Shown here piece after piece: positions 1-64,000 of a stretch of DNA of 64,000 bases (its first letter is position 1; each line of letters opens with the position of its first letter). Where the stretch lies: the NCBI GenBank assembly GCA_027053075.1, contig JALUEE010000047.1, positions 11,155 through 75,154 on the forward strand, in the 5' to 3' direction. The notes below the pieces were generated by a model. The model worked only from the letters and a program-made list of their open reading frames with translations. It had not been told where the DNA came from and ran no database searches. A program made the position numbers and the translations under genes. The stretch is from a candidate division WOR-3 bacterium. GTDB taxonomy: Bacteria; Hydrothermota; Hydrothermia; B15-G9; WFZT01.

Positions 1-794
1 ATCTGACGCTTCAGAATCAAATTCCGATAGCTCTCCTTCACGTTTTCCCTGATGTCCATAATCACTGGATAAAAATCCACAATATAAAGCATTGGCTCGT
101 ATCCGTGGGCAAATTTATTCCCAATAAACCTCGCAATTTCAAATATTTTCTTGAATTGCTCCTCGCCTCCAAAGAGGAATGAAATCAAGTCCACCTCAAG
201 ACCGCGCTTCAAAAGCTGGTAAAAGGCCACTGATGAATCAAAGCCACCGGAAAAGAGAAGGTGTATCCTGCCCTCGGTCCCCACGGGCAAACCACCTGCT
301 CCCCTGACCTTTTCGACTATGTAAAACACTGTTTGGTCAACAATTTCCAATTCCACCGTAGTTTCTGGATTTTTAAGGTCCACTCCCGCTGAATATTCGT
401 ATAGACGTCCGCCGAGCGCCCTCTCAATGTCCATTGAACGAAAAGGATGCGTACCTGTTCTTTTGACCCTGACGGCAAACTTTTTACCCTTAACTTTTTC
501 TTTAAACAACTCTTCGCCGCGCTTTAATATATCATCAAGGTCGTGGAATTCTTCTTTAATGGCTATCTCTATCTGATTAATCCCAAACACATTTTTAAGG
601 GTTTCGAAGGCCTCTTTAGTTTCTTTTGTTTCGATAACAAACCTTCCCCTCATGTTTTTTATGGAATAGGCCTTGATACCGGATTTACTGAATGCGCTTT
701 TTACATTCTCAATCAGACGGTTTTCAAAGCGCTTCCTGATTTTTCGGGTTTTCAGGGTAATTTCACCGGGCTTTGCAATCAACACCTCAGTCAT
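1..794 (-). CDS. thiI: tRNA 4-thiouridine synthase ThiI, N-terminal part (gene runs off the window start)
   Basis: Hand translation of the minus strand from the ATG at 794 gives MTEVLIAKPGEITLKTRK..., with a THUMP-like N-terminus and the PP-loop SGGFDS. No stop codon occurs before the window edge, so it is absent from the ORF track. Confidence 0.6.
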   Translation of the reverse strand, partial: MTEVLIAKPGEITLKTRKIRKRFENRLIENVKSAFSKSGIKAYSIKNMRGRFVIETKETKEAFETLKNVFGINQIEIAIKEEFHDLDDILKRGEELFKEKVKGKKFAVRVKRTGTHPFRSMDIERALGGRLYEYSAGVDLKNPETTVELEIVDQTVFYIVEKVRGAGGLPVGTEGRIHLLFSGGFDSSVAFYQLLKRGLEVDLISFLFGGEEQFKKIFEIARFIGNKFAHGYEPMLYIVDFYPVIMDIRENVKESYRNLILKRQ

Positions 795-1878
795 AGATAC
801 CACCTCCATGCATGATCTGTGAGAAAGCAGAGGTTGATTCAAGGAAAACCTTCTCAAACTCCAGAATGTGTTTAGTCCCCTCACGGTAAATTTTAACAAC
901 TCTAACTTTCAAATTCTGGGAAACATTTTTAATGTGGTCGAGAAACATTGCAAGGTGTGCATCGTCGTTAAATCTAAGTCTGTAGGTGTAGGAAATTCTT
1001 CCCTTTTCCTTAAATTTCCTTATGCCGCGCATGAATCCTTCAATAAAGGCTCTTCCAACTCTTTTAAAGAATTCTTCATCAGGCTCTATGCCAAATTCAT
1101 CGAGGGCAAAGCCTATGCGGGCTATCCGGGAAGTGTAGAAATTCCCCGGCATCTCCAAGATTAACCATGAATCTGCGTCAATGTCAGAAACATTTATGTT
1201 GATGGTTGTGTATTTCACAACCTTCTCGGGACTTTTCATAATGATACCCTCGATTCCTTCATCGTTTAGCTTTTGAACAATCTCACGGATAGCCTCTGCC
1301 TGAGATGGTGAGAAACGCCCGAATCTCCTTACCTGCGGGATGTTGTATTTTTCAAGGAGTTCATAGCGAGTTTCAGGTGGGAGCGGTTTTCTTTCTCCAA
1401 CCTTAAACACATCGAAGGCAAAAAATTGGACATCCTCCTTGATATATGGGGGGTAAACCTCAATATAAGGGTTCTCAGGCCCTGCTATTTCACCGGCAAT
1501 GACAAGGTCTGGATTGTCATTAAAGAATTTCTCAAAATCTGCGAAGTCACGGAGGCGGTCTGTTGAAAATGGACAGACGAATCCACCGCGCGTAATAGCC
1601 ACTATATGGCCTTTTAGCTTTGCAATGCGAACATTATATCCATCCACCTTTTCCTCGACGAAAAATGGCTTTTTGAAATGAGCTTTAATCCCCTCACGAA
1701 GTCTCATTATCCTCATAATTGAAGGGTAACTAAATATGACTTTTTCTCCAGATATCATCGTTCCACGCTTATATTTGCCCATGTCATCAGAGATGCGGTA
1801 ATAGTGAAGATCGAAGTAATCACCCTCATCTAATACACCTTTATCAAGCGCTCTTTTTAGAATTTCAGATATTGCCAT
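787..1878 (-). CDS. ATP-dependent RNA ligase, Rnl3/Pab1020-like
   Basis: Nucleotidyltransferase motif I KVDGYNVR (KxDGxNxR) is present. The size (363 aa) fits the archaeal-type RNA ligase family. The stop codon overlaps the thiI start. Confidence 0.55.
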   Translation of the reverse strand: MAISEILKRALDKGVLDEGDYFDLHYYRISDDMGKYKRGTMISGEKVIFSYPSIMRIMRLREGIKAHFKKPFFVEEKVDGYNVRIAKLKGHIVAITRGGFVCPFSTDRLRDFADFEKFFNDNPDLVIAGEIAGPENPYIEVYPPYIKEDVQFFAFDVFKVGERKPLPPETRYELLEKYNIPQVRRFGRFSPSQAEAIREIVQKLNDEGIEGIIMKSPEKVVKYTTININVSDIDADSWLILEMPGNFYTSRIARIGFALDEFGIEPDEEFFKRVGRAFIEGFMRGIRKFKEKGRISYTYRLRFNDDAHLAMFLDHIKNVSQNLKVRVVKIYREGTKHILEFEKVFLESTSAFSQIMHGGGIYD

Positions 1879-2165
1879 ACTTACATTATACTGTCAAACC
1901 CCAAGCTTTTGAATTGGAGAGGGTACAAAAACGTTATCTTCTCCCTCATATCCTTGGCCACCCAATACATATGGAAAAGTCCGAAAAGAAAATTGCTTTT
2001 AACAACTGGATTCCTTACGAGAAACTCACTCTTTCAAGAGCTCACTTAAAAATCCACTCAATTCATCCTCAGGTAAAACTCACAAGGGATCCTTAAATTC
2101 TCGCGCAGATTTCTGATTCAGCAAACCGCTTTTAGTATAAATCTCTGTTGAGCTAATCTGATGAG

Positions 2166-2194
2166 TTGACAATGTTTTTTGTTTTTGTTAATAT
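2166..2194 (+). promoter_or_regulatory. sigma-70-type promoter for tRNA-Pro (TTGACA-17 nt-TAATAT)
   Basis: A near-consensus -35 and -10 with 17-nt spacing sits about 15 nt upstream of the tRNA 5' end. Confidence 0.5.
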
Positions 2195-2210
2195 TTCCCC
2201 ACGACAAAGT

Positions 2211-2285
2211 CGGGGCGTAGCGCAGCCCGGTTAGCGCGCCTGCCTTGGGAGCAGGAAGTCGGTGGTTCAAATCCACTCGCCCCGA
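2211..2285 (+). tRNA. tRNA-Pro (anticodon TGG)
   Basis: A cloverleaf can be parsed by hand: acceptor CGGGGCG/CGCCCCG, anticodon stem CCTGC/GCAGG with loop CTTGGGA, and T-arm GGTGG-TTCAAAT-CCACT. Confidence 0.85.
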
Positions 2286-2314
2286 CTTTAAAAACTGCTA
2301 AACGGAGGGGTTTG

Positions 2315-2755
2315 ATGAACATTCTAACTTCCAGTGTGGCAGTTGACCTTTTCAAAGACCTTCTTTCCCAGCTTTCAAAAAAGATTCTTCAGGCAAAAGA
2401 CGTTCTCGATAAAATAAAATCCGACCCCCAACTTGAGCTGGAATTAAAAAAGCTTGCACAGAAACAACTTGAACTGGAAATAGAACGAGAGAAAATTGCT
2501 CAGCAAGATAGGGCAAGTGCACGTGAACTTGCAAAAGTTGACGTAATGTCTGATAACTTTCTCTCAAAAAACATCCGCCCCATCACCCTCCTCGTCATCC
2601 TCATGATTCTTGTGATCTACGCGATAACAGGCCGAGAGCTACCTACCGAGATGAAAGGCCTTTTTGAGCTCGTTTTCCTCTTTTATTTTGGCGGAAGGTC
2701 TATTGAGAAGGTAGCTGCAATGATGGCAAAAGGGAAAATGATGCCCAAAGGTTAG
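2315..2755 (+). CDS. hypothetical coiled-coil protein with C-terminal transmembrane segment
   Basis: The ORF has a GGAGGGG RBS before the ATG at 2315. It has an N-terminal charged coiled-coil region (ELELKKLAQKQLELEIEREK) and one hydrophobic helix (ITLLVILMILVIYAI). Confidence 0.4.
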   Translation: MNILTSSVAVDLFKDLLSQLSKKILQAKDVLDKIKSDPQLELELKKLAQKQLELEIEREKIAQQDRASARELAKVDVMSDNFLSKNIRPITLLVILMILVIYAITGRELPTEMKGLFELVFLFYFGGRSIEKVAAMMAKGKMMPKG

Positions 2756-3735
2756 ACCACTCTTGCACGCATAAGGTCGTGCAGGTGGATAATACCTATG
2801 GGATGGCGCTTCTCATCTACAACGATGAGAGCTGTGACACCGTACTGCTCCATTAATCTCGCTGCTTTCGTAGCGAGTTCATTTTTGGTAATAACCTTTG
2901 GATTCCTGGTCATCACATCTCTGGCATGAAGCTTAAAAATGTCCTTTTTGTTGGTAAGCTCCTTTTCAAGAAGCCTTCGAAGGTCTCCATCAGTAAACAC
3001 CCCGACCACACGTCCCTCATCATCAACCACACTCGTAATTCCACGCTTTGAAGTCATCTCGAGGATAACCTCTTCCATTGTAGCATCTTCTTTCACGATC
3101 GGAACGTGTTTCTCACCAGTAAGCATCATATCCTCAACACGCACCCAGAATTTTTTCCCAATGGCACCTCCTGGATGAAGTTCGGCAAAGTCATCAAGCT
3201 TAAAGTCCTTCTTGTAGGCAAGAGCAATGGCCAGTGCATCACCAATGGCCATCGTAAGGGTTGTTGAAACTGTCGGTGCAATATCGTAGGGACACGCCTC
3301 TTTAACATTGGGCAAAACAATTAGTACATCAGCATGTTTCGCAAGCTCGGAATTTCTGTTCGCAGTTATAGCGATAATCGGAATATCCCACCTCTTGAAA
3401 AGCGGAATAAGTGTATAAAATTCATCGGAGTTTCCACTTTTGGAAATGGCAAGAATCACGTCATCCTTGCTCACAATTCCAAGGTCTCCGTGAAGGGACT
3501 CAGTGGGGTGGAGAAATATCGCAGGTGTTCCAAGGCTTGTCATTGTAGCTGCAATCTTTTTCCCCACTATTCCAGACTTTCCGATACCTGTCACAATTAC
3601 TCTGCCTTGCCTCTTCAAAATAAGCTCAACGGCTCTTACAAACTCATCCCCAATGGTCTTTTCAAGTCTTATAAGACCAAGTTTTTCTCTCCTTATAACT
3701 TCTCTTGCTATTTCTAAAATCTCTTCGCTATCCAT
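2752..3735 (-). CDS. kdsD: arabinose-5-phosphate isomerase (SIS plus tandem CBS domains), KdsD/GutQ family
   Basis: An SIS motif (VIVTGIGKSGIVGKKIAATMTSLGTPAIFLHPTES) is followed by C-terminal CBS repeats. Confidence 0.8.
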   Translation of the reverse strand: MDSEEILEIAREVIRREKLGLIRLEKTIGDEFVRAVELILKRQGRVIVTGIGKSGIVGKKIAATMTSLGTPAIFLHPTESLHGDLGIVSKDDVILAISKSGNSDEFYTLIPLFKRWDIPIIAITANRNSELAKHADVLIVLPNVKEACPYDIAPTVSTTLTMAIGDALAIALAYKKDFKLDDFAELHPGGAIGKKFWVRVEDMMLTGEKHVPIVKEDATMEEVILEMTSKRGITSVVDDEGRVVGVFTDGDLRRLLEKELTNKKDIFKLHARDVMTRNPKVITKNELATKAARLMEQYGVTALIVVDEKRHPIGIIHLHDLMRARVV

Positions 3736-4279
3736 TTAGCTTTATCACCTTCAGTTTCTCATAAATTGGACCTTCAGGGGTAAGGGTGGATTTAAAAAGA
3801 ATGAGCTCGTTTACGGTAAATGGAGGAATATTAAGCTCAGTTTTGAAATCAGTAGGCCTGAAACGTCTTTTTGAATGCTTTCTTGCCCTTGCAACAGTGA
3901 GGTGTGGCACAAACGGCCTCCTATCACGGGGGAATCCGAGTTTTGCTGTAAGATTCTCCACCTTTTTGGCAAGCTTCTCTATTTCACGATTTCCCCTGTC
4001 TATTCCTATCCAAAGAACTCTCACACTTCCATGATCAAGGAAACTTCCAAGCCCACCCAACTTTACCTCAATCTTTTTTTCTTTCTTTAATGATTCCAGT
4101 TCACGGGCAAGTTTTTCTACTTGATTCTCGGGTATTTCTCCTAAAAATTTGAGCGTAAGGTGTAGATTATCCCTCGTAACCCACTTCAACTCGGGTTTCT
4201 CCTGCATTTCCTTTTTCAGGTCTGAATAAATACGAGATTTAACCTCTGGCGGGAATTCAAGAGCTATAAAACAACGCAT
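3728..4279 (-). CDS. thpR: RNA 2',3'-cyclic phosphodiesterase / 2'-5' RNA ligase (2H phosphoesterase, ThpR/LigT)
   Basis: Two HxT motifs (HLTLKFLG and HLTVARA) are present. The size (183 aa) fits the family. Confidence 0.7.
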   Translation of the reverse strand: MRCFIALEFPPEVKSRIYSDLKKEMQEKPELKWVTRDNLHLTLKFLGEIPENQVEKLARELESLKKEKKIEVKLGGLGSFLDHGSVRVLWIGIDRGNREIEKLAKKVENLTAKLGFPRDRRPFVPHLTVARARKHSKRRFRPTDFKTELNIPPFTVNELILFKSTLTPEGPIYEKLKVIKLNG

Positions 4280-4381
4280 GGTTGAAAATTTTAAAGTTTT
4301 AGCGCCTTTTATGCAAAATCAGTTGACATACCTGACTAAATTAGTTAATTATTATTCCCAAAATCCCCAAGGAGGTAGGAA

Positions 4382-5341
4382 ATGGAACTGATTTTTGGAA
4401 TGCCAACTGAGGAGCAGACTTCTGGCAAAAAAGACTTTGATATAATAATAGTTGGAGGTGGACCTGGTGGTTTATCCGCAGCAATTTATGCATCTCGCGC
4501 AGGGCTTGACGTTCTTGTACTGGAAAAGGACGTTGCCGGTGGACTCGTGGGTGAGGACCCACTTGTGGAGAATTATCTTGGATTCCCAAGTATAAAGGGA
4601 GAGGACCTTGCAGCAAAATTCAAAGAGCACGCCTCACAGTATGCAGAAATTCACGAAGGCGAGGGTGTGGATGAGGTAAAAAGAGACGGTGAAAAATTTG
4701 TCGTCAAGACTTTCAAAGGAGAATACACTGCTGATGCTCTTATAATCGCCACAGGAACCACTCATAAACATCTGAACATTCCGGGAGAAAAAGAGTATGA
4801 TGGACGTGGGGTATCCTACTGTGTTACATGTGATGGATTTCTTTATAAAGGAAAGCCTGTCGCTGTAATTGGCGGTGGTAATTCAGGAGCCATTGCTGCC
4901 ATCACATTAAAAGAGATTACACCCAAAGTAACAGTGATCGAGTTTATGCCCAAATGGATGTGTGAGAAGGCGTATCAGAAAAAAATTCAGGAACTCGGTA
5001 TAGATTACTGGATGAATTCTCAGGTTGTGGAAATTTTTGGGGACGGAAAGAAGGTTAAAGGTGTCAAGGTGAAGGATCGTGCTACAGGCGAAATAAAGGA
5101 GCTCCAGGTTGATGGAGTATTTATCTATGTGGGACTCATCCCTCAAAATGAAGTTGCGAAACAGCTTGGAGTGGAGCTGGATGAGAGGGGGTACATAAAA
5201 GTTGACAAAAATCAGAGAACAAGTGTTCCAAAGGTTTATGCCGCCGGAGATATCACAGGTGGTCAGGCGCAGATAATTGTGGCTGCAGGTCAGGGAGCAG
5301 TTGCAGCCCTATCAGCATATGAAGATTTGAGACTTAAGTAA
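4382..5341 (+). CDS. trxB: thioredoxin-disulfide reductase
   Basis: FAD-binding motif GGGPGG and NADPH motif GGGNSG are present, along with the redox CVTCDG motif. Confidence 0.85.
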   Translation: MELIFGMPTEEQTSGKKDFDIIIVGGGPGGLSAAIYASRAGLDVLVLEKDVAGGLVGEDPLVENYLGFPSIKGEDLAAKFKEHASQYAEIHEGEGVDEVKRDGEKFVVKTFKGEYTADALIIATGTTHKHLNIPGEKEYDGRGVSYCVTCDGFLYKGKPVAVIGGGNSGAIAAITLKEITPKVTVIEFMPKWMCEKAYQKKIQELGIDYWMNSQVVEIFGDGKKVKGVKVKDRATGEIKELQVDGVFIYVGLIPQNEVAKQLGVELDERGYIKVDKNQRTSVPKVYAAGDITGGQAQIIVAAGQGAVAALSAYEDLRLK

Positions 5342-5350
5342 TTAAAATTT

Positions 5351-5379
5351 GGGGCTCCCGCGCTCCGCGCGGGAGCCCC
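5351..5379. terminator. GC-rich hairpin between convergent trxB and rluB (stem GGGGCTCCCGCGC, loop TCCG)
   Basis: A perfect 12-13 bp stem with a UCCG loop lies between two convergent stop codons. Confidence 0.5.
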
Positions 5380-5390
5380 AATAAAAATTT

Positions 5391-6143
5391 TCAGCTCCTC
5401 CTTCTCTTCTCCATCTTGAGCTTCCTGATATCCGCTCTCGATAACTTAACCATTTCACCTGGTTTTAAATTTGGTGGAAGTATGTAATTTCCAATGCGAA
5501 TTCTCTTTAATTTTTTCACCTCGAATCCCAGTTTCTTGAAAATTCTTCTGATTTCGCGCTTCTTACCTTCCCTCAGTACGATTTTGAAGACTCCACTCGT
5601 TCCTGTGGAGTGAAGAAGTTGAACCTTGTGGGGTTTCAAAAAAGCATGATCCACATAAACTCCCTTACTCAAACGTTTGATAACGTCACGATTTATCTTT
5701 CCCCCTTCCACACTCACAATATACTCCTTCTCTATCTGATACCTCGGGTGTGTAAGAATGTTCGCCAGTTTTCCATTATTTGTAAGAATCATCAAACCTT
5801 CTGAATCCCGGTCAAGTCTCCCAACCGGGAATACCCTTTTGCTGATATCTTTCACATAGTCGGCTATGGTTTTCTCAGCATGCTTATCATACAAGGTGCT
5901 TGAAACACCCGCAGGCTTATAAAAGGCAAAAGTTGTGTCGCTATGGTCCTCAAGTTTTATCTGCTTTTTACCAATATAGACAGTGTCCCTTTCAGGGTCT
6001 ACCTCAAACCAGGGCTCTCGAACAACCTTTCCGTTTACCCTGACACGTCCATCTATAATAGCCCTGTCACAGAATCTCCTGGAGCCGACTCCTGCCTTTT
6101 GTAGAAAAGTTCTAAGCTTCATAGGCGTAAAGTATAACCTCAT
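5391..6143 (-). CDS. rluB: pseudouridine synthase, RsuA/RluB family, with N-terminal S4 domain
   Basis: The S4-like N-terminus is present, along with the catalytic motif VGRLDRDSEGLMILTNNG. Confidence 0.8.
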   Translation of the reverse strand: MRLYFTPMKLRTFLQKAGVGSRRFCDRAIIDGRVRVNGKVVREPWFEVDPERDTVYIGKKQIKLEDHSDTTFAFYKPAGVSSTLYDKHAEKTIADYVKDISKRVFPVGRLDRDSEGLMILTNNGKLANILTHPRYQIEKEYIVSVEGGKINRDVIKRLSKGVYVDHAFLKPHKVQLLHSTGTSGVFKIVLREGKKREIRRIFKKLGFEVKKLKRIRIGNYILPPNLKPGEMVKLSRADIRKLKMEKRRRS

Positions 6144-6179
6144 TCCGGGGATTTTTCCGTTGGCTTCGTGGGGAGAAAG

Positions 6180-6251
6180 TGGACCCGGTGGGACTTGAAC
6201 CCACGACCTGGTGACTGCCAGTCACCCGCGCTCCCACTGCGCCACGGGCCC
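6180..6251 (-). tRNA. tRNA-Ala (anticodon GGC)
   Basis: The reverse complement folds as a tRNA with the G3:U70 alanine identity pair and anticodon loop CTGGCAG. Confidence 0.75.
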
Positions 6252-6257
6252 ACGAAA

Positions 6258-6330
6258 TGGGCCGTGCAGGACTCGAACCTGCGACCCCCTGATTAAAAAT
6301 CAGGTGCTCTACCACCTGAGCTAACGGCCC
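6258..6330 (-). tRNA. tRNA-Lys (anticodon TTT)
   Basis: The reverse complement is GGGCCGT...CCTGA-TTTTTAA-TCAGG...GCAGG-TTCGAGT-CCTGC-ACGGCCC-A. Confidence 0.8.
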
Positions 6331-6862
6331 TGCAGGTGCATATTCTAATGTCTCACCTACCTCTTTTCAATAGATTGGGGAACGTGTTCGAAAAATTTCA
6401 ATTTATCCGAAATTTTAAGAGGAATTCCCCCCACCTCTATCCTCTCCCCACACACGAAGTGCGTGGGGAGAGGATAGGAGAGAGGAAGCATTTTCAAACT
6501 TTTTCATAGACTAAAAGTGGAGAAAGTAACACCCCCCTTGATAAATAATTTTCTGCTCTATTCTTTTCCGAAACTTTTACACAAGGTGGCCTGCTCATGC
6601 ATGGATGATTCTTTCACTTGGAAGTCACCGATTTGTCGCATTTTATGCTATAAAGACACCTATGTAATAGAACTTCTTTAGAATACAGGCGTGTTGGAAT
6701 TGTTTGTGAGGCCCGCGCACGAAGTGCGCGGGCCTCACAAATTAAGAAATTTCCCCTTAAAATCAACCAATTTGAAATTTTTCAACCAGGCTCTCAAAAT
6801 ATTGACAGTTGGTCATAATATGGTCTAAGATGAGGTTTGTTTAACCAAAAAGGAGGTCTGTC

Positions 6863-7903
6863 ATGGAGGATAAAAAAATAACAAGAAGGGAGTTCCTCAA
6901 AAAAGGAGCAGTCATAGGAGGGACCGCGGTTGTGGGGTCAACCTTTAGCTTCGGTATCCTTTCTGCAAAAAGTCCTAAAATCACACTGACCTTCTCAACC
7001 ATGTTCCCTACCTCATACTTCTGGACTCCTGTGGCACAGAAATGGACAAAGTATGTTGAAGAGAAATCCAACGGTGAGGTTAAATTTAATTTCTTCCACA
7101 GTGGCCAGCTCTTTAAGGCAAAGGCCGAGCTCCCGGCGCTTCAGAGGGGCGAGATTGATGTCTCGATTCCAAATGCAAACTACCAGTCAGGAACAATTCC
7201 TGGCTCTGATGTGGGAGCACTACCATTCCTCCTGAGAGACGAAGACGATGCATGGCATGTTATTCAGGAAGGGCTCTGGGATATAGGTCTGAAGCAGAAA
7301 TGGCTTGAAAAGGGCATCAGAGTTCTCGCCGAGACACCGGGTGGAATGTACCAGTTTGGTAATCTCCGCCATGAGATTAAGGGTCCAGACGATGTAAAAG
7401 GTCTCATCTGGGCAGTCTCAAGTAAGGCCCACGCCAAGGCAATTGAAGTCCTCGGTGGTTCACCCACCTTCATGTCCTCTGGAAGACTTTACACCGCATT
7501 CCAGAGAAAAACCATTGATGGATGCCTGAGACCTTACCTTACGTACACCGGTAGAAAACTATACGAAGTTATGAAGTACCTCACCGTGGCAAACGTTGGA
7601 AACTACACCATCCTTCTTGCCTTCAACAACAAGAGATTTAAATCCCTGCCAAAAGATATACAGAACCTGCTCCAGTCATCGGCCCACAAGTGGGCAGAAT
7701 GGTCATTTGCAGGCGTCAAAGACACAAAGGCAAAGGCTCTGAAGATATTCAAAGAGCACGGAATGAAAGTTCATATCCTCGACGACGCCGCGTTCAATGA
7801 GTTCAAGAGCAGACTGACCTCAGTGTATGACTGGTGGATCAAGCAGGTTCCAGACGGAAAGAAATACATCGACTTCATAGAGGCACATCACCTGAAAAGA
7901 TAA
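6863..7903 (+). CDS. dctP: TRAP transporter substrate-binding protein DctP family (Tat signal RREFLKKG)
   Basis: A twin-arginine signal is present, the size matches DctP, and the permease genes follow. Confidence 0.75.
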   Translation: MEDKKITRREFLKKGAVIGGTAVVGSTFSFGILSAKSPKITLTFSTMFPTSYFWTPVAQKWTKYVEEKSNGEVKFNFFHSGQLFKAKAELPALQRGEIDVSIPNANYQSGTIPGSDVGALPFLLRDEDDAWHVIQEGLWDIGLKQKWLEKGIRVLAETPGGMYQFGNLRHEIKGPDDVKGLIWAVSSKAHAKAIEVLGGSPTFMSSGRLYTAFQRKTIDGCLRPYLTYTGRKLYEVMKYLTVANVGNYTILLAFNNKRFKSLPKDIQNLLQSSAHKWAEWSFAGVKDTKAKALKIFKEHGMKVHILDDAAFNEFKSRLTSVYDWWIKQVPDGKKYIDFIEAHHLKR

Positions 7904-7940
7904 AGCAGTAAGCGGATTATAGCTTAGAACCTGTGTCACT

Positions 7941-8429
7941 ATGAAAAAGATAGTGAGGATTATTGACCAGATTAACGAGTACATGGGGATTATTACGGGA
8001 CTCACTATTTTTATTCTCCTTGTACTCGCAACGTGGGGGGTCTTCTCAAGGTACGTCTTGAGAAGACCCAGCCATATCGCTCTCGAGATCAGCGGATATC
8101 TCATGGTTGCTATTACCTTCTTTGGCTCGGGCTACATCCTTCTAAAAAGTAAACACGTGAACGTACAGGTTCTCACATCCAGAATCAGAGGGAAATTTAA
8201 AAAAATCCATGATTTATCAGTTAACATTCTCTTGTTCTTGTTTGTCCTGCTCGTTATTTACGAAGGTTTTGGTTTCACTATTCTTGCTTACAAAGAACAC
8301 TACCGTTCAACAAGCCTGCTTAATTTCCCCATGTGGATTGTCTATCTCTCCATTCCAATCGGAATGATATTTCTTCTATTACAGATCATCAGGAACATAA
8401 TTGTGCTCCTTTCAGGAGAAGAATCATGA
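7941..8429 (+). CDS. dctQ: TRAP transporter small permease
   Basis: This is a 4-TM protein of 162 aa lying between dctP and dctM. Confidence 0.7.
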   Translation: MKKIVRIIDQINEYMGIITGLTIFILLVLATWGVFSRYVLRRPSHIALEISGYLMVAITFFGSGYILLKSKHVNVQVLTSRIRGKFKKIHDLSVNILLFLFVLLVIYEGFGFTILAYKEHYRSTSLLNFPMWIVYLSIPIGMIFLLLQIIRNIIVLLSGEES

Positions 8430-9730
8430 GTGCTGTAACAGTTTCCGTCATTGTACTTATCGTTTTCCTTGCAGTGCTGTTTTATGGAGTGCCCGTTTTT
8501 GCCTCTCTCGGAATTGCCAGTGTAGTGGGGATTTTGATAATGAATGGTGTCGGTGGGCTCAGCGTGATTCCGGAGATATTCTATGAGAAAATGGATAACT
8601 TCGTGCTTATTGCGATTCCGCTATATATTTTGATGGGGGAGATTCTATTTCACACTGGAATTGGTGCTGACCTTTACCAGATGGCGGCTCGATGGACCAA
8701 CTGGCTGCCAGGTGGACTCGCAATGGGAACGGTGGTCGCAAGTGCCGTTTTCGGAGCTATGTGTGGTGTAAGCGTGGCTGGAGCTGCTACCATCGGAGCC
8801 TTCGCCATACCGGAAATGCTCAAGAGGGGGTATGACCGCTCCCTTGCCTCAGGCTCTGTTGCCGCTGCCGGCGCCCTGGCCCTGCTCATCCCTCCAAGTA
8901 TCGGATTTATCATTTATGGCGCAATTGCTGATGAATCAGTAGGACGCCTGTTTATCAGCGGAATAGTGCCCGGCATAATCCTTGCCATCTTCATGATGAT
9001 TTACATTTACGTGTATGTCTCATTGCATCCTGAAAAAGCTCCTCCTCCAAAGGAGAAAATCACCTGGAAGATGAGATTCGAGAGTCTGCTCAGGTCGTGG
9101 ACGGCCCTTTTCCTCATTATTCTGGTGCTCGGAAGTATCTATACGGGTATTGCTACGCCCACCGAATCTGCCGCCATCGGTGCAGTGGGAGCTTATTTCC
9201 TTGCTATCTTTGTGTACAGGTCAATGAACTGGAAGATATTCATGGAAATCCTGCTTTCCACCATGAAAACTACGGGAATGATTCTTTTAATTTTCGTAAA
9301 CGCAATGCTCTTTGGATACGTTATTACACGCCTACAGCTCCCACAGCAACTCGCCATGTATGTGGCCAATGCCCACATGTCCAAGTATCTGGTACTGGCA
9401 TTGATCGTGCTACTACTGATCTTTCTTGGCATGTTCATTGATGGAACATCTGTGATTCTTATCTCGACGCCAATTCTGCTGCCTACCATTCTGCTCATGG
9501 GCTACGACAAAATCTGGTTTGGTGTGATAATGATGATAACCATTGAGATGGCAGTGATTACACCGCCTGTGGGTTTAAACCTTTACGTGATCAAGAGTAT
9601 TGCGCCGGAGGAAGTTACGCTCAAAGACATAATCACCGGGGCACTCCCCTTTGTATTGGTGGAAATTGCCTCGCTGATTGTATTTGTTATTTTCCCAAAA
9701 CTTGCTCTATGGTTGCCGAGTAAGATGTAG
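8426..9730 (+). CDS. dctM: TRAP transporter large permease
   Basis: It is a polytopic membrane protein. The start MSAVTV overlaps the dctQ stop (ATGA). Confidence 0.8.
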   Translation: MSAVTVSVIVLIVFLAVLFYGVPVFASLGIASVVGILIMNGVGGLSVIPEIFYEKMDNFVLIAIPLYILMGEILFHTGIGADLYQMAARWTNWLPGGLAMGTVVASAVFGAMCGVSVAGAATIGAFAIPEMLKRGYDRSLASGSVAAAGALALLIPPSIGFIIYGAIADESVGRLFISGIVPGIILAIFMMIYIYVYVSLHPEKAPPPKEKITWKMRFESLLRSWTALFLIILVLGSIYTGIATPTESAAIGAVGAYFLAIFVYRSMNWKIFMEILLSTMKTTGMILLIFVNAMLFGYVITRLQLPQQLAMYVANAHMSKYLVLALIVLLLIFLGMFIDGTSVILISTPILLPTILLMGYDKIWFGVIMMITIEMAVITPPVGLNLYVIKSIAPEEVTLKDIITGALPFVLVEIASLIVFVIFPKLALWLPSKM

Positions 9731-9744
9731 GTGGTTGGATGGGG

Positions 9745-10182
9745 TTAAAAATCAGCGCCTACTTCGGAGACAAATTGTAGCCAGAAATTGCGGTATTCTT
9801 CTGGAATGGTAACTACACGATTGTCCCTATCTACTGAGACGTGAATGGATTTACCGCGTGATAGAAGCTTTCCGTCCGAGGCTATCAAAACTTCGTAGTA
9901 AAAGATCACCTTCCGGGTCTTCACTTCCACAAGTCTTGTTCTAACAATCACTTCCTCGTCATAAACAGCCGGATGTTTGTACTGTGCACGAACTTCAACA
10001 ACGCTGAAAAAGTAGCCACTCTCTTCAATCTTGCTGTAAGGCATGCCAATCTTTCTTAAAAATTCAGATCTCCCTTCCTCAAACCAGACAATGTAAGAGG
10101 AATGATGGACAATCCTCATGGCATCTGTTTCGGCATATCTCACCCTGAATTTTGCATCAACGTAAAAATCTTTCATGCCCAA
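9745..10182 (-). CDS. acyl-CoA thioesterase, 4HBT/YbgC-like hotdog fold
   Basis: The protein is 145 aa and its N-terminal region (FRVRYAETDAMRIVHHSSYIVWFEEGR) is typical of YbgC/FadM hotdog proteins. Confidence 0.55.
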   Translation of the reverse strand: MGMKDFYVDAKFRVRYAETDAMRIVHHSSYIVWFEEGRSEFLRKIGMPYSKIEESGYFFSVVEVRAQYKHPAVYDEEVIVRTRLVEVKTRKVIFYYEVLIASDGKLLSRGKSIHVSVDRDNRVVTIPEEYRNFWLQFVSEVGADF

Positions 10183-10350
10183 AGTTTAATTTTAACCCCA
10201 GGGACTTGCAAATGATGGGATTGGCCTGGTCGAGCATTGTATAAAGCGGAGGGGGGCCCGCGCACGAAGTGCGCGGGCCCCCCACACAAAAACACTTGTG
10301 TTAATAACCGGGGTCATGTATTATTCTCTAACTTATTCGGGAGTGAGCCA

Positions 10351-12585
10351 ATGGCAAAAAACGGAAAGAAAAAGCTTTTAATCGTTGAATCGCCCACAAA
10401 GGCAAAAACTTTAAGCAAATATCTTGGCAGAAATTTTTCAGTAATTGCATCCAAAGGGCATATTCGCGATCTGCCGCCTAACCGCTTTGGAGTAAAAATT
10501 GACGAGGAAGGGTTCAAGCCCTCATACGTCATAATGAAAGAAAAGCGGGACGTGGTCAAAGAAATCAAGGAAGCCGCGAAAAAAGCCTCTGAAATCTACA
10601 TTGGAAGTGACCCTGACCGCGAAGGGGAGGCCATCGCCTATCACATTTCCCACATTATAAAAAGAATAAAGAAGCCAGAGGAAATTAAACGGGTTTTATT
10701 TTTTGAGATTACAAAGGATGCCGTAAAGGACGCCATCAAGCGCCCCGGAACTATTGACCTCAACAAATTCAACGCGCAACAGGCACGAAGAATTCTCGAT
10801 AGAATTGTCGGCTACAAGGTAAGTCCATTGCTCTGGAAATCGGTCAAAAAGGGACTCTCCGCAGGCCGTGTCCAGACCGTTGCCCTTCGATTCATCGTTG
10901 AAAGAGAAAAAGAAATACGCAACTTCAAGCCTGAAATTTACTACGTCGTAAAGGCTGTTTTCGAAAAGGATGGTGTTCAATTTACCGGAACACTCATAAA
11001 AGGCCCGGATGGCAAAAGTCTTCAAAAAATTAAGGACAAGAATCAGGCTGAAGAAATTGTAAAAAAGCTCAAAGAAGGCCTCTTCACGGTAGCAGAATTC
11101 TCAAAACGCACACGCAAGCAGACACCACCCCCTCCCTACAAAACCTCCACACTACAGCAGGATGCATCTTCAAAACTTGGATACGCGCCCAGGCGGACCA
11201 TGAAAATAGCTCAGGAGCTCTATGAGGGGGTTGATCTTGGTGGTGAAAGACGGGGATTGATTACTTACATGCGTACCGACTCACTCCGGATGTCTGAAAA
11301 GGCAATCGAAAAGATCAGGGAAATCATCAAGGAAAACTTTGGTGAGGAATTTCTCTCATCAAAGCCCCGTCAGTTTAAGTCAAAGGGGAGCGCTGTGCAG
11401 GGAGCACACGAGGCAATAAGGCCCACGGGATTCGATTTTCCTGAAAGTATCAGGAGCTTCTTAACCCGCGAGCAGCATTCCCTCTACAGCCTAATCTGGA
11501 AAAGGGCTGTCGCTTCACAGGCAAAAGAAGCCCAATTTGAGGTCCGGAAAGCTATTTTAGAAAACTCTGGCTACAGGTTTAAAGCAGAGGGTGAAACCCT
11601 GAAATTTGAAGGGTTTTATAAGATCACAGGGGAAAAGCCGAGAGAGGTGGAAATACCGGTGATGAAGGTTGGAGAGCAGGTCAAACTTGTGGACCTCAAG
11701 ATGGAGAAAAAGCAGACCGAGCCACCGAAACGATATACAGAGGCAACGCTCATAAAAACTCTTGAGGCAAAGGAAATTGGAAGACCATCCACCTATGCGC
11801 CTACCATTTCAACACTGTTTGAGCGCGGATACATTGAAAAAGACGGTAAATTCCTCAAACCCACAGAGCTCGGGGAGCTTGTCAACGACATTCTCATCCC
11901 GAGGTTCAAGGAAATCTTTGATTACGGTTTCACTGCGAAAATGGAGGACGAGCTCGATAAGGTGGAGCTTGGAGAGCTCTCCTGGCAGGACCTTTTGCGA
12001 GAATTTTACGATCACTTTAAAAAAGAATTTGAAAAGGCACAGGAAGACATTCCTGCCATCAAAAAAGAAAATGTCGAAGTTCTCGACGAAAAATGCCCTC
12101 TATGTGGCAGACCACTTGTTATAAGATGGGGCCGGTACGGAAAATTCATCGCATGCTCAGGGTATCCTGAATGCAAATACACGAGGCCACTTGAACAGGA
12201 GATTGTAGAAGGTGAAAAATGTCCTGTATGTGGGAAGCCTATGGTTATCAGAAAAGGAAAGTATGGCAGATTCCTCGCATGTATTGATTACCCCAAATGC
12301 CCTGGTGTGAAGCCGCTTTCAACAGGTGTAAAATGCCCCGAATGCGGCGGCGATATTGTAGAAAGGGTGAACAAGCGCGGGAAGGTCTTCTACGCCTGTT
12401 CCAACTATCCCAAATGTAAATTCACTTTACCTTACAAACCTGTACCTGTGGAGTGTCCCAATTGTGGCTATCCACTTTTAATGGAGGTACATCGCGGTAA
12501 AAAATTCTACTACCAGTGCCCTAATTGTAAAAAAACCTTCTCACCGAAAGAGATTGGCCTGAAATTAGAAAAATCCAAGAAGTAA
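10351..12585 (+). CDS. topA: DNA topoisomerase I with four C-terminal zinc ribbons
   Basis: A TOPRIM N-terminus (LLIVESPTKAKT) and multiple CxxC...CxxC repeats at the C-terminus are present. The ORF track starts at 10237, but that extension contains a stable hairpin, so the ATG at 10351 is preferred. Confidence 0.85.
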   Translation: MAKNGKKKLLIVESPTKAKTLSKYLGRNFSVIASKGHIRDLPPNRFGVKIDEEGFKPSYVIMKEKRDVVKEIKEAAKKASEIYIGSDPDREGEAIAYHISHIIKRIKKPEEIKRVLFFEITKDAVKDAIKRPGTIDLNKFNAQQARRILDRIVGYKVSPLLWKSVKKGLSAGRVQTVALRFIVEREKEIRNFKPEIYYVVKAVFEKDGVQFTGTLIKGPDGKSLQKIKDKNQAEEIVKKLKEGLFTVAEFSKRTRKQTPPPPYKTSTLQQDASSKLGYAPRRTMKIAQELYEGVDLGGERRGLITYMRTDSLRMSEKAIEKIREIIKENFGEEFLSSKPRQFKSKGSAVQGAHEAIRPTGFDFPESIRSFLTREQHSLYSLIWKRAVASQAKEAQFEVRKAILENSGYRFKAEGETLKFEGFYKITGEKPREVEIPVMKVGEQVKLVDLKMEKKQTEPPKRYTEATLIKTLEAKEIGRPSTYAPTISTLFERGYIEKDGKFLKPTELGELVNDILIPRFKEIFDYGFTAKMEDELDKVELGELSWQDLLREFYDHFKKEFEKAQEDIPAIKKENVEVLDEKCPLCGRPLVIRWGRYGKFIACSGYPECKYTRPLEQEIVEGEKCPVCGKPMVIRKGKYGRFLACIDYPKCPGVKPLSTGVKCPECGGDIVERVNKRGKVFYACSNYPKCKFTLPYKPVPVECPNCGYPLLMEVHRGKKFYYQCPNCKKTFSPKEIGLKLEKSKK

Positions 12586-12880
12586 CCTGCAAATTTCAAG
12601 ACGAGGTGTATAAAAATCCCCCCATATTAAAATTGTTAGGGAGCAAGTTCATTCTGTATCTGAAAGAATTTAGGTTGTAGCTCAACTTTTATACCCGCAA
12701 AGCAAACGGCCTCTAAACAAAGAATTTTTAATCTTCAGTGAATCACAGGCTTCATCAGAAAGTCAAATACACCATCACAAGCGAAGCTTGTGGGGAAAAC
12801 TCCATCACCCCCCAGCACTCACCCGATTTTGCCTGACGTTTTTACGCTGTCGAGGGAATTTCACCAAGCACTTCCCTCCC

Positions 12881-12945
12881 CCACGCTCTGCGTGGGGGAG
12901 GGAATGAAAGGGAGGGGGCTTTCCGCTTGAAAACTGTAAAGATTC
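12881..12945. repeat. repeat family B element: hairpin CCCTCCCCCAC..GTGGGGGAGGG plus AAGGGAGGGGGC.TTCCGCTTGAAAA
   Basis: The same bipartite unit recurs at 23990-24075, next to the CRISPR leader, and at 29075-29140. Confidence 0.45.
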
Positions 12946-12998
12946 ATATCTAATCCATCAGGAAAAATTAAGAGATACCTAATTCTAAAAAACCCCCA

Positions 12999-14327
12999 CT
13001 ACCCCACTTTCCTCAACCTCGCTGCAAAGGAAAAATCGGAGTCGTGCAATGTTCCATCCACAAATAGGAATTTTCCCCTCGTAAATTCAGATGGGATAAA
13101 ATCCGCTGCACCCTCAAGCTCAAAATCAGGATGCTTGGCGAGAAACCACTCAATTATTCCCTCATTCTCCTCCTTCGTAATTGTACACGTTGAATAAACA
13201 ATTACTCCACCATCCTTAACAAGCGTTGCGGCATTTTCCATCAGTCTCTTCTGCAATTTCACAAGCTCATTTATCCTCTCCTGTGACATTCTCCACCTGA
13301 GCTCAGCATGTCTCCTCAGAGTTCCAAGACCGGAACACGGAGCATCAAGCAATATTTTGTCAAACTTTCTTTTAAAACCAATATAAGTGGAATCCCCGTT
13401 AACAACATAAATCTTTGTCCCCAGTCTACCAGAAAGCCTCTTAATCTCTTTAGCCCGCGAGAGATGAATCTCCACACTTACAGCGTTTATGGTAGGCTCA
13501 AGCTGATAGGCATAGGTAATTTTTCCACCTGGAGCCCCTGTCATGTCCAGAACCAAATCCCCCGGCTCAGGGGCAAGAAGATGGGGCACCGTCTGTGATG
13601 AGAGGTCCTGAACATAGTAGTATTCTTCAGGAATTCCAAGCAAGTGCGGGAGTTTATCCACACGATATGCAAACGGAGGAAATTCAAAGCGTTCAAATTC
13701 AGTGAGCATGCTTTCAAACTTCTCTCTTGAAGCACGCAGCGTGTTTACCCTCAGAAATGTTCGAGCTGGGAGGTTGTTATGCTCCATCACCTGGACTGCC
13801 TTATCGTCTCCAAAAATTTCCACCAATTTTTTATAAAGCCATTCCGGGTGGGAATATCTGATCCAGACCTCGTCGGGATAAATCCTCTCCCGTGCTACTC
13901 TTTTCAGCACTGCATTTACCAATCCTGCAGTTCCCCGATGGCCAAACCTTTTTGCAAGCTCAACACTCTCGTTGACCACCGCATATTCAGGCACATTCTC
14001 TAAAAAATAGAGTTGAAAAACTCCCATCCTGAGTATTGTCCTTATCCATGGGGTGAGTTTTGCAAACTTTTTCTTACCGAGGTATTTCTCAAGAACCCAA
14101 TCTGTGAAAAGCTTGTACTTCACCGTTCCATTGACAAGAGCCGAAAGAAGAGGGACGCTCTCGGGCTTGACTCTAAAAGAATAATAGACAAGGAGTTTAT
14201 TGGCCCATCGGCCCTCTTCGAGTACCTCTTTGAGAATCAGGACTGCATAGTATCTAACCCTGCTCTTCAATGTAAATTGCAGCCTCCAGGAGGTTTTTTG
14301 CCGTGAATTCAGCCTGCGTCTGGACAT
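12999..14327 (-). CDS. rsmB: 16S rRNA m5C967 methyltransferase RsmB/Sun (NusB-like plus MTase)
   Basis: The catalytic motif DAPCSGLGTLRRHAELRW is present. Confidence 0.8.
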   Translation of the reverse strand: MSRRRLNSRQKTSWRLQFTLKSRVRYYAVLILKEVLEEGRWANKLLVYYSFRVKPESVPLLSALVNGTVKYKLFTDWVLEKYLGKKKFAKLTPWIRTILRMGVFQLYFLENVPEYAVVNESVELAKRFGHRGTAGLVNAVLKRVARERIYPDEVWIRYSHPEWLYKKLVEIFGDDKAVQVMEHNNLPARTFLRVNTLRASREKFESMLTEFERFEFPPFAYRVDKLPHLLGIPEEYYYVQDLSSQTVPHLLAPEPGDLVLDMTGAPGGKITYAYQLEPTINAVSVEIHLSRAKEIKRLSGRLGTKIYVVNGDSTYIGFKRKFDKILLDAPCSGLGTLRRHAELRWRMSQERINELVKLQKRLMENAATLVKDGGVIVYSTCTITKEENEGIIEWFLAKHPDFELEGAADFIPSEFTRGKFLFVDGTLHDSDFSFAARLRKVG

Positions 14328-14769
14328 CTGTTGGGGAAATGCGTATTGCTCTCATTCCCGCGTTGAGCCCGGCAAGCACATCTGATTCCTTATCCCCTAT
14401 CATGAAAGACCTGCCAAGCTCAATTGTGGGATACTTATCCACTAATCTCCTGACCATCAGTGGATTGGGTTTTCGACATCCTGTCCTCTCTAAGGGATGA
14501 TCAGGGCAAAAGACCACATCCTTGATATAAATATGGTGGGATTCCAGCCTCAGAAGCAGTTCTTTTGTGATCTCACGATAACGCTCGAAGGATAGGTAAC
14601 CTCGTTTGATCCCCGATTGATTGGTGACAATGAAGAGTGAAAATCCCATATCCTGGAGCTTCTCTAAACCCTCAATGGCAAGGGGCAAAAATCTAATAAA
14701 TTCAGGGGAATTTATGTACCCCACATCCCGAATGATGGTTCCATCCCGATCAAGAAATGCCGCTCTCAT
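14254..14769 (-). CDS. gmhB: HAD-IIIA phosphatase, D,D-heptose 1,7-bisphosphate phosphatase-like
   Basis: The HAD motif FLDRDGTI is present, and the size (171 aa) fits. Confidence 0.65.
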   Translation of the reverse strand: MRAAFLDRDGTIIRDVGYINSPEFIRFLPLAIEGLEKLQDMGFSLFIVTNQSGIKRGYLSFERYREITKELLLRLESHHIYIKDVVFCPDHPLERTGCRKPNPLMVRRLVDKYPTIELGRSFMIGDKESDVLAGLNAGMRAIRISPTDVQTQAEFTAKNLLEAAIYIEEQG

Positions 14770-15349
14770 GAAGTTCTAAAAATCTCCCGAATTCCCGAAA
14801 TGCCCGCGCCCGATGGCTGATTTTGTTTTTAATCTCAATTGGTATTTCAGCAAACGTAAGACCAAGCTGCGGATACAGGAAAATCGAATCATAGCCAAAG
14901 CCTTGACTTCCCCTTTCCTCGGTTGTTATAAAGCCCTCCACCTCGCCTTCAAATGAATAAATTTCATCTTCGTTTTTAACAAAAGTGACCACAGTCACAA
15001 ATCTTGCACGTCTATCAGTCACACCTTCCATCAGTTTTAAAAGTTTTTCTCGATTATCCCGGTAAGTTGCATTCTCCCCTGCAAACCTTGCAGAAAAAAC
15101 TCCGGGCATCCCATGGAGGGCATCAACGACCAATCCAGTGTCATCGGCAACTGATGGAATTCCCGTTTTTTTAAAGGCATCAAGTGCCTTTTCCCGCGAA
15201 TTCTCTATAAGGGTCAATCCTTTTTCATCAGCACCGGGAATTTCTGGAAAATCGAGGAGGGATAAAAATTCTATACTATAGCCCTCAAGGAGTTCTGAGA
15301 TTTCCCTGAACTTATCCGGGTTTTTGGTGGCAATCAGGATTCTGGTCAA
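14750..15349 (-). CDS. rdgB: non-canonical purine NTP pyrophosphatase (Ham1/RdgB)
   Basis: The N-terminus ILIATKNPDKFREI is typical of this family of about 199 aa. Confidence 0.8.
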   Translation of the reverse strand: MTRILIATKNPDKFREISELLEGYSIEFLSLLDFPEIPGADEKGLTLIENSREKALDAFKKTGIPSVADDTGLVVDALHGMPGVFSARFAGENATYRDNREKLLKLMEGVTDRRARFVTVVTFVKNEDEIYSFEGEVEGFITTEERGSQGFGYDSIFLYPQLGLTFAEIPIEIKNKISHRARAFREFGRFLELHESGIS

Positions 15350-15945
15350 CTTCCCTTGATCTCAGTCTCCACTACGAAGGCATCTGGGTAGCCGTTGGCT
15401 CTGAGATATTCTTTGTATTCCTCTGCATCCTGTCTGTTCTTGAAATCCCCCACGCGGACCTTGTAGAAAGGTGGAATATACTCGATATAGACGGGCTTGG
15501 ATAGCACCTTACGAGCTTTTTTCGCAACTCTTTCAGCATTCTGCTTTTTCAATGTGGCAAAGATCTGTACTCTGTAGCCAATAATGGTCTGAACAGCCCC
15601 AGTCTGAGGCTTTTCCTTTGTAGGCGTGGCAGGAGCCGCATTTGTCTCTGGAGTTGTAGCCGATGCAACCTCTTCTGGTAAAACAACTTTCACAGTATCC
15701 TGCGTTTTCTTTGTGGTATCACCCTCAAAGACCACAATCGGGCCCTGAAATCCAGTGGTGTCCTTTTTCTCTTCATGCAGCACCCTGGTAGTTTCTACCT
15801 TTGCAGGTGCAGTCACAACCTTCGTCGTCTCCGGTGGTGGTACGGTTATCTTAGTCTCCTCTTTTACCTCTTTCCTCTTTGCACAGGATGTGAGGGCAAA
15901 GACCCCGGCGAATAGTATTATTAATACTCTTTTACTTGAGCCCAT
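15346..15945 (-). CDS. SPOR-domain lipoprotein
   Basis: A lipobox (LTSC) is present, and the C-terminal SPOR repeat reads [20 protein letters not shown]...VRVGDF. An internal start at MGSSKR was chosen to avoid overlapping rpmE. Confidence 0.55.
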
Positions 15946-16141
15946 ACTTTTTGCGGAATTTCTCGATTCTACCACCGGTGTCAACAAGTGTCCTCTTGTA
16001 TTCACCGGTGTAGAACGGATGGCATTTTGAGCAAACTTCAACCTTTATTTCTTTTTTGGTTGAGCCTGTAACCACCACATTCCCACATGCGCATTTTATA
16101 ACTGCATCTGGATAATATTTCGGATGAATTCCCTTTTTCAT
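15932..16141 (-). CDS. rpmE: 50S ribosomal protein L31
   Basis: [10 protein letters not shown]... with the CxxC...CxxH zinc ribbon. Confidence 0.85.
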
Positions 16142-16184
16142 TTCGATCTCTCTCCTTTCGGGGAAAATTTGGGATTATTATACT

Positions 16185-17171
16185 CTAATAGTGTTCAAGC
16201 TTCAACTCCCTGGACATAAGCCAATCAAGTGCTTCCATGGGAGTAAATTCGTCGTGAAGGATTTTGTAAACCGCCTCTGTGATCGGCATACTGACATTAT
16301 GAATTTTGGAAAGTTTATAAGCAGCCTCTGCTGTGTAAACTCCTTCTGCTACTTCTACCATCGAATCTAATATATCCTTGAGTCTCATTCCCATGCCCAA
16401 CTTTTCCCCAACATATCTGTTTCTTGAAAAACCCGAAAAACACGTGGTAATCAGGTCTCCGATACCGGAAAGACCCGCAAAAGTGCGATTGTCTGCGCCA
16501 AGGGCCATGCCAAGTCTCGTTATCTCTGCAATTCCTCTTGTTATCAAGGCCCCTTTGGCATTTGCACCGAGCTTGAGACTATCAACTGCACCAGCAGCAA
16601 TGGCAATCACGTTTTTAAGGGCACCACCGAGCTCAACTCCTTTAATATCAAACCACCTGTAGACCCTGAATCTGTTGGTACTGAAAAGACGCTGAATCTC
16701 CTCTGCAAATTCAATGTCTTCGGAGGCAACTACAACCGACGTGGGTAACTCTTTCAAAACCTCCCTCGCGATGGAGGGACCTGATAAAACACCGATTTTC
16801 ACATCCCCAAGCTCCTCAGCAATCACCTCAGACATTCTTTTGAGCGACGATATCTCAATCCCTTTAACAACACTTAAAATTTTCTTCGGATAGGCCAATC
16901 CCTCGATTTTTCTGGCCGTCTCTCTCACACTCTGCGATGGAACCGCGAAGACAAGCAGGTCAACATCCAGTACTTCCTCGACCCTGGAGGTGAAATCCAT
17001 TCCGTCGGGGAATACAAAATCACCAAACCTATCGGTATCCTTTCGCTCTCTTTTTAGCCTCTCACACCTCTCAGGCCTGTGCTCCCATAAAACGGTGTAG
17101 TTTCCCTTCTTCACAAGCAAATTGGCAAGCGTGATACCCCATGAACCAGCACCAAGGAATCCAATTTTCAT
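16185..17171 (-). CDS. gpsA: NAD(P)H-dependent glycerol-3-phosphate dehydrogenase
   Basis: A Rossmann motif (GAGSWG) is present, and the gene sits next to plsY in the usual pairing. Confidence 0.85.
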   Translation of the reverse strand: MKIGFLGAGSWGITLANLLVKKGNYTVLWEHRPERCERLKRERKDTDRFGDFVFPDGMDFTSRVEEVLDVDLLVFAVPSQSVRETARKIEGLAYPKKILSVVKGIEISSLKRMSEVIAEELGDVKIGVLSGPSIAREVLKELPTSVVVASEDIEFAEEIQRLFSTNRFRVYRWFDIKGVELGGALKNVIAIAAGAVDSLKLGANAKGALITRGIAEITRLGMALGADNRTFAGLSGIGDLITTCFSGFSRNRYVGEKLGMGMRLKDILDSMVEVAEGVYTAEAAYKLSKIHNVSMPITEAVYKILHDEFTPMEALDWLMSRELKLEHY

Positions 17172-17749
17172 TTTATTCTCGGTTCCTCCCCTCTGATGAG
17201 CCTTTTTATGTTGGACTTGTGCCTTAAGTAAATGATGAATACGGCAAGAACAATGATAACTCTGAGAACCACACTATCCGTCGAAAAAAATATGTAAATC
17301 CCTCCAACTGTCACCGCGATAAGAGATGAAAGTGAAACAATCTTAGTGGAGGCAAGAACAGCAAGCCAGGTAACTATTCCAATGAGCACCCCCAATGGAG
17401 AAAGCCCAAGAAATGCCCCCACCGTGGTTGCAACTCCTTTCCCCCCTTTAAACTTCATATAAATGGTGAAAGAATGCCCGAGAATGGCCACAACTGCAAC
17501 AATAGCCGCAAAATCCACTCCAAAAATTTTGAGGGCATAAAATGTGGGAAAGAATCCCTTTGAAACATCGAAAATTCCAGTTAGTAATGCAATCCATAGT
17601 CCCCCGGCCCTATAAACGTTAGTTGCCCCTATATTACCGCTCCCGACGGTGCGGACATCGATTCCTTTAAAGATTTTGACAAAGATGTACCCGAAGGGTA
17701 TCCCGGCCACAAGGTAGGTCATCACCAGATACAGGATTTTGAGGAGCAT
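17168..17749 (-). CDS. plsY: glycerol-3-phosphate acyltransferase PlsY
   Basis: A polytopic membrane protein with motifs SGNIGATN and GGKGVAT. Confidence 0.85.
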   Translation of the reverse strand: MLLKILYLVMTYLVAGIPFGYIFVKIFKGIDVRTVGSGNIGATNVYRAGGLWIALLTGIFDVSKGFFPTFYALKIFGVDFAAIVAVVAILGHSFTIYMKFKGGKGVATTVGAFLGLSPLGVLIGIVTWLAVLASTKIVSLSSLIAVTVGGIYIFFSTDSVVLRVIIVLAVFIIYLRHKSNIKRLIRGEEPRIK

Positions 17750-17805
17750 GGTTGAATTATATCATGCTTGATTTTACAAATCAAATTCACTAAATTAAGT
17801 GCCCG

Positions 17806-18651
17806 ATGGGATTATTGACACCAAGAGAAATATTAAAAAATGACCTCTTTTCAAAAGGCACTCACATCCTCGAAATTGGCTGTGGTAACGGAGAATTTCT
17901 TCTCCATCTGCATCAAGCGCGCCCCTATGCAATAATATGGGGTCTTGATATCTCAAATTTTGCTTTGAAAAAGGCGTTTTCGAGAACAAAAGATAGGGCT
18001 AACATTTTCCTTGTAAAGTCAGATGGCAAATGGTTTCTTCAATGGCTTGTGCCTCCTAAAACTTTAAAAGAGGTTTATCTCCTTTTCCCTGACCCATGGC
18101 CCGGTAATGAGAAGAAAAGGATGGTTAATCAAAATTTCATCAAACTCCTATCCGAAAGGCTCGAGATCGGAGGCAGGTTTACATTTGCCACTGACGTTAG
18201 AGATTACTATGAGAAAACCCGGGAACTTTTTGAGTCATCGGGCTTCTTCAGAATCACAGAAGGCATAGAATCATTTTATACAAAGTACGAAAGAAAGTGG
18301 AAATCTCTCAGGAGAGAAACATATTCCCTCACAGCAGAGCTTGTGAAAGCGCCCAAAAACATCGAAACTTTCGGAGTATTCCTTGAACATCCGGTGGAAG
18401 TTTCAATCTCCGTAGAAACTATAAAAAATCTTGCAGGACTTGAGCTCAGATGGGGTGATATTTTCTTCAAAATCATTGATGTTTACGAAAAAACCGGGCG
18501 TGAATTCCTATTTAAAACTGTTTTCAGATTCCGTGATATGGGGCAAAAACAGTTATTTATCTTGAAGGACGGAAAAATAGACCTGCTACCTGTTCAGCTT
18601 GAAATTTACCCTGAACCTCTTCTTGATGCAATTAAATTGGTCTTTACCTGA
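17806..18651 (+). CDS. trmB: tRNA (guanine-N7)-methyltransferase TrmB with ~60-aa C-terminal extension
   Basis: The SAM motif is ILEIGCGNGEFL, and the LFPDPWP motif is present. Confidence 0.7.
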   Translation: MGLLTPREILKNDLFSKGTHILEIGCGNGEFLLHLHQARPYAIIWGLDISNFALKKAFSRTKDRANIFLVKSDGKWFLQWLVPPKTLKEVYLLFPDPWPGNEKKRMVNQNFIKLLSERLEIGGRFTFATDVRDYYEKTRELFESSGFFRITEGIESFYTKYERKWKSLRRETYSLTAELVKAPKNIETFGVFLEHPVEVSISVETIKNLAGLELRWGDIFFKIIDVYEKTGREFLFKTVFRFRDMGQKQLFILKDGKIDLLPVQLEIYPEPLLDAIKLVFT

Positions 18652-18654
18652 ACC

Positions 18655-19059
18655 TCAGGGACGCTCAAATTCCCTGTCAATGTTGGCATTTATCTCTGTG
18701 AAGCGGAAGAGATGTGCAGAGATATAAGAATCCACCATGGAGAATCCCCAGACCCCGATATACCAGAAAACCGAGCTCATAAACGCCCTGAACTGGTTTT
18801 CGTACGTAATTTTATCAGTGTAAATACCAGTCGAAAGATACTGGTTTCTGTAATACTTGTACCAGTAAAAGTGATAACCAGCCTTCCCTAAAAAGAATGC
18901 CGCAATTGAGGAAATAACGAGGGCCTTCCTGCTATTACCGGTGTAGTATTCGCCGAGTCCAGGGAATGTGAGGGAGTAAAGGGCAGCCCTTGTTGGATCA
19001 GGATGTGATGACATCTTTATGGGGAACGATATGAGTGCAAGAATTAGAAGTGGAGTCAT
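18655..19059 (-). CDS. hypothetical membrane protein (DUF5683-like)
   Basis: It has two or three hydrophobic segments and a PGLGEYYTG motif. Confidence 0.4.
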   Translation of the reverse strand: MTPLLILALISFPIKMSSHPDPTRAALYSLTFPGLGEYYTGNSRKALVISSIAAFFLGKAGYHFYWYKYYRNQYLSTGIYTDKITYENQFRAFMSSVFWYIGVWGFSMVDSYISAHLFRFTEINANIDREFERP

Positions 19060-19068
19060 AAATTAAAG

Positions 19069-19145
19069 TGGCGCGCCCGGAGGGAGTCGAACCCCCAGCC
19101 TACGGATTCGTAGTCCGTCGCTCTATCCTGTTGAGCTACGGGCGC
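19069..19145 (-). tRNA. tRNA-Arg (anticodon ACG), CCA encoded
   Basis: The reverse complement is GCGCCCG-TA-GCTC...ACGGA-CTACGAA-TCCGT...GGGGG-TTCGACT-CCCTC-CGGGCGC-G-CCA. Confidence 0.8.
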
Positions 19146-19182
19146 ACCGAACGGTTTTGATATTAACATTTCCCCTTTTAAG

Positions 19183-19530
19183 TGTCAAGGACCCGGGAGG
19201 GTGTTCGAAAATATCACCCCGGTCTTCCATTATTCACGAAGTGCATGATGATGAAAAATATGTTATTCAATGATTCAGGTCTTTTCACCCTCCCTTATCT
19301 GGGGAAGGGAGGGCAGGGGTGGAATGGGGAAATTTTGGTCGGCAAGACTTTGGGTTCATTTATTCTTCCCATTCTCCCCTAACACCTCCTTCCAATTAAA
19401 GGAGGGGCAATTTGTTGACTGCGATTGTCACCGTGGTTACGAGGACCCCTTGGGAAAGGTAGCTCTAAAATTCAGGATTTTCGAACAGGCTCAGGACCCG
19501 GAAGGGTATTCGAAAATGTCACCCCTGTTT
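19183..19530. repeat. composite intergenic repeat element (family A), full copy flanked by ~30-bp direct repeats GACCCGG.AGGGT.TTCGAAAAT.TCACCCC
   Basis: Hairpin modules CCCTCCCTT..GGAAGGGAGGG and CCATTCTCCCCTAAC.CCTCCTTCC..GGAGG are shared with the copy near 47262-47390 and the partial copies at 44340-44412 and 44812-44870. Confidence 0.5.
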
Positions 19531-19650
19531 ATCCCTTTGTGCGACATGGCGGAAGTAAAAAAGATATCAAGAATTAAGTGATTCAGAATTTTCCAGGTTA
19601 GACACTAGTCCCTCTTTCCTTCATCTGGAAGGGGGAATTGAAAAATTTAA

Positions 19651-19679
19651 GGGGGGCGCGGACGAAGTCCGCGCCCCCC
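19651..19679 (-). terminator. intrinsic terminator hairpin (GGGGGGCGCGGA-CGAAG-TCCGCGCCCCCC) followed by a U-run on the minus strand
   Basis: It lies directly after the stop of the LVIVD-repeat gene, with a T-rich tract on the transcribed strand. Confidence 0.6.
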
Positions 19680-19693
19680 ATTCACATTCTTCC

Positions 19694-21763
19694 CTACCTC
19701 ACTACAAGCACCTTACCAAACTTTCCATCCACCGAGTAATAGTAAATACCCGGTGCAAATCCTCTCAAATCAATTTCCTTTCTCCCAACACCGTTGAGCC
19801 TGAAACTCTTAACCCTTCTCCCATCTACACTGTATAAATCAACTCTCAGATTACGCGATTCCCGAATATTCAACTCGATCCTGTTTACCATGGCCTTAAC
19901 TTCCAGGCTCTCGAAAGCATTTCCACTTTCCTCCACACCTGTCATCGGGAAATGGAATATATACAATCCATCACCGCGGTCATCTGCAATAATATAATCG
20001 GGCTCAAGCATAAGTCTCCATACCCAATCGGGCGTGTCAAAGGAATCTGCTACAGTCGGATTAGATAGGTTGGACACATCATACACCACAAGTCCACCAG
20101 CTTCTTCACCGGCAAAGAGATAGTGTCCATAAGCTGCCACATCCCTCACATTTGCGTCTGTAGTAATGTGAGACAACATTACAGGACTTGTGGGATCGGC
20201 AACGTTGTAAATGTAAATTCCGTCATTCCAGGCACCTGCAAAAGCAATTGTATCCTCTACCCAAATTCCGTAAGTCTTTCCACCGTGGACCATTGCCCCG
20301 ATTTCCTGCGGAGACTGAGGGTTGGCCACATTGATTATTCTCACCCCACCAGACCTGTCAGCAACATATACAAGCGTGTCTTTTTTGAAAAGCTTGAAGG
20401 CCACATTCTGCGTCGGCACATGAGAAATTACCTGAATATTTCCCGGATTAGCAAGATTTACTATATAAAATCCATCAGATGCAGCCGCAACATACCCAAG
20501 AGTATCCTCAGCGATAATATCGTAGATATTTGTGGCAATGCTGGCAGAACTTTCAAAAACAGGATTTGTCGGGTCGGATAGATCATAGACCCATAAACCC
20601 ATAGATGCAGCGGCAACAAATAGCTTTCCATTGGAAACCGATGCACCCCACGCAAAGTCAGGTGCTGCGGTCACAGCGTTAACATACTGAGGATTCGAAA
20701 GGTCACTCACATCAAGTACAAAAATTGGACTCCACGCTCCCACTGTGTAAAGATAGTTCCCGTATTTGGCCATTCCCCAGACCCAGAATCCTGTCTGAAT
20801 TTGACTTACAAGTGTTAGGTTATGTGGGTTTGACCAGTCAAAAATTTTAAATCCACGCGTTCTATCACCTTCGTAAATATAACTCGAATCAAGCACAAAT
20901 TTACTCGCCGTTCCATCCGTATCATAAAAACCAAGCACAGTAGGTAACATTGGATTCGAAACGTCATACACGTAAATGCCTCTCGTCCAGTGAGTGACGA
21001 CACAGTAGTTTCCAAGAACCTTAACGTCCCAGGCATAACTACCAGGGTCATAGCTACCGAGATAGACCGGATTTGTGGGGTCGGCAACATTTAGAGTAAC
21101 AAGTCCATTTCCGCCATATGCAATATATGCAACTGTGTCTTTAACCCATATTCCGTAGGCGTATGAAGTTCCGAGACTCCAGGAATTTACAAGCGTCGGG
21201 TTGGATGGATCAGAAATATTTAGAATTTTTATCCCATTCCCATAATCGGCAATGTATGCGAGTGTATCCTGGACAAATACTGATAATACTGCATCCACAT
21301 TGTTACTAAATCTTCCCACCTGAACAGGTGCTGCAGGGTTGGAAACATTGTAGATTCCGAGACCATACTCCCTTGCCGCAACGTATAGAAGCGTATCCTC
21401 CACCCAGAGACCGAGAACACGCCACGTGGTGTCAGCCGTAACCGTGGCTATCACATGGGCACTATCTACGTTGTGAACATCAGCCACTGAGAAACCAGTG
21501 TAAGAATTTGCAATGTAAAGATATCCATTTTGATACTTCAAACCGTGCACAATATCTGGCGTATAAAACCAGTTCAAAACCTGAGGATTGGAGGGCGTTG
21601 AAACATCCACTATCAAAACAGCAGCTCCTCCACCAATGTAAAGAGTATCTCCATGTTTGGCAACCGCCTCAGAAGGCCCCCACAATGCGCGTGATACAAG
21701 GTTTAATCCCTGTGCTCCAACAACCCCCACGGTCAGGGTTAGCGCCAACAATAACTTCTTCAT
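19694..21763 (-). CDS. secreted LVIVD-repeat beta-propeller protein with T9SS-type C-terminal sorting domain
   Basis: A signal peptide is present. A ~40-aa unit recurs more than 10 times (YVADxxxGxxIxNVSNPxxP). The C-terminal ~80 aa resemble a Por secretion tail. Confidence 0.5.
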   Translation of the reverse strand: MKKLLLALTLTVGVVGAQGLNLVSRALWGPSEAVAKHGDTLYIGGGAAVLIVDVSTPSNPQVLNWFYTPDIVHGLKYQNGYLYIANSYTGFSVADVHNVDSAHVIATVTADTTWRVLGLWVEDTLLYVAAREYGLGIYNVSNPAAPVQVGRFSNNVDAVLSVFVQDTLAYIADYGNGIKILNISDPSNPTLVNSWSLGTSYAYGIWVKDTVAYIAYGGNGLVTLNVADPTNPVYLGSYDPGSYAWDVKVLGNYCVVTHWTRGIYVYDVSNPMLPTVLGFYDTDGTASKFVLDSSYIYEGDRTRGFKIFDWSNPHNLTLVSQIQTGFWVWGMAKYGNYLYTVGAWSPIFVLDVSDLSNPQYVNAVTAAPDFAWGASVSNGKLFVAAASMGLWVYDLSDPTNPVFESSASIATNIYDIIAEDTLGYVAAASDGFYIVNLANPGNIQVISHVPTQNVAFKLFKKDTLVYVADRSGGVRIINVANPQSPQEIGAMVHGGKTYGIWVEDTIAFAGAWNDGIYIYNVADPTSPVMLSHITTDANVRDVAAYGHYLFAGEEAGGLVVYDVSNLSNPTVADSFDTPDWVWRLMLEPDYIIADDRGDGLYIFHFPMTGVEESGNAFESLEVKAMVNRIELNIRESRNLRVDLYSVDGRRVKSFRLNGVGRKEIDLRGFAPGIYYYSVDGKFGKVLVVR

Positions 21764-21984
21764 AACTTTACCTCCTTTTTATATCGAGGTGATATTATAA
21801 CCCTATTCGCTGCGGAGAATAAACCGACAATTAAATAAAAATACAAGTAAAATGATGATTTATGCACTGACCGGATAAAAATAAAAGTGCCGAAAATTCC
21901 AGATTACCGTTAAAAGGGGGCCTCTGCCTCTATCCAGCGTGCGTAATGATGAGAGGGAGTTACCTCTCGTCAAAGGCACGGATG

Positions 21985-22833
21985 TCATTTAACAATAAGT
22001 ATTTTTCTGAAATTTTTCCCCGTCCTTAGCAAATAAAATCCAGATTTAGGAACTCCCCGGATTCTCCTCCCGGTTATATCAAATAATTCTCCATCCGGAA
22101 TGGGGATTTTCCCGGCTGAAATTATTGCTTTTTCTTCAATAGATACGGAATTTAACGCATTCTCGATAATTTGAATAAACCATCCCCAATCACTTCCCGA
22201 ATCTGGCAACTCCGATGCAAAATTCGTGCTGTCTCTGTCACTATCCTCTTCGATTTCTGGGTGAACACCACTTAAGATAACCTTACCGTCCCCGTAATTT
22301 AGTTCGATGATAGCAGGTTCATTATTGACATTGTAAATAGCTATGGTATCAAAATTTCCGCCAGAAAAATATGGGCCTCCGTAGTAGAGGACCCATTCCG
22401 TTGAATCCTGCAAATTAATAGATGCCATGTTGTAGCTTGGCCATGGGGCGATCGAATCAATTGGACCAATAGCCGCTCCACTGTAAAGTGAGAGCGGATA
22501 AGAATATGACCTGCCTTCCCAGATCACGGTTCTTGACGCAAAGTAAGCCCCAGCGCAGATACCAACATAAACTCCACCATTCTGGACGAAACTTCTTATG
22601 TGAGAGATACCCGCAGAGTTTATGTTTCGCCTGTAATTGACAGCCCATCCTCCGGGGATCACAAGAACGTCGTAAGCATTTAACGGACTGGAATTAATAA
22701 AGCTGGCGTTAACAGTATCCACGTAAAAATTATAAAACCTGAACATCTGGATCAGGGCAACTTTGCCATCATCCCACACACCTTGACCGGTAAACAACGC
22801 CACCCTGAATGCGAGTATCATGAGCAAAAGCAT
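21985..22833 (-). CDS. secreted class-I glutamine amidotransferase-like (BPL_N/DJ-1-like) domain protein with T9SS-type C-terminal domain
   Basis: A GATase1-like nucleophile-elbow context (VYVGICAGAYFAS) is present, and the C-terminus resembles the sorting tail in the other two secreted proteins. Confidence 0.35.
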   Translation of the reverse strand: MLLLMILAFRVALFTGQGVWDDGKVALIQMFRFYNFYVDTVNASFINSSPLNAYDVLVIPGGWAVNYRRNINSAGISHIRSFVQNGGVYVGICAGAYFASRTVIWEGRSYSYPLSLYSGAAIGPIDSIAPWPSYNMASINLQDSTEWVLYYGGPYFSGGNFDTIAIYNVNNEPAIIELNYGDGKVILSGVHPEIEEDSDRDSTNFASELPDSGSDWGWFIQIIENALNSVSIEEKAIISAGKIPIPDGELFDITGRRIRGVPKSGFYLLRTGKNFRKILIVK

Positions 22834-23656
22834 GTAAAGATTTTACAAGCAAAATGTGTCTGAAAGCAAATTACAGATAATTGAGATCAGGGCTCATCAA
22901 TCTAAGTCGCACTTATTTGTGCAAGTTATTTCTACTCTCTACCATGCTAAATACTCATTCCAGGGATATGAGCATGAGGTTCTCTCGGGATTATAACATA
23001 GACATTCATCTTCTGCTTGCTTGGGTGTAAATCAATAACAACCAGGAACTTCTCTAAGCATAGTCTCCAGGGAGGTATAGATCGAATCGGAAGACGGGGG
23101 AGGATGTCTTATATTTCGCTGATTCTTGCATTTTGGCTTCATGTTCGCGTTTTGAGCTGTTTCAATACGTCTTTTATGAGTAAAAGGGAATAACACCGTA
23201 GGAAGAAATTCTTTAACTTCCTTAATAATTCTCCCGTTTGCGGCCTGAAAGATGAATCGAAGAGGTTGAAAATTCCCCCATGTTCTGCGCTCATCAGAGT
23301 TAGAGCTCTATTTCTGGGTCTTTGTAAACGTCTGGAGGTTCGTATGTTCCGGGGTCGTCAGAGTTGCCGAGCTTTTCCAGTTGTTTGTCTTGCATGTCGA
23401 GAATTTTCTTCTGTTCCCCTGATCGTTGATTATCCTTTTTCCACTTTCTCTGCAAGCGTTGTCCTGAAAAAAATGGTAATTGGAAAAACTGGTGAGCTCC
23501 CTCCCTCGCTTGCGAAGCAAACGGGCTCTTTTACGCTCAGAAACGTTGGTTGGGATAAGTTAGCGCCCCGCATTTCTCGAAATCTCATTCCGTAGAGGTG
23601 TTTGGATAAGTTAGCATTCTTCCCCGCCTGCAAAATAAGTAGGGGAGCTGCCTGAA

Positions 23657-23890
23657 TTAAATCCAGCTCTGCGTCATGAGCACGGGTATTTGTGAGAAAG
23701 TGGATTTCTGGGCACTAAGAATTAAATCAAGCTCTGTGACATAAGCACCATCCGCGAGAGAAGAGATTACATTCACGACCTTAAAGACAATAGGAATTAA
23801 ATCCAGCTCTATAACATAGTCACTTAAAAAACAACGCTGAGCTGGTTTTGAAAGAGCATGAATTAAAATCAGCTCTATAACACAGTCACC
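23657..23890. repeat. four degenerate ~30-bp direct repeats (GAATTAAATCCAGCTCT..N..CA.AG.CAC) with 35-45 bp non-conserved spacing
   Basis: Units begin near 23657, 23718, 23793 and 23860. It lies ~450 bp upstream of the CRISPR leader. Confidence 0.5.
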
Positions 23891-24349
23891 CTCCCGTGGT
23901 TTTTTTGGTAGAACCTTTTTCATAGGCTTTTTCATAGTCACCCTCCCCCACTTGCTCTGCAAGTGGAGGAGTAGTCCAGTTCCCACCTTCGAAACTAAGG
24001 AAGTTTCCCTCCCCCACTTGCCCTGCAAGTGGGGGAGGGCAAGGGAGGGGGCATTCCGCTTGAAAATTTTAAAAACTTAAGACGTTTATCTTCTTCCCCC
24101 TTGCGCAAGTAGGAATATTACTAACCTTTAAGTGACCAAAATTACTCCAACAAGTTTGGAAAAATTTTAAAAAGACACTGACATCGTCAACTACTATTAG
24201 TGGAATCCCAATCTTTTTACGACTAAAGTGTTGAAAATTCACGATTTCAATAAAAATTAAAGAGTTTTACCATCTTAGTGTCTAAATTTTATTTCCCTAC
24301 CAAAGCAAACTGCTTGCAGAATCAGCCACTTAAATTTATCATATATGTG

Positions 24350-25635
24350 TTCCGATCCTACCTACGAGGCATGGAAATTATCATCCACCTGAACGTCCCA
24401 TGAAGCAGAATCAAGTTCCGATCCTACCTACGAGGCATGGAAATGAAAAATTCGGAATCAATTGCCCTGTAAGTGAATTGTTCCGATCCTACCTACGAGG
24501 CATGGAAATATTGGCCTTGTTCCTGCAGAAAACATAAGAGTGTCTTTGTTCCGATCCTACCTACGAGGCATGGAAATTTGAGATTGAGAAGTAGCCGTCA
24601 GTAGTGGAGATAGGTTCCGATCCTACCTACGAGGCATGGAAATTCCCCATATTCAGCTCGATATAGTTTTTTCAATTCGTTCCGATCCTACCTACGAGGC
24701 ATGGAAATTACCTCCTTTTATTTTAATTATCCCTAAACCTAACGTTCCGATCCTACCTACGAGGCATGGAAATGCTTTGACTGATTGAGGTATGTGGAAA
24801 GTAAGTAAAGAGTTCCGATCCTACCTACGAGGCATGGAAATTTTTGTTTATAATCCCTTTCATAACATTTCTCCTCGTTCCGATCCTACCTACGAGGCAT
24901 GGAAATGCGATCTTCTCAGAGAAATACGGGAACTAAAAGAGGGTTCCGATCCTACCTACGAGGCATGGAAATGCAAAAGTCCCAGGTAATTGCCCTGGAG
25001 AATCCCTTGTTCCGATCCTACCTACGAGGCATGGAAATCTCCGTTGCCGGCTAATCCGAATGCAAGGGTATTGGTTCCGATCCTACCTACGAGGCATGGA
25101 AATTAGATATCGAGAAGATTCTGAGGCTTCCGGTGTATTGTTCCGATCCTACCTACGAGGCATGGAAATCATTTCTATTTTCTAACTTGGGTTTCACAAA
25201 TTTTTCCCGTTCCGATCCTACCTACGAGGCATGGAAATAAACCAATATCACCAAATCCTATATAATCATGACTTTCGTTCCGATCCTACCTACGAGGCAT
25301 GGAAATGAATAGACTATAAAAGCCCAGCCGTTTTGAGTTGGTGTTCCGATCCTACCTACGAGGCATGGAAATTATGTTTGGAAACATGAAATAAAATGGT
25401 ATAAGAGAGTTCCGATCCTACCTACGAGGCATGGAAATCCGGAAGACCCAGAAAAGATAAAGGAACTTGATGTAGTTCCGATCCTACCTACGAGGCATGG
25501 AAATACGGTTTTATCCACACCGTACACGGAGTTTGACAGGGTTCCGATCCTACCTACGAGGCATGGAAACTCCAATCCTCTTTTAAGACAAATACATACG
25601 GCAATGTTCCGATCCTACCTACGAGGCAAAAAATT
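24350..25635 (+). CRISPR. CRISPR array, 20 repeats of 30 bp (GTTCCGATCCTACCTACGAGGCATGGAAAT), 19 spacers of 34-39 bp
   Basis: - The period is exactly 65-69 bp.
- Repeat 19 ends in C instead of T.
- Repeat 20 is degenerate (..GAGGCAAAAAATT), which places the leader at the 24.1-24.35 kb AT-rich side and transcription on the + strand.
- The repeat starts GTTCC.AT like the P. furiosus type III/I repeats; the predicted 8-nt crRNA tag is AUGGAAAU. Confidence 0.95.
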
Positions 25636-25714
25636 TGGTCTATCTTCTCTGACTCATTGACCTTCTGAGATTGCTTTGAAGATAAAAAATTTTGGGATTT
25701 TGAAACGTCCTCCA

Positions 25715-25755
25715 CGCGGTTTTGCCCACAAACGAAGTTTGTGGGCAAAACCGCG
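25715..25755 (+). terminator. perfect 18-bp hairpin with CGAAG loop immediately after the terminal CRISPR repeat
   Basis: CGCGGTTTTGCCCACAAA-C-GAAG-TTTGTGGGCAAAACCGCG. It has no U-run, so it may act as a pre-crRNA 3' boundary or REP-like element rather than a classic terminator. Confidence 0.4.
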
Positions 25756-25849
25756 AAAATACATTCACCCCACCATCAAAAACTATCCCTTCCCATCCCT
25801 CCACCTCCAATTCTTGTTTGAAAGCTCCCCATTCGTTAGAATTTTCGAC

Positions 25850-27724
25850 ATGACCCTGAGGAAAAGACTTTCAATCTACACCATAATTCTCGTAGTGGTT
25901 TTCATCACTACCGCCACCGGAATCTATTACGTCATCTCCACAAACTCCCTCAAAAAGGAACTCTTCTCTCAGGGTGAACTCATGGTCCAGCAGAACATCC
26001 TTCTACTTGATGACTTCTTTAGTAATGCAAGGAATATCACCGAGGCTATTGCAGCCAGCGAAAAACTCAAAAACTACCTCCTCAACCCTTCAAAAACCCT
26101 GCAACTTTCCCTCGAACAGGAGTTCCTCCAGATTTATAAAAAAATTGACATTATCCAGGCAATTAGACTCGTGGATACTTCCGGCCACATTCGTGTGTTT
26201 ATCAAGGAAGGCGAAATCTTATCAGAAAATCCGCGTTACACAAAAATCAGCCTTTCTCACAAAAAATTTTTCATAAAAGCGAGGAATTACAAAGGCAAAG
26301 GAGTCATTTTCTCTAATATGGAACGCGGAAAACTCCCCAACGAAGAAACCTTCTGCCCCTCAATGGTTAGATCCATAAAACCCCTCACTCGCAATAATCA
26401 AAGAATTGGATACCTTGTCATAAATTTCTGGGGTGACAAAATCGGTAGTACACTGAATCTAAACAAAGACCCGGAGAGAAAACACTCATTCCTTGTCGAA
26501 ATCAACCTCAGAGACTCTACAAGGAATGGCATTTTCCTCTACCACTGGAACAAAAAATACGAATTTGCTAATCAATTCAGAACCGGTTATACATTTCAGG
26601 GAATGTACGGCCCCGACCTCTGGCAAAAATTAACATCTCACAAATGCGGAGTTATGAGATTAAAATCGGGGGATTTCATGTTTTTCGATACATTCTATCC
26701 TTACAAAGATTCTCTGCAGGCATGGAAAGTCTGCTCAATCCTCAACCATGATCAATTCTTCAAAAGTGTAGTTTACATCAAAAGATTTTACTTTCTCATT
26801 GTCCTTGTATCTATCGTTTTTGTAATAATTTTCTCGCACTCTTTCAGCCGAAAATTTACAAACCCCATCTGGCAAATCCTTGGACAACTCGAGAGAATTG
26901 GCAGGGGAGACCTCTCAGGGATAGACCCCATAAAAGGGGATTACGAAATTGAAATAATCTCAAAAAGCATAAGCAGCATGGTGGAATCCTTAAGAAAATA
27001 CATTGAGGAACTCCATGACACTCGCAAAAAGCTTGAAATGCTTGACAGACTTTCATCTCTGGCTACCCTCTCAGCAGGTCTGGCCCACGAACTCAGCACA
27101 CCACTTAATTCGATAATATTGATATCCGAAATGCTCGCAGACGAGCTCGAAGGAGAAAAGAAAGACGACGTTCTGACTATAAAAAATCAGGCAGAAAGAT
27201 GCATGAAAATAATTCACAGCCTGAGAGAGTTCTCCGCACGCAAACTCGAAGACGAGCACATTGAACTTATTCGACTTGGGGAAGTAATTAAAAAATTGAA
27301 GCCATTACTCGAGTTCTACGCCTCAAAATTTAACTTTGAAGTCAAACTTCAGGATACCGGTCTCATCAAAGGTAATCGCATTCAGATTGAGCAACTCATA
27401 ATAAACCTGGTGATAAATGCGGTGGACGCCCTGAAAAGCACAAAAAATGGGGTTATAAGGCTGGAGACATTTAATGAAAACGGACATGTTGTCCTGAAAA
27501 TTGAGGATAACGGTGAGGGAATTTCCAACGAGCACATAAACAGGATTTTCGATCCGTTTTTCACAACAAAGGATGTGGGGAAAGGAACAGGTCTTGGCTT
27601 ATCTATTGTTCACGGGATCATAAAATCCCACGGTGGGCATATCGACGTAAAATCCGAGAAAGGCAGGGGGACTATTTTTATCATAAGATTTCCGGAGGCA
27701 AAAAATGAAAATTCTATTAATTGA
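25850..27724 (+). CDS. sensor histidine kinase with large periplasmic sensor domain (2 TM, HisKA, HATPase_c)
   Basis: - The H-box is LSAGLAHELSTPLN.
- N/G boxes include GTGLGLSIVHG.
- The ATG at 25850 (MTLRKRLSIYTI..) is preferred over the TTG at 25676, which overlaps the hairpin. Confidence 0.8.
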   Translation: MTLRKRLSIYTIILVVVFITTATGIYYVISTNSLKKELFSQGELMVQQNILLLDDFFSNARNITEAIAASEKLKNYLLNPSKTLQLSLEQEFLQIYKKIDIIQAIRLVDTSGHIRVFIKEGEILSENPRYTKISLSHKKFFIKARNYKGKGVIFSNMERGKLPNEETFCPSMVRSIKPLTRNNQRIGYLVINFWGDKIGSTLNLNKDPERKHSFLVEINLRDSTRNGIFLYHWNKKYEFANQFRTGYTFQGMYGPDLWQKLTSHKCGVMRLKSGDFMFFDTFYPYKDSLQAWKVCSILNHDQFFKSVVYIKRFYFLIVLVSIVFVIIFSHSFSRKFTNPIWQILGQLERIGRGDLSGIDPIKGDYEIEIISKSISSMVESLRKYIEELHDTRKKLEMLDRLSSLATLSAGLAHELSTPLNSIILISEMLADELEGEKKDDVLTIKNQAERCMKIIHSLREFSARKLEDEHIELIRLGEVIKKLKPLLEFYASKFNFEVKLQDTGLIKGNRIQIEQLIINLVINAVDALKSTKNGVIRLETFNENGHVVLKIEDNGEGISNEHINRIFDPFFTTKDVGKGTGLGLSIVHGIIKSHGGHIDVKSEKGRGTIFIIRFPEAKNENSIN

Positions 27725-28991
27725 AGACGACGCTGTATTATGCAAAACGCTCGCGAAGATCCTGAGAAAGTATCATCACGTGGATGCATTCACAGACTCT
27801 CAAAAAGCGCTAAACCACCTTTCGTCCACTACTTATGATGTAGTTCTAACAGATGTTCGTATGCCTGGAGTCTCTGGCATAGACATTTTACAGCATGTCA
27901 TGACTCATTCACCTGGCACGCATGTAATTTTATTTACGGGATACGGGACGGTTGATGAGGCGGTTCGTGCCATAAAAATGGGAGCATACGATTACATTCT
28001 GAAACCAATCGATACCACTTATCTCCTTTTGAAGCTTGAAAAGCTTGAAGAGATGAACTGCGATTTCCTTGCAAAATCTGAAGTCAATCTTGTGTATCAA
28101 AGTCAGGCAATGAAGTCCGTCGTGGATATGGCCCTCAAAGTGGCTCAAACTGATTCCACTGTGCTCCTAACTGGCGAAACCGGCGTGGGGAAAAATCTTG
28201 TTGCAAAACTCATTCATCTGAACAGCAAAAGGAAATCGAGGAAATTCCTCTCGTTTAACTGTGCGAATCTTCAGGAATCTCTCTTCGAGGGAGAATTATT
28301 TGGATATCGCAAGGGGGCATTTACGGGCGCAGTGAATGATAAAAAGGGCATTATCGAGCTTGCTCACAGGGGAACACTGGTGATTGACGAAATAACCGAA
28401 ATGCCAGTGAACATTCAGGCAAAATTTCTAAAATTCCTCGAGGAAAAGGCCTTTTTTAAGCTCGGAGATAATGAACAAACCCGGGTTGATGTTAGAATAA
28501 TTGCTATCACAAACAAAGACATTGAATCAATGGTGAAAAGTGGAAAGTTCAGGGAAGACCTGTTTTACAGAATAAATGTTTTCAGGATTCATATCCCACC
28601 TTTGAGGGATAGGAAAGAAGACATTCCTGTTCTTGCTCGCTATTTTCTTGATAAATTCAAAGAGATAAATCCAGGAATTACTGGAATTTCCGATGAAGCA
28701 ATGGAAAAGCTCATGGCCTACGATTACCCCGGGAATGTGCGGGAACTCTCAAACATCATTGAAAGGGCGATGATACTTTCGAGAAGTGAGAGGTGGATTC
28801 TTCCCCATCACATAACAACTCTTTTTGGCAGACCACAGGTAACGAACCTGAGTCTTGATGAGCTAACAAGACGACATATTTTATCGGTACTTCAATTTAC
28901 CGGAGGGGACAAATCAAAAGCCGCGAAGATACTTGGAATTGACCGCTCTACCCTGTACAGGAAGCTGAAGGAGTATGGGATAGAGGTATAG
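27705..28991 (+). CDS. sigma-54-dependent response regulator (NtrC family: REC, AAA+, HTH)
   Basis: The REC domain has DDAVL..D. Walker A is GETGVGKNL. The GAFTGA motif is present (GAFTGAV), along with ESELFGH-like EGELFGY and a C-terminal HTH. Confidence 0.85.
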   Translation: MKILLIEDDAVLCKTLAKILRKYHHVDAFTDSQKALNHLSSTTYDVVLTDVRMPGVSGIDILQHVMTHSPGTHVILFTGYGTVDEAVRAIKMGAYDYILKPIDTTYLLLKLEKLEEMNCDFLAKSEVNLVYQSQAMKSVVDMALKVAQTDSTVLLTGETGVGKNLVAKLIHLNSKRKSRKFLSFNCANLQESLFEGELFGYRKGAFTGAVNDKKGIIELAHRGTLVIDEITEMPVNIQAKFLKFLEEKAFFKLGDNEQTRVDVRIIAITNKDIESMVKSGKFREDLFYRINVFRIHIPPLRDRKEDIPVLARYFLDKFKEINPGITGISDEAMEKLMAYDYPGNVRELSNIIERAMILSRSERWILPHHITTLFGRPQVTNLSLDELTRRHILSVLQFTGGDKSKAAKILGIDRSTLYRKLKEYGIEV

Positions 28992-29876
28992 ATAGTCGGG
29001 AGTGACCAATTGAGTCTGTTCGAAAGTTCATTCTTTAATATCTACATTTGGGAAACAACTGAACCTAAGTTTCCTCTCTCCCACGCAGAGCGTGGGAGAG
29101 GGTTTTAAAAGGGTGACACTCCGCTTGAAGATTAGAAGTTTAGGATAACGATCTCATGTAGGGTTGAAAAGGGAGTTTGAATACTCATTTTATACGAAAA
29201 CTTTGAATTATGTTGCCCCTCTCCTTTTATCCTCTCCCCGCAAGTATTTATGCGGGGAGAGGAGTATTTTGCGTTTGGAAATATTCGGCTCCCAGGTCGA
29301 TTTTCGAAGGGCTTTAGGTAGGGGGTTACGTCAGAAACTTTCGAGTGTTATACTACGATAGAGTCATTAGACAGAAATCCTTAAATTCAATCTTTCATCA
29401 TTTCCTCCATCCCTGGGAATGAAATGGGCAGGGAGATTCCTCTTTAAATTCCAGATAAATTGAAATTCTTCGAACACACTTTGACCAATTAAATTTAGAA
29501 ATTTTTGCATTGATTATCGAGGCGTTCACTGATTCGGGATTGTTTAGAACAGAGTGGTAGGGTATGTAGAAACGTTATTGGTGCCGCCGCAAGCTTCGCT
29601 TGCGGCGGCACCAACAAAAAACGGCATTCCACTCGAATAGAATTTCTTAAACCCCACAAAAGATATTTTCCCCAACCAAAATCAAACCACCACTGATCAA
29701 CCTGGTCAGCTCTTTTATCTCCGAAAGTTTAGCCCTTTCAACTAACCCAAACTTTATCAGTTGCTTCTTGTGTAGATTGAGATATCTTTTTGTTGCATTC
29801 TGCGACATAATTGACACCAATCGTCTCATTTTAAGACTGATGGCATCCGAAATCCCCTAATTTACTTACAAAGCTG

Positions 29877-29892
29877 TGGCAGAAAAATTGCA
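29877..29892 (+). promoter_or_regulatory. sigma-54 promoter TGGCAG-N5-TTGCA upstream of the cytochrome gene
   Basis: It matches the -24 GG / -12 GC consensus (TGGCAC-N5-TTGCW). An AAGGAGG RBS lies ~17 nt downstream, and the ATG is at 29924. Confidence 0.65.
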
Positions 29893-29923
29893 TCTCACTC
29901 TCCGACAAAAGGAGGTGAAGTGT

Positions 29924-31837
29924 ATGAAAAAATTACTGGCCCTGTTATTAGTTTTTACCGTGCTACACGGCTATGATGCAAAATCTTCCTGCGTAAAGTG
30001 CCATTCCAATAAGGAGCTTCTGAAAAAACTCGGAGCTCCTCAAATGTACATGGACCCAGCACAGGTCGATAAGGAAGTCAATATGAACGGAGTTCCCAAA
30101 TGCGTTGACTGTCATCTTGGTAACAATAAAACCATGGACATGAAGAAAGCCCACAAAGGTATGCTGAAGCCATTCTACGCCGCCATCGGTAAAACCCTTA
30201 AATACCAGTATGTTGATCGAAGCGTTACCAACTACGATCGCATACTTCCAAAAGGGAAGAAAAGATTTAAAGTTCTCATGCGTAAGCCCACCTCTGAGGC
30301 AAAAAAGAAATACCACATCAAAAAACTCATGCAACTCTTTTATCATGACAGGGACACGGCAACATTTACATTTAACATAAAAATTGCCCAGAAGACCTGC
30401 GGAAAATGTCATTCAAAAGAGGTAAATGACTATAAGCACACCTCTATGGCACTTTCACTTTATCAAAGGGCATACACGGACTGGACAAAATCACCTCCAG
30501 GCCCTCAAAACTGCGGAGTCTGGTTTGCTGACAATTACCAGACAATAAAAGGAAAATGTACGAGAGATTACACAGAAAAAATGGCAAAATCAGCTACGAG
30601 GGGATGTAACAAGTGTCATACTTCATGTCTTGATTGCCATTATGCTGGATATAAAAAATCCGTGACAAGCCACAAATTCCTCTCAGAGCCAGAGCCTATG
30701 TCATGCTACGGTGGAGGGAGAGGAACCATCTGCCACGCAGGTCCAATGGATCGCCGTCGTGGTGCTGGTTATATGAGACAGGAGTTTGCTTTCCCGGTAG
30801 GAGAACTCCCAACCGACGTACATAATAAAAATGGTGTCACATGCCTCGATTGTCACGAGCCTCACAACCATGACTGGGGTCACCTTGCTTCAGCAACTGC
30901 ACGCAACTCCTGCTCAAAATGTCACGAGGAAATAGTTGATGCTGTTAAAACCGGCATTCACAAGAATGTTGACTGCACTGCGTGCCACATTCAAAAAGTC
31001 GGGGCCTATCAGTTCACATTTTGGGGCCCCGGAATATTTGTTGGCATGCCCAACGTTTTTACAAAGCACAAGCAGTATTACGGTGTGAGAAGTATGCCTC
31101 TACTCGTCAAACACCCGACGCGTAAAGTCTGGATACCGGTCAAACCCTATCCTATGGCCGTTATGAACATCTCCGAGGATGTGAAACCCACCGGACTTAT
31201 GGTAAGGTCTATTCCTGAGGAGAAAATTAAGGGACATCCCGAAGTTGGAGAGCCTAAATTTTTGAAAGTCAAGCGCTCACCAGACCAGATAAACGACATG
31301 TACATAATAACTGGCACGTTTGACGGGCTTAAGAAAAACAATAAAATGCTCGCATGGATTCAGATGGATAAGATGTCCCACGCTATCGGAAAGGGTAGAT
31401 CATGTCAGTCCTGCCACAGCTCTCACGATCAGGTTGCAACAACCTGGTACACTTATTCCAATATGAAGGATGTACAGAAGAAATTCAGCGGAAGTTATAT
31501 CGTGAAGGCAACAAAGGACGGCATCACTTTCAGTGGTTTTGAAAATCATACACCAATAATTCCAAAGCCGGGAAGAGATGTGGAAGATTTCGCTCCATTT
31601 TTAACACTTCCCAACGCCTGGAACGTGAGGGGAATCGACTTCTCCATACCGTTTGATGAAAAGAAATACGAAGCAGAGCTAAACAAATACAATATGATTT
31701 ACGCCGAAATCCACGCACTGAAGCTGAAATATGCAAAGGATGAGGCCAAACTCGAACAGCTGAATTTGATCAAAGCCATTCTCCCCCACAATCCCGAAAA
31801 AGCCCAACAGATGCTGAACGAGATGAAAAAGGGGTGA
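29924..31837 (+). CDS. secreted nonaheme c-type cytochrome
   Basis: A signal peptide (MKKLLALLLVFTVLHG) and nine CxxCH motifs are present. A C-terminal coiled-coil follows. Confidence 0.8.
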   Translation: MKKLLALLLVFTVLHGYDAKSSCVKCHSNKELLKKLGAPQMYMDPAQVDKEVNMNGVPKCVDCHLGNNKTMDMKKAHKGMLKPFYAAIGKTLKYQYVDRSVTNYDRILPKGKKRFKVLMRKPTSEAKKKYHIKKLMQLFYHDRDTATFTFNIKIAQKTCGKCHSKEVNDYKHTSMALSLYQRAYTDWTKSPPGPQNCGVWFADNYQTIKGKCTRDYTEKMAKSATRGCNKCHTSCLDCHYAGYKKSVTSHKFLSEPEPMSCYGGGRGTICHAGPMDRRRGAGYMRQEFAFPVGELPTDVHNKNGVTCLDCHEPHNHDWGHLASATARNSCSKCHEEIVDAVKTGIHKNVDCTACHIQKVGAYQFTFWGPGIFVGMPNVFTKHKQYYGVRSMPLLVKHPTRKVWIPVKPYPMAVMNISEDVKPTGLMVRSIPEEKIKGHPEVGEPKFLKVKRSPDQINDMYIITGTFDGLKKNNKMLAWIQMDKMSHAIGKGRSCQSCHSSHDQVATTWYTYSNMKDVQKKFSGSYIVKATKDGITFSGFENHTPIIPKPGRDVEDFAPFLTLPNAWNVRGIDFSIPFDEKKYEAELNKYNMIYAEIHALKLKYAKDEAKLEQLNLIKAILPHNPEKAQQMLNEMKKG

Positions 31838-31921
31838 AAACGGTGAGACGTAAGGAACGAATTGTGTTTTTTTATGTCTTGAAAGTTCAACGGGGCTAAA
31901 AATCTGATTTAAAGGGGAATA

Positions 31922-31950
31922 GGGGGGCGCCTCCTTCGGAGGCGCCCCCT
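31922..31950 (+). terminator. intrinsic terminator GGGGGGCGCCTCC-TTCG-GGAGGCGCCCCC plus a T-run
   Basis: It lies between the convergent cytochrome gene and the TM-CARF gene. A canonical U-run follows on the + strand. Confidence 0.7.
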
Positions 31951-32017
31951 AACTTTTTATCGGCATCTCACTGGCTCAAGTTATGGTTTTATTCAATGTG
32001 ATATCAAACATCTTCAT

Positions 32018-33040
32018 TTAATCAATGACAGGAATATCCATTTCAGTGACGTCAATTCTCACGAGACTTTTATCACCGGACTGTCTCACATACTCAGCCT
32101 GTCTATCTCCCACCACAGCCTCAAGAATCATTGCTGATGATACCATCGCGGTCCCACCGGTTATATTAAAACTAATATCGCTATCTTCATAATTTTTGAG
32201 ATTTTGCAGCAACCTATCTAATTCAATCTTAACGTCTCTGAAATCACTGACATCAACAACTCTGGACTTTTCTATGATCAAATCTCCCGTGGTAATTCTT
32301 TTTTCGAGATGTGGAATAACCTTCAGAAATTTTTCAAAATCAGCAAAATGTTCTTTTGCTTTCTCTGATAATATGACAATAACCCCTTCAAGAATGTGAT
32401 TTTCGTGTATAATTGCTCTCAACGCCGGTGTCCAGTTGCCGGGCAAGTCTTTTAAAGTTTCCTCTTTAGGTATTGCCGGGTTACCCAGTTGCCGTAATTT
32501 TTCTTGAAGAGATTGAATCTGTTCAAAGGGCTCACTGCTGGGCAAACTCAGTGCAAAGATAAGAACTTTTCTGGGGAGCGGTTTATCGTGGGCAGGTTTT
32601 TCTTTTGGCTCGAACAAACAATTGATGTATAGTAGAGGCAATAAAAACAGAAACAAGATTGCCAATATGAATGTCAGAATGTGATGCCAGAGTAAGCCCT
32701 TATTGTAATCCGGTGTTAAAACAAGTATCCCTGCATCCCTCACACTATCAAATACCCAGGAAATCTGGAATAAAACACTCAGGAAAATCCAGATGGACAG
32801 GTATCTATAAATTTTCTTTAACCCTTTTCGCGGTGGCTCTTTTAGAAAGTTACGAAGGGCATCTGTGAGGCCAATAGATTTGTCCTTATATTTATACATC
32901 AAGATGGTTATTGCTGAAATCAAAAGGATAATCAATAAAGTTTGGCCTAACGCCATAAAGGAGAGTATAAATGGGAAAACGCTTGAAAAGGCCAAAAGTG
33001 CAATTATGAACAGTATCTTTAAAAATTCCCTGAAGCTCAA
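32018..33040 (-). CDS. CRISPR-associated membrane protein: 4 N-terminal TM helices plus C-terminal CARF-like domain (Cam1-like architecture)
   Basis: TM helices lie at about residues 8-30, 33-49, 80-98 and 120-142. The C-terminal Rossmann-like domain has a beta1 motif KVLIFALSLPSSEP and the CARF signature NITGGTAMVSSAMILEA (compare DxTGGTK). It is the last gene of the cas operon and overlaps the upstream stop (ATGA). Confidence 0.5.
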   Translation of the reverse strand: MSFREFLKILFIIALLAFSSVFPFILSFMALGQTLLIILLISAITILMYKYKDKSIGLTDALRNFLKEPPRKGLKKIYRYLSIWIFLSVLFQISWVFDSVRDAGILVLTPDYNKGLLWHHILTFILAILFLFLLPLLYINCLFEPKEKPAHDKPLPRKVLIFALSLPSSEPFEQIQSLQEKLRQLGNPAIPKEETLKDLPGNWTPALRAIIHENHILEGVIVILSEKAKEHFADFEKFLKVIPHLEKRITTGDLIIEKSRVVDVSDFRDVKIELDRLLQNLKNYEDSDISFNITGGTAMVSSAMILEAVVGDRQAEYVRQSGDKSLVRIDVTEMDIPVID

Positions 33041-33042
33041 TT

Positions 33043-33429
33043 TTATATCCTTCTCATTTCTCTGAACTTTTCTCTGATGCTCTGGAGATTTATTATTTCT
33101 GCAACCTCAAATTTTGGAGGGGTAGAATTCGGAACCGGCTTCAATCTCACTACAGGTGGGAAATATCCCATCAAACCATGAAGTGCTGCAAGGAGGGTGA
33201 CAGCAATAAAATTAAAGGCTGGTGGAACTATTATAATCGGCCGTGTCTGCCACTCCTCAGGTGTCAGGTTACACGCCTCAATAAGATCTTTCACCTGCTC
33301 CTCAAAAGACTTTTCATTATCAAAAAACACTGGAATCTGCCTTATCTCCTCAATCTCCTCATCTATCAATTTCCTGATCTGCCCCACCTGCTCCTCAGTT
33401 AGTGGATGAGAAAAATTAAGCACGAGCAT
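33043..33429 (-). CDS. hypothetical 128-aa protein embedded in the type III cas operon
   Basis: It has no recognisable motif and is acidic at the N-terminus. It is translationally coupled to the TM-CARF gene. A 134-bp gap upstream could hold an internal promoter. Confidence 0.45.
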   Translation of the reverse strand: MLVLNFSHPLTEEQVGQIRKLIDEEIEEIRQIPVFFDNEKSFEEQVKDLIEACNLTPEEWQTRPIIIVPPAFNFIAVTLLAALHGLMGYFPPVVRLKPVPNSTPPKFEVAEIINLQSIREKFREMRRI

Positions 33430-33563
33430 GGTTACTTTAAAATTTTAAACACTCCATATCCCTGATTCCCTTTTGCTCCAACACCTATGTTTTCAAGGGC
33501 AAATTCGAGAAATCTTTATCCCAGAATATTGAAAAAGTATCTATAAAAATAACCTTCCCGTTA

Positions 33564-34421
33564 TTATGATTTAATTGGTCGCCATAAACCATTATCCAAT
33601 ATTTCAAAGTAAACATCTTGATCGCTATCCACCTTTGTTCCTGGTTTCCAAGTCAAGCCTTGTGTATAAATACGCTGTAAGTACCTGCCCTCCAAAACTT
33701 CAAAATCTCCTTTAAATTTGAAGTGCGGGTCTGGCATTATATGACCAAATGCTATATTGGATTTTATGCGTGGATTTGTATGATTCAGTTCCACTTCGTA
33801 ATCCAAAAAACGAGAAGCTTCCGGATGTTTCACGAGTTCAATATGACCAAATCCGTAGCGGGTATCTGCTCCTACCATCAGTTTCTTTATTGAGAAAACT
33901 TGGTTTTGAACACTCTCATCGGCAATAAACACATACCCCACCATGAACATCTCGGGAGGTGGATAATGGTTACTAATTTGCCAATAAGGTTGAATGCACT
34001 CTAATTCGCGAAGTGTCCCTTCCTCAGCACTATCTGATTTGGGATCAATGGATGTGGAGGGAAACGAATACAGAATTTTTGATTTGAAGTCTCTGTTTGG
34101 CTTATCATCATTTGGAGTGTCTTCCCTTTTCCAAACGAGTCCATCAGAGTATTCTGAATACCACATAGCGTATTCATCGCCAATTTTTTCGGCTGGGAAC
34201 AGATAGGAAAATCGGACATTTTGTAGCAAATTTTCACCAATCGAAATATAATCCGGGAAACTACTTCCTGCCGTATCCCGTGATAACTCGGCTGTTAATG
34301 CTCCCCAAATTGTCCTTGCTGGTATGTATAAGCGGGTTCTGTTCAAAATTCCTGCTGGTGCCGTGCCGATATTTATGGGTGATTTTACCTTCCAGACCCA
34401 TCGGAACATCTTCCATGCCAT
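33564..34421 (-). CDS. cmr3: Cmr3-like (Cas5 group) subunit
   Basis: The N-terminal motif YIPARTIWGAL is present (compare IPGSS.kGAL), as is the G-rich loop GADTRYGFGHIE. Confidence 0.7.
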   Translation of the reverse strand: MAWKMFRWVWKVKSPINIGTAPAGILNRTRLYIPARTIWGALTAELSRDTAGSSFPDYISIGENLLQNVRFSYLFPAEKIGDEYAMWYSEYSDGLVWKREDTPNDDKPNRDFKSKILYSFPSTSIDPKSDSAEEGTLRELECIQPYWQISNHYPPPEMFMVGYVFIADESVQNQVFSIKKLMVGADTRYGFGHIELVKHPEASRFLDYEVELNHTNPRIKSNIAFGHIMPDPHFKFKGDFEVLEGRYLQRIYTQGLTWKPGTKVDSDQDVYFEILDNGLWRPIKS

Positions 34422-34427
34422 AATTTC

Positions 34428-34781
34428 TCACCCCTGTTTGGCCTTCAAGTGATAACGAGCATACGAGAATGCGGTGCGTAGAAGGTCTCGAGCAAAAAGT
34501 AAATCATCTAAATCTTTGGAGTTTGCTAAGAGCTTTATTGCTTCCAAAATATCGTCCGTAGTATCCAAGCGATTTCCGAAAATGGTCTTGAGAAATTGCA
34601 GAGATTCCGATCTAACCTCTTTAGCTACATTGTTATTCTTGGCCTTGAGATATAGAAACATCGCATACGGGCCTTGCTCTTCCAAAACAGTCAAGGCCTC
34701 GTTGACAAGATTTTCATCTATGCCAGAAATCTGGGCTATCTCACGGCCCAATTCGGCACACTGAATGTCCAAATTTTTCAT
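34428..34781 (-). CDS. cmr5: Cas11 small subunit (Cmr5-like)
   Basis: It is an alpha-helical protein of about 118 aa that follows cmr4. The MKNLDIQ start was chosen to avoid an 80-bp overlap with cmr4; the ORF-track start is 34904. Confidence 0.55.
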   Translation of the reverse strand: MKNLDIQCAELGREIAQISGIDENLVNEALTVLEEQGPYAMFLYLKAKNNNVAKEVRSESLQFLKTIFGNRLDTTDDILEAIKLLANSKDLDDLLFARDLLRTAFSYARYHLKAKQG

Positions 34782-34824
34782 TTGAGCTTCACTCACGGCT
34801 TTCCTCCTCGTTTGGTTCAGAGGC

Positions 34825-35856
34825 CTATGACGGATTAGATTGTCTCTGAGCGGGTTCAACGCAATCAATATCTTGGGTTCCGGGCGATTCATTCTCATGC
34901 ACAACTTCTACGCGTCCCATGCCTCGAGTGCCCATGCCGCCGATGCCCAAGTGTTTGAGATAGGGGTGAGCCTGGTGGGTTACCTCATGCACCCTTTCTG
35001 GAGAATACATTCGCTGACCACCATCCAGAATGACGCCTATCTCCTGTCCACCTATTCTAAAATGCTGAGGATTCTTTGCGATAATTTCCCACACCAGGAC
35101 CGTGGATCGAGGCAGGGCTTCGTAAGAGAAGAGAGCCCTTTCTTCGGCAGCACCAGTTTCGGGATTGATGGAAACCGAGGTGCGCACTTCCAAATTGCTG
35201 TTGACGATGTGGGCGAAGAGGCGGTCAGGCACCAAAGCAAGGCGGTTTTGGATGTAATCTGGGATACCCAGGCCTTGCAATTTAGTTTTAATATCATTCA
35301 TTTGGGCACACGCTTGCACAGGCAGCAATAACCAACCCAAGTTAAGAGGGTTGCCCGAGTTTGATTCAAGGTAAACGGCATTTTCCTCCACCCCCTGCAC
35401 ATTCAAACCTATAAAACGCAAGGTCTGAGGTGCAGTCACCCACATGGGGCCTTGACGGGTAGCGACAGGGAAGAGCAGCAAATGGACATCAGTAAAGGCG
35501 GCCAAGCCTGCAAAACCGCCTTCCTGCCCTGCACCACGGGCGAAACCAAAGACAGTGCAAACGGGACAGTCAGGTTGGCGACAATGCCCATGATCCGCAT
35601 CCAGCCCTAACCCGGCGCAATCGGGGTAAAAAGGTTTATCTCGGTTCGGAAATTGTGCTGTCCGATTTTCTTCAAAATACATCGCCACATAGGCCCGATA
35701 CACTCCAGCTAAGCTGGACCCAGGAATTTTAGGCACCTGGGTGACCGGGTCGCGCACAATAGTCAAATCTACCCGACCGATGCGGGTCCCACCGGTGCCC
35801 ACATGAATAGGGTCCAGAGCCAGACCAACCTGCAAGAATTTTTTGTAACTAGACAT
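34825..35856 (-). CDS. cmr4: Cas7 backbone subunit (Cmr4-like) with CxxC..CxxC insert
   Basis: The N-terminus is LALDPIHVGTGG...RDPVTQVPKIPGSSLAGVYR, followed by a zinc-finger-like segment CRQPDCPVCTVFG. Confidence 0.7.
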   Translation of the reverse strand: MSSYKKFLQVGLALDPIHVGTGGTRIGRVDLTIVRDPVTQVPKIPGSSLAGVYRAYVAMYFEENRTAQFPNRDKPFYPDCAGLGLDADHGHCRQPDCPVCTVFGFARGAGQEGGFAGLAAFTDVHLLLFPVATRQGPMWVTAPQTLRFIGLNVQGVEENAVYLESNSGNPLNLGWLLLPVQACAQMNDIKTKLQGLGIPDYIQNRLALVPDRLFAHIVNSNLEVRTSVSINPETGAAEERALFSYEALPRSTVLVWEIIAKNPQHFRIGGQEIGVILDGGQRMYSPERVHEVTHQAHPYLKHLGIGGMGTRGMGRVEVVHENESPGTQDIDCVEPAQRQSNPS

Positions 35857-35869
35857 TATTTACCTCCTT

Positions 35870-38800
35870 TCAAACATTTTCTTTAAGGACTATTGTATGC
35901 CAATCTATCGCCCATTGGAGTAATCTCTGTTGGGCAGAGTCTATGAGGGTTTCAAGTGCTGTGCCCCTGACCTCTAAATGGTGCACAAGCATGGCACGGA
36001 GAGTATCTTCCCACAAATCTTTTGAAACGGCTCGTTGCCCCTCGGGTGTTTGCCATTCCTTTTCCAAACGCCCAAGTTCTGTTCTAAATCTCTGAAGAGC
36101 CGTTTGGCTTGGGACAACTTTCTTTAATAGGTTCCATATTTCGCGCATTTGCTCCCAATCTTCCAAGTAATGTAAATCTGGGTTAGAGAAGCGAGCGGAG
36201 GTGCTTCCCATGAAGAGGATGGTTACACGCGCTGTGGATACTTTTACACCATCACCTGGACGAAGGTCCGATACATGACGGTAAACACGGCCATCCTTTG
36301 GATGGCGAAAATCTCGGGGAAAACGAAGTTGTCGATCCTCAATTACCATGTAAGGATAGAACACATCATCTCGCCCATCAGGCATAGCAGTAGGCACTAT
36401 CTTTAAGATGCTCTTGCCGTCTTCCAGTTTTAAGCGGAGGACTACCACACCTGCTTGTCGTTCCACTTCTTCCACCTGCCATGTTTCCTCCTCTCCTTTC
36501 AGTTCTTCTTCCATTTTACGTGTTGCTCCGATCACGGCCTGATAGGGCAACATTCGAGGGAATGCGACCACGCCTATCCGTAAAGGAAGCCGATCCCACA
36601 CGCGGGAGAAGTGTTCCTTCCACCAGGAAACAGCTATATCCACACATTCGGAGGCCGCTTCCAATGGCACCAGCACCCGAAAACGAAGTGGAGAGACTTC
36701 TACCGGAATGACCGGGTGATACAAGCTCAAGTGCGCATGAGGCTGACGCAGCTCATTCACATGGGTAACAGTCATAGGACGCTCCTGACCAAAGGTATCT
36801 TCTTCTTCCAGCCTAATTTGAGCACCCTGAAAGGAACTCGATTGCTCTTCTGGCCGTAGCAATCTACCCAGATTGGAAGCCGTCACAAAACCTCCCAGGC
36901 TACGCACATAGACCAGGCTAATCTGCCGACCTTCCCAACGGCCATTGTAAAGGGTCAGGTCTCGCCAATCGTTATTGTCGTCTGGAACCAACACCAAGCG
37001 TCGGACACGCCAGCAATTTTCGCTGCGAGCCGCTATCTGCCGAAATTCCTTCAGCAAGTCATGGAAGAACTCCTCGGCCTCCCGCCAGAAGCGATAGACA
37101 CGGCCAGGTGAGGGAAGCTTGCGGAAGAGTTGATGCGCAAGCCAAGCAGCTCGCTGGTCGTCATTCAAGATACCCCATGTAGGTGCATCGGTACGATCCT
37201 CTACAATTTTACGGAAAAAAGTTGGCCAGTCATTTTCATACTTGTAACCCTCTTGAAGGTTGGCAAGCAATTGGTCGTTTTTATCGAATTTAAAATGCTG
37301 TGGATTTTGTGGATCGCGAAACCTTTGTTTTAGCTCGTCAATCAGCTTATCCATAGAGCCTGTGGGGGCAATAGGATTAGGTTGACCTGAAAGGACCAGG
37401 TTAAATCTCACCCACTCCGGTATTGCTTGTACCCGCAGGCTATCCACACGGCTGCCATTGAGCCAATCTTCAAGGTCCAGTGAGAATGTTAGCAAAGCCA
37501 GGCGGCCGTTGCGGTCAGCCACCTCCTCGAACCAGATGGTGTCGTAATCCAGTTGCCCCTGAAGCCATGCATCTCTTCGATGGTGGCGCCGCTCGCGGCA
37601 TACCGCGCATGGCTTACCCTTGTTGGTGGGATCACCGTTTAGTCGCACACGGCAGACGGGACACACATGACCACGCGTCTCTGAAGGAGCCCTCCAATGA
37701 ACATCCCACTGCTTGTGAACAGGGACGGCCACTACCAGCTTGGACTCTTTAAGCTCCCTAACAATGGGTACCAATGAACGGGTCGGCTTACTCAGGCGCA
37801 CAAAGGGCGGGGTTTCCAGTTCCAGATTACGGGCGATTTCTTCTACTTGATCTTGGAGCCATCCATTCCATCCTCGGAGCCGGGATGCGAAGTTCTCTTC
37901 ATCAAACTCAAAATTCGGATCTCTCCGTCTTTGACGTTCCTGTTCTTCTTCATCGAATCTCTCGCCGGGAAAAGAAAACACGGCCATGCTGCTGTCTCGA
38001 TAAAGCAAAGAGCCTGCAGCAATGTCCACCTCCACCAATTCAGCTACACGACGGAAAAATTCGTCAATGGCACCTTGAGCACCTGTCCAGTCACCAATTT
38101 TTACCGCGCGGGCTTCGTAGTGCTCGGTCCCAAGGGCGATAGTGAGCAGGCGCCAGCGGGTATTGCTTTTGGTAAAATTATTGATAGCCAATTTCTCATC
38201 TTTCGATAGGTCATCGAAGGACTTCTCTTTTCCTTTCTTTGTTCTAAGGTTTATACCCAATTTGGTAGCTATGCTCTTCCAGTTCCAAGGAAAACCCTTA
38301 TCGAGCAACGCCCCAGCCACCGCGCTCTTAAATAGAGCCGCAGCCACATAGGACTGGTCCCACAAGGTAACATCGTTGTTGGGCAAACGCGTCTCGGCTA
38401 AGGTGGACATAAAAGCTCTTCGGACAAAAGATTTTTCTCCGATAGCTCTATTCCGCCAGTCTTGCCAATGAGCTACATCTGACACACCTCTGGTTCCTAA
38501 GTCCCGCAACTCCTCCAAAACTCGCCGGATTTCTCCCACCAATTGCTGCCAGCCCTGTGGAGTCAATAGTTCAGGTGGATTGGCCAGCAGGTTACGCTTT
38601 GGGTGGCCCCAAGGTGAGGAAAGCCACATGTGAGGAATGGTTTGCTTAAGATAATCTGAGGTAGAAGTAGGAAGGTTTTTCTCGACGCCAGAGACAATAC
38701 CATGTCCTGCTTGGAGTAATCCCAAAAGACCAGGGTTACGTCCTGCATGTTGTTCAATAAACGTAGAAAAAGAACCTGGCCATGCATTATTGGGTATTCC

Positions 38801-39028
38801 ACTCCCGTATAGCCGTTTTACCCATTCTAATAAGGTATCCCATGGAAAAGGTGGCGTTTCCAAATCATGCCAATGTCGTTCATCGTAGCCGTTGTTCTCG
38901 CCACCATGACGGCGTAAAAATTCAATTCGTGCCTTTCCAGCCATGTGAAACCACCCAATGGCCTCCATTGCTAAGAGTAAAGGGCGATGTTGCCGTAAAG
39001 TCTCAGCCGGTGAGAAAGTGCTGCTCAT
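35870..39028 (-). CDS. cas10: Cas10 large subunit: HD-like N-terminus, treble-clef Zn finger, palm domains without a GGDD cyclase motif
   Basis: - It is ~1050 aa.
- There is a possible HD motif (H..RHWHD).
- The zinc finger is CPVCRVRLNGDPTNKGKPCAVCRER.
- The palm beta1-like segment is LALLTFSLDLEDW.
- No GGDD/GGDE/GDD occurs anywhere in the protein.
- A start at 39028 gives a 4-bp overlap with the cmr6 stop. Confidence 0.65.
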   Translation of the reverse strand: MSSTFSPAETLRQHRPLLLAMEAIGWFHMAGKARIEFLRRHGGENNGYDERHWHDLETPPFPWDTLLEWVKRLYGSGIPNNAWPGSFSTFIEQHAGRNPGLLGLLQAGHGIVSGVEKNLPTSTSDYLKQTIPHMWLSSPWGHPKRNLLANPPELLTPQGWQQLVGEIRRVLEELRDLGTRGVSDVAHWQDWRNRAIGEKSFVRRAFMSTLAETRLPNNDVTLWDQSYVAAALFKSAVAGALLDKGFPWNWKSIATKLGINLRTKKGKEKSFDDLSKDEKLAINNFTKSNTRWRLLTIALGTEHYEARAVKIGDWTGAQGAIDEFFRRVAELVEVDIAAGSLLYRDSSMAVFSFPGERFDEEEQERQRRRDPNFEFDEENFASRLRGWNGWLQDQVEEIARNLELETPPFVRLSKPTRSLVPIVRELKESKLVVAVPVHKQWDVHWRAPSETRGHVCPVCRVRLNGDPTNKGKPCAVCRERRHHRRDAWLQGQLDYDTIWFEEVADRNGRLALLTFSLDLEDWLNGSRVDSLRVQAIPEWVRFNLVLSGQPNPIAPTGSMDKLIDELKQRFRDPQNPQHFKFDKNDQLLANLQEGYKYENDWPTFFRKIVEDRTDAPTWGILNDDQRAAWLAHQLFRKLPSPGRVYRFWREAEEFFHDLLKEFRQIAARSENCWRVRRLVLVPDDNNDWRDLTLYNGRWEGRQISLVYVRSLGGFVTASNLGRLLRPEEQSSSFQGAQIRLEEEDTFGQERPMTVTHVNELRQPHAHLSLYHPVIPVEVSPLRFRVLVPLEAASECVDIAVSWWKEHFSRVWDRLPLRIGVVAFPRMLPYQAVIGATRKMEEELKGEEETWQVEEVERQAGVVVLRLKLEDGKSILKIVPTAMPDGRDDVFYPYMVIEDRQLRFPRDFRHPKDGRVYRHVSDLRPGDGVKVSTARVTILFMGSTSARFSNPDLHYLEDWEQMREIWNLLKKVVPSQTALQRFRTELGRLEKEWQTPEGQRAVSKDLWEDTLRAMLVHHLEVRGTALETLIDSAQQRLLQWAIDWHTIVLKENV

Positions 39029-40044
39029 GGCGTACCTCCTTTGGTTAGCCAGTTTTGAACTTCCTGCCAGAGTTCGTCGCGAGTATCCTTTTCCACGCTG
39101 CCATGAGTTTTGTGGAAAGCGCGCCACTTTTTGATTTCCGCTGTGCCCCAGCCCACAGTGCGCTTGGCGGAGATCCCATAGGGAGTAAGCAAAGTTTCAA
39201 TAGCTTCAAGCAGTTTTGGGAGTACATCCACAGGTTTTGCCTCTGGCTCCATACCGGGCCAGGGCGCGTAAAGTAATGAAAGTGTTCCTTCGGCTCCCTC
39301 AACTTCCTCTCTTTCTTGGGTTCCATCAGACTTTTTCTTCACCTGTATCGTCCGTCCAGGAACCACTTCATAGTAAATAGGTTGGGTGCCAGCGCGATTG
39401 GTACGACTATGTGGGTTGATGACCTCGAAGCCGATCTTGTTGAACCACGTGGGGTAGAAGACCAGAGCGCCCTGGTGGAAGTTTTTCTCTTCCTTCTTCT
39501 CGTTACCAAAGAGATGCTGAATCCAGTCCGGATCCCACCAGCCATCTATTTTGCCATTGTGTTGTTCCAGATATTCCATCAGTCCTTCGTGCATTCTACA
39601 GGCCCATCGCAGCATGCCTTTACAAGAGGAAGCCGCCATAAATGGCACGCCAAAGACCCGGTCTTTACGCACAGGGTTGTCCATCACATGGAAAATTCGG
39701 TCATCACGGGAATACCAGGGAGTGAGTAGTTCAAAATCCACCTGAAGAGCAAGCCAACGATCAGATAATAGCGTGGAAAAGTCAATTTGTAGTCCTGGAT
39801 ACAACTTGACCGGGAATCTCCGAGGCACTTTTCCCATGTATTCCTTACGGAGCCTCGTTTTCTCCCGCTCCGCCTGACGTTTTCCCTGTCTGTCATTTGT
39901 CTTTTCCGCTTCTAATCGCTTGATTTCAGTCTTCAAGAAGCATTTGAAAATATGATCGATAAAACCTCCGGCCAGCCTCCAAGCCACCGGAGTGTTTTCC
40001 AATGGTTCGCAAGTCTCAAGAAAGATGAAGTAATCCCAAGTCAT
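39025..40044 (-). CDS. cmr6: Cas7 family subunit (Cmr6-like)
   Basis: Motifs GVPFMAASSCKGMLRW and HLFGNEKKEEKNFHQGALVFYPTWF are present, with a C-terminal G-rich loop GWGTAEI. Confidence 0.65.
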   Translation of the reverse strand: MTWDYFIFLETCEPLENTPVAWRLAGGFIDHIFKCFLKTEIKRLEAEKTNDRQGKRQAEREKTRLRKEYMGKVPRRFPVKLYPGLQIDFSTLLSDRWLALQVDFELLTPWYSRDDRIFHVMDNPVRKDRVFGVPFMAASSCKGMLRWACRMHEGLMEYLEQHNGKIDGWWDPDWIQHLFGNEKKEEKNFHQGALVFYPTWFNKIGFEVINPHSRTNRAGTQPIYYEVVPGRTIQVKKKSDGTQEREEVEGAEGTLSLLYAPWPGMEPEAKPVDVLPKLLEAIETLLTPYGISAKRTVGWGTAEIKKWRAFHKTHGSVEKDTRDELWQEVQNWLTKGGTP

Positions 40045-41267
40045 GAATTTTCCTCCTGTTTGAACAATCGTTCCATAATTTGCTCTCCTGTAATGAAATC
40101 CTCATTCGGATTAAAGTCCTGCCAAATTTGCCCCAAGCGGCGCTTCATTTCTTCAAAATCCACTAAACCCGGCTTCACAAAGCCAAAGGTGCGGCGTGCT
40201 TCTTCTGGATGTTCGAAACTGAACACTTTTTTGCTTACCTGTTGACTACCCGCAAGCCAGTGATTAACCTCGTTATCTCGCCAGAAGTTCTGCGCTTGGT
40301 TCTTCCGCATATTCCTTCCAATGACAAGATTATATGTACTTTTGGTGAACGATTGCCTTGCCAGATACCGTCCTTTCACGAACCAGAAGTTTTGCAACGA
40401 GGCCCAGGCAAAATCTTGGTCGTTAAAGCTCTTTCGCCACCGTTCCTGTTTTACATATGCTTCTGCTTGCTGCAGAGTGCAGCCAACTCCTTGAGGCCGC
40501 TCCTCAACCGTGATGAGCCCGAAATCCTGATGGTGTCTCTTTCCGGCCCAAGCATTGATCTCCCGAGTTTCATTGTCCCTTCGCACTTTGATTTTGAGAG
40601 GTTCACCATGCGGTTTTCCACTAAGGAGGTTTTCAAGGTCAAGAAGACGAGTCACCAATGTGCTATCAACTTCCAGGATTACATCGCCTTCTTGTAACTG
40701 GAGCCCCCGCCGACTGTGTCGCACTTTTATCTGCCCGCTTGAATCGTCCAGATCATCGGCGCCAAGATCAGCGATTCCCCATTCATCTGACGGCTTGAAC
40801 ACCGTTTTCCCACCCAAGGCCCCGTATTCGGCAATAAGGTGGATGGTTGCATCCAGCAGACACCATTCTTCTGGATGAATAGGTCGCAAAGGGATGAAGC
40901 GTAGGATAAAAATATTACTCCCGTTGTCGTCATTATCTACCTTGATCTGATTTTGGATGACCTTTTTTCCATATTTGTCCACCACCATAAGCCGGAACTT
41001 GCGTGCCCAACCAGTGCAACCGAAAAGTTCACAAACCACGCAATGGTGGCCAGGTTCATGTGGCTGTTTGTTAGGAGCTGGGCAACGAATTTCCGACGCC
41101 GTCGGGTCACAAGCCTTCCCACCCAATCCTCGAACTAACACCTCGAACCACCAGCGAAGTGAACCCATTATACCGGTCAAGATCGTTCTTTCCCCACGCC
41201 TTGAAGCATCCCCTGTGAATATCGGGGTTAGCGCTTTTAACTTCCATTCCTCCCATTCTTTACTCAT
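40041..41267 (-). CDS. cmr1: Cmr1-like RAMP (Cas7 group) with Zn finger and an inserted PDZ-like domain
   Basis: - The RAMP N-terminus is LTPIFTGDA...GSLRWWFEVLVRG.
- The zinc finger is CPAPN..HHCVVCELFGCTGW.
- The first G-rich loop is GALGGKT.
- Residues ~165-240, GLQLQEGDVILEVDSTLVTRLLDLENLLSGKPHGEPLKIKVRRD, align with the PDZ core (GL.aGDvI..vnG..v.s...l...l.....G..l.l.v.R). Confidence 0.6.
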   Translation of the reverse strand: MSKEWEEWKLKALTPIFTGDASRRGERTILTGIMGSLRWWFEVLVRGLGGKACDPTASEIRCPAPNKQPHEPGHHCVVCELFGCTGWARKFRLMVVDKYGKKVIQNQIKVDNDDNGSNIFILRFIPLRPIHPEEWCLLDATIHLIAEYGALGGKTVFKPSDEWGIADLGADDLDDSSGQIKVRHSRRGLQLQEGDVILEVDSTLVTRLLDLENLLSGKPHGEPLKIKVRRDNETREINAWAGKRHHQDFGLITVEERPQGVGCTLQQAEAYVKQERWRKSFNDQDFAWASLQNFWFVKGRYLARQSFTKSTYNLVIGRNMRKNQAQNFWRDNEVNHWLAGSQQVSKKVFSFEHPEEARRTFGFVKPGLVDFEEMKRRLGQIWQDFNPNEDFITGEQIMERLFKQEENS

Positions 41268-41506
41268 TAGGATATCTCCATTTTTAAAATAACCTGTAAG
41301 GACAAGAGAATAACGGTTTCATCAGGAAATAAGCATTTCGGGTATAGGGAATCATGGCTGTAGAAATTCAAGAGATAAAAAGTCTCTGTGAACCAGAATC
41401 TCATTGCGCCTCTTATCGAGGCGGGGCGGAGTTCGGGCTCACCCTCTGGGTCAGCTCCGCCCATAAACATTGGGGTTAAGACTTTTAGTTTGAAGGTGGT
41501 TTTCAT
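41267..41506 (-). pseudogene. 79-aa ORF consisting of a Cmr1-type RAMP N-terminal motif followed by unrelated sequence; probable duplicated/decayed cmr1 fragment
   Basis: The first half of LTPMFMGGADPEGEPELRPASIRGAMRFWF is a textbook Cmr1 N-terminus. No continuation exists in any frame. It has its own GGAGG RBS, and its stop overlaps the start of the full-length cmr1. Confidence 0.45.
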
Positions 41507-41543
41507 AGTCCCTCCTTACCCATTCGCAAAGAATGGGATTTTG

Positions 41544-42302
41544 TTAATCCTTATTTCTCACCACTTCGATCATGCCGAAGCCCTGGCTGTTTTTGGCTCC
41601 CAGGCCCGCATTGTAAGCAAGCATAAACCAGGGCTCGGGCAGGCTTAATTCATATATTCCTACCCAACCCTTAACAATGACGCCTTTAAACTTCGTTATT
41701 ATCTCGTTGTGCTTCTTAACCTTTACGGGCTTTATATACCCCTCAATTGGTGGGATGTCGTTTTTGGAGAAGTAAGCTTTGGCCTTGCGACGGAGGTTAT
41801 CAAAGATCAATTCTTCAAATTCTTTCTCGAAGGGACTAAAGTAATAGGTCTTTCTCTGTCCATCGGACGTGTATAAAGTTCGATAAACTGTTATCGGAGA
41901 GATTGCTTTAATTTTCATAGGTCCCGAGAGTTTGAAAGGTCTCTCAACCTCAATTGATACGAGATTGCATTTAGCTGAGCCGATTCTTACCACCCCTTCC
42001 TTAACCAGTGTAGCTGCGAAAGATTCGAGAATCTCAATATCAACAGATGAAATCTTAAACCAAACTCGCCCCTCAAAAATCAGCTTTTTGCTTATCGGAT
42101 CATACCTTCTATTTTCACCGAAGAGTCTTGAGAAGGTGTATAACTTGAATCTTCTCTTTCCAAATTGGTAGCCTTCATCATGTACCCATTCAGCGAGCTT
42201 CTCTTTGATGTTGTTGAGGATAAAACTCTGGATGATGTGGTTGTAATTGACGGAGATTCTAAGGATTCCGTTCTCTGGCTCAAATTTTACAATTAATCTC
42301 AA
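41544..42302 (-). CDS. cas6: Cas6 pre-crRNA endoribonuclease
   Basis: The C-terminal G-rich loop is GLGAKNSQGFGMIE, and the size (252 aa) fits. It uses a TTG start with an AGGAGG RBS. It is the first gene of the operon, below a 340-bp AT-rich promoter region. Confidence 0.85.
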   Translation of the reverse strand: MRLIVKFEPENGILRISVNYNHIIQSFILNNIKEKLAEWVHDEGYQFGKRRFKLYTFSRLFGENRRYDPISKKLIFEGRVWFKISSVDIEILESFAATLVKEGVVRIGSAKCNLVSIEVERPFKLSGPMKIKAISPITVYRTLYTSDGQRKTYYFSPFEKEFEELIFDNLRRKAKAYFSKNDIPPIEGYIKPVKVKKHNEIITKFKGVIVKGWVGIYELSLPEPWFMLAYNAGLGAKNSQGFGMIEVVRNKD

Positions 42303-42644
42303 AACATCCTCCTACTTGAAACCTATTTTAATAGTTCGTTAACCGTACTTGCAAGTAGCAGGATGACATCGTTGTGAAAAGTTATAAATTGCTGGTTTTG
42401 TAGAGATTCTCCATGCGCACGAAGTGGGGGAAAATTTATCAATATATTTCAAAGCTTAGCGCTTTATAGTGATCGATAATTCCTATTATTCAAACAAGTT
42501 TGATAACGAGTGGACTTTTATGCAAGAAGGCGAATATAATTTCAGTTTGAAATTGTGTTGGGTAAAGGATGCTTTGAATGTAAACTTACCCTTCATAAGC
42601 GTGTATAGGAAAAAATCCCGCGCTGCGGGATAGGAGGTTGTCAG

Positions 42645-44297
42645 ATGAAAAAATTGTTGCCGGTAATATTATTGGTGAGTACACTATGGAGTTACAAATA
42701 TGCAGTGGTAATAAAGGGGTCAACTTACAGCAACGATCCTGGGTGGAGGGCAGTTGCGGACACGCTCATAAATAGACATAACGGCAGGCTTTTTACATGG
42801 ACATCAAGGGTAACCGATGTGCAGGATTCGTTGAGTGCCTACATGCCTGATTACATTGCCTTTATTGCCAGACCGGTTATTGAACTGAACGCAAATTTTG
42901 TCAGAACCGTATCCACAATGACAAGGGAATTGGACGATGACCCCTACGGAGATGCTATCTGGGGAATTGTAACAGGATTTTATGCGGATGATGCCATTCG
43001 TGCAGTGACAGTTGATAGTTTAAGAGTAAAAAGCCTTCTCGGTGGGTTTATCGGCTATACCGGACTTGTCCATCAATCCATTACCACCTCAGTCTCCCAG
43101 CATCACAGAATTGTATTTACTTTTCCTGATAGGGCCGTAATTGATACTGTTGCAAGTGACCTGTGTCCCACGGACAGAACATATATGCTTGCAGGATATT
43201 TGAATAACGGATTCAACGATTCATTACCGGGTCATCCACGCATTGAGGGACCTGTGGATATGTTTGTAACTTCAGGGCATGCCAATGTAGATGTCTGGCA
43301 ATTGCATTATCCTGATCCGGACGATGAAGGATACTTCCGGTCAAGATTCCCTGGCCAGCTTTATGGTGCTCCCCACAGTGGAGCAGATACTTTAATAAAT
43401 TCTACCAATCCCAAAGTCTATTATGCCCCGGGGAATTGTTTGATAGCAAATCCAAGTATGTATGACAACATGGTTTATGCCTGGTTCCACACGGGCGGGG
43501 CAATCCAGATGATAGGCTACATAGTGGTAACATGGTATGGATACATGGGATGGGGAGTTGGATCATATTTCTTTCAATCTCAGGGAGACTATACCCTTCA
43601 GGAATCATTTTTCGCCAACAATCAGTCCCTTGTTTATGATTTACTCCACGGTACTCCGGGCACTGATTCATCGGGTCTGGCTTATGATAAGGACGCAGTG
43701 GTAATATATGGCGATCCTGCGCAACCTGTGAGACTTTATCCGGTAAGATCACCCCTCTACTCTCAGAGTTTAACTGTCCGTCACGGTTCAACAAGAGATA
43801 CTTTCGAATACAGAATTACGGTTAATTACGACAGCACCGCTTTAAGCAGACATCCTATTGGATTCCTGCCCTACAGGATTGACAGCGTCCAAATATTAGA
43901 AACTAACGCTGTTGATGCCGTTGTAACAGATAACTTTGTGATGCTGCACTGCTGGCATTCGGGAATGCAAAGACTGAGTGCGGGTGATCAGAGGTACGTA
44001 ATATTTACCGGTAAACGAATACCCACACAGGTACAGGAGACACCGGAACCTGTTCAAATTGATTTCCCTTCAATGGTTACGGGTGAATACTTAACCATTA
44101 GATTCGGAAACGTTAGTCAGGGACCCTGGCAACTCAGTGTGTACGGGTTAGATGGACGTAAAATCCTTAGTCAAAGGTTATTACCCAATAGTGGCACTCG
44201 CTTCACTTTGCCATGGAACCTGCCCGCTGGAGTTTACTTTGTGAGGATTTACTCAAACACTACAGGAGTGATGAAAAGGGTAATAGTTGTTAGGTAA
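42645..44297 (+). CDS. secreted protein, possibly a cysteine peptidase (C25/gingipain-like), with T9SS-type C-terminal domain
   Basis: A signal peptide is present, and the C-terminal tail (GVYFVRIYSNTTGVMKRVIVVR) resembles the other two sorting tails. The peptidase assignment is weak. Confidence 0.35.
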   Translation: MKKLLPVILLVSTLWSYKYAVVIKGSTYSNDPGWRAVADTLINRHNGRLFTWTSRVTDVQDSLSAYMPDYIAFIARPVIELNANFVRTVSTMTRELDDDPYGDAIWGIVTGFYADDAIRAVTVDSLRVKSLLGGFIGYTGLVHQSITTSVSQHHRIVFTFPDRAVIDTVASDLCPTDRTYMLAGYLNNGFNDSLPGHPRIEGPVDMFVTSGHANVDVWQLHYPDPDDEGYFRSRFPGQLYGAPHSGADTLINSTNPKVYYAPGNCLIANPSMYDNMVYAWFHTGGAIQMIGYIVVTWYGYMGWGVGSYFFQSQGDYTLQESFFANNQSLVYDLLHGTPGTDSSGLAYDKDAVVIYGDPAQPVRLYPVRSPLYSQSLTVRHGSTRDTFEYRITVNYDSTALSRHPIGFLPYRIDSVQILETNAVDAVVTDNFVMLHCWHSGMQRLSAGDQRYVIFTGKRIPTQVQETPEPVQIDFPSMVTGEYLTIRFGNVSQGPWQLSVYGLDGRKILSQRLLPNSGTRFTLPWNLPAGVYFVRIYSNTTGVMKRVIVVR

Positions 44298-44339
44298 CAG
44301 GTTATGAAGATGGGACCTGTTCGAAAATTTCTTATTGGG

Positions 44340-44412
44340 CATTAAATCTTATTGATATCTTTCACCATTCTCCCCTAACCCCTCCTTCCTCAAGGGAGGA
44401 GGGGAATTTGGA
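44340..44412. repeat. partial copy of repeat family A (CCATTCTCCCCTAACCCCTCCTTCC..GGAGGAGGGGAA)
   Basis: It is near-identical to the second half of the elements at 19340-19420 and 47330-47385. Confidence 0.5.
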
Positions 44413-45087
44413 CTTGCAATGAGCTAAACGTGATAGATGCAGGGTCAAAAGGGGATCGTCTTGCGAAAGGATTTTCTAACCAACAAAGATATCCACAGAA
44501 TCTTCCTCTCACCACGTAAATACTTGCGGGGATAGGATTGAGGTGAGGGGCAACAACTTAATTTTTCAAGATTTCAAGTGGAATGCCCCCTCCCTGAATC
44601 CCTCCCCCGCGCATCGCGCGGGGGAGGGGTGCCTTTATGTGTATGCTACACAAGATTCGCTCGTGAGGGAATGACACTTGCCACATAGACGGAGTTTCAG
44701 CTTCCCTGAGTAAATTTTCTTGTGTAGAGAGAAATCAGGGGAGAATGGGAAAAATTAACTATCTTTAGGTCGTCTAATAGAGCGATATTCCTAAACATGC
44801 ATAAAATACCAATAAATTTATCCATTCCACCCCACCCCTCCCTTCCAAAGGAAGGGAGGGAGTTTTGCTACTTGTCGTGCCTGGAGAAAGTTGTTTAACA
44901 TCACTTCCATACGCTACATAATAGCAAGGGGGACATTTTTGAACAGGCTCATCCTGTATGGCAAACTCTTAGGGATAGCTTCCGATTCTTTTCTACTTCG
45001 AAATTTCAAACCCTGCTTGACATTCTTCCCTCTCTTATTCCATCAACAGGGAAAAGAAACTTTCATAAATTCAAGTTTCTGACCCTA

Positions 45088-47118
45088 TCAGCTTACTTTT
45101 GTGCCGGGTGGAACTTCTTTGTCTGGATGCAGAAGTACTACGTTGCCGTCCTTGTCCACAGCGGCAAGTATCATTCCCTGTGAAAGTATGCCCCTTATTT
45201 TCCTTGGCTCTAAATTGGCAAGAACCGGGAGCTCCTTACCCACAACATCCTCAGGACTGTAAAACTTAGCAATTCCGGCCACGAGGGTTATGACTTTATC
45301 CCCGAGGTCAACCTTGAGCTTCAAAAGCCTGTCCGCTCCCTCTACCTTTTCCGCTTCAAGGATTTTCCCGATTCTAATATCCAACTTTGCAAACTCATCA
45401 TACGAAATCTTTTTCTCTTCCACCTCTTTCTCCTCCTTCTGTGGCTCAGGCTTTTTGAGCCTTGACTTCAATTTGTTTACCTCGGCTTCTATCTTTTCAT
45501 CAGAGATTTTCCTGTACAGAATCTCTATCTCACCAAGCTCAAGTCCCGCTGGCAAATCCAGCTTCCCAGCATCCTCCCACGTAAGCCTGTCTTTAATATT
45601 CAGCATCTGCCTTATCTTTTGAGCCCCAAATGGGATAAATGGCTCCGCAAGAACGGACAGGGTTTTCACCAGCGAAGCGCACAGGTAAAGGGTTCTTGCC
45701 GTCTCCTCAGCATCGGTTTTCCTTGTTACCCAGGGTTTCTTGTAGTCAAAATATCTGTTGGCAAGGTTGGAGAGGTCGAGAACCTCACGCAAGGCCTTCC
45801 TCATTTCAAATTTTTCAAGGAGTGCCCCCACTTTCCCGGGTGCCTCTTCGATAGCTTTAATGACCTCAAGGTCCATATCTTTGAAATTCTTTGCCTCAGG
45901 AATTCTGCCACCGAGGTAATTCTTGATAAAGCTCAGGGTTCTATTCACAAAATTGCCGAAATTATCCGCGAGCTCCGAATTCACCCTCTGCTGAAATTCA
46001 TAAAAATTAAAATCCGAATCCTTGTATTCAGGAAGTGAAAATGCCAGTCCGAATCTCACATAATCGGGGCCAAACGCATCCACAAACTCGGGAATCCAGA
46101 TTGCCCAGCCCCGGGAGGTTGAAATCTTGTCTCCCATCAAGTTCATGAACTCGTTGGCCGGGACGTTATCCGGGAGCACAAAGTCACCGTGTGCCATAAG
46201 CATGGCAGGCCACACGATGGCATGGAAGACAATGTTATCCTTCCCTATGAAATGGATGAGCCTGGTTTTGGGGTCAAGCCAGTAATCCTTCCATTTGTTG
46301 GGCTGACCAATCTTTTCGGCCCATTCCTTTGTGGAAGAAATGTAGCCGATGGGGGCATCAAACCACACGTAGAGCACCTTCCCTTTGGCTTCAGGCAGGG
46401 GAACCGGCACACCCCACTCAAGGTCACGGGTAATGGCACGGTCTTTGAGTCCCTCCTTAATCCAGCCGAGGGCTGTGTTTTTAACGTTTTCCTTCCAGTC
46501 TTTTGACTCGAGCCATTTTCTTAAAGGCTCAGCAAATGCGGAGAGTTTGAAATAGTAGTGATAGGTCTTTTTAATTACAGGAGTGGTTCCACAGATGGCA
46601 CATTTGGGATCAATGAGCTCCGTGGGCTCAAGCCATCTGCCGCATTTCTCACATTGATCACCCCGAGCATGGGGGTAACCGCAATACGGACAGGTTCCAA
46701 CAACATACCTATCCGGCAGGAATCTTTTACATTTTGGGCAGTAAAATTGCTCGATGTCCTTTTTGTAAATGTAACCCTTCTCATAGATTCTCAGGAAAAA
46801 GTCCTGTGAGGTTTTATAATGCACGGGTTTTGTGGTTCTTGAAAAATTATCAAAAGAAATGCCTAATTTATCGAAGCTGTTTTTGATGTCTTTGTAGTAG
46901 TAGTCAACCAATTCTTTTGGAGTTATGCCCTGCTTTTCGGCCGCGATAGTAATTGCAACTCCGTGCTCGTCTGTGCCGCAGATATAGACAACGTCGTCGC
47001 CTTTGAGTCTCTTATATCTAACATAGATGTCAGCGGGGAGATAGGCCCCGGCAATATGACCAATGTGAAGGGGACCATTGGCATAGGGTAAAGCGCTTGT
47101 AACGAGTAATTTTTCCAT
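45088..47118 (-). CDS. metG: methionine--tRNA ligase with C-terminal tRNA-binding domain
   Basis: The HIGH motif is PYANGPLHIGH. The KMSKS-type motif is KISTSRG. Zinc-knuckle cysteines are present. Confidence 0.9.
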   Translation of the reverse strand: MEKLLVTSALPYANGPLHIGHIAGAYLPADIYVRYKRLKGDDVVYICGTDEHGVAITIAAEKQGITPKELVDYYYKDIKNSFDKLGISFDNFSRTTKPVHYKTSQDFFLRIYEKGYIYKKDIEQFYCPKCKRFLPDRYVVGTCPYCGYPHARGDQCEKCGRWLEPTELIDPKCAICGTTPVIKKTYHYYFKLSAFAEPLRKWLESKDWKENVKNTALGWIKEGLKDRAITRDLEWGVPVPLPEAKGKVLYVWFDAPIGYISSTKEWAEKIGQPNKWKDYWLDPKTRLIHFIGKDNIVFHAIVWPAMLMAHGDFVLPDNVPANEFMNLMGDKISTSRGWAIWIPEFVDAFGPDYVRFGLAFSLPEYKDSDFNFYEFQQRVNSELADNFGNFVNRTLSFIKNYLGGRIPEAKNFKDMDLEVIKAIEEAPGKVGALLEKFEMRKALREVLDLSNLANRYFDYKKPWVTRKTDAEETARTLYLCASLVKTLSVLAEPFIPFGAQKIRQMLNIKDRLTWEDAGKLDLPAGLELGEIEILYRKISDEKIEAEVNKLKSRLKKPEPQKEEKEVEEKKISYDEFAKLDIRIGKILEAEKVEGADRLLKLKVDLGDKVITLVAGIAKFYSPEDVVGKELPVLANLEPRKIRGILSQGMILAAVDKDGNVVLLHPDKEVPPGTKVS

Positions 47119-47261
47119 TTGACCACTCCTTTGGGGGTTAATTATAGCTTTTAAGCGAGGTTATTTCAATTGAGTGGGACCCACTCGAAAATGTTATCCC
47201 ACCTTTTTGTTACGCACGTAGTGCACTGGGACCTTTTCAAGAAATCCAGAGATATTTCACC

Positions 47262-47390
47262 ATCCCTTCCTTGGGAAAGGGATGGCCGGGGTGGAATGGG
47301 TGGCCAACAAAATTTCAGAATTATCCATTTGTCCCCATTCTCCCCTGACCCCTCCTTCCTGAGGAAGGAGGGGAAATTCCGGGATTGATT
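47262..47390. repeat. full copy of repeat family A in the metG upstream / argG downstream spacer
   Basis: It reads CCATCCCTTCC..GGAAAGGGATGG-CCGGGGTGGAATGGG...CCATTCTCCCCTGACCCCTCCTTCC..GGAGGGGAAA. Confidence 0.5.
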
Positions 47391-47481
47391 TATGGAACGT
47401 ATGCTTGTTGATAAAACGGTAGGATAATCTCGCGGTCTTGTATGGGAAGGAAATTTTTTGAGGGGGTTTATTTTAGAGGGG

Positions 47482-47508
47482 GGGGCGCGCCGCGAAGCGG
47501 CGCGCCCC
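47482..47508. terminator. GC hairpin GGGGCGCGCCG-CGAAG-CGGCGCGCCCC after the argG stop
   Basis: It is a perfect 11-bp stem with a CGAAG loop. Confidence 0.45.
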
Positions 47509-47545
47509 ACTCAAAAAATCTATCCTTGAAAGGAGGCAGTGCGGG

Positions 47546-48724
47546 CTAATTCTCGTAAAGCACCAGTTCAAGACCAAAAATCTTTATAAATCCCTCTGAT
47601 GCCTTATGGTCAAATTTATCTCCTTCACTGTAGGTCGCAAGCTCCTTCCTGTAAATCGCTTTGGGTGATTTGCGACCCACAATCTGCATGCTTCCTTTAT
47701 AAAACTTCAACCTCACGGTGCCTGTTACATGCTCCTGAGTCTTCTCCATAAAGGCATCAAGCGCCTCCTTCATGGGCGAGAACCATTTCCCGAAATAAAC
47801 AAGCCGGGCATAATAGTTTGATAGATTCTGCTTCAGGAAAATCAAATCCTTTGGCAATGTTAGAAATTCCAGAGCTTTGTGAGCCTCGATGAGACTCAGG
47901 GCTCCCGGGGCTTCGTAAACCTCTCTTGACTTAATTCCCACAAGTCTGCTTTCAATATGATCAATTCTACCATATCCATTCTCACCACCCACTTTGTTCA
48001 GGTATTCGATAATCTCCAGGAATGACTTTTTCTCACTGTTTATCCCAACAGGCACACCTTTTTCAAATTCTACTTCAACATAAGTGGGCTCATCTGGGGC
48101 CTTTTCAGGGGCGACAGTCATCAGGAATGCGTCCTCCGGGGGTTCGACGTACGGGTCTTCAAGGACTCCCGCTTCAATGGACCTACCCCAGATATTGAAG
48201 TCTATGGAATACGGGCTCTTTTTAGTCACTGGAATAGGGACACCCTTCTCTTTTGCATAGTCAATGAGCTCATCACGTGAAAATTGCCACTCTCTTATGG
48301 GAGCTATGACCTTTAGGTGTGGAGCGAGGATATTGAAGGAAACATCAAACCTCACCTGATCATTTCCCTTTCCTGTGCATCCATGCGCAACTGCCACAGC
48401 ATTTTCCTTTTCTGCAACTTCGACAAGAGTTTTTGCAATCAGTGGACGGGAAAGTGAGCTTATAAGGGGATAAACCCCTTCATAAAGGGCATTTGCCTTG
48501 AGCGCTGGTAGAACATACTCGTTGACAAATTCTTCCTTTTTATCAAAGACATAAACTTTTTTAGCACCGATCTTGTAGGCTTTCTCTTTTATCTCCTCAA
48601 GGTCTTCACCCTGCCCAACGTCTATTGTGACGGCAATCACACCGTACCCGTACTTGTCCTGAATCCATTTGATGGCTGTTGAGGTATCGAGACCTCCTGA
48701 GTATGCAAGCACTACATCACCCAT
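47546..48724 (-). CDS. argG: argininosuccinate synthase
   Basis: PP-loop AYSGGLDTS. Confidence 0.9.
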   Translation of the reverse strand: MGDVVLAYSGGLDTSTAIKWIQDKYGYGVIAVTIDVGQGEDLEEIKEKAYKIGAKKVYVFDKKEEFVNEYVLPALKANALYEGVYPLISSLSRPLIAKTLVEVAEKENAVAVAHGCTGKGNDQVRFDVSFNILAPHLKVIAPIREWQFSRDELIDYAKEKGVPIPVTKKSPYSIDFNIWGRSIEAGVLEDPYVEPPEDAFLMTVAPEKAPDEPTYVEVEFEKGVPVGINSEKKSFLEIIEYLNKVGGENGYGRIDHIESRLVGIKSREVYEAPGALSLIEAHKALEFLTLPKDLIFLKQNLSNYYARLVYFGKWFSPMKEALDAFMEKTQEHVTGTVRLKFYKGSMQIVGRKSPKAIYRKELATYSEGDKFDHKASEGFIKIFGLELVLYEN

Positions 48725-49497
48725 GTATAACTCCTCCTTATCGTAGTTCCTTTTTCCATGTGGATTATCTGATTTTTTATGGACCCCGCACCGGTCCAGT
48801 TGATGATGTGAACAAACTCTGTGCCAAGCAAAAGTGAAGTTCTGGCGGCCTCCAACTTTGGAATCATGCCACCGGTTATGAAATCTGACTTTGCGATTTT
48901 TTCAATTTCATGAAGGGTGATTGTGTCTATAACCTCTCCTTTATCGTCAATGATACCCGGGACATCTGTGATGAGGAATAGATGATCTGCATTCACCGTC
49001 CCCGCTATGTGGGAAGCAACCGTGTCCGCGTTGATATTCAAAGAATTGCCAAAGGGGTCTGTTCCCACAGGTGCGACAACAGGAACGTAGCCTGCTTTGA
49101 GGATGTTTTCAAGGATTGCGGTGTTTAAGCGTCTTATTTTCCCAACAAAGCCAAGCTCCGGATTTAGGATGTCTGCTTCAATGAAGTTCCCATCCTTTCC
49201 GGAGATACCAATTGCCGAGACTCCTGCCTCCTGAAGAGATGCGACGAGTCTCTTATTTACTGTGCCGCATAAAACCATTTCAACAACTTTTAGAACTTCC
49301 TCAGTTGTGACACGTAGTCCGTTGACAAATTTTGTTTCCACACCGAGCTTGTCGAGCATCTGGGTAATTTCATTGCCTCCACCGTGAACCACTATGACCT
49401 GGTGCCCGTAATGAACAAGTTCAGCGATTTCCTCCGCTATAGGGAGGAAATTAGCCCGTTTTGTCATTTTGCCTGACACTTTTATTACTATTTTCAT
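48712..49497 (-). CDS. argB: acetylglutamate kinase
   Basis: It belongs to the amino-acid kinase family and lies between argC and argG. Confidence 0.85.
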   Translation of the reverse strand: MKIVIKVSGKMTKRANFLPIAEEIAELVHYGHQVIVVHGGGNEITQMLDKLGVETKFVNGLRVTTEEVLKVVEMVLCGTVNKRLVASLQEAGVSAIGISGKDGNFIEADILNPELGFVGKIRRLNTAILENILKAGYVPVVAPVGTDPFGNSLNINADTVASHIAGTVNADHLFLITDVPGIIDDKGEVIDTITLHEIEKIAKSDFITGGMIPKLEAARTSLLLGTEFVHIINWTGAGSIKNQIIHMEKGTTIRRSYTWVM

Positions 49498-50489
49498 ACT
49501 TCTATGCCTCCTAAAGGTAGCCCTTTTGTTTCGTTAAAGCCAAACATAATATTCATGTTTTGAATCGCCTGCCCTGCTGCCCCTTTGATGAGATTATCTA
49601 TAACAGAGACAATAACAGCGGTCTCTTTGTCCTCGAAAACCGAGATGAAGATGTTGTTTGAATAAACCACGTCTTTTAATGAGACCTGCTTTTCGCTGAA
49701 GACTTTCACAAAGGGTTTATCGGAATAAAACTCCTGCAGGGCATCGTAAATACTGAAGTCCCCGGTTTTTGTAACGTAGATTGTGGAAAGAATTCCACGT
49801 GATAGGGGCAGGAGACCGGCAGAGAATGTGATGTCTTTACCTGTTATCTCCTCCATCTCCCCAACGTGCCTGTGGACTTTCCCCACAGAATATTCGAAGA
49901 AGTTTTCGTTGACTGATATAAAGTGAGTATTTGAATTGCAGGATTTGCCTGCACCTGAGACACCTGATTTGGCATCTACAATAACCCTTTGATCAATGAG
50001 ATTTGCAATGGGCAGGATGGGGATAATAACACTCGTCGGATAGCATCCGGGATTTCCTACAATCTCTGCATTTTTAATCTGATCAGAGAATAACTCCGGG
50101 ATGCCATAAATGGCTTTTGAGAGGTATGAGGTAGCCGGATGTTGCATTTTATACCATTTTTCGTAGGTCTGTGGTTTTTTGAAACGGGAGTCACCGGAGA
50201 GGTCTATCACCTTCACACCGTTATTCAGGAATTTCTCGGCAAATTTTGCGGATTTCCCGTGAGGGAGAGCGAGGAAGACAATGTCAATGTCGGTAAAATT
50301 AAGTGCCTCAACATGGGAGATGAACGGGAATTTGTATTCGTGCAAGCCCGGGAATAAGAAGTCTATACTTTCAGACCTGTGCTCATCTGAGGTGGCAAAA
50401 ACTACGTCCGTTGCGTAATGGTTTTGAAGCAGACGAAGGAGCTCGATGCCGGTGAAGCCGGAACCTCCGACAACTCCTGCCTTCACCAT
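49494..50489 (-). CDS. argC: N-acetyl-gamma-glutamyl-phosphate reductase
   Basis: The N-terminal Rossmann motif is VGGSGFTG, and the catalytic Cys context GCYPT is present. Confidence 0.85.
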   Translation of the reverse strand: MVKAGVVGGSGFTGIELLRLLQNHYATDVVFATSDEHRSESIDFLFPGLHEYKFPFISHVEALNFTDIDIVFLALPHGKSAKFAEKFLNNGVKVIDLSGDSRFKKPQTYEKWYKMQHPATSYLSKAIYGIPELFSDQIKNAEIVGNPGCYPTSVIIPILPIANLIDQRVIVDAKSGVSGAGKSCNSNTHFISVNENFFEYSVGKVHRHVGEMEEITGKDITFSAGLLPLSRGILSTIYVTKTGDFSIYDALQEFYSDKPFVKVFSEKQVSLKDVVYSNNIFISVFEDKETAVIVSVIDNLIKGAAGQAIQNMNIMFGFNETKGLPLGGIEV

Positions 50490-51046
50490 CCTTTTGCCTC
50501 CGTATTGAAAATTTTTACAAAAATATACCTCTCCATTCTTCTTACTCCTTCCCGGGATTCTTTTTCACTTGATCCCGGATATTACAAAGGTCTTCTATAA
50601 GGGAATCTAACTGGTGAGCTGCTTTGAATCTTCAGGGTATGAGATTTTATTGTCTCATATTTTTTCATTTTTGTTGCATAAGTATACGAATTTGGTTATG
50701 GCATGTCAAGGGCTGGGGGGTAACATCTTCATGAGTCCTTTCAAAATTTCTCCCGCGCGAATTAATGGAGTGTACTATTTTCTTTGATTCCACGCTAAAA
50801 AATATCTTCCTTTCCGTGTAAATTTGTTGGAGATCACATTTTATGTTCGCTGCTCTCACAAACACTAATTGCGTGGATGCCATGCTATTTTTTCCACTCT
50901 TCCCCGGCTGCTCCCTTGGGGATAAAGAAGAGAAAATAGCCCAGTCTTGTCGGCAGTATGTGGAAACTTGCCGAAAGTGGCGAAGAGAATTTCCGGTTTT
51001 TGAGCAGTTTTTCAGAAAAAATCCTGAACAAATACAGAAGGGAATT

Positions 51047-51538
51047 TCAGGATTGCTCACACTCTTTCTTTTTCAAATATAGGCTGCGGCTTTTTCTAAT
51101 GAGATAGAGGGAAATTACAAGCGCGACCACAACTGTGAGCGATATAATCGTCTCATATTCGTATATTTTCACCTTTTGCATCGTGAGTTCCTCAACAGAG
51201 TGTGCCCCGATTATAAGTATTTTCCTCACTCCTGAAATGATTCCAATGAAAAGGAAGGGCTCTACAGTAAGAGAGCGGGATTTCAGATAATTTAACACAA
51301 GCCAGATAATCTCGAGCAAAATGAGGATGAGGAGAATATCTTCCAATACCCTCAGGGTGAGGTGCACGACTGACTGGTGTAGCAAAAGACCATCAAAAAA
51401 GTTATAGAAGGCATACGCAAAAATAACGATGGAAATTATTATGAGGAAGGCGGAGATGCCAGTATAAACAATATCATCAAACGTCTCTAAAATACCAATG
51501 ATTTTTCTCATCGTAAGAATTATAAAATTTCGTACCAC
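51047..51538 (-). CDS. PsiE-family-like small membrane protein
   Basis: It is a 4-TM protein of 163 aa. The assignment is weak. Confidence 0.3.
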   Translation of the reverse strand: MVRNFIILTMRKIIGILETFDDIVYTGISAFLIIISIVIFAYAFYNFFDGLLLHQSVVHLTLRVLEDILLILILLEIIWLVLNYLKSRSLTVEPFLFIGIISGVRKILIIGAHSVEELTMQKVKIYEYETIISLTVVVALVISLYLIRKSRSLYLKKKECEQS

Positions 51539-51597
51539 TCATGTAAACGCTTCTTGACTAAAAGAGGGGATAGGTGTTATAAATAAAACTCAAACTT

Positions 51598-51669
51598 GCG
51601 GGCGTAGCTCAGAGGGAGAGCATCAGCTTCCCAAGCTGAGGGTCGCGGGTTCGAATCCCGTCGCCCGCT
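51598..51669 (+). tRNA. tRNA-Gly (anticodon CCC)
   Basis: GCGGGCG-TA-GCTC..TCAGC-TTCCCAA-GCTGA..GCGGG-TTCGAAT-CCCGT-CGCCCGC-T. Confidence 0.8.
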
Positions 51670-51675
51670 CTTATT

Positions 51676-53697
51676 TTGAAAATGATATTTTTTGCCCTTC
51701 TTATTTCTCTTTCAACATCCCCTAAACTCGTTAACTCCATAGTCACCCGAAATTGGCCTGCAATCTACAACTCTGCCACCACTGATAAGCCCGATGATAG
51801 GTTCTTTTTCGTGGTTTCTCTCTTACGCATGAGAAAGTACGATATTCTCTATCAGTACTATTCCACGAGGATGCATAAACTCTCAAAACCCGAATTCTTC
51901 GCTTTTCTTTACTCCTTATACAATATACCTTCAGCAGACAGTATGTTTTACCGGCTGATTGAAGAAGGACTGACCTTTTATCCTGATTTGGGCGATTTCC
52001 TCCTATTTCTCAGGATCAGTAAGAATATCTCCAAGCAGAAGACAAAGGAGGTTCTCATTGATCTGAGGATTTTAAGGAAGAAATATCCTCGAAGCTACTT
52101 CCTTGAATCGTCTATAATGAGCATCCTGAGGTACCTTTATTCCAACTCAGCCCACAAAGAGTATAAAAAGGTTTACACAGGTTACAGTAAGTTTTTGAAA
52201 TACTACAGTGACCGGGCAGAAGCCCTCTACTATCTTGCAATGATTTCAAGAGCATCAGGAGACAAGAAAGGGTTACGTCGAATTTCGGATATTCTCATAA
52301 CGAGGTACTACAAATCCCCGTTTTCCTACCGGGTAATAAGATTCGCATCAAAAAAATATGTGTTTTATAAAGGGCTCTCTGCGTTCTACAGCGGAAAATA
52401 CAAAACTGCTATCAAATACCTGAGAAAAACAAGGCTCGCGAAGAAATATCATTATCTAACAATCAGCTACTATCGGGCTGGATACTTTTCCAGATTGATA
52501 AAGTTGTATAAAAAGGGAAGGGTTCCCGATTCTCTCATTTACTATGTGGGACTGGCATATGAGAAGAAGAAAAAATATGAAGATGCGGTTAAATTCCTGT
52601 TAAAAACCTTAAGGGCCAGGTCCCGGTATGCCGGCAATGCAGCTTATGAGCTCTCGTTTATCTTTGTCAATAACCCCCGTGTTTTCAAAAAATGGGAAGG
52701 AAAACTTCCGCTGGTCATACACAACGCAGATTATTTAATGAGAATGGGGCTTGTTTACATGGTCTCCGGTAAAAGGCAGAGAGCCCAGGCGTTCTTTGAG
52801 AAAGTTCTCACCCTGAACGATAGATTTGCAAGTTCCCAGGCCCTTTACTGGCTTTACAGAATGTCAGGCATCGGAGCTTATCGGGACTTCCTCTTAAGAG
52901 AGCACCCTTTTTCCTATTTTGCATGGATAACAAACGGTAATAAAGTACTTGCACCTGTTGATTCTGTGGTGGGCAGGTTACTCCAGAATAATGGAAATTT
53001 CTTTCTAAAAAGTCCAAAGTTCTGGAATCGCTTCCACACCTTTGCTTTCCTTGGGCTGAATAATTATGCACTTCGGGAGCTAAGAAAATGTTCGGCAAAT
53101 CTTCGGGAGTGTGTGGAATTTTCATATCTTACAGGGGAAGACAACCTAACTGTGGAGATTTTCAGAAGATTCATAGGGCTTGAACGCAAAAAGAAGGGTC
53201 TGGTTTTTGGATACCCACTTGCGTACTGGTATTATATTCAGGGGGAGGCTTCGGAGCCTTTCTTGTTTGTTTCACTCCTCCGTGAAGAAAGTCATTTCAA
53301 CCATATGGCGGTATCGCCGGCCGGAGCCATAGGTATTGCTCAGCTTATGCCATTCACAGCTGCAAAACTTTTAGGTAGACGAGTGAAAAGGGATGAGTTA
53401 CTCGATCCTTATTTCAATATAAGACTTGGGGCAAGATATCTAAACTCTTTAATTGAAAAATACAACGGCCGTCTGATTTTTGCCCTTGCCGCCTACAATG
53501 CCGGTCCAAAAAGGGTGGATGCCTGGATAAAAAAGTATTCCCAATCCGGCATCGCGGAGGACCCTTACCTCTTTGTGGAATTTATCCCATTTCGGGAAAC
53601 AAGAAATTACGTTCGAAGAATAATGAAGGACTACAGGCTTTATAAGCGACTTTATAACTCATACCAAAAAGAATTGCTTGACCGTCAGGCTTCGTAG
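51676..53697 (+). CDS. slt: soluble lytic murein transglycosylase (superhelical N-domain plus SLT domain)
   Basis: The SLT catalytic motif is EESHFNHMAVSPAGAIGIAQLMP. Confidence 0.75.
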   Translation: MKMIFFALLISLSTSPKLVNSIVTRNWPAIYNSATTDKPDDRFFFVVSLLRMRKYDILYQYYSTRMHKLSKPEFFAFLYSLYNIPSADSMFYRLIEEGLTFYPDLGDFLLFLRISKNISKQKTKEVLIDLRILRKKYPRSYFLESSIMSILRYLYSNSAHKEYKKVYTGYSKFLKYYSDRAEALYYLAMISRASGDKKGLRRISDILITRYYKSPFSYRVIRFASKKYVFYKGLSAFYSGKYKTAIKYLRKTRLAKKYHYLTISYYRAGYFSRLIKLYKKGRVPDSLIYYVGLAYEKKKKYEDAVKFLLKTLRARSRYAGNAAYELSFIFVNNPRVFKKWEGKLPLVIHNADYLMRMGLVYMVSGKRQRAQAFFEKVLTLNDRFASSQALYWLYRMSGIGAYRDFLLREHPFSYFAWITNGNKVLAPVDSVVGRLLQNNGNFFLKSPKFWNRFHTFAFLGLNNYALRELRKCSANLRECVEFSYLTGEDNLTVEIFRRFIGLERKKKGLVFGYPLAYWYYIQGEASEPFLFVSLLREESHFNHMAVSPAGAIGIAQLMPFTAAKLLGRRVKRDELLDPYFNIRLGARYLNSLIEKYNGRLIFALAAYNAGPKRVDAWIKKYSQSGIAEDPYLFVEFIPFRETRNYVRRIMKDYRLYKRLYNSYQKELLDRQAS

Positions 53698-53713
53698 TTA
53701 TACCCTTAAAAAT

Positions 53714-54064
53714 ATGCAGGTGGAAAAACTCTACTGGAAAATATCAGAGGTAGCGGAGATTGTGGGGGTTCGTCCTGAGCAGCTTCGGTACTGGGAAAAA
53801 GAGCATGGACTCTTGCATCCTTTGAGGAAGGGGGGCAAGAGAAGGTATACGCGGAAAGATATTCAGATCGCCCTGATGATAAAGGCTCTTCAGGACAATG
53901 GGGAAGACCTGAGAAGGATCAGTTATCAGCTCAGACACCATAATAATTCGGAATTTTTTAACAAGGCTTTAAAAACCTTTTTAAAGTCAATCCAGCAGGA
54001 TGTCAGGAAACTTCTTGAGGAAGTGAGAAAAATCAAGCGGGAATTGGAAGAGGGGTATAATTGA
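53714..54064 (+). CDS. MerR-family transcriptional regulator
   Basis: The HTH is ISEVAEIVGVRPEQLRYWEKEHGLL. Confidence 0.6.
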   Translation: MQVEKLYWKISEVAEIVGVRPEQLRYWEKEHGLLHPLRKGGKRRYTRKDIQIALMIKALQDNGEDLRRISYQLRHHNNSEFFNKALKTFLKSIQQDVRKLLEEVRKIKRELEEGYN

Positions 54065-54804
54065 AATACATTATTCTGGGCGCAATACAGGGATTAACTG
54101 AATTTCTCCCCATATCGTCATCCGGGCATCTCGTGGTATTTGAGCATTTTCTCAACGTTCATTTTCCGGGCATTACCTTTGAGGTATTCTTGCACCTTGC
54201 CACCCTCACTGCTGTGGTTATATATCTGTGGAAGGACGTTATAGATATTTTTCATTTCAGAAAATACTCCTTCTGGGAACAGCCAATAGTTTTAATCATA
54301 ATTGGAACCATTCCAGCAGGCATAGTGGGACTTTTGTTTAATGACAGGATAGAAACATTTTTCGTGACCATAAAATGGGTGAGATATTTCTTCATCTTGA
54401 ATAGTTTCATCTTGCTCACATCCATGTGGTCAAAGGGGGGACGCGAGAAAATAACCCCCTGGGATGCTCTTCTAATTGGAATCGGTCAATCTCTTGCGAT
54501 TTTACCGGGTATCTCGCGCTCTGGCACTACTATAACAGTTGCGTTGCTTCTTGGCATAGCACCGAGGAAGGCCTTTTCATTTTCCTTCCTTCTATCTCTT
54601 GCTGCCATATCCGGTGCCGCAGTGCTAAAGCTTAAGGGGATTGAACACTTTGCTCTAACGACAGGCTATCTTACAGGATTTATCTCAGCCTTAATTTTTG
54701 GTCTAATTGCTATAATCGTGCTGAAAAGAGTCGTGCTTGTCAGGAAACTCCATTACTTCGGATATTACACCCTTGCACTGGGAATAATTCTTTTATTCTT
54801 TTAG
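54061..54804 (+). CDS. uppP: undecaprenyl-diphosphate phosphatase
   Basis: The BacA motif is GLTEFLPISSSGHL. Confidence 0.85.
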   Translation: MKYIILGAIQGLTEFLPISSSGHLVVFEHFLNVHFPGITFEVFLHLATLTAVVIYLWKDVIDIFHFRKYSFWEQPIVLIIIGTIPAGIVGLLFNDRIETFFVTIKWVRYFFILNSFILLTSMWSKGGREKITPWDALLIGIGQSLAILPGISRSGTTITVALLLGIAPRKAFSFSFLLSLAAISGAAVLKLKGIEHFALTTGYLTGFISALIFGLIAIIVLKRVVLVRKLHYFGYYTLALGIILLFF

Positions 54805-55127
54805 GAGTGATCACTGGGGGCCTATCTCCATATCTATTCCTGCGTAAATTGTGGTAAGTCCATGTTTCCACGCTAACCTCGATGTTCATCTGGATGTGTA
54901 AAAATTTTTAAAGAAGCCCGGGTATATTTCTAAAAGTGGAAATCACAACAATCGTGATTCAAATTAATTGAAGGCCAGTTGGGTTTTCATCGAACTTTGT
55001 CTGATTTAACATTAAGACTAAAACTGGAAAATGGCGGAATAAAAGAGATAAATTGGCCTTTTCACTTGATATTACTTTTGAAAGATTTTATACTTCTCAT
55101 ACTAAAACTCAAGAAGGAGGATAGAAA

Positions 55128-55340
55128 ATGGGACTCAAAGTAACAATTGATCCAGATCTTTGTGTGGGAGATTCCATCTGTGTGGACCTCGTACCTGACG
55201 TATTTGAAATGGGCGATGATGGTATCGCTTATGTGAAGCAGGGCATGGAGTGCACAGGCGACAGAGAGGATGTGCAGGACGCAGCAGATCAGTGCCCCAG
55301 CGGAGCAATCATAATCGAAGAGTCAGAAGATTGTAAGTAA
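55128..55340 (+). CDS. fdx: small ferredoxin (single [4Fe-4S]/[3Fe-4S] cluster type)
   Basis: It is 70 aa with D.DLCVGDSICV...CPSGAI, resembling hyperthermophile-type ferredoxins. Confidence 0.7.
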   Translation: MGLKVTIDPDLCVGDSICVDLVPDVFEMGDDGIAYVKQGMECTGDREDVQDAADQCPSGAIIIEESEDCK

Positions 55341-55356
55341 GAATAAATGTGGTTAA

Positions 55357-55644
55357 TTTGATTATGGGGGCGATGGCGAAGCCATCGCCCCCCATTTTTT
55401 TCTTCTAAAAAATGGCCGCAGGAGACCTGTACAGTGGATCAGAAGAGTCAAGACCCTGCCACATGTATGGCATACTCTTACCGTCGTGATAAAAGGCCAA
55501 AGGATTCAGGGATTCCTGGATGGAAAGAAATATATAGACTTTAGAGCTCGTTCTCCCATTTCAGGCAAAATTGGACTGTGGTCAAAGGCAGATTCTTATG
55601 TGTATTTCGACGATTTCACCGTGGAGACTGAAGAAGGTAAATAG
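55357..55644 (+). pseudogene. C-terminal remnant of a LamG/DUF1080-like (concanavalin-like) domain gene, lacking a start
   Basis: An in-frame stop-free stretch ends ...VWHTLTVVIKGQRIQGFLDGKKYIDFRARSPISGKIGLWSKADSYVYFDDFTVE*, which matches the conserved DUF1080 C-terminus (W..h.V...G..i..ylNG......: G.IGLq...). No in-frame ATG is present. The upstream portion is replaced by fdx and its terminator. Confidence 0.35.
55361..55397 (+). terminator. intrinsic terminator GGGGCGATGG-CGAAG-CCATCGCCCC plus T7
   Basis: It lies 20 nt after the ferredoxin stop. Confidence 0.7.
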
Positions 55645-55649
55645 AAACT

Positions 55650-57350
55650 CTACTCAAAGTATCGTTCGATAATCTTCTTCGCAATGGGAGCAACGTGGCT
55701 GCCGTGCTCACCGTGCTCCACTACAACGGTGACGACTATCTGTGGATCGTCATATGGGGCAAAGGCTGTAAATAATGCGTGATCCTTTCCGTGCGGATTC
55801 TGGGATGTTCCTGTTTTACCGGCAAAAATCACCTTATCTGAGCGTGAGGCATAGGCAGTCCCACCCGGTTTATTGACCACCATCCACATGCCCTTTTTGA
55901 TAACGTGAAAAACCGATGAATCCACTTTCCATCGCAAAGTATCCCCAGGAATATAGTCTGCATCCTCAACGCTCTTTAAAACATGTGGGCGTGGCAAAAC
56001 TCCATTACTGGCAATGAGGGCTGTCAGTGTGGCAATTTTTAGTGGAGTTAAAAGAATCTCTCCCTGTCCAATGGCGAGATTCAGGACATTTCCCGGTCCG
56101 AAACCGTTGGCACCGTACCTTTCTTTGTACCAGCTACTGTCAGGCACAAAGCTGGGAATCTCTCCCGGTAGGTCTATACCGACCTTCCCTCCTATCCCGT
56201 ACTTTTTTAGCATTTTCAGGAATCTTCCAAATCCTATTCTCAAGCCCAGCTGGTAGAAATACACATCACATGAGTGCTGAATCGCCTGGGGAAGATTGAG
56301 AGAGCCGTGACCGGGTTTAAACCAGCATGACCAGACCCTCCTTCCGAATCTGTAGTACCCCGGGCAGCTGAAGACCGTGTTTTCACTAACAGCACCAGCT
56401 TCGAGGGCGAACATGGCGGATACAGGCTTAAATGTCGAGCCCGGCGGATACAGACCTGATATTGCTCTATCAAGCAATGGTTTTGTCTTATCAGACACAA
56501 GCTTCTGCCAGAGTTTGTAGGAAATCCCGGCCGAAAGCTGGTTGGCATCAAAGGATGGTTTTGAATAGAGGGCAAGAATACCACCTGTTTTAATGTTTAA
56601 AACAACAACCGCCCCGGCACCGTAATCTTTCATCAGGGAATCTATGTACAGTTCAAGCGGGGCATCAATGGTGAGTGTAATGTCTTTACCATCAACTGGC
56701 TTGATGGGTGGTATTGGGTCCTCTTTGATTAGCTGACCTGTAACGTCCACCATAAAATACCGGGTACCAAATTTGCCCCTCAAAAATCGGTTGTAGAATT
56801 TTTCCACACCGCGCTTTCCGATTGTCTCTCCAACCTTCAGCGTACTATCCCTCTCGATCTCCGTCTGTGTAACCTCTCCAGTGTATCCCGTAACATGGGC
56901 CAGCACCCTGGGATAGTGATAATACCTCACCGGAATAGTCCCCACCACGAAGTAGGGGAACCTGTCTCTTTCCTCTTCGAGCCTGGTGATTTCTTTAAAA
57001 TCAAGGTCTTTTATAACAGGATATTGCAGTAACTTCCGGTAGAGACTGTCTACATTGGTTTTTAGTCCGATTATTTCGAGGAGGTTCTTTAGCTCCGATT
57101 TTTTAAGACCATTTTTGAGAATATAAACTGCGAACCCTGGCCGCCAATCTGCGAGAACCACTCCATTTCTGTCGAGAATTCGACCTCTTTTGTAAGGAAT
57201 TCTGATGGACTTGAGGAAATTCTTTTGAGCCCAGCTTGTAAATTCCTCATGTCTTACAATCTGGATATCGTACAATCGGCCGAGGAGAACAAAAAACACA
57301 AAGATCACAAGCGAGAAAACGATGAGCCTTCTTATCTTTTCTGTACCCAT
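55650..57350 (-). CDS. mrdA: penicillin-binding protein 2 (elongasome transpeptidase)
   Basis: The SxxK motif is STFKP. It lies in a cluster with mreBCD. Confidence 0.85.
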   Translation of the reverse strand: MGTEKIRRLIVFSLVIFVFFVLLGRLYDIQIVRHEEFTSWAQKNFLKSIRIPYKRGRILDRNGVVLADWRPGFAVYILKNGLKKSELKNLLEIIGLKTNVDSLYRKLLQYPVIKDLDFKEITRLEEERDRFPYFVVGTIPVRYYHYPRVLAHVTGYTGEVTQTEIERDSTLKVGETIGKRGVEKFYNRFLRGKFGTRYFMVDVTGQLIKEDPIPPIKPVDGKDITLTIDAPLELYIDSLMKDYGAGAVVVLNIKTGGILALYSKPSFDANQLSAGISYKLWQKLVSDKTKPLLDRAISGLYPPGSTFKPVSAMFALEAGAVSENTVFSCPGYYRFGRRVWSCWFKPGHGSLNLPQAIQHSCDVYFYQLGLRIGFGRFLKMLKKYGIGGKVGIDLPGEIPSFVPDSSWYKERYGANGFGPGNVLNLAIGQGEILLTPLKIATLTALIASNGVLPRPHVLKSVEDADYIPGDTLRWKVDSSVFHVIKKGMWMVVNKPGGTAYASRSDKVIFAGKTGTSQNPHGKDHALFTAFAPYDDPQIVVTVVVEHGEHGSHVAPIAKKIIERYFE

Positions 57351-57763
57351 AATTCGACCAGAACCGAAAAGATAACCGTCAATAGGATCGCCCTGAAGTA
57401 CAAGAGCGAGAGAGCAAGACCATTGACATAAAGGTAAACAGCGTAATAAACAACGATGCTCACAGTGAATAGAATAATCTTGGGCAGGACCAGGGCAATA
57501 TTTACAAAGTTACGATAAATGATGAAAATGAGTCCAAAAAGTGTGAAAGTGAATGGAGATACCCAGGGAATATCCAGATACAATCCATCTCTTAAAATAC
57601 CAGCTGTAAGGGCGAGCGGACCAACATAATCATCAGCAATGTGCAAAATCAGGGGTAGTAGAAAAATTAAAACCGGGTCTGGCAGCCAGATATACGTTAC
57701 TTTGGCCCTTATGGCCGATGAGACCAGCAAAAGTATAAGCAGTGTCCATTTTTTCGCGTTCAT
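57332..57763 (-). CDS. mreD: rod shape-determining protein MreD
   Basis: It is a small polytopic membrane protein downstream of mreC. Confidence 0.7.
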   Translation of the reverse strand: MNAKKWTLLILLLVSSAIRAKVTYIWLPDPVLIFLLPLILHIADDYVGPLALTAGILRDGLYLDIPWVSPFTFTLFGLIFIIYRNFVNIALVLPKIILFTVSIVVYYAVYLYVNGLALSLLYFRAILLTVIFSVLVELWVQKR

Positions 57764-58473
57764 TTCACAATCCCGAATATGCCTGTTGATGAAAAATCCC
57801 AGAAGGGTCTGACTTTAATCCTGAAGAAAAACTGGTCCTCGGAGGAATTTTTTACCTCATCAACAACTCCTGCAGGAATTCCACCTTTTATTATGCCAAT
57901 GCCTGATGTAATGAGAGTATCACCTTCTCTTACATCTGCCCATTTGGGGACATACAAAAGATGGGGAGTGCTACCACCTGCAAGCACTCCGAGCACACCG
58001 CTCCTCTTGTCCGCAACTCCCACCCTGAAATTCTCGTTATAGAGGCTCATCACAAAAGAGAGCCTGTCAGTTGTATAGTAAACCTTTCCAACCAGATTTC
58101 CTCTGTAAACAACGGGTAAGCCATATCTGACACCTGAATTTTTCCCCTTATCGAGCGTAATTTTTTGCACCTTTCCAAAGGGGTCAAAATAAAGCGCCTT
58201 GGCGAGGATATAGGTGGTATCAAGTCCGTTTTTCCAGATTCCATAAAGCCTTTTTCTCTTCTCTTCACTCAGCTCTCCCATGGAAAGGAGCAAGAGCTCA
58301 TTAAGCTTCTCATACTGTGAGCGCATGAATGTCAATTCTTCCACAAACTTCTCGGCCTTCAAAACCGGGATATAGACCGAGTCCGCAAGGATTGTGTGGA
58401 AAATAGTTTTAATAGGTTTGATGAAGAACAAAAGGGAAACGAGCAGGTAAATCAGGTAACTTTTTTTCATCAA
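57760..58473 (-). CDS. mreC: rod shape-determining protein MreC
   Basis: It has an N-terminal TM and coiled-coil. Its position after mreB fits. Confidence 0.75.
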   Translation of the reverse strand: MMKKSYLIYLLVSLLFFIKPIKTIFHTILADSVYIPVLKAEKFVEELTFMRSQYEKLNELLLLSMGELSEEKRKRLYGIWKNGLDTTYILAKALYFDPFGKVQKITLDKGKNSGVRYGLPVVYRGNLVGKVYYTTDRLSFVMSLYNENFRVGVADKRSGVLGVLAGGSTPHLLYVPKWADVREGDTLITSGIGIIKGGIPAGVVDEVKNSSEDQFFFRIKVRPFWDFSSTGIFGIVK

Positions 58474-59522
58474 ATAGAAATGAGTTTATGTGGTTTCAAT
58501 AGGACCTTCTCATATTTCTCCAGGTTTTCAAGGATTTTACCTGCACCCAGTGCAACGCAATCCAGTGGATTGTCCACTGTTTTAACGTAGAGGTTGGTCT
58601 CCTCCCTGATCAGCTCATCAAGCCCCTTGATAAGTGAGCCACCACCTGTCAGGTAGATTCCGCGATCAATAATATCCGAAACCAATTCTGGTGGCGTTTT
58701 CTCAAGTGCATTTTTAACCGCATCTACAATCTGGTTCACCGGGCTCTTTAAGGCCTCTCTAATCTCGGCTGATGAAATTTCGATAGTTTTCGGATTTCCT
58801 GAAACAAGATCGCGTCCCTTGACCTCCATTTTGGTCTCCTCGATCAGTGGGAAAACGTTTCCTATCTCTTTTTTCACATTTTCTGCCGTTTGTTCACCAA
58901 TGATGACACGGTACTTTTCACGGACATAGTTGATAATCGCCTCATCCATCTCATCACCAGCGATACGGATGGATGTGTTTGTAACTATTCCAGAAAGGGC
59001 GATCACAGCGATTTCCGTGGTCCCCCCGCCAATGTCCACAATCATATTACCTGTGGGCTCATCAATGGGTAGCCCGATTCCCACGGCCGCTGCAACAGGC
59101 TCGGACACGAGAAGCACCTCTCTTGCCCCCGCATTTTCAGCAGAATCTTTAACTGCGCGACGCTCCACCTCTGTAATTCCAGATGGGACAGCAATCAAAA
59201 CCTTGGGCCTGATAATAAGGTTTTTCTTAAGCACCCTTGTTAGCATGCTATAGAGCATTTCCTGAACAAGTTCGAAGTCCGCAATTACCCCGTCCTTCAT
59301 GGGTCTTTTGGCAAGGATGTTGCCAGGGGTCTTTCCAAGCATCCTTTTTGCCTCTTCTCCAATAGCAAGCGCCTTTCCTGTAGTCTTATCCACAGCAACG
59401 ACTGAAGGCTCCCTTAAAACTATTCCTCTGCCTTTAACGTAAATCAGGGTGTGCGCGGTCCCGAGGTCAACGGCCACCTCACTCCCCCAGCCTTTGAAAA
59501 TCTTTGAAAACAGTCCGCTCAT
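58470..59522 (-). CDS. mreB: rod shape-determining protein MreB (actin-like ATPase)
   Basis: Motifs DLGTAHT and GGGTTE are present. Confidence 0.9.
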   Translation of the reverse strand: MSGLFSKIFKGWGSEVAVDLGTAHTLIYVKGRGIVLREPSVVAVDKTTGKALAIGEEAKRMLGKTPGNILAKRPMKDGVIADFELVQEMLYSMLTRVLKKNLIIRPKVLIAVPSGITEVERRAVKDSAENAGAREVLLVSEPVAAAVGIGLPIDEPTGNMIVDIGGGTTEIAVIALSGIVTNTSIRIAGDEMDEAIINYVREKYRVIIGEQTAENVKKEIGNVFPLIEETKMEVKGRDLVSGNPKTIEISSAEIREALKSPVNQIVDAVKNALEKTPPELVSDIIDRGIYLTGGGSLIKGLDELIREETNLYVKTVDNPLDCVALGAGKILENLEKYEKVLLKPHKLISI

Positions 59523-62056
59523 TTCTTTAGCTCCTCTTTGAGTTTGTAAATTAATTCTAAAGCTTCACGGGGTGAAAGCGTATCCGGGTCCACCCCTTTC
59601 AATATCTCCACTATTCTTGATTCCTTCTCACTCTCCTCACGCTTGAAGATATCAAGCTGAAGGGTCTCTTCGCGTGCCTTTACTTTAAGGGATTTTCTTC
59701 CCTTTTCAAGGTCTTTTAGAATCTCCTTTGCACGCCTGATCACAGGCCCCGGAATCCCAGCCAGCTTCGCCACATGAATTCCATAACTTCTATCGGATTC
59801 ACCAGGAATAAGCTTCCTCAAGAAGATTATCTCGTCGCCCCATTCTTTTACAGCAATGGTAAAGTTTCTCACACCTTTGAGTTTTCTCCCCAGAATGGAA
59901 AGTTCGTGATAATGTGTGGCAAAAAGTGTTTTCGCACCCACAAAATCTGCGATGTATTCAACAACTGCCCACGCTATTGCGAGTCCATCGAATGTGGATG
60001 TGCCGCGGCCCACCTCGTCAAGAATAATGAGACTCCTGTTTGTGGCATTATGGAGTATCTGGGCTGTTTCTATCATCTCGGCCATGAATGTGGAAATTCC
60101 GCGCGCAAGGTCGTCAGAGGCCCCAATTCGGGAGAAAACCCTGTCCACAAGCCCAATCTTTGCACTCGCAGCCGGGACAAATGACCCGATGTGTGCCATT
60201 ATCGTGATAATCGCCACCTGCCTCAGGTAGGTTGATTTTCCGGACATATTGGGTCCAGTGATGATAAAAACCCGGTTTTCGGAGAGGTCCATAAATGTGT
60301 CATTCGGGACAAATGTCTCGCCCTTAAGCCCCACTTCCACTATGGGATGCCTTCCATCCTTAATCTCAATTCTGCCATCTTCTTTTATTTCTGGCATAAC
60401 ATAACGTCTCTTAATGGCCACGTCTGCAAGCGATGTTATGAGGTCAATTTCCGCAATTTTTTCTGCAATTCTCTTTATCTCAAAGGATTTCTCAAGCACT
60501 CGCTGGCGAAGCTGTTTCACGATCTCATTTTCCAGTCTGATCGACCGCTCCTCTGCTCCGAGAATCTTATCCTCTAATTCCTTCAACTCCTCGGTTATAA
60601 ACCTCTCTGCATTGGTGAGTGTCTGCTTTCTGATGTAATCCTGCGGTACAAGATGGAGATTGGATTTAGTGACCTCGATGTAGTAACCAAAAACTGAATT
60701 ATAGCCAATCCTCAGGTTCTGAATACCGGTTCGCGCCCTCTCGCGTCGTTCGAGCTCAAGGAGTTTATCCTTACCGTGCCTGCTTATGTCTCTTAATTCA
60801 TCGAGTTCGGGATTCACCCCATCCCTCACAACCCCGCCGAGATTGAAATTCACCGGTGGATCGTCAACAATGGTCCTGAGTATTTCCCTGTCGATTCCCT
60901 CAATATCCGGAAATGTGACAAGTTCTTTCCATTCTTCATATTCACCAAGAAGGGCCTCAAGCTGTGGCACAAAGGATAAAGATTTTGCAAAGCGAACGAG
61001 CTCGCGTGGATTTGTCTTGTTGGCCGAAATCCGCCCAAGTTGCCTTTCAATATCAGAAATGTCTGATAAAACCTCCTGGATTTTCTTAAGGAGCGACTGA
61101 TTTTGAACAAGATGATTAACGCGAGTGAGTCTTACTAAAATATCTCCTTTGGAGAGGAATGGAGATAGAAGAGACTCTTTTAATCTCCTTGAGCCCATGG
61201 GGGTTTTGCAGTGGTCAAGAACCTCAAACAGGGTCAATCCTTCAGTATCCGGCCTGATCTTTTCAACAATCTCGAGGTTTTTAATGGTCTGGGGGTCGAT
61301 GTACATGAAGTTTGAAAGCCTGAGTTTTTTAATTCCCCTGATGTGCTCAAGCATCCCGGGTTTCTTCTCGCGCAGGTATGAAACAAGAGCCCCGGCAGCC
61401 CTCACTGCAAACTCTGAATCCTCAAGCTCAAATGCATCCAGCCTCGAGGTATTGAAAAAGGACTTAATTTCATCACGTGCTTTGAAAAGGTCAAACTCAT
61501 ATGGGTCTCGCGATGTCAGATTCTCAAGTGGCAGTTCCATTTCTTCCTCTACCAGTACCTCAGTTGCACCAATTCTTTCAAGCTCTGTAAGCGCACGCTC
61601 AAGGTTATCTTCAAAAACGAAAAAATCGCCTGTCGTGATGTCACAGTAAGCGACTCCAGCCCTCTCTTTATCCGTGTAAAGTGCAGCAATGTAGTTGTGT
61701 GATTTATCCTCAAGAAGTGTAGGTGAGAATACGGTGCCCGGAGTTATTATCTCGACCACTTTACGTTCCATTAATCCAGAGTTGTTCTCTCCAACCTGCT
61801 CGCATATAGCTACTTTATAGCCTTTTTGAAGGAGTTTAGAAATATATCCATCGGCTGCTTTTGCCGGGATACCTGCAAGGGGAACCCTTATACCCTTTCC
61901 CATGGGCTTGGAGGTGAGAGCAATACCAAGAATCTTTGAGGCTATCTTTGCATCTTCGTAGAAAAATTCGTAGAAATCGCCCATTCTAAAGAGCAAAAGC
62001 TCGTCCTTATGCTCTGCCTTTATCTTCTTGTACTGATTTAAAATGGGTGTTGACAT
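59519..62056 (-). CDS. mutS: DNA mismatch repair protein MutS
   Basis: Walker A is GPNMSGKST. The N-terminus is TPILNQYKKIKA. The internal start MSTPIL was chosen. Confidence 0.9.
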   Translation of the reverse strand: MSTPILNQYKKIKAEHKDELLLFRMGDFYEFFYEDAKIASKILGIALTSKPMGKGIRVPLAGIPAKAADGYISKLLQKGYKVAICEQVGENNSGLMERKVVEIITPGTVFSPTLLEDKSHNYIAALYTDKERAGVAYCDITTGDFFVFEDNLERALTELERIGATEVLVEEEMELPLENLTSRDPYEFDLFKARDEIKSFFNTSRLDAFELEDSEFAVRAAGALVSYLREKKPGMLEHIRGIKKLRLSNFMYIDPQTIKNLEIVEKIRPDTEGLTLFEVLDHCKTPMGSRRLKESLLSPFLSKGDILVRLTRVNHLVQNQSLLKKIQEVLSDISDIERQLGRISANKTNPRELVRFAKSLSFVPQLEALLGEYEEWKELVTFPDIEGIDREILRTIVDDPPVNFNLGGVVRDGVNPELDELRDISRHGKDKLLELERRERARTGIQNLRIGYNSVFGYYIEVTKSNLHLVPQDYIRKQTLTNAERFITEELKELEDKILGAEERSIRLENEIVKQLRQRVLEKSFEIKRIAEKIAEIDLITSLADVAIKRRYVMPEIKEDGRIEIKDGRHPIVEVGLKGETFVPNDTFMDLSENRVFIITGPNMSGKSTYLRQVAIITIMAHIGSFVPAASAKIGLVDRVFSRIGASDDLARGISTFMAEMIETAQILHNATNRSLIILDEVGRGTSTFDGLAIAWAVVEYIADFVGAKTLFATHYHELSILGRKLKGVRNFTIAVKEWGDEIIFLRKLIPGESDRSYGIHVAKLAGIPGPVIRRAKEILKDLEKGRKSLKVKAREETLQLDIFKREESEKESRIVEILKGVDPDTLSPREALELIYKLKEELKK

Positions 62057-62061
62057 GCGGG

Positions 62062-62577
62062 CTATATTCTCACAACCCTTCGAATTAAGTGTCGGTAGAT
62101 TAAGTATATACCCAAAATTATCCAAATGTAACCCAAAATCCTGACACCGAGAAGGACTTTAGGATTTAAATTATCTGTCAGGACAAGAACAAATGTATTT
62201 GGTGAGACCTTAAAACGCTCAACCACTTTTTTGTATCGGGGAATTCTTTTAAGGTAGGTATAATACCCCTCGTAATCATCGGCCCACCCAAGATTTCCGG
62301 ACGGTATACTGTTATTAATGTCTGCTATTAAAAGGTTGTCGAATTCATCCGTTCTATAAAATGTAAGTTTAAAAACAAACAGTATCCTGTAGGAAATCGA
62401 GTCCCTGTCACCGGGGGTGAGATTTGCAGAAACCAGCTTCCCGACATACTGTTCATTCGGGAAGAACATTCGAACCTCACTATCACCGTGACGAAAAACC
62501 CTGATTGCTCTGAGTGTGTAAATGCCTATGTAAATGAAAACGATACCGAGGAGGATGTAAAGGATTCTTTTAAACAA
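62062..62577 (-). CDS. hypothetical membrane-anchored protein
   Basis: It has an N-terminal TM (ILYILLGIVFIYIGIY) and a C-terminal TM. No motif is recognisable. Confidence 0.4.
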   Translation of the reverse strand: MFKRILYILLGIVFIYIGIYTLRAIRVFRHGDSEVRMFFPNEQYVGKLVSANLTPGDRDSISYRILFVFKLTFYRTDEFDNLLIADINNSIPSGNLGWADDYEGYYTYLKRIPRYKKVVERFKVSPNTFVLVLTDNLNPKVLLGVRILGYIWIILGIYLIYRHLIRRVVRI

Positions 62578-62580
62578 TCT

Positions 62581-63096
62581 CTATTTCTCCCTGGAGAGTG
62601 CTTCTACAACCACAAGAGGCACGTCAGCGTCAATTTGCTCACCTGGTGAGGCATTGACCTCTTTCACTACTCCGTCAAAATCTGCAGTAAACTCATTCTC
62701 CATCTTCATGGATTCCACAATAATCAATCCCTGACCCTCTTTTACCTTATCATCGGGCTTCACAAGTACCTTCACCACCTTTCCGGGCATGGGAGATGTA
62801 ACAAACTGGACTCCTTCCTCTTTTTTAACAGCTCCACTGGCACTATATTCTTCAGTCTTTTCGCTTAGAATGTAGGCCTGGCCGTCCATCCAGACGTAAA
62901 ATTTCTCCCTGTCTTTTGCAATATAAACAGTCATTTTACGGCCATCTTCGAAGAATAAAACATAAACGTGCGGCTGAACCCGCCTGTAGGTGAATTTAAG
63001 CTCTGTGCCATTCACCGAAATTTTACGAAGTTCTCCCTCTGTATCAAAAGTTACGTTAAACTCCTCCTTACCCAAAACGTAAGTGGTCTCTTTCAT
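62581..63096 (-). CDS. biotin carboxyl carrier protein-type subunit (biotinyl domain EAMKM-like: ESMKME)
   Basis: The C-terminal biotin attachment motif is [12 protein letters not shown]. The start overlaps the stop of the upstream biotin carboxylase (ATGA). Confidence 0.6.
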
Positions 63097-64000
63097 TTCA
63101 CAATCCTCCAGTTGCCCACAACGAGCCATGGATCAAAGACCTTTTCCCTTCCATCTGAGGTAATCTTAATCGAAGGAGCGGCCGTCTCCTCATTGGCCTC
63201 AATAGCAGCAAAGATCTCTGGTGGAACATCACTTTTTGGCTTCCATCCCAGCATGTGGTCAGGAATAAATGTCGTGAATGTGTTCCCCTTGATAAATTCA
63301 GGATGCTCGAGGATATCGATAAGGTAGGGGATATTGGTTTTAATGCCCAAAATTACGTAGTTTTTGAGGGCCTCTATCATACGCCTTCTTGCCTCTTCAC
63401 GATCACGCCCCCACACAATAAGCTTGGAGAGTATGGGGTCGTAATAAGGAGGCACTTCTACCCCCGAGTATATACCAGAGTCAACCCTTATTCCCGGTCC
63501 TGCTGGCTCACTGACAAAAATGATTTTACCCGGTGAAGGCATGAAATCCTTTTCCGGGTCTTCTGCATAAATTCGGCACTCAATTGCATGTCCATGCTGT
63601 GAAAGCTCTTCCTGTTTGAATGAAAGTGGATTGCCTTCAGCAATATTTATCTGCTCCTTCACAAGGTCTCTACATGTTACCATCTCAGTAATTGGGTGTT
63701 CCACCTGAATTCTTGTATTTACCTCAAGGAAGTAAAAATTCCCGTGCTTATCAAAAAGAAATTCTACCGTGCCGGCACTCTCGTAGCCCACGGTCTTGGC
63801 AACCCTGATGGCAGTCTCCCCCATTTCCATCCTCTTCTCCATTGTAAGGGCACCCGAGGGTGTTTCCTCAATGATCTTCTGGTGCCTCCTCTGAATGGAG
63901 CATTCTCTTTCAAAAAGGTGCACATAGTTTCCAAACTTGTCTCCAAGTATCTGGATTTCTATGTGCCTCGGATTCTCGATGTATTTCTCGATATAAACGG
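63093..64000 (-). CDS. accC: biotin carboxylase, C-terminal part (N-terminus beyond window end)
   Basis: The ATP-grasp C-terminal region is [18 protein letters not shown]. Confidence 0.75.

What the first reader, a model, noticed from the sequence alone, without database searches (positions are those of the whole stretch)
32018..42302. Type III-C-like cas operon (cas6-cmr1'-cmr1-cmr6-cas10-cmr4-cmr5-cmr3) extended by two unusual 3' genes
- Ten tightly coupled minus-strand genes run from 42302 to 32018, with 4-bp overlaps throughout.
- The Cmr module order (cmr1, cmr6, cas10, cmr4, cmr5, cmr3) together with a Cas10 lacking any GGDD motif matches the rare subtype III-C.
- Unlike described III-C loci, this one adds a PDZ-bearing Cmr1, a decayed Cmr1 fragment, an unknown 128-aa protein and a TM-CARF protein.
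- No cas1/cas2 are present in the window, so spacer acquisition must be supplied elsewhere.
Basis: partly seen in the sequence, partly recalled or inferred. Interest (0 to 1): 0.7.

Follow-up and report, generated by a model that had tools for sequence, protein, structure and literature searches.

The report
Type III-C cassette swapped into III-B locus
This is a real type III-C CRISPR operon that replaced an older type III-B gene set and left two scars; the two "extra" genes are a cyclic-nucleotide sponge (Csx15) and a membrane sensor kept from the old system, although the new Cas10 has no recognisable site for making that nucleotide.

Summary
All ten minus-strand genes exist at the stated coordinates. 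The core is subtype III-C: Csx11-type Cas10 with no GGDD motif, order cmr1-cmr6-cas10-cmr4-cmr5-cmr3.

The "unknown 128-aa protein" is Csx15, a characterised cA4 sponge / slow ring nuclease. The "TM-CARF" protein has four predicted membrane helices plus a CARF domain, like Cam1 in design.

These two genes are not an extension of III-C. They form a fixed two-gene cassette that in 12 other contigs has no III-C module beside it; the seven of those with readable upstream sequence have a III-B module there, cyclase-intact where cmr2 is readable.

The window carries two scars of such a III-B module:
- The 79-aa "decayed Cmr1" holds the first 39 codons of a III-B cmr1.
- The 134-nt "intergenic" gap before csx15 holds the last 25 codons of a III-B cmr6.

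So a III-C cassette replaced a III-B cassette inside a conserved frame. A sister contig has the same chimera with a longer cmr6 remnant.

The accessory genes stayed under purifying selection after the swap (dN/dS 0.07-0.21). They probably answer to cA4 from another type III system, which I could not test.

Only two gene junctions overlap by 4 nt. No cas1 or second type III module is in the window; cas2-sized ORFs were not scanned.

The parts
41544..42302 (-). cas6, the pre-crRNA endoribonuclease. It belongs to the conserved frame, not to the swapped cassette.
   Evidence: TIGR01877 scores 127 bits against a cut-off of 58.65, and PF01881 plus PF21350 match. It is 96.6% nt-identical to a second scaffold from the same sample, L086. 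dN/dS against L086 is 0.07.
41267..41506 (-). Left scar: a 79-codon ORF. Its first 39 codons (window 41390-41506) are the 5' end of a canonical III-B-type cmr1. The rest is junction sequence that runs into the III-C cmr1 start with a TAATG overlap.
   Evidence: TIGR01894 (Cmr1) scores 37.8 bits against a cut-off of 28.65, on residues 7-43 only. Window 41487-41390 is 84% nt-identical to codons 8-40 of an intact cmr1 that follows a 69%-identical cas6 in L087 and L088. The same 79-aa stub, 95% identical, precedes the III-C cassette in L174 and L175.
40041..41267 (-). III-C cmr1 (a Cas7-like RAMP protein) carrying an inserted PDZ domain at residues 163-244 (window 40536-40781).
   Evidence: PF03787 scores 76 bits and PF13180 PDZ_2 scores 32.6 bits against a cut-off of 27. 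The alignment shows a clean 82-residue insertion after KPSDE, present in this window, L004 and L049 and absent from the 9 other genome-collection loci aligned; Cmr1 lengths across all 54 loci point the same way. The sister contigs L174/L175 fetched later also carry it. About 4 of the best 150 cluster representatives also carry it.
39025..40044 (-). III-C cmr6 (RAMP / Cas7-like).
   Evidence: PADLOC Cmr6 scores 209 bits and PF03787 scores 60 bits. It lies directly upstream of cas10 in the related loci.
35870..39028 (-). Cas10 large subunit of the Csx11 / III-C family. It has no cyclase GGDD motif, and the HDxGK signature reads HMAGK.
   Evidence: TIGR02682 scores 285 bits against a cut-off of 249, and PADLOC Cas10c 'CAS-III-C' scores 384 bits. 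There is no GGD[DE] in 21 family members. The CxxC...CxxC zinc finger and the HMAGK motif are invariant. The top 40 PDB matches of the AF2 model are all Cas10 chains; the best is AfCmr2 9x25_B, E 2.5e-5.
34825..35856 (-). III-C cmr4, the backbone Cas7 that cleaves target RNA.
   Evidence: TIGR02580 scores 113.6 bits against a cut-off of 87. An Asp lies in the N-terminal GTGGTRIGRVDL loop, where the Cmr4 catalytic Asp is expected from my own recollection of the family.
34428..34796 (-). III-C cmr5 (small subunit, Cas11).
   Evidence: PADLOC Cmr5 'CAS-III-C; effector_SS' scores 101 bits. The gene call on the source contig gives 122 aa with a GTG start.
33564..34421 (-). III-C cmr3 (Cas5-like), the last gene of the inserted cassette.
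   Evidence: PADLOC Cmr3 scores 243 bits over its full length. It is 85% identical to the L174 cmr3 but only 34-46% identical (one partial hit 55%) to the cmr3 of other III-C loci.
33432..33509 (-). Right scar: the last 25 codons plus stop of a III-B cmr6, lying in the apparent intergenic gap between cmr3 and csx15.
   Evidence: One frame reads LEFALENIGVGAKGNQGYGVFKILK*, which matches the C-terminus of the intact Cmr6 of L083 and L169. Six III-B contigs (L083, L169-L173) align to the window from 33508/33509 downward and no further. L174 keeps 117 codons of the same remnant.
33043..33429 (-). csx15, a CARF-like cA4 sponge / slow ring nuclease. First gene of the conserved accessory pair.
   Evidence: NF040560 scores 167 bits against a cut-off of 35. 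It matches solved Csx15 structures 9teu (E 2e-19), 9tet, and the Csx15 domain of Cash, 9ylu (E 4e-23). dN/dS is 0.044 against L083 and 0.07 against L174. Function is taken from PMC13148439.
32018..33040 (-). Membrane CARF protein with four predicted TM helices and a C-terminal CARF domain. Putative cA4-gated membrane effector, Cam1-like in design.
   Evidence: PADLOC CARF_2M scores 82 bits and CARF8--CARF_TM scores 66 bits. The AF2 model (pLDDT 76) has helices at 3-26, 31-50, 74-108 and 114-142, and a Rossmann-like domain at 158-330. The best Foldseek matches are the cA4-binding CARF domains of Cami1 and Cam1, probability 0.97-0.99. The ITGGT motif is invariant. dN/dS against L083 is 0.14.
31922..31950 (.). 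G+C-rich hairpin between the convergent TM-CARF and cytochrome genes; the likely end of the operon.
   Evidence: 13-bp stem with 11 G-C pairs followed by a T run. The same hairpin follows the TM-CARF gene in L083.
24349..25635 (+). CRISPR array: 20 repeats of about 30 nt (GTTCCGATCCTACCTACGAGGCATGGAAAT) with spacers of about 36 nt. An A+T-rich leader lies on the 24348 side and the last repeat is degenerate. It is the presumed source of crRNA for the operon.
   Evidence: Repeat family found; 19 exact copies of the 29-nt core are counted. An array with nearly the same repeat (27-30-nt matches at 96-100%) lies directly after the TM-CARF gene in L083. No other array or cas gene is in the window.

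Best explanation
The locus is a chimera made by cassette replacement.

History (inferred from the scars and from related contigs):
1. The ancestral arrangement was cas6 - cmr1-cmr2-cmr3-cmr4-cmr5-cmr6 (III-B, with a GGDD-bearing Cmr2) - csx15 - TM-CARF - CRISPR array.
2. The stretch from cmr1 codon 40 to about cmr6 codon 229 was replaced by a complete III-C cassette: cmr1(PDZ)-cmr6-csx11-cmr4-cmr5-cmr3.
3. A later 218-nt deletion in this lineage trimmed the cmr6 remnant to 78 nt.

How it most likely works now:
- Inferred from family membership: Cas6 cuts the array transcript, and the III-C complex binds crRNA and cleaves complementary RNA through Cmr4.
- Shown at motif level only: the Csx11-type Cas10 has no GGDD motif, and its HDxGK signature reads HMAGK. 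From that I infer that this complex makes no cyclic oligoadenylate itself.
- Csx15 (a cA4 sponge / slow ring nuclease) and the four-helix membrane CARF protein form a cA4-responsive effector-plus-damper pair inherited from the III-B predecessor.
- Both genes are intact, are probably co-transcribed with the operon, and have stayed under purifying selection since the swap.
- The most likely reading, which is inferred and untested, is that they respond in trans to cA4 made by a cyclase-active type III system elsewhere in the genome. The III-C complex itself would add only RNA-targeting interference.
For: Subtype: Csx11, III-C Cmr5 and the other III-C models match. The gene order is conserved in about 70 Csx11 loci. 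The Cas10 fold is confirmed.

Left scar:
- The stub matches only the first ~40 positions of the Cmr1 model.
- It equals codons 1-39 of the intact cmr1 that follows cas6 in L087 and L088.

Right scar:
- Window 33509-33432 encodes the C-terminal 25 residues of the III-B Cmr6 of L083 and L169.
- Six III-B contigs from at least five samples align to the window only from that point onward.

The accessory pair is a unit with III-B partners:
- Csx15 (69-96% identical) directly precedes the TM-CARF homologue in 12 other contigs (L080-L085, L169-L173, L091), none of which has a III-C module. Five are too short upstream to type (four unmatched partial ORFs, one with nothing readable upstream). The sister chimera L174 also keeps the pair.
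- Cmr2 carries IYAGGDDILAF in L081 and VVYSGGDDTLFL in L169.
- None of 80 metagenomic Csx15 loci has a Csx11 gene.
- Of 78 Csx11 loci, only this one has the pair.

The chimera is not an assembly artefact:
- The same chimera appears in independent assemblies from other samples, L174 and L175, at about 86% nt identity.
- L174 has a longer cmr6 remnant of 117 codons.
- The window's own Cas10 is found on two separately deposited contigs.

Selection after the swap, window against L174:
- csx15: dN/dS 0.07 (dS 0.38)
- CARF half of the TM-CARF gene: 0.21 (dS 0.21)
- III-C genes: 0.2-0.38

No terminator-like site lies between cmr3 and csx15.

Literature:
- III-C lacks cyclase sites and known effectors (PMC11229360) and has very few ring nucleases (PMC12409355).
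- Csx15 binds cA4 (PMC13148439).
- Cam1 is a cA4-gated membrane CARF effector (PMC10808066).
- Sharing of components in trans between type III loci has been proposed (PMC11229360).
Against: - The rest of the genome is not available, so a cyclase-active partner system is assumed, not shown. Nothing of the kind lies in the 64 kb.
- The purifying-selection signal could be imported. The identity profile against III-B strains is mosaic, with blocks at 100%. The accessory alleles may therefore be refreshed by recombination from strains in which they work with III-B.
- In L174, csx15 carries a +2 insertion in a C-run. If real, it argues for decay after the swap. If an error, it says nothing.
- L086 joins the same stub, at the same nucleotide, to a third kind of module that starts with an HD-type Cas10. 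A single illegitimate recombination event does not explain that.
- Lack of cOA synthesis by Csx11 rests on the missing motif and on the literature. There is no biochemistry and no solved III-C structure.
Confidence: 0.8

Rival explanations
1. The accessory genes are stranded relics. After the swap, csx15 and the TM-CARF gene have no activator in this genome and are kept only by inertia, or by repeated recombination with III-B-bearing strains. They do nothing for the III-C system.
For: - The Cas10 has no cyclase motif, and no second type III system is in the window.
- The sister chimera L174 shows a frameshift in csx15 and a very divergent TM half in the CARF protein.
- Blocks 100% identical to a III-B strain suggest allele import.
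- Surveys find almost no effectors or ring nucleases with III-C (PMC11229360, PMC12409355).
Against: - Both genes are intact in the window.
- dN/dS between the two chimeric lineages is 0.07 for csx15 and 0.21 for the CARF half, over dS 0.2-0.4. Neutral decay would not give this.
- The L174 frameshift lies in an 8-C homopolymer on a single assembly and may be an error.
Confidence: 0.25
2. Native functional coupling. The III-C complex itself drives Csx15 and the TM-CARF protein. This would need a nucleotide signal made at a non-GGDD site in Csx11, or direct protein contact, for example through the PDZ domain on Cmr1.
For: - The accessory genes sit in the same operon with no terminator between, and they stay under purifying selection in two III-C-bearing lineages.
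- Both chimeric lineages carry the rare PDZ-Cmr1.
- One other III-C locus, L022, has a TM-CARF gene of a different subfamily nearby.
- The Csx11 palm regions keep invariant acidic residues, for example D519 in LDLEDW and E611/D612.
Against: - The pair was there before the III-C cassette, as the scars show.
- Elsewhere the pair sits with GGDD-bearing III-B modules.
- 0 of 80 Csx15 loci have Csx11, and only this one of 78 Csx11 loci has the pair.
- PDZ-Cmr1 occurs in L004 without these genes; L049 breaks off inside cas10, so it says nothing either way.
- There is no GGD[DE] in any of 21 Csx11 proteins.
Confidence: 0.06
3. Metagenome misassembly: the III-C cassette was wrongly joined to cas6 and csx15 sequences from another strain.
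For: The window comes from a metagenome scaffold. Closely related strains with other arrangements co-occur in the same samples.
Against: - The same junctions are seen in independent assemblies from other samples and pipelines, L174 (ENA) and L175 (Logan).
- The identical Cas10 lies on two deposited contigs of 82 kb and 148 kb.
- The junctions are not at shared repeats. Homology to III-B simply stops there.
Confidence: 0.02

Closest known systems
Subtype III-C CRISPR-Cas (MTH326-like; Csx11-type Cas10)
   Same: It has a Csx11 large subunit with no GGDD motif. The gene order is cmr1-cmr6-cas10-cmr4-cmr5-cmr3, and the Cmr5 is of the III-C type. There is no adaptation module next to it.
   Different: - It carries cas6 and lies about 6 kb from a CRISPR array.
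- Its Cmr1 has a PDZ insertion, seen in only a few percent of relatives.
- It is flanked by remnants of a III-B cmr1 and cmr6.
- It is followed by a cA4 sponge and a membrane CARF protein. Published surveys report no known effectors and very few ring nucleases for III-C.
Type III-B (Cmr) loci with the csx15 + TM-CARF accessory pair (L081, L083, L169-L171)
   Same: They share the same csx15 and TM-CARF pair (TM-CARF 47-94% identical to the window's in the full-length copies). L083 also has the same terminator hairpin and the same CRISPR repeat. The intact cmr1 that matches the stub follows a 69%-identical cas6 in L087/L088; the cas6 side of the III-B contigs themselves is not covered.
   Different: Those loci keep the full cmr1-cmr6 set, including a Cmr2 with an intact GGDD cyclase motif. 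Here that set is reduced to 39 codons of cmr1 and 25 codons of cmr6.
Cam1 (cA4-activated membrane protein 1; Baca et al. 2024, PMC10808066)
   Same: An N-terminal membrane segment is fused to a C-terminal CARF domain with no enzymatic domain. Cam1 CARF structures are among the best structural matches.
   Different: NhCam1 is 206 aa with one TM helix. This protein is 340 aa with four predicted helices. No sequence-level match to Cam1 was found. Its ligand and its effect on the membrane are untested.
Csx15 ring nuclease / cA4 sponge (Chi et al. 2026, PMC13148439)
   Same: It matches the family model over its full length and matches the solved Csx15 structures. It has the same size, about 128 aa.
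   Different: The characterised CRISPR-linked example sits in a III-A locus with an active cyclase. This one sits behind a Cas10 that lacks the cyclase motif.
Modular exchange of CRISPR-Cas functional modules (Vestergaard, Garrett and Shah 2014, PMC3973734)
   Same: Near-identical flanking modules are combined with different interference modules in related strains.
   Different: Here the exchange is between two type III interference cassettes. Both breakpoints can be read at nucleotide level, and the exchange separates a signalling effector from its signal generator.

Membership tests
Subtype III-C CRISPR-Cas | Large subunit of the Csx11 family (TIGR02682) | tested here: met
   285.3 bits against a cut-off of 248.95, covering 12-1038 of 1053 residues. 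PADLOC Cas10c 'CAS-III-C' scores 384 bits.
Subtype III-C CRISPR-Cas | Cyclase (GGDD) motif of Cas10 absent | tested here: met
   No GGD[DE] or G[GSA]D[DE] in the palm regions of this protein or 20 homologues. This is motif-level evidence only, with no activity test.
Subtype III-C CRISPR-Cas | Gene order cmr1-cmr6-cas10-cmr4-cmr5-cmr3 | tested here: met
   The order is seen in the window and in about 70 Csx11 loci from the genome collection.
Subtype III-C CRISPR-Cas | Large subunit has the Cas10 fold (palm domains plus zinc finger) | tested here: met
   AF2 model, pLDDT 70. The top 40 PDB Foldseek matches are all Cas10 chains, best E 2.5e-5 with probability 1.0. The four zinc-finger Cys residues are invariant. 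A sequence profile finds no solved relative.
Cas10 HD nuclease | Conserved HD dyad in the N-terminal HDxGK signature | tested here: inconclusive
   The signature reads FHMAGK in all 21 sequences. A second H-D pair (residues 55-56) is present here but in only 9 of the 21 sequences.
Csx15 | Match to the family model and to solved Csx15 structures | tested here: met
   NF040560 scores 166.9 bits against a cut-off of 35, full length. PDB matches are 9teu (E 1.9e-19), 9tet (E 2.7e-5), and the Csx15 domain of CbCash 9ylu (E 3.6e-23).
Csx15 | cA4 binding with head-to-tail oligomerisation; slow or absent ring-nuclease activity | not testable with these tools
   These are biochemical properties reported for PfCsx15 and CliCsx15 (PMC13148439).
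Cam1 | N-terminal transmembrane segment plus C-terminal CARF, with no enzymatic domain | tested here: met
   The AF2 model has four helices at 3-142 and a CARF-like domain at 158-330. PADLOC 'CARF, 2 TMs' and 'CARF_TM' models match.
Cam1 | Sequence or fold membership with characterised Cam1 (one TM helix, about 206 aa) | tested here: inconclusive
   phmmer finds no Cam1 chain in the PDB. Foldseek to the Cam1 CARF domain (8t65, 8t66) gives probability 0.96-0.97, but E 0.03-0.1 and TM-score 0.44-0.48 on the target. The helix count differs (PMC10808066).
Cam1 | cA4-triggered membrane depolarisation | not testable with these tools
   This needs an experiment.
PDZ domain (in Cmr1) | Pfam PDZ model above the gathering score | tested here: met
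   PF13180 scores 32.6 bits against a cut-off of 27, residues 190-238. It is a clean 82-residue insertion relative to Cmr1 proteins without a PDZ domain.
Type III-B (origin of the two remnants) | The remnants are homologous to the ends of cmr1 and cmr6 of loci with canonical cmr1-6 order and a GGDD-bearing Cmr2 | tested here: met
   The stub equals codons 1-39 of the L087/L088 cmr1. The remnant equals the Cmr6 C-terminus of L083 and L169. GGDD is present in the Cmr2 of L081 and L169.

The most novel reading that the evidence does not exclude
A III-C complex that lacks the cyclase motif still operates a cA4-type membrane effector and its sponge. This could work through a nucleotide signal made at a non-canonical site in Csx11. 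It could also work through direct coupling, for example by the PDZ domain inserted in Cmr1. In that case the retention of csx15 and TM-CARF under purifying selection in two III-C-bearing lineages would reflect cis function. It would not then reflect trans-activation or imported alleles.
Probability: 0.06. Interest if true: 0.85.

Novelty: new variant of a known kind. Interest (0 to 1): 0.5.

Why it matters
Type III-C is the least understood type III subtype. Its Cas10 has lost the cyclase motif, it has no solved structure, and published surveys find it without signalling effectors.

This locus is a natural exception with a readable history. A cA4 effector and its sponge were separated from their signal generator by a cassette swap, yet they stayed intact and under constraint.

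That gives a concrete system for two open questions:
- Are III-C complexes truly silent in signalling?

It also shows, at nucleotide resolution and across co-occurring strains, that whole type III interference cassettes (III-B, III-C, and possibly a third) are exchanged within a fixed frame of cas6, accessory genes and array.

The PDZ-bearing Cmr1 is a rare, recurring and undescribed variant of a type III backbone subunit.

Tried and rejected
- GC and GC3 per gene as a sign of foreign origin: differences were small and uninformative.
- A profile of 21 Csx11 proteins against all PDB sequences: no Cas10 match, only chance hits. Residue-level mapping of active sites was therefore not possible.
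- phmmer of the TM-CARF protein against the PDB: nothing.
- Promoter and terminator scan of the operon: counts were at chance level. Only the terminal hairpin and the absence of a terminator before csx15 were usable.
- Rfam scan of the window: only five tRNAs.
- The apparent Csx15 in III-C locus L009 is a weak 101-aa ORF with no PADLOC match, next to a type I-A system. It is not a second case of the pair.
- The opposite direction of the swap (III-C ancestral, III-B incoming) was rejected. The truncated remnants are of III-B genes, and they sit in the III-C-bearing contigs.
- Decay of the TM-CARF gene in L174 was considered. Its reading frame is open from residue 21 onward and its CARF half is constrained, so only the csx15 frameshift remains as a possible sign of decay.
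Sigma-54, multihaem cytochrome and T9SS-type sorting domains show that it is a bacterium.

Full report
**1. What is in the window**

Ten co-oriented minus-strand ORFs occupy 32018-42302. An independent gene call on the source contig lists the same ten. That contig is ENA ERZ23495249, REYS20-1 scaffold_136, 82 kb.

Gene spacing differs from the finding. Only cmr1/cmr6 and cmr6/cas10 overlap by 4 nt, and stub/cmr1 overlap by 1 nt. The other junctions are gaps of 2 to 37 nt, and 134 nt separate cmr3 from the next gene.

Profile searches give these identities:

| Gene | Best evidence |
|---|---|
| Cas6 | TIGR01877, 127 bits |
| 79-aa ORF | only the first ~40 residues match Cmr1 (TIGR01894, 37.8 bits) |
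| Cmr1 | RAMP domain plus PDZ domain (PF13180, 32.6 bits, cut-off 27) |
| Cmr6 | PADLOC Cmr6, 209 bits |
| Cas10 | Csx11 family (TIGR02682, 285 bits, cut-off 249; PADLOC Cas10c 'CAS-III-C', 384 bits) |
| Cmr4 | TIGR02580, 113.6 bits |
| Cmr5 | III-C-specific PADLOC model, 101 bits |
| Cmr3 | PADLOC Cmr3, 243 bits |
| 128-aa protein | Csx15 (NF040560, 167 bits, cut-off 35) |
| 340-aa protein | PADLOC 'CARF, 2 TMs' and 'CARF8--CARF_TM' models |

A 20-repeat CRISPR array lies at 24349-25635 on the plus strand. A histidine kinase, a sigma-54 response regulator and a multihaem cytochrome separate it from the operon. Every other ORF of 150 aa or more in the 64 kb is a housekeeping gene or, in one case, has no Pfam match. 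None is cas1 or a second type III module. Cas2-sized ORFs were not scanned, so cas2 is judged absent only because it normally accompanies cas1.

**2. The core is a typical III-C module**

The Csx11 protein has hundreds of homologues. The 120 best listed are 53-81% identical and come from many, mostly thermophilic, bacterial and archaeal lineages.

- In 78 genome loci the order cmr1-cmr6-cas10-cmr4-cmr5-cmr3 is constant.
- None of 21 aligned Csx11 proteins has a GGD[DE] motif, while the zinc-finger cysteines are invariant.
- The place of the HDxGK signature reads HMAGK in all 21. A second His-Asp pair at 55-56 is present here but in only 9 of the 21 sequences. The status of the HD nuclease is therefore open.
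- A sequence profile finds no solved relative.
- The AF2 model (pLDDT 70) matches only Cas10 chains among its best 40 PDB hits.

This agrees with the literature. III-C has a highly divergent Csx11 large subunit (PMC3973734) with an inactivated cyclase (PMC12669027). It has no known effectors (PMC11229360) and very few ring nucleases (PMC12409355).

**3. The two 3' genes are known kinds and form a fixed pair**

Csx15 matches the solved Csx15 structures and the Csx15 domain of Cash. The family binds cA4 as a sponge or slow ring nuclease (PMC13148439).

The 340-aa protein models as follows (pLDDT 76):
- Four membrane helices at 3-26, 31-50, 74-108 and 114-142.
- A Rossmann-like domain at 158-330.
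- Its best PDB matches are the cA4-binding CARF domains of Cami1, Cam1, Sis0811 and Csx1-Crn2.
- It has an invariant ITGGT motif.

It resembles Cam1 in design but is not demonstrably a Cam1 family member. NhCam1 is 206 aa with one helix (PMC10808066), and no sequence match was found.

Only six homologues of the 340-aa protein were found among 5.8 billion proteins. A Csx15 gene directly precedes every one of them.

**4. The pair belongs to III-B loci, and the window carries the scars of one**

- In L081 the pair follows cmr1-cmr2-cmr3-cmr4-cmr5-cmr6 plus two Card1-like genes. Its Cmr2 has IYAGGDDILAF.
- In L083 the TM-CARF protein is 94% identical. The order there is cmr4-cmr5-cmr6-csx15-TM-CARF, followed by the same terminator hairpin and an array with nearly the same repeat.
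- L169-L173, from four more samples, show the same III-B arrangement, and L169 has VVYSGGDDTLFL in Cmr2.

Right junction: all six of these III-B contigs (L083, L169-L173) align to the window from 33508/33509 downward and no further. That point lies 78 nt inside their cmr6. The window's "intergenic" stretch reads LEFALENIGVGAKGNQGYGVFKILK*, which is the Cmr6 C-terminus.

Left junction: the first 39 codons of the 79-aa ORF match the start of an intact cmr1 that follows a 69%-identical cas6 in L087 and L088, at 84% nt identity.

A III-B cassette was therefore replaced, from cmr1 codon 40 to near the end of cmr6, by the III-C cassette.

The association is otherwise absent. None of 80 metagenomic Csx15 loci has Csx11. 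Among 78 Csx11 loci only this one has the pair.

**5. The chimera is real and not very recent**

L174 and L175 come from other samples and other assemblers. They carry the same stub (95% aa identity), PDZ-Cmr1, cmr6, Csx11 (81%), cmr4, cmr5 and cmr3.

L174 continues into:
- a longer cmr6 remnant of 117 codons;
- csx15 with a +2 insertion in a C-run;
- a TM-CARF gene whose membrane half is very divergent.

The window lacks 218 nt of that remnant, which I read as a later deletion.

dN/dS between the two chimeric lineages:

| Genes | dN/dS | dS |
|---|---|---|
| III-C genes | 0.2-0.38 | 0.17-0.55 |
| csx15 | 0.07 | 0.38 |
| CARF half of TM-CARF | 0.21 | 0.21 |

The accessory genes have therefore been constrained since the swap. 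One caveat applies: identity to III-B strains is mosaic, with blocks at 100%, so recombination may import constrained alleles.

**6. A third arrangement**

L086 is a 1.5-kb scaffold from the same sample as the window.
- It is 96.6% identical across cas6 and the stub.
- It diverges at the same nucleotide as the III-C junction.
- It continues into an ORF that begins like an HD-type Cas10 (LLHDIGK).

If this is real, the same junction is used by at least two different cassettes. I cannot explain that with a single illegitimate recombination event.

**7. The PDZ insertion**

Residues 163-244 of Cmr1 form a clean insertion. It is also found in L004 and L049 and in the sister contigs L174/L175, and it is absent from the 9 other genome-collection loci aligned, with Cmr1 lengths across all 54 loci agreeing. 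Four of the best 150 cluster representatives have it, and one more has a truncated version. A search of the paper library for PDZ together with Cmr1 and CRISPR returned two papers, neither on this topic by title; I did not read them. Its role is unknown.

**8. Mechanism and verdict**

Shown:
- gene identities;
- the missing cyclase motif;
- both scars;
- the III-B partnership of the accessory pair;
- the polymorphism among strains;
- the selection figures.

Inferred:
- Cas6 and the III-C complex use crRNAs from the array for RNA-guided RNA cleavage through Cmr4.
- The complex makes no cOA.
- Csx15 and the membrane CARF protein respond to cA4 from another type III system in the genome.

The main rival is that the pair is stranded and kept only by recombination. 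A small chance remains that III-C drives it directly.

Its "extension" reading is replaced by a cassette swap. This is a new variant of a known kind and is of moderate interest.

Noticed in passing
window 23650-24040: Degenerate direct repeats with a 65-75 nt period lie just upstream of the CRISPR leader. There are four copies of GAATTAAATCCAGCTCTATAACATAGTCAC-like units and two hairpin-bearing copies. They could be a decayed array with a different repeat, or a repetitive 123-aa ORF on the minus strand.
   Followed up: partly
window 25676-31837 compared with L083 3980-4160: In L083 the array trailer lies about 100 nt after the TM-CARF terminator hairpin. In the window, a histidine kinase, a sigma-54 response regulator and a multihaem cytochrome (6.2 kb) sit between the hairpin and the array trailer.
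   Followed up: partly
window 42356-45085 compared with L086 125-340: The 550-aa protein with a T9SS-type sorting domain (42645-44297), between metG and cas6, is absent from the co-occurring strain L086. There, metG lies about 215 nt from the cas6 upstream region.
   Followed up: no
L086 1305-1503: The same cas6 and stub are joined, at the same nucleotide as the III-C junction, to a different module. Its first ORF starts MESSDRREILTLGALLHDIGK, the N-terminus of an HD-type Cas10.
   Followed up: partly
window 38938-38955 (Cas10 residues 25-30) and alignment A1: In all 21 Csx11 proteins the HDxGK-like signature is FHMAGK, with Met in place of Asp. The alternative WHD at residues 54-56 is conserved in fewer than half of them.
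   Followed up: partly
loci L002-L079 and proteins P0002-P0120: The 120 best Csx11 homologues are 53-81% identical and come from distant phyla and archaea (Thermus, Ammonifex, Chloroflexus, Rhodothermus, Thermofilaceae, Methanomethyliaceae). This points to frequent horizontal transfer of the cassette among thermophiles.
   Followed up: no
window 33564-34421: The window's Cmr3 is only 34-46% identical (one partial hit 55%) to the Cmr3 of other III-C loci. Those same loci have Cas10, Cmr4, Cmr5 and Cmr6 that are 60-75% identical to the window's. It is 85% identical to the L174 Cmr3.
   Followed up: no
L022 1628-5177: A III-C locus in an Acidobacteriaceae MAG has a TM-CARF gene of a different subfamily (PADLOC CARF_2M, 95 bits), plus cas6 and cas1, upstream of the Csx11 module.
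   Followed up: partly
L174 8500-8520: The csx15 of the sister chimera has CCCCCCCC where all relatives have CCCACC. This +2 insertion shifts the frame and could be a real pseudogene or a homopolymer error.
   Followed up: partly
window 787-4279: A Pab1020-type RNA ligase (787-1878) and a LigT / 2H phosphoesterase (3728-4279) lie close together, next to a tRNA gene at 2211-2285.
   Followed up: no

What the first reader, a model, noticed from the sequence alone, without database searches (positions are those of the whole stretch)
32018..33040. Membrane protein with 4 TM helices and a C-terminal CARF-like domain as last gene of the operon, despite a cyclase-dead Cas10
- The C-terminal ~180 aa show CARF hallmarks: a beta1 motif KVLIFALSLPSSEP and NITGGTAMVSSAM (compare the DxTGGTK signature), in Rossmann-like alternation.
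- The N-terminus has four hydrophobic helices and no other catalytic domain. This is the Cam1-type arrangement, where the membrane part is the effector.
- The Cas10 in the same operon has no GGDD, so it should not make cyclic oligoadenylates.
- Either the sensor listens to a second type III system in trans, or it binds a different ligand, or this Cas10 makes a signal through a non-canonical site.
Basis: partly seen in the sequence, partly recalled or inferred. Interest (0 to 1): 0.8.

Follow-up and report, generated by a model that had tools for sequence, protein, structure and literature searches.

The report
Membrane CARF effector stranded by cassette swap
The gene does encode a four-helix membrane protein with a genuine cyclic-oligoadenylate sensor (CARF) domain. 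It sits beside a cyclase-dead type III-C CRISPR system because that system replaced an older, signal-making type III-B system and left the sensor and its partner Csx15 behind.

Summary

The Cas10 in the operon is Csx11/Cas10c (type III-C) and has no GGDD motif.

The paradox has an evolutionary explanation:
- The gene is always paired with csx15, a published cA4 sponge/ring nuclease.
- More distant relatives of the pair sit in III-B loci that carry a GGDD Cmr2 and Card1- or Csx1-type effectors.
- A metagenomic relative has the same pair (93% DNA identity) directly behind cmr3-4-5-6.
- In the window that homology stops at about 33509, leaving a 78-nt remnant of the cmr6 3' end.
- Upstream lies a compositionally foreign III-C cassette (GC about 50% against 39%).

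The III-C cassette therefore replaced a III-B cassette, and the cA4 module was left behind. The module is intact and under purifying selection, so it may still be fed cA4 in trans. No second cyclase-competent system could be securely assigned to this genome.

This is a new member of a known kind, of moderate interest.

The parts
32018..33040 (-). Gene for the 340-aa 4TM-CARF protein (CARF8--CARF_TM type). TM domain aa 1-142 corresponds to nt 32615-33040. Linker aa 143-154. CARF domain aa 155-340 corresponds to nt 32021-32578.
33043..33429 (-). csx15, a CARF-superfamily cA4 sponge / slow ring nuclease. It sits immediately upstream of the TM-CARF gene in every close homologue locus whose upstream flank is held (9 distinct loci).
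   Evidence: NCBIfam CAS_Csx15 E=2e-49; PADLOC Csx15; aligns to solved Csx15 9teu at 1.9e-19, with H8/H84/F107 matching CliCsx15 H13/H90/Y113 (PMC13148439); pairing shown
33432..33509 (-). 78-nt remnant of the 3' end of a type III-B cmr6 gene (encodes ...LEFALENIGVGAKGNQGYGVFKIL*). It marks the breakpoint of the cassette replacement.
   Evidence: blastn: homology to L006 stops at 33509; alignment with the L006 cmr6 end and the longer L013 remnant
33564..34421 (-). cmr3 of the III-C cassette (285 aa)
   Evidence: PADLOC Cmr3 E=7e-73
34428..34796 (-). cmr5, the small subunit of III-C (122 aa as called in public assemblies; the mechanical ORF extends to 34904)
   Evidence: PADLOC Cmr5 CAS-III-C E=1e-29; gene call
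34825..35856 (-). cmr4 (Cas7 backbone RAMP)
   Evidence: NCBIfam Cmr4 E=1.5e-32
35870..39028 (-). csx11 / cas10c, the type III-C large subunit (1052 aa from the ATG; the mechanical ORF extends to 39127). It has no GGDD and carries an invariant 'FHMAGK' where an HD dyad would be.
39025..40044 (-). cmr6-like RAMP of the III-C cassette
40041..41267 (-). cmr1-like RAMP with an inserted PDZ domain
   Evidence: NCBIfam Cmr1 E=4e-16; Pfam PDZ_2 E=9.7e-8
41267..41506 (-). 79-aa RAMP-like ORF, conserved as a separate ORF in related III-C cassettes
   Evidence: gene calls with a Pfam RAMPs hit
41544..42302 (-). cas6. Its GC is low, like the csx15/TM-CARF module, so it probably belongs to the resident locus rather than the imported cassette.
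24349..25648 (.). CRISPR array of 20 repeats of 30 nt (GTTCCGATCCTACCTACGAGGCATGGAAAT). In relative L006 an array with the same repeat starts about 180 nt downstream of the TM-CARF gene.
31922..31950 (.). G+C-rich hairpin (13 pairs) between the convergent TM-CARF and cytochrome genes. It marks the operon end and is conserved in L006.

Best explanation
The gene encodes a CARF8-type membrane effector. It has four TM helices and a cytosolic loop-helix-loop between TM2 and TM3. A C-terminal cytosolic CARF domain most likely binds cyclic tetra-adenylate (cA4).

By analogy with Cam1, Cap1 and especially Chp1, ligand binding by an oligomer (probably a tetramer) would open or perturb a membrane pore. 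The cell would depolarise and growth would stop during infection. The upstream gene csx15 would buffer or slowly degrade cA4 so that stray signal does not trigger the effector.

This two-gene cA4 module did not evolve with the neighbouring Csx11. It belonged to a type III-B (Cmr) locus. The interference cassette of that locus (cmr1 to cmr6) was replaced by a horizontally acquired, higher-GC type III-C cassette. The resident cas6, the CRISPR array, csx15 and the TM-CARF gene stayed in place.

So the 'CARF next to a dead cyclase' is a product of locus history, not evidence that Csx11 signals. The module is still intact and constrained. If it is used today, its cA4 must come from a cyclase-competent type III system elsewhere in the cell.

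Shown here: fold, family, pairing with csx15, breakpoint, remnant, composition break, purifying selection. Inferred: the ligand (cA4), the pore mechanism and present-day activity.

The confidence given covers identity and origin (a CARF8-type cOA-sensing membrane effector plus Csx15, left behind by a III-B to III-C cassette replacement). Whether the module is active today is scored separately under the rival explanations.
For: CARF fold and family:
- AF2 pLDDT 93.9.
- PADLOC CARF_2M 1.4e-23 and a near full-length CARF8--CARF_TM match at 1e-18.
- 23, 22 and 21 of 77 family members hit the Pfam CARF models Cas_Csm6_CARF, HFX_2341_N and CARF_Card1.
- The pocket-motif residues S165, G296, T297, Y317 and Q320 are at least 90% conserved. 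Their T-to-Y (20) and T-to-Q (23) spacing resembles Chp1's cA4 contacts T472/Y493/Q495 (bioRxiv 10.64898/2026.08.05.743128).
- The topology TM1-TM2, loop-helix-loop, TM3-TM4, linker, CARF equals that described for Chp1.

Pairing with csx15:
- Every homologue locus whose upstream flank is held has csx15 immediately upstream.
- Csx15 is cA4-specific (PMC13148439), and the window copy keeps the conserved H/H/aromatic residues.

Ancestral context is cOA signalling:
- L002, L008 and L019 carry Cmr2 with 'YAGGDDILAF' plus Card1-like proteins, then csx15 and TM-CARF.
- L004 and L005 have Csx1 directly upstream of csx15.

Cassette swap:
- L006 has cmr3-4-5-6, then csx15, TM-CARF and an array with the same repeat. 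It is 93% identical to window 32015-33509, with no similarity upstream of that.
- A 78-nt cmr6 3' remnant lies in the window and a 315-nt remnant in the second III-C-linked lineage, L013.
- GC is 37-41% in the module and cas6 but 48-55% in the III-C genes. Tetranucleotide r to the rest of the window is 0.87 for the module and 0.65-0.67 for the III-C cassette.
- Another III-C cassette (L015, Csx11 71% identical) has no such module.
- The literature reports no cyclase sites, no known effectors and very few ring nucleases in III-C loci (PMC11229360; bioRxiv 2024.09.24.614671).

Constraint: dN/dS against L006 is 0.044 for csx15 and 0.14 for TM-CARF. Against III-C-linked L013 it is 0.06 for csx15 and 0.21 for the CARF part.
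Against: - No ligand binding or membrane activity was tested. cA4 is inferred from Csx15, from the nearest structural neighbours and from co-resident effectors in relatives.
- No cyclase-competent Cas10 is present in the 64-kb window.
- The one candidate locus (L002) shares a MAG bin (GCA_015489415.1) and a run (SRR10312501) with window-identical contigs. Its housekeeping flank, however, is GC 49-54% with tetranucleotide r=0.59 to the window, so it probably belongs to another organism.
- III-C and the module have stayed adjacent through dS of about 0.2-0.4 with low dN/dS. That is unexpected for a useless leftover and leaves room for a functional link to III-C.
- The region is recombinogenic: identity in the TM segment ranges from 57% to 97% between lineages. 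Branch-specific selection inferences are therefore weak.
Confidence: 0.8

Rival explanations
1. Trans-wiring as the present function. The module is actively used and is switched on by cA4 made by a second, cyclase-competent type III system elsewhere in the same genome. The two systems could share crRNAs from the same Cas6/array. The III-C complex would contribute only RNA cleavage. This is compatible with the best explanation's account of origin and concerns present-day activity only.
For: - Both genes are intact with a good RBS and low dN/dS, including between the two III-C-linked lineages.
- A III-B locus with a GGDD Cmr2 occurs in the same MAG and the same sequencing run as window-identical contigs.
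- Hoikkala et al. report ring nucleases in effector-less loci whose genomes carry another type III locus.
Against: - The III-B contig's housekeeping flank differs in GC (49-54% against 44%) and in tetranucleotide signature (r=0.59). It is probably a different organism or a binning error.
- That III-B locus already has its own csx15/TM-CARF paralogue.
- The rest of the genome could not be searched.
Confidence: 0.4
2. Functionless relic. After the swap the module lost its signal source and is drifting towards loss. It looks intact only because of recency or recombination with III-B-bearing strains. This is also compatible with the best explanation's account of origin.
For: - In the other III-C-linked lineage (L013), csx15 has a frameshift at codon ~91. 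The TM-CARF reading frame there has stop codons within TM1, while the eight upstream III-C genes are intact.
- III-C cassette L015 lacks the module.
- The literature reports that III-C lacks effectors.
Against: - The window copy and its 99.8%-identical relative L010 are fully intact.
- dN/dS is 0.04-0.21.
- The L013 lesions lie in a homopolymer and in low-similarity sequence of a metagenome assembly, so they could be assembly errors.
Confidence: 0.25
3. Csx11 signals after all. The III-C large subunit makes a nucleotide messenger at a non-canonical site, and this messenger is sensed by the CARF domain and buffered by Csx15.
For: - Csx11 is extremely conserved (55-86% identity across phyla), with many invariant acidic residues. 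These include an 'SLDLExWLNG' strand resembling the first palm motif of Cmr2 ('AVDGDHMGKWLAG') and an invariant 'VEDR' about 90 residues later (inference only).
- III-C and the module are adjacent in two diverged lineages.
Against: - There is no GGDD-like motif and no palm-domain HMM hit.
- III-C polymerase inactivation is an established conclusion (PMC8730458; PMC12669027).
- The cmr6 remnants show that the juxtaposition arose by replacement.
- Profile comparison with Cmr2 found nothing alignable, so the motif resemblance is unverified.
Confidence: 0.07
4. The CARF domain senses something other than a type III messenger (for example a CBASS-type, phage-derived or metabolic nucleotide), and the module works independently of CRISPR.
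For: About 25% of csx15 genes in complete genomes are orphans outside CRISPR loci.
Against: - Every locus of this family whose upstream flank extends beyond csx15 shows type III cas or CARF-effector genes there.
- The best structural matches are cA4 binders.
- Csx15 is cA4-specific.
Confidence: 0.06

Closest known systems
CARF8 / 'CARF_TM' proteins of the CARF classification (PADLOC models PDLC01944, PDLC01168, PDLC01053)
   Same: There is a near full-length HMM match (aa 14-324 on model positions 9-304 of 339, E=1e-18). The architecture is the same: N-terminal TM helices plus a C-terminal CARF domain, associated with type III loci.
   Different: This is a divergent and rare subfamily. Only 6 close clusters were found among 5.8 billion proteins, and about 366 representative clusters at E<=1e-3. 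No member I could find has been studied experimentally.
Chp1 (BbChp/PsChp): HAD-4TM-CARF, a cA4-gated tetrameric pore
   Same: Four TM helices, with a roughly 22-residue cytosolic loop-helix-loop ('segment J') between TM2 and TM3, then a linker and a C-terminal CARF. The conserved Thr (GGT) and a Gln about 23 residues later match Chp1's essential cA4 contacts T472 and Q495 in spacing.
   Different: There is no N-terminal HAD domain, which was reported to be structurally required in Chp1.
Cam1 (CRISPR-associated membrane protein 1)
   Different: Cam1 has a single N-terminal TM helix and 206 aa. The nearest CARF neighbours of the target are Card1 and Can2, not Cam1.
Cap1 and Csx23
   Same: Both are membrane effectors of type III systems gated by cA4.
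   Different: Cap1 has 2 TM helices, a non-canonical CARF-like domain and DUF4579. Csx23 uses a non-CARF cA4-binding domain.
Type III-C CRISPR-Cas (Csx11/Cas10c) loci
   Same: The adjacent cassette is a complete III-C set: cmr1, cmr6, cas10c, cmr4, cmr5 and cmr3. It has no GGDD.
   Different: Published surveys find no known effectors and very few ring nucleases in III-C loci. Here a csx15 + CARF effector pair is adjacent, which the cmr6 remnant explains. This Cmr1 also carries a PDZ insertion.

Membership tests
CARF domain superfamily | Rossmann-like alpha/beta fold with a six-stranded core sheet | tested here: met
CARF domain superfamily | Conserved pocket motifs: a small or polar residue after beta1, and a G-rich (GGT/DxTHG-like) loop after beta4 | tested here: met
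   KVLIFALS165 and NITG295G296T297. S165, G296 and T297 are at least 90% conserved in 77 sequences. The motif aligns to Card1 'NITGGT' and Can2 'NISGGT'.
CARF domain superfamily | Binds a cyclic oligoadenylate at a dimer interface | not testable with these tools
   Needs binding assays or a multimer model; the structure-prediction jobs were exhausted.
CARF8--CARF_TM (PADLOC / CARF classification) | Significant match to the family profile over most of its length | tested here: met
   PDLC01944 E=1e-18, aa 14-324 on model positions 9-304 of 339. PDLC01168 'CARF, 2 TMs' E=1.4e-23. PDLC01053 'TM+CARF' E=5e-18.
CARF8--CARF_TM (PADLOC / CARF classification) | N-terminal transmembrane helices with the CARF domain in the cytoplasm | tested here: met
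   Hydropathy peaks and four model helices. 10 K/R residues in the 50-78 loop and 5 after TM4 support N-in, CARF-in topology.
Cam1 | A single N-terminal TM helix followed directly by CARF (about 206 aa) | tested here: not met
   The protein has four TM helices and 340 aa. The Cam1 soluble construct spans residues 42-206.
Cam1 | cA4-induced tetramer causing membrane depolarisation | not testable with these tools
   An experimental property.
Chp1 (CARF-HAD phosphatase) | N-terminal HAD phosphatase domain | tested here: not met
   The protein begins with TM1 at residue 3, and there is no HAD hit in Pfam, NCBIfam or PADLOC.
Chp1 (CARF-HAD phosphatase) | [quoted passage not shown] | tested here: inconclusive
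   The model shows the same topology, with helix 58-63 inside loop 51-74, when compared with the published description. No Chp1 sequence or structure was available for direct comparison (not in the PDB copy).
Csx15 (neighbouring gene 33043-33429) | Profile match and conserved cA4-interface residues (CliCsx15 H13, H90, Y113) | tested here: met
   NCBIfam E=2e-49 against a cut-off of 35 bits. Match to 9teu at E=1.9e-19, with H8, H84 and F107 aligned (PMC13148439).
Type III-C (Cas10c/Csx11) for the adjacent cassette | Large subunit of the Csx11 family lacking the GGDD cyclase motif | tested here: met
   TIGR02682 E=1.4e-84, above its cut-off. PADLOC Cas10c E=5.8e-115. A regex search found no GGDD-like motif.

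The most novel reading that the evidence does not exclude
The III-C complex and the csx15/TM-CARF module are functionally coupled. Csx11 would generate a CARF-sensed messenger at a non-canonical active site, or activate the membrane protein in some other way. That would explain why the pair has been kept under purifying selection beside III-C in two diverged lineages.
Probability: 0.07. Interest if true: 0.85.

Novelty: new member of a known kind. Interest (0 to 1): 0.4.

Why it matters
The finding shows that type III loci are modular. An interference cassette (III-B to III-C) can be exchanged between a resident cas6/array on one side and a resident cA4 sensor/buffer pair on the other. The scar is still readable as a cmr6 remnant.

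This is a caution for genome mining. A CARF effector next to a cyclase-dead Cas10 need not mean a new signal.

It also gives a natural test case for trans-signalling between co-resident type III systems. In addition, it identifies a compact, HAD-less 4TM-CARF protein that could serve as a minimal model for the Chp1-type cA4-gated pore.

Tried and rejected
- hhalign of a 34-sequence Csx11 profile against Cmr2 gave no usable alignment. The position equivalent to GGDD could not be mapped.
- Csx11 has no relative in the PDB by sequence.
- The search for homologous proteins with the 77-sequence profile returned only 7 hits because of its candidate cap.
With the close alignment it gave only 2 genome loci and 3 metagenome loci.
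- tblastn of the target and two family members against plasmids found nothing.
- The AFDB Foldseek library was unavailable.
- The Chp1 sequence is not in the paper's supplements.
- I first took the III-B locus L002, which is in the same MAG as a window-identical contig, as proof of a second system in the same genome. I downgraded this after its housekeeping flank proved compositionally different.
- I considered whether the csx15/TM-CARF pair is part of the mobile III-C cassette. I rejected this because of the breakpoint, the cmr6 remnants, the composition and its absence from L015.
- The first AF2 model, built from 7 sequences (pLDDT 76), gave only weak Foldseek E-values. It was superseded by the 77-sequence model.
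Full report
**Observation.** The ORF at 32018-33040 on the minus strand is real (340 aa). It starts with TTG, 2 nt after the stop codon of the upstream gene, and has an AGGA ribosome-binding site about 8 nt upstream.

Hydropathy gives hydrophobic segments near residues 3-26, 29-50, 79-99 and 117-142. A deep-alignment AlphaFold2 model (77 sequences, mean pLDDT 93.9, pTM 0.84) shows four long helices at 3-26, 31-50, 75-108 and 114-142. Between TM2 and TM3 lies a short helix (58-63) inside a basic loop. After TM4 comes a linker, then a beta/alpha domain from about residue 155. The distribution of Lys and Arg places the N-terminus, the 51-74 loop and the C-terminal domain in the cytoplasm.

**The C-terminal domain is a CARF domain.**
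- Single-sequence HMM hits are weak but specific: Pfam Cas_Csm6_CARF E=0.003 and NCBIfam cas_csm6 E=9.5e-9, on the CARF part of the model.
- A profile of the family hits Card1, Can2 and Cdn1 in the PDB at about 2e-4, aligning 'DISFNITGGT' to Card1 'NITGGT'.
- Of 77 family members, 23, 22 and 21 hit the Pfam CARF models Cas_Csm6_CARF, HFX_2341_N and CARF_Card1 respectively.
- PADLOC-DB already holds models for this architecture. The target matches 'CARF, 2 TMs' (1.4e-23), 'CARF8--CARF_TM' (1e-18, nearly full length) and 'TM+CARF' (5e-18).
S165, G296, T297, Y317 and Q320 are at least 90% conserved across the family.

**The neighbouring cassette.** The operon on the minus strand reads, from its upstream end:
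- cas6 (41544-42302);
- a 79-aa RAMP-like ORF;
- a Cmr1-like RAMP with a PDZ insertion;
- a Cmr6-like RAMP;
- Csx11/Cas10c;
- Cmr4, Cmr5 and Cmr3;
- csx15, then the target.

Csx11 matches its NCBIfam equivalog above cut-off (E=1.4e-84) and PADLOC 'Cas10c, CAS-III-C' (5.8e-115). It contains no GGDD, GGDE or similar motif and has no Pfam palm-domain hit. That type III-C Cas10 has an inactivated polymerase is established (PMC8730458; PMC12669027). [quoted passage not shown] They also state that III-C loci have very few ring nucleases. No other cas10 or nucleotide cyclase lies in the 64-kb window.

**The partner gene.** The 128-aa gene directly upstream is csx15 (NCBIfam E=2e-49). Csx15 is a CARF-superfamily protein that binds cA4 specifically in head-to-tail filaments and acts as a sponge or slow ring nuclease (PMC13148439). 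A Csx15 domain also serves as the cA4 sensor of Cash (PMC13462974).

The window protein aligns to solved Csx15 (9teu, 1.9e-19) and to the Cash Csx15 domain (9ylu, 3.6e-23). Its H8, H84 and F107 sit at the positions of CliCsx15 H13, H90 and Y113.

The target family is rare. Six close clusters were found among 5.8 billion proteins, and 366 representative clusters at E<=1e-3 in the exhaustive search, mostly 320-360 aa. In every close homologue locus whose upstream flank is held, a csx15 gene (69-97% identical) lies immediately upstream. So csx15 + TM-CARF is a conserved two-gene module, and its likely ligand is cA4. This is an inference from Csx15 specificity, from the nearest CARF structures being cA4 binders, and from the effectors found alongside it in relatives.

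**Where the module normally lives.**
- In L002, L019, L020 and L008 (the last from a candidate division WOR-3 MAG) the module ends a complete III-B locus. That locus reads Cmr1, Cmr2 (946 aa, with 'FFHD' and 'YAGGDDILAF'), Cmr3-6, a CARF_Card1 protein and a Card1-like nuclease, then csx15 and TM-CARF.
- In L004 and L005 a Csx1 C-terminus lies directly upstream of csx15.

The family's usual context is therefore cOA-signalling loci.

**The cassette swap.** Contig L006 carries a TM-CARF 94% identical to the target. By blastn, L006 2487-3981 matches window 33509-32015 at 93%, and nothing upstream matches.

In L006 the upstream genes are Cmr3 (a fragment), Cmr4, Cmr5 and Cmr6. Downstream, a CRISPR array with the window's repeat starts about 180 nt after the gene. 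The last 78 nt of L006 cmr6 are retained in the window at 33432-33509, at 96% identity. They encode ...LEFALENIGVGAKGNQGYGVFKIL*. Beyond them the window sequence switches to the end of the III-C cmr3.

A second III-C-linked lineage (L013/L014) has Cas proteins 76-86% identical to the window's. Between its cmr3 and csx15 it retains a longer cmr6 remnant of 315 nt.

Composition agrees with replacement:
- csx15, the target and cas6 are 37-42% GC, whereas the III-C genes are 48-55%.
- The tetranucleotide correlation with the rest of the window is 0.87 for the module and 0.65-0.67 for the III-C cassette. The two housekeeping flanks of the window correlate at 0.975 with each other.
- A third III-C cassette (L015, Csx11 71% identical) is followed by a transposase and has no module.
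- Csx11 itself is 55-70% identical across Chloroflexota, Thermus, Ammonifex, Rhodothermus and archaea, consistent with wide horizontal spread.

I conclude that a III-C cassette replaced the III-B cmr genes between a resident cas6 and a resident csx15/TM-CARF pair.

**Is the module still in use?**
- The window copy and its 99.8%-identical relative L010 are intact.
- dN/dS against L006 is 0.044 for csx15 and 0.14 for the target (TM part 0.18, CARF part 0.12).
- dN/dS against the III-C-linked L013 is 0.06 for csx15 and 0.21 for the CARF part, at dS 0.2-0.4.

These values argue for continued constraint, even beside III-C. Against this, L013 has a frameshift in csx15 and stop codons inside TM1 of the target homologue, while its eight III-C genes are intact. 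That could be decay or assembly error. The region is also recombinogenic. TM-segment identity to the window is 97% for L006, 84% for L017 and 57% for L013, whereas csx15 and CARF identities are 88-93% among all of them. Lineage-specific inferences are therefore weak.

**A second type III system?** The window is 100% identical over 17.8 kb to contig WFZT01000196 of MAG GCA_015489415.1. The GGDD-bearing III-B locus L002 is contig WFZT01000153 of the same MAG, and both loci were assembled from run SRR10312501.

However, the same III-B locus on a longer contig (L019, 99.7% identical) is flanked by recR, dnaX, murG, ftsW and murD at GC 49-54%. Its tetranucleotide r to the window is only 0.59. It probably belongs to a different, co-occurring organism. 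Trans-signalling therefore remains plausible but unproven.

**Mechanism.** Published membrane CARF effectors (Cam1, Cap1, Chp1) are cA4-gated tetramers that depolarise the membrane (PMC10808066). [quoted passage not shown] Segment J gates lipid fenestrations, and T472 and Q495 are essential for cA4 binding.

The target has the same TM/J/TM/CARF layout without the HAD domain. Its near-invariant T297 and Q320 are spaced like T472 and Q495. Its most conserved non-CARF stretches are the J-like loop (LRNFLKEPP) and the outer end of TM3 (FQxSWxFDSVRD).

I therefore propose a cA4-gated pore or membrane-perturbing oligomer, buffered by Csx15. This is an inference. I could not obtain the Chp1 sequence to test homology.

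**Verdict.** The protein is a new, divergent member of a catalogued kind (CARF8-type TM-CARF effectors). Its odd neighbour is best explained by interference-cassette replacement. The most novel reading that survives is that Csx11 somehow drives the module. It is not excluded, but no result here supports it beyond the constraint noted above.

Noticed in passing
window 40041-41267 (-): The Cmr1-like RAMP of the III-C cassette carries an inserted PDZ domain (Pfam PDZ_2 E=9.7e-8, aa 190-238). The insertion is conserved in the 76%-identical L013 homologue. The L015 homologue is shorter (342 aa), with a gene call listing only the RAMP family. A peptide-binding domain inside a type III backbone subunit is unusual and might recruit a protein partner.
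   Followed up: partly
window 35870-39028 (-), Csx11 residues 58-65 (1085-aa numbering): The N-terminal motif is 'GWFHMAGK', invariant in 34-70 homologues. This is H-M where Cas10 HD domains have H-D. This Csx11 clade may therefore lack both a canonical HD nuclease dyad and the cyclase motif, which raises the question of what its very strong conservation is for.
   Followed up: partly
window 41267-41506 (-): A 79-aa ORF with a RAMP Pfam hit lies between cas6 and cmr1 and overlaps the cmr1 start by 1 nt. It is conserved as a separate ORF in L013/L014. It may be a split N-terminal part of Cmr1 or a small extra subunit.
   Followed up: no
window 23654-24037: Six degenerate direct repeats with a period of about 66 nt form two sequence families. 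They lie about 300 nt from the 20-repeat CRISPR array at 24349-25648 and may be a decayed second array.
   Followed up: no
window 25676-31837 (+): A histidine kinase, a sigma-54 response regulator and a multihaem cytochrome lie between the CRISPR array and the TM-CARF gene. In relative L006 the array starts about 180 nt after that gene, so there has been either an insertion here or a deletion there.
   Followed up: partly
L013 7925-9485: In the second III-C-linked lineage, csx15 is frameshifted in a proline-codon run. The TM-CARF homologue has stop codons in TM1, and its TM segment is only 57% identical to the window while its CARF part is 93% identical. This looks like a mosaic or decaying copy, or it reflects assembly errors.
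   Followed up: partly
L002 / L019 compared with the window: MAG GCA_015489415.1 contains both a window-identical contig (GC about 44%) and a III-B contig whose housekeeping flank is GC 49-54% with tetranucleotide r=0.59 to the window. The bin may mix two related populations.
   Followed up: partly
L019 1-11065: In that III-B locus the composition pattern is reversed. The cmr cassette is about 40% GC (r=0.90 to the window genome), while its csx15/TM-CARF pair and the host flank are about 49% GC. This suggests that cmr cassettes also move between these organisms.
   Followed up: no

Follow-up and report, generated by a model that had tools for sequence, protein, structure and literature searches.

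The gene at 35870..39028 of the 64-kb window (i.e. the whole stretch of DNA that was analysed, to which all positions refer; all features are on the minus strand, apart from the CRISPR array, which is given without strand) is identified as csx11 (cas10c). In the explanation that we consider probable as a whole, it encodes an ordinary member of the Csx11/Cas10c family and provides a complete Cmr-like effector of type III-C with its large subunit. The clade to which the protein belongs lacks both canonical Cas10 catalytic motifs. The Csx11 subfamily has been described as inactivated Cas10, with the loss of the cyclase motif in print since 2011 (PMC3150331), and this loss is the defining published trait of type III-C (PMC3150331; PMC11229360); the finding is mainly a re-discovery of that trait, and its value is confirmatory. 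What it offers to the specialist is that the GGDD equivalent is pinned to S779-P-L-R782, and that the loss of HD is resolved into a co-varying pair of changes, from HD to HM and from WDH to WDQ.

Identity of the protein and its gene context

The gene can be read as 1052 aa from the ATG at 39028, or as a 1085-aa ORF from a GTG further upstream (35870-39127, minus strand). The ATG is the likely start, and the GTG extension to 39127 is probably untranslated, because AAAGGAGG is located 7 nt 5' of this ATG, the ATG overlaps the preceding stop codon as ATGA, and the public gene call for csx11 is 1052 aa too. An earlier description made from the letters alone (the sequence-only reading) gave coordinates that fit the 1052-aa version, but the 1085 residues it stated are those of the GTG ORF.

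The same reading proposed a Cas10 of the III-C kind, and this is borne out by family models as well as by the operon. The protein matches the NCBIfam equivalog TIGR02682 (Csx11) with 285.3 bits at a cut-off of 248.95, residues 11-1037 covering positions 6-996 of the 1007 in the model, and the PADLOC model Cas10c CAS-III-C LS at 5e-115. A total of 661 homologues was found, and identity to annotated Csx11 of Ammonifex, Rhodothermus, Brockia, Thermus, Chloroflexi and archaea is 55-81%. The top Foldseek matches are Cmr2/Cas10 structures (9x25_B, E 3.5e-4; 9arw_A and 3w2v_A, prob 0.99-1.0). A Pfam scan of the full protein gave no family at E <= 0.1, including the HD and Cas10 models, and the family profile gave only chance matches (E > 0.5) to all PDB chains; residues can therefore not be mapped from any solved relative. 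In the PDB and the literature searched, no III-C structure or biochemistry was found.

The surrounding genes show the canonical III-C operon order cas6, cmr1, cmr6, cas10c, cmr4, cmr5, cmr3. They comprise cas6 (41544..42302; TIGR01877 1e-36, Pfam Cas_Cas6_C 2e-32), a cmr1-like RAMP with a PDZ insert (40041..41267; TIGR01894 4e-16, Pfam RAMPs 5e-21, PDZ_2 1e-7), a cmr6-like RAMP (39025..40044; PADLOC Cmr6 2e-62), cmr4 for the backbone RNase subunit (34825..35856; TIGR02580 1.5e-32, above cut-off), cmr5 for the 122-aa III-C small subunit (34428..34796; PADLOC Cmr5 CAS-III-C SS 4.6e-30, with a gene call) and the Cas5-like cmr3 (33564..34421; PADLOC Cmr3 7e-73). Cmr4 has the N-terminal G-x-V-D29 motif, which includes the catalytic Asp. 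This composition is that of a type III-C operon, and the order cmr1-cmr6-csx11-cmr4-cmr5-cmr3 is found in ~60 of 80 genome loci. A CRISPR array with 20 near-perfect repeats of GTTCCGATCCTACCTACGAGGCATGGAAAT lies 16 kb away (24349..25633) and is the presumed source of crRNA for the III-C complex; both an array and a crRNA processing enzyme (cas6), as expected for type III-C, are present in the window.

Palm-2 and the position of the GGDD motif

The protein keeps the Cas10 architecture, i.e. a helical HD-like domain at the N-terminus, a palm-1 that carries the zinc finger, the helical domain D2, palm-2 and the helical domain D4, to which an extra beta-rich insert has been added. This insert (aa ~847-940; 36209..36490), with its PDGRxDVFYPY and RPGDG motifs, follows palm-2 and precedes the helical D4 at the C-terminus; its strands in the AlphaFold2 (AF2) model have pLDDT values of 75-93, and Foldseek matches it to Mop/ModE barrels with prob 0.95-1.0 over 85-120 columns. 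The treble-clef-type zinc finger (C456-x2-C459 ... C474-x2-C477; 37586..37669) was correctly recognised as retained in the sequence-only reading, and its four Cys residues are invariant in 29 homologues. The segment LALLTFSLDLEDW (aa 510-522; 37463..37501), which was taken there for a DxD-bearing palm beta1, is indeed present, but it reads D518-L-E520-D521 and its assignment to palm-2 beta1 is doubtful. It lies ~30 residues past the zinc finger, is modelled as a strand at 509-517, and is not paired with Cmr2 palm-2 beta1 in the colinear hhalign alignment, which puts palm-2 beta1 at ~701-712 (QISLVYVRSLGG, without Asp). Of the 62 clade members, ~13 have G, E, H or N in place of D518, and the residue varies in the superfamily. 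More likely, though with some uncertainty, LALLTFSLDLEDW represents the last palm-1 strand after the zinc finger.

A string scan of both ORF versions (1085 and 1052 aa) found no GGDD, GGDE, GDD or GGD, in agreement with what had been claimed, nor did it find AGDD, SGDD, GGED, KGDD or the other published variants, taken from the list of accepted GGDD variants in PMC11229360. By our own estimate, the chance count of one 4-residue string in a protein of this size is ~0.02, and the scan alone proves nothing, because absence is what chance predicts. The weight lies on the GGDD-homologous position, which is placed at aa 779-782 (SPLR) and is free of an acidic pair.

This position was located, as the sequence-only reading had advised, by alignment to Cas10, in this case with a Cmr2 profile and the AF2 model, supplemented by residue conservation. 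The palm-2 beta2-beta3 hairpin is assigned to Y770-HPVIPVEV-S779-P-L-R782-FRVLVP788 (36665..36721), with SPLR (36683-36694) at the position of GGDD. In hhalign of Csx11 against a 28-member Cmr2 family, residues 780-845 are aligned to 380-448 of TtCmr2 with a score of 36.3 (E 0.004), compared to 23-26 for reversed controls and 13-17 for ten column shuffles. The hhalign probability of 8-12% is weak in absolute terms; with a shallow alignment (A1 vs Cmr2) it was <1%, and with a deeper one of 62 sequences the score rose and a colinear alignment was obtained. Apart from R782-D382 and the RLPLxxG strand, the residue equivalences could be off by a few positions. That strand, palm-2 beta4 (D812-R-L-P-L-R-I-G-V-V-A-F823; 36560..36595), matches 'sPTLSVGIAV' of Cmr2 in hhalign and is kept as RLPLxxG across 118 superfamily representatives. 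The AF2 model, which is mediocre overall (pLDDT 68, with a poor N-terminal half), has strand-turn-strand at 774-788, a helix at 789-806 and a strand at 816-824, and P772, S779, P780, R782 and R784 are invariant in the 29 homologues.

Neither the 62 homologues taken from the loci nor the 118 representatives drawn from the wider superfamily have a GGDD-like motif at this column, and the combination of GGDD (or a variant) with acidic beta1 residues that would mark an active Cas10 cyclase was not found. The loss of cOA synthesis predicted beforehand is to be expected from the missing cyclase motif. The few GGDD-like strings in relatives are located in non-homologous variable loops. Among them, KGDD in eight homologues was rejected as a cyclase variant, as it falls in an unconserved, variable loop near reference position 741 (LEEEDT in the window protein), and the GGDD strings of P0290, P0349 and P0380 are at non-homologous places. 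Two segments of the window protein were also rejected as GGDD equivalents: S640-P-G-R643, which resembles a hairpin turn, lies between two helices in AF2 and in the D2 region by hhalign, and P883-D-G-R-D-D-V-F-Y falls within the additional beta-rich insert, past palm-2 beta4. Finally, no GGDD-type Cas10 was found within 10 kb of 80 Csx11 loci or in the 64-kb window.

The HD-like domain

The equivalent of HD motif I reads G25-W-F-H28-M29-A-G-K32 in the homologue alignment (38933..38956), with the dyad Asp replaced by Met. All 29 close homologues have H28 and M29, and GW[FL]HM is found in nearly all clade members (80 loci). At the same place, HD-bearing Cas10c relatives have (A/G)LLHD(I/L/M)GK, and the type III-B Cas10 of the same MAG has FFHDPIHK. 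A second HD-domain motif, N217-N-D-V-T-L-W-D224-Q225 (38354..38380), is invariant in the clade and has Gln in place of His. Among the 118 superfamily representatives, HD occurs together with WDH (25) or WDW (12), and HM or HL together with WDQ (16), but never with WDH; of the 118 scanned, the motif could be matched in 82, and HD is present in 48 of these. The His-Asp dyad with downstream ligands that characterizes an HD-domain nuclease was not found, and the suggestion that HD DNase activity may have been retained gains no support from the catalytic H/D residues, as Asp is replaced by Met and His by Gln, in a pattern that co-varies across the superfamily.

It could still be argued that the HD-like domain is a nuclease with altered ligands (H28, H109, E116, H133, D219 and D224), and that DNA is degraded. 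These residues show little or no variation, about half of the III-C systems have been reported to contain a recognisable HD domain (PMC11229360), and HD-bearing Cas10c relatives exist, as the motif-matched representatives show. We nevertheless regard this as unlikely for the clade of the window protein, in which both the dyad Asp and the WDH His are replaced and the two substitutions co-vary, as expected of a coordinated loss of a metal site; a match to a Pfam HD model is lacking as well. Cas10 proteins mutated in the HD dyad are nuclease-dead.

The absence of both canonical motifs is, as judged from comparison of the homologues, an old and selected state and not recent decay, because it is fixed across the clade within a very strongly conserved sequence. 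Mean column identity in the family is 62% across phyla, and the N-terminal domain contains long stretches without variation; the HM/WDQ clade is one of the most conserved Cas10 lineages despite the loss of both motifs. Acidic and His residues near the former sites are also invariant (E777, E790, D812, D884 and D888; H28, H109, E116, H133, D219 and D224), and a non-canonical activity may be conceivable given these residues.

Such a degree of conservation is not obviously needed by a pure scaffold.

The Csx15-CARF pair and comparison with known systems

The sequence-only reading had pointed to a CARF-type gene in the III-C operon, and this gene is real: it is one of a pair directly downstream of cmr3. 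The first gene, csx15 (33043..33429; NF040560 2e-49), starts 134 nt downstream of cmr3 and belongs to the cA4 ring nuclease/sponge family. The second (32018..33040) encodes a putative membrane protein with a C-terminal CARF domain, identified by PADLOC (CARF_2M 1.4e-23, CARF8--CARF_TM 1e-18), with Pfam and NCBIfam matches below cut-off; ~4 TM helices can be read from its sequence. Its homologues form only six clusters (the rare CARF8-TM family). The two genes are not regular partners of Csx11, being represented in 2 of ~57 loci with downstream sequence; Csx15 occurs in only one other Csx11 locus (L009), directly after cmr3, and the TM-CARF gene convincingly in none. The G+C content of the pair is 0.39, compared to 0.46-0.51 for the cas core. 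No terminator-like site was found between cmr3 and csx15, and the two genes may share a transcript with the III-C genes. Type III-C has been found to include very few ring nucleases (10.1101/2024.09.24.614671).

A paralogue of the TM-CARF protein (P0243; 49%, L085) is encoded in the same MAG (GCA_015489415.1, contig WFZT01000153), downstream of a type III-B locus with cmr1, a 946-aa Cas10, cmr3-6, two Card1-type CARF genes and a Csx15 paralogue that is 70.6% identical to Csx15 of the window. This III-B Cas10 carries FFHD, AVDGDHMG and IIYAGGDDILAF, i.e. both HD and GGDD are intact. The III-B locus is tied to the window only by MAG binning (same assembly accession, G+C 0.427 vs 0.443), and the repeat of the window array is absent from the piece of the III-B contig examined.

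We propose that the III-C complex would make no cyclic oligoadenylate and would be without canonical HD DNase activity, and that it would bind RNA under crRNA guidance and cut it through Cmr4, in which the catalytic-Asp motif is present, with Cas10c serving as scaffold and target-sensing subunit. Csx15 and the membrane CARF protein would form an accessory module of separate origin, most likely responding to cA4 that the III-B Cas10 encoded on the other contig, with its HD and GGDD intact, would make in trans. A supply of cOA in trans is the likeliest explanation of a CARF gene beside a cyclase-less Cas10, because the pair is rare beside Csx11, and because the III-B locus in this MAG has a Cas10 with HD and GGDD and is followed by paralogues of both genes.

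Alternatively, Cas10c could keep a non-canonical catalytic centre, in a remodelled palm-2 or in the N-terminal domain, whose signal or reaction is sensed in cis by Csx15 and the CARF protein. The very strong conservation, with invariant acidic and His residues near both former sites, would fit such a centre, as would the position of a CARF effector and of Csx15, which binds cOA, directly downstream without an intervening terminator-like site, and the Csx15 homologue right after cmr3 in the second Csx11 locus. However, neither the GGDD column nor the candidate beta1 column has an acidic pair, the accessory genes are missing from ~55 of the 57 loci and differ in G+C, a paralogous pair is attached to the cyclase-competent III-B locus, and surveys describe III-C loci without cyclase sites and without known effectors (PMC11229360), which makes this reading quite improbable. 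There is a similarly slim chance that Cas10c in the HM/WDQ clade is more than a dead scaffold and has a new activity or ligand site (at H28, H109, E116, H133, D219 and D224, or in the palm-2/beta-barrel region), and that the capture of Csx15 and CARF reflects a real coupling, e.g. sensing or relaying cA4 from the co-resident III-B system. That the locus is a decaying remnant, its missing motifs being due to pseudogenisation, is highly improbable: a 79-aa fragment of the Cmr1 N-terminus lies upstream of cmr1, cas1 and cas2 are lacking among the annotated ORFs of the window, the array is distant, and an IS-disrupted III-C locus is known from a Thermus plasmid, but the seven cas ORFs are without exception intact, and their starts overlap or are closely spaced, the motif states are common to hundreds of homologues under strong constraint, and the array has near-perfect repeats.

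The system can be compared with known ones. With the Csx11/Cas10c family (TIGR02682; MTH326-like systems) the protein shares a full-length match, the operon order, the zinc finger and the lost palm-2 cyclase motif, without any essential difference; the locus differs from other Csx11 loci by the Csx15 and membrane-CARF pair and by the PDZ insert in Cmr1, each a minority trait. The pair shares its layout of TM helices, CARF and Csx15 with Cam1, Cap1 and Csx23 and their ring nucleases, i.e. membrane effectors that are gated by cA4 and have an off-switch (PMC12642688; PMC13148439). Unlike these, it belongs to the rare CARF8-TM family and has a Cas10 without cyclase as its neighbour, its ligand and function being putative; as a candidate membrane effector module, it is rare and uncharacterised.

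HD-bearing Cas10c relatives and III-F Cas10 (HD present, cyclase absent) have no GGDD in the hairpin either, and share NDVTLWD, SGxDK/SGxEK, the zinc finger and RLPLxLG with the window protein, but keep LHD(I/L/M)GK and WDH, whereas the window clade has HM and WDQ. The III-B Cas10/Cmr2 proteins (T. thermophilus TTHB160, P. furiosus Cmr2 and the Cas10 of the same MAG) share domain order and fold, and are accompanied by Cmr1 and Cmr3-6 as well; their palm-2 can be aligned with that of the window protein (VLALLPLH/FRVLVPLE, PTLSVG/RLPLRIG), which in contrast has SPLR for GGDD, HM for HD, no beta1 DGD at the aligned position, and the extra insert of ~95 aa. The genome combines a cyclase-less III-C with a cyclase-competent III-B system, each flanked by paralogous Csx15 and membrane-CARF genes, and trans signalling between co-resident type III systems is directly testable in such a genome.

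The Csx11 gene and its type III-C locus

The minus-strand protein under study matches the Csx11 family model TIGR02682 (NCBIfam) end to end, with 285 bits against a curated cut-off of 249, and PADLOC identifies it, at 5e-115, as the large subunit of type III-C, Cas10c. Pfam gave no match to this protein, and nothing was found when the Csx11 family profile was searched against all PDB sequences. The longest ORF (35870–39127, GTG start) encodes 1085 residues; the coordinates used in the sequence-only reading (35870–39028) belong instead to an internal ATG, which has AAAGGAGG 7 nt upstream and overlaps the stop codon of the preceding gene in the sequence ATGA. In the public annotation of the identical MAG contig the protein has 1052 residues, and the numbering of this version is used throughout.

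The same-strand gene order is cas6, Cmr1-like RAMP, cmr6, csx11, cmr4, cmr5, cmr3, Csx15 and membrane CARF, and Cmr5 matches a III-C small-subunit model. The remaining genes of the window are chromosomal housekeeping genes (topA, rsmB, metG, argG, mutS, mreB). An indexed search gave 661 clusters of Csx11 homologues at 90% identity, and an exhaustive search (E ≤ 1e-3) gave 1124 at 50%; a deposited MAG protein has exactly the sequence of the window protein. Close members (55–81% identical; mean column identity 62%) occur in Thermus, Ammonifex, Rhodothermus, Chloroflexi and archaea. The order cmr1-cmr6-csx11-cmr4-cmr5-cmr3 is kept wherever the contig is long enough (80 genome loci), and the window locus adds one more example of the known type III-C.

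Several features of these loci deserve mention. The Cmr1-like RAMP (40041–41267, minus strand) carries a PDZ domain inserted at residues ~190–238 (Pfam PDZ_2, 1e-7, with weaker HtrA/SpoIVB-type matches), which in full length is present in only ~12 of 61 Csx11 loci and might point to a protein or peptide partner; RAMP subunits of type III systems are not otherwise known to carry such a domain. Between cas6 and cmr1, a 79-residue ORF (41267–41506, minus strand) opens like a Cmr1 N-terminus (MKTTFKLKVLTPMFMGGADPEGEPELRPASIRGAMRFWF) before similarity is lost, and is probably the remnant of a partial cmr1 duplication. Elsewhere, Csx11 loci often lie within defence islands (loci L009, L011, L018, L024, L025 and others; L002, L003, L012, L027, L030, L061), with Cas3g-type helicase-nucleases adjoining Csx11 in 12 loci and Hma helicase-methylase-ATPase systems in ~8–10. 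On the T. thermophilus HB5018 plasmid NZ_AP024271 (L083) the type III-C locus is interrupted by IS3- and IS701-family insertions, and its Csx11 is annotated as two hypothetical proteins.

A CRISPR array of 20 repeats of 30 nt with spacers of ~35–39 nt (24349–25633) lies 16 kb from cas6; a histidine kinase, a sigma-54 response regulator and a multihaem cytochrome are among the proteins encoded in between. Neither cas1 nor cas2 appeared among the annotated ORFs of the window. The region upstream of the array (23640–24050) contains degenerate direct repeats of two short families, one with ~66–75 nt spacing (GAATTAAATCCAGCTCT...) and the other reading CCCTCCCCCACTTGC(T/C)CTGCAAGTGG(A/G)GG, possibly leader-region or degenerate array remains.

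The palm and HD sites

A string scan of both ORF versions found no GGDD, GGDE, GDD, GGD or any published cyclase variant, in agreement with the sequence-only reading. Any protein of this size is expected to lack a given four-residue string by chance, and the scan counts as evidence only once the homologous palm-2 position has been located. An AlphaFold2 model built with 29 homologues reaches moderate quality (pLDDT 68, pTM 0.70), good in the C-terminal half and poor in the N-terminal half; its top PDB matches by Foldseek are Cas10/Cmr2 chains, including A. fulgidus Cmr2 (9x25_B, E 3.5e-4) and 9arw_A and 3w2v_A (probability 0.99–1.0). Residue equivalences were taken from profile-profile alignment to a Cmr2 family of 28 members, for which T. 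thermophilus HB8 TTHB160 served as seed. With a shallow Csx11 alignment the match was local (755–845 to Cmr2 362–449); with 62 aligned sequences from the genome loci it was colinear (293–1030 to Cmr2 3–580), and its core (780–845 to 380–448) scores 36.3 (E 0.004), compared to 23–26 for the reversed template and 13–17 for ten column-shuffled controls. In absolute terms hhalign gives the match a low probability (8–12%), but it is upheld by three features: Cmr2 'VYaGGDDvLALLPLH...sPTLSVGIAV' pairs with Csx11 'LYHPVIPVEVSPLRFRVLVPLE...DRLPLRIGVVAF', the spacing of these anchors is nearly equal (35 and 33 residues), and the modelled secondary structure is strand-turn-strand (774–788), helix (789–806), strand (816–824) and helix (829–843).

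On this alignment and model, the counterpart of GGDD is S779-P-L-R782; the hairpin that the earlier reading had proposed to locate by alignment to Csm1/Cmr2 structures is placed at a site without an acidic pair. Residues P772, S779, P780, R782 and R784 are invariant in 29 close homologues, and among 118 full-length superfamily representatives the turn is [S/E/T]-P-x-x wherever the motif is matched, never a GGDD variant. The stray GGDD or KGDD strings of relatives are located in non-homologous loops.

The C-x2-C...C-x2-C finger (residues 456–477) and the segment LALLTFSLDLEDW (510–522) are both present as had been described, but the assignment of the latter to palm beta1 is doubtful. It lies ~30 residues beyond the zinc finger, and in the colinear alignment palm-2 beta1 falls at ~701–712 (QISLVYVRSLGG), also without Asp; with some uncertainty, the segment more probably forms the final strand of palm-1. 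Residue D518 of the segment does not vary among close homologues, but ~13 of 62 clade members have G, E, H or N there, and the position is variable across the superfamily. A confidently modelled beta-rich insert (residues ~847–940; 36209–36490, minus strand) with invariant PDGRxDVFYPY and RPGDG separates palm-2 from the C-terminal helical domain; it matches Mop/ModE molybdate-binding barrels by Foldseek and, to our knowledge, has no counterpart in Cmr2 or Csm1.

Retention of the HD DNase, suggested as possible from the sequence alone, is not supported at either motif. The Csx11 N-terminus reads EAIGWFH28M29AGKA, where HD-bearing superfamily members read E(I/V)GALLHD(I/L/M)GK and the same MAG's III-B Cas10 has FFHDPIHK, so that the dyad Asp is replaced by Met. 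The second motif is NDVTLWD-H-S in HD-bearing relatives and NDVTLWD-Q225-S in the window protein, with Gln in place of His. H28 and M29 are invariant in 29 close homologues, and GW[FL]HM occurs in nearly all clade members of the loci. Among the 118 representatives, motif I HD is combined with WDH in 25 and with WDW in 12, while HM or HL is combined with WDQ in 16 and with WDH in none. Across the Cas10c superfamily (proteins P0247–P0395), motif I (HD versus HM/HL/HN) and the position that follows NDVTLWD change together, with H or W accompanying HD and Q accompanying HM/HL. This co-variation suggests that the HD metal site was lost in a coordinated way at least once within III-C, and the paired change from HD to HM/HL and from WDH to WDQ argues that the canonical site is gone in the clade of the window protein, in agreement with the recognition of an HD domain in only about half of III-C loci (PMC11229360). 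Other N-terminal residues (H109, E116, H133, D219, D224) stay invariant, and a remodelled site is possible, if unlikely.

A Csx15 and membrane CARF module

The CARF-type gene that had been noticed in the operon is indeed present downstream of cmr3, beside Csx15. Csx15 (33043–33429, minus strand) matches NF040560 (2e-49), and members of this family have been described as cA4-binding ring nucleases or sponges (PMC13148439; 10.1101/2024.09.24.614671). The membrane CARF protein (32018–33040, minus strand; 340 residues) has a C-terminal CARF domain (PADLOC CARF_2M 1e-23, CARF8--CARF_TM 1e-18) and hydrophobic N-terminal segments that, read by eye, form ~4 TM helices. In ~57 Csx11 loci with sequence downstream of cmr3, a Csx15 homologue was found only in L009 and a convincing membrane CARF homologue in none; the pair is not a regular Csx11 partner. 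G+C is 0.39 in the region of the pair versus 0.46–0.51 in the cas core. Since no terminator-like site was found between cmr3 and the pair, and a strong hairpin (31922–31950; 13 bp, G+C-rich, T tracts on both sides) follows it, co-transcription with the III-C genes is possible. The hairpin, located between the convergent membrane CARF and cytochrome genes, is likely a bidirectional terminator.

The membrane CARF family is small, with 6 clusters in 5.8 billion proteins. A gene encoding 127–128 residues occupies the Csx15 position before it in the window locus (module 32018–33429, minus strand) and in all three homologue loci examined (L084:291–1753, L085:9613–11065, L086:538–1990), among which it is a confirmed Csx15 paralogue only in L085. 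The two genes form a recurring module, with two diverged copies in one MAG, and are a candidate for a cA4-gated membrane effector, so far uncharacterised, that is paired with an off-switch of its own.

The second copy lies in the same MAG as the window, GCA_015489415.1, on contig WFZT01000153 (L085, 1–11065), where the membrane CARF homologue P0243 is 49% and the Csx15 paralogue 70.6% identical to those of the window. This type III-B locus is complete (cmr1, a 946-residue Cas10/Cmr2, cmr3, cmr4, cmr5, cmr6) and is followed by four putative cOA-responsive genes, i.e. two of Card1 type (a CARF_Card1 protein and a Card1-like nuclease), Csx15 and the membrane CARF. The Cas10 of this cyclase-competent locus is intact at HD (FFHD) and at GGDD, with AVDGDHMG and IIYAGGDDILAF. 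The III-B locus and the window are linked through MAG binning and a similar G+C (0.427 and 0.443). On the simplest account, the III-B system drives cOA signalling in this organism, and the module beside III-C would be a second copy served in trans. This resembles the role in trans that a published survey invokes for ring nucleases of loci without an effector (10.1101/2024.09.24.614671).

Proposed function of the complex and comparison with known type III-C systems

We propose that the III-C complex would bind crRNA-complementary transcripts and cut them through Cmr4, in which a G-R-V-D29 motif is present; that it would make no cOA and have no canonical DNase; and that Cas10c would serve as scaffold and sensor. 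Such a role does not account for how exceptionally conserved Cas10c is, and this conservation is the main reason to keep alive a less likely rival explanation, namely a non-canonical activity of this protein; the five invariant N-terminal residues also speak for it.

A search of the PDB sequences with the Csx11 profile revealed no III-C structure, and no III-C biochemistry was found in the literature searched. That Csx11 has lost the cyclase motif was reported in 2011, in the words 'inactivated Cas10 (Csx11 subfamily)' (PMC3150331), and stated again in 2024 (PMC11229360). The mapping of SPLR, the HM/WDQ co-variation and the occurrence of paralogous accessory modules next to both III-B and III-C are details added to the known type III-C, and are incremental.
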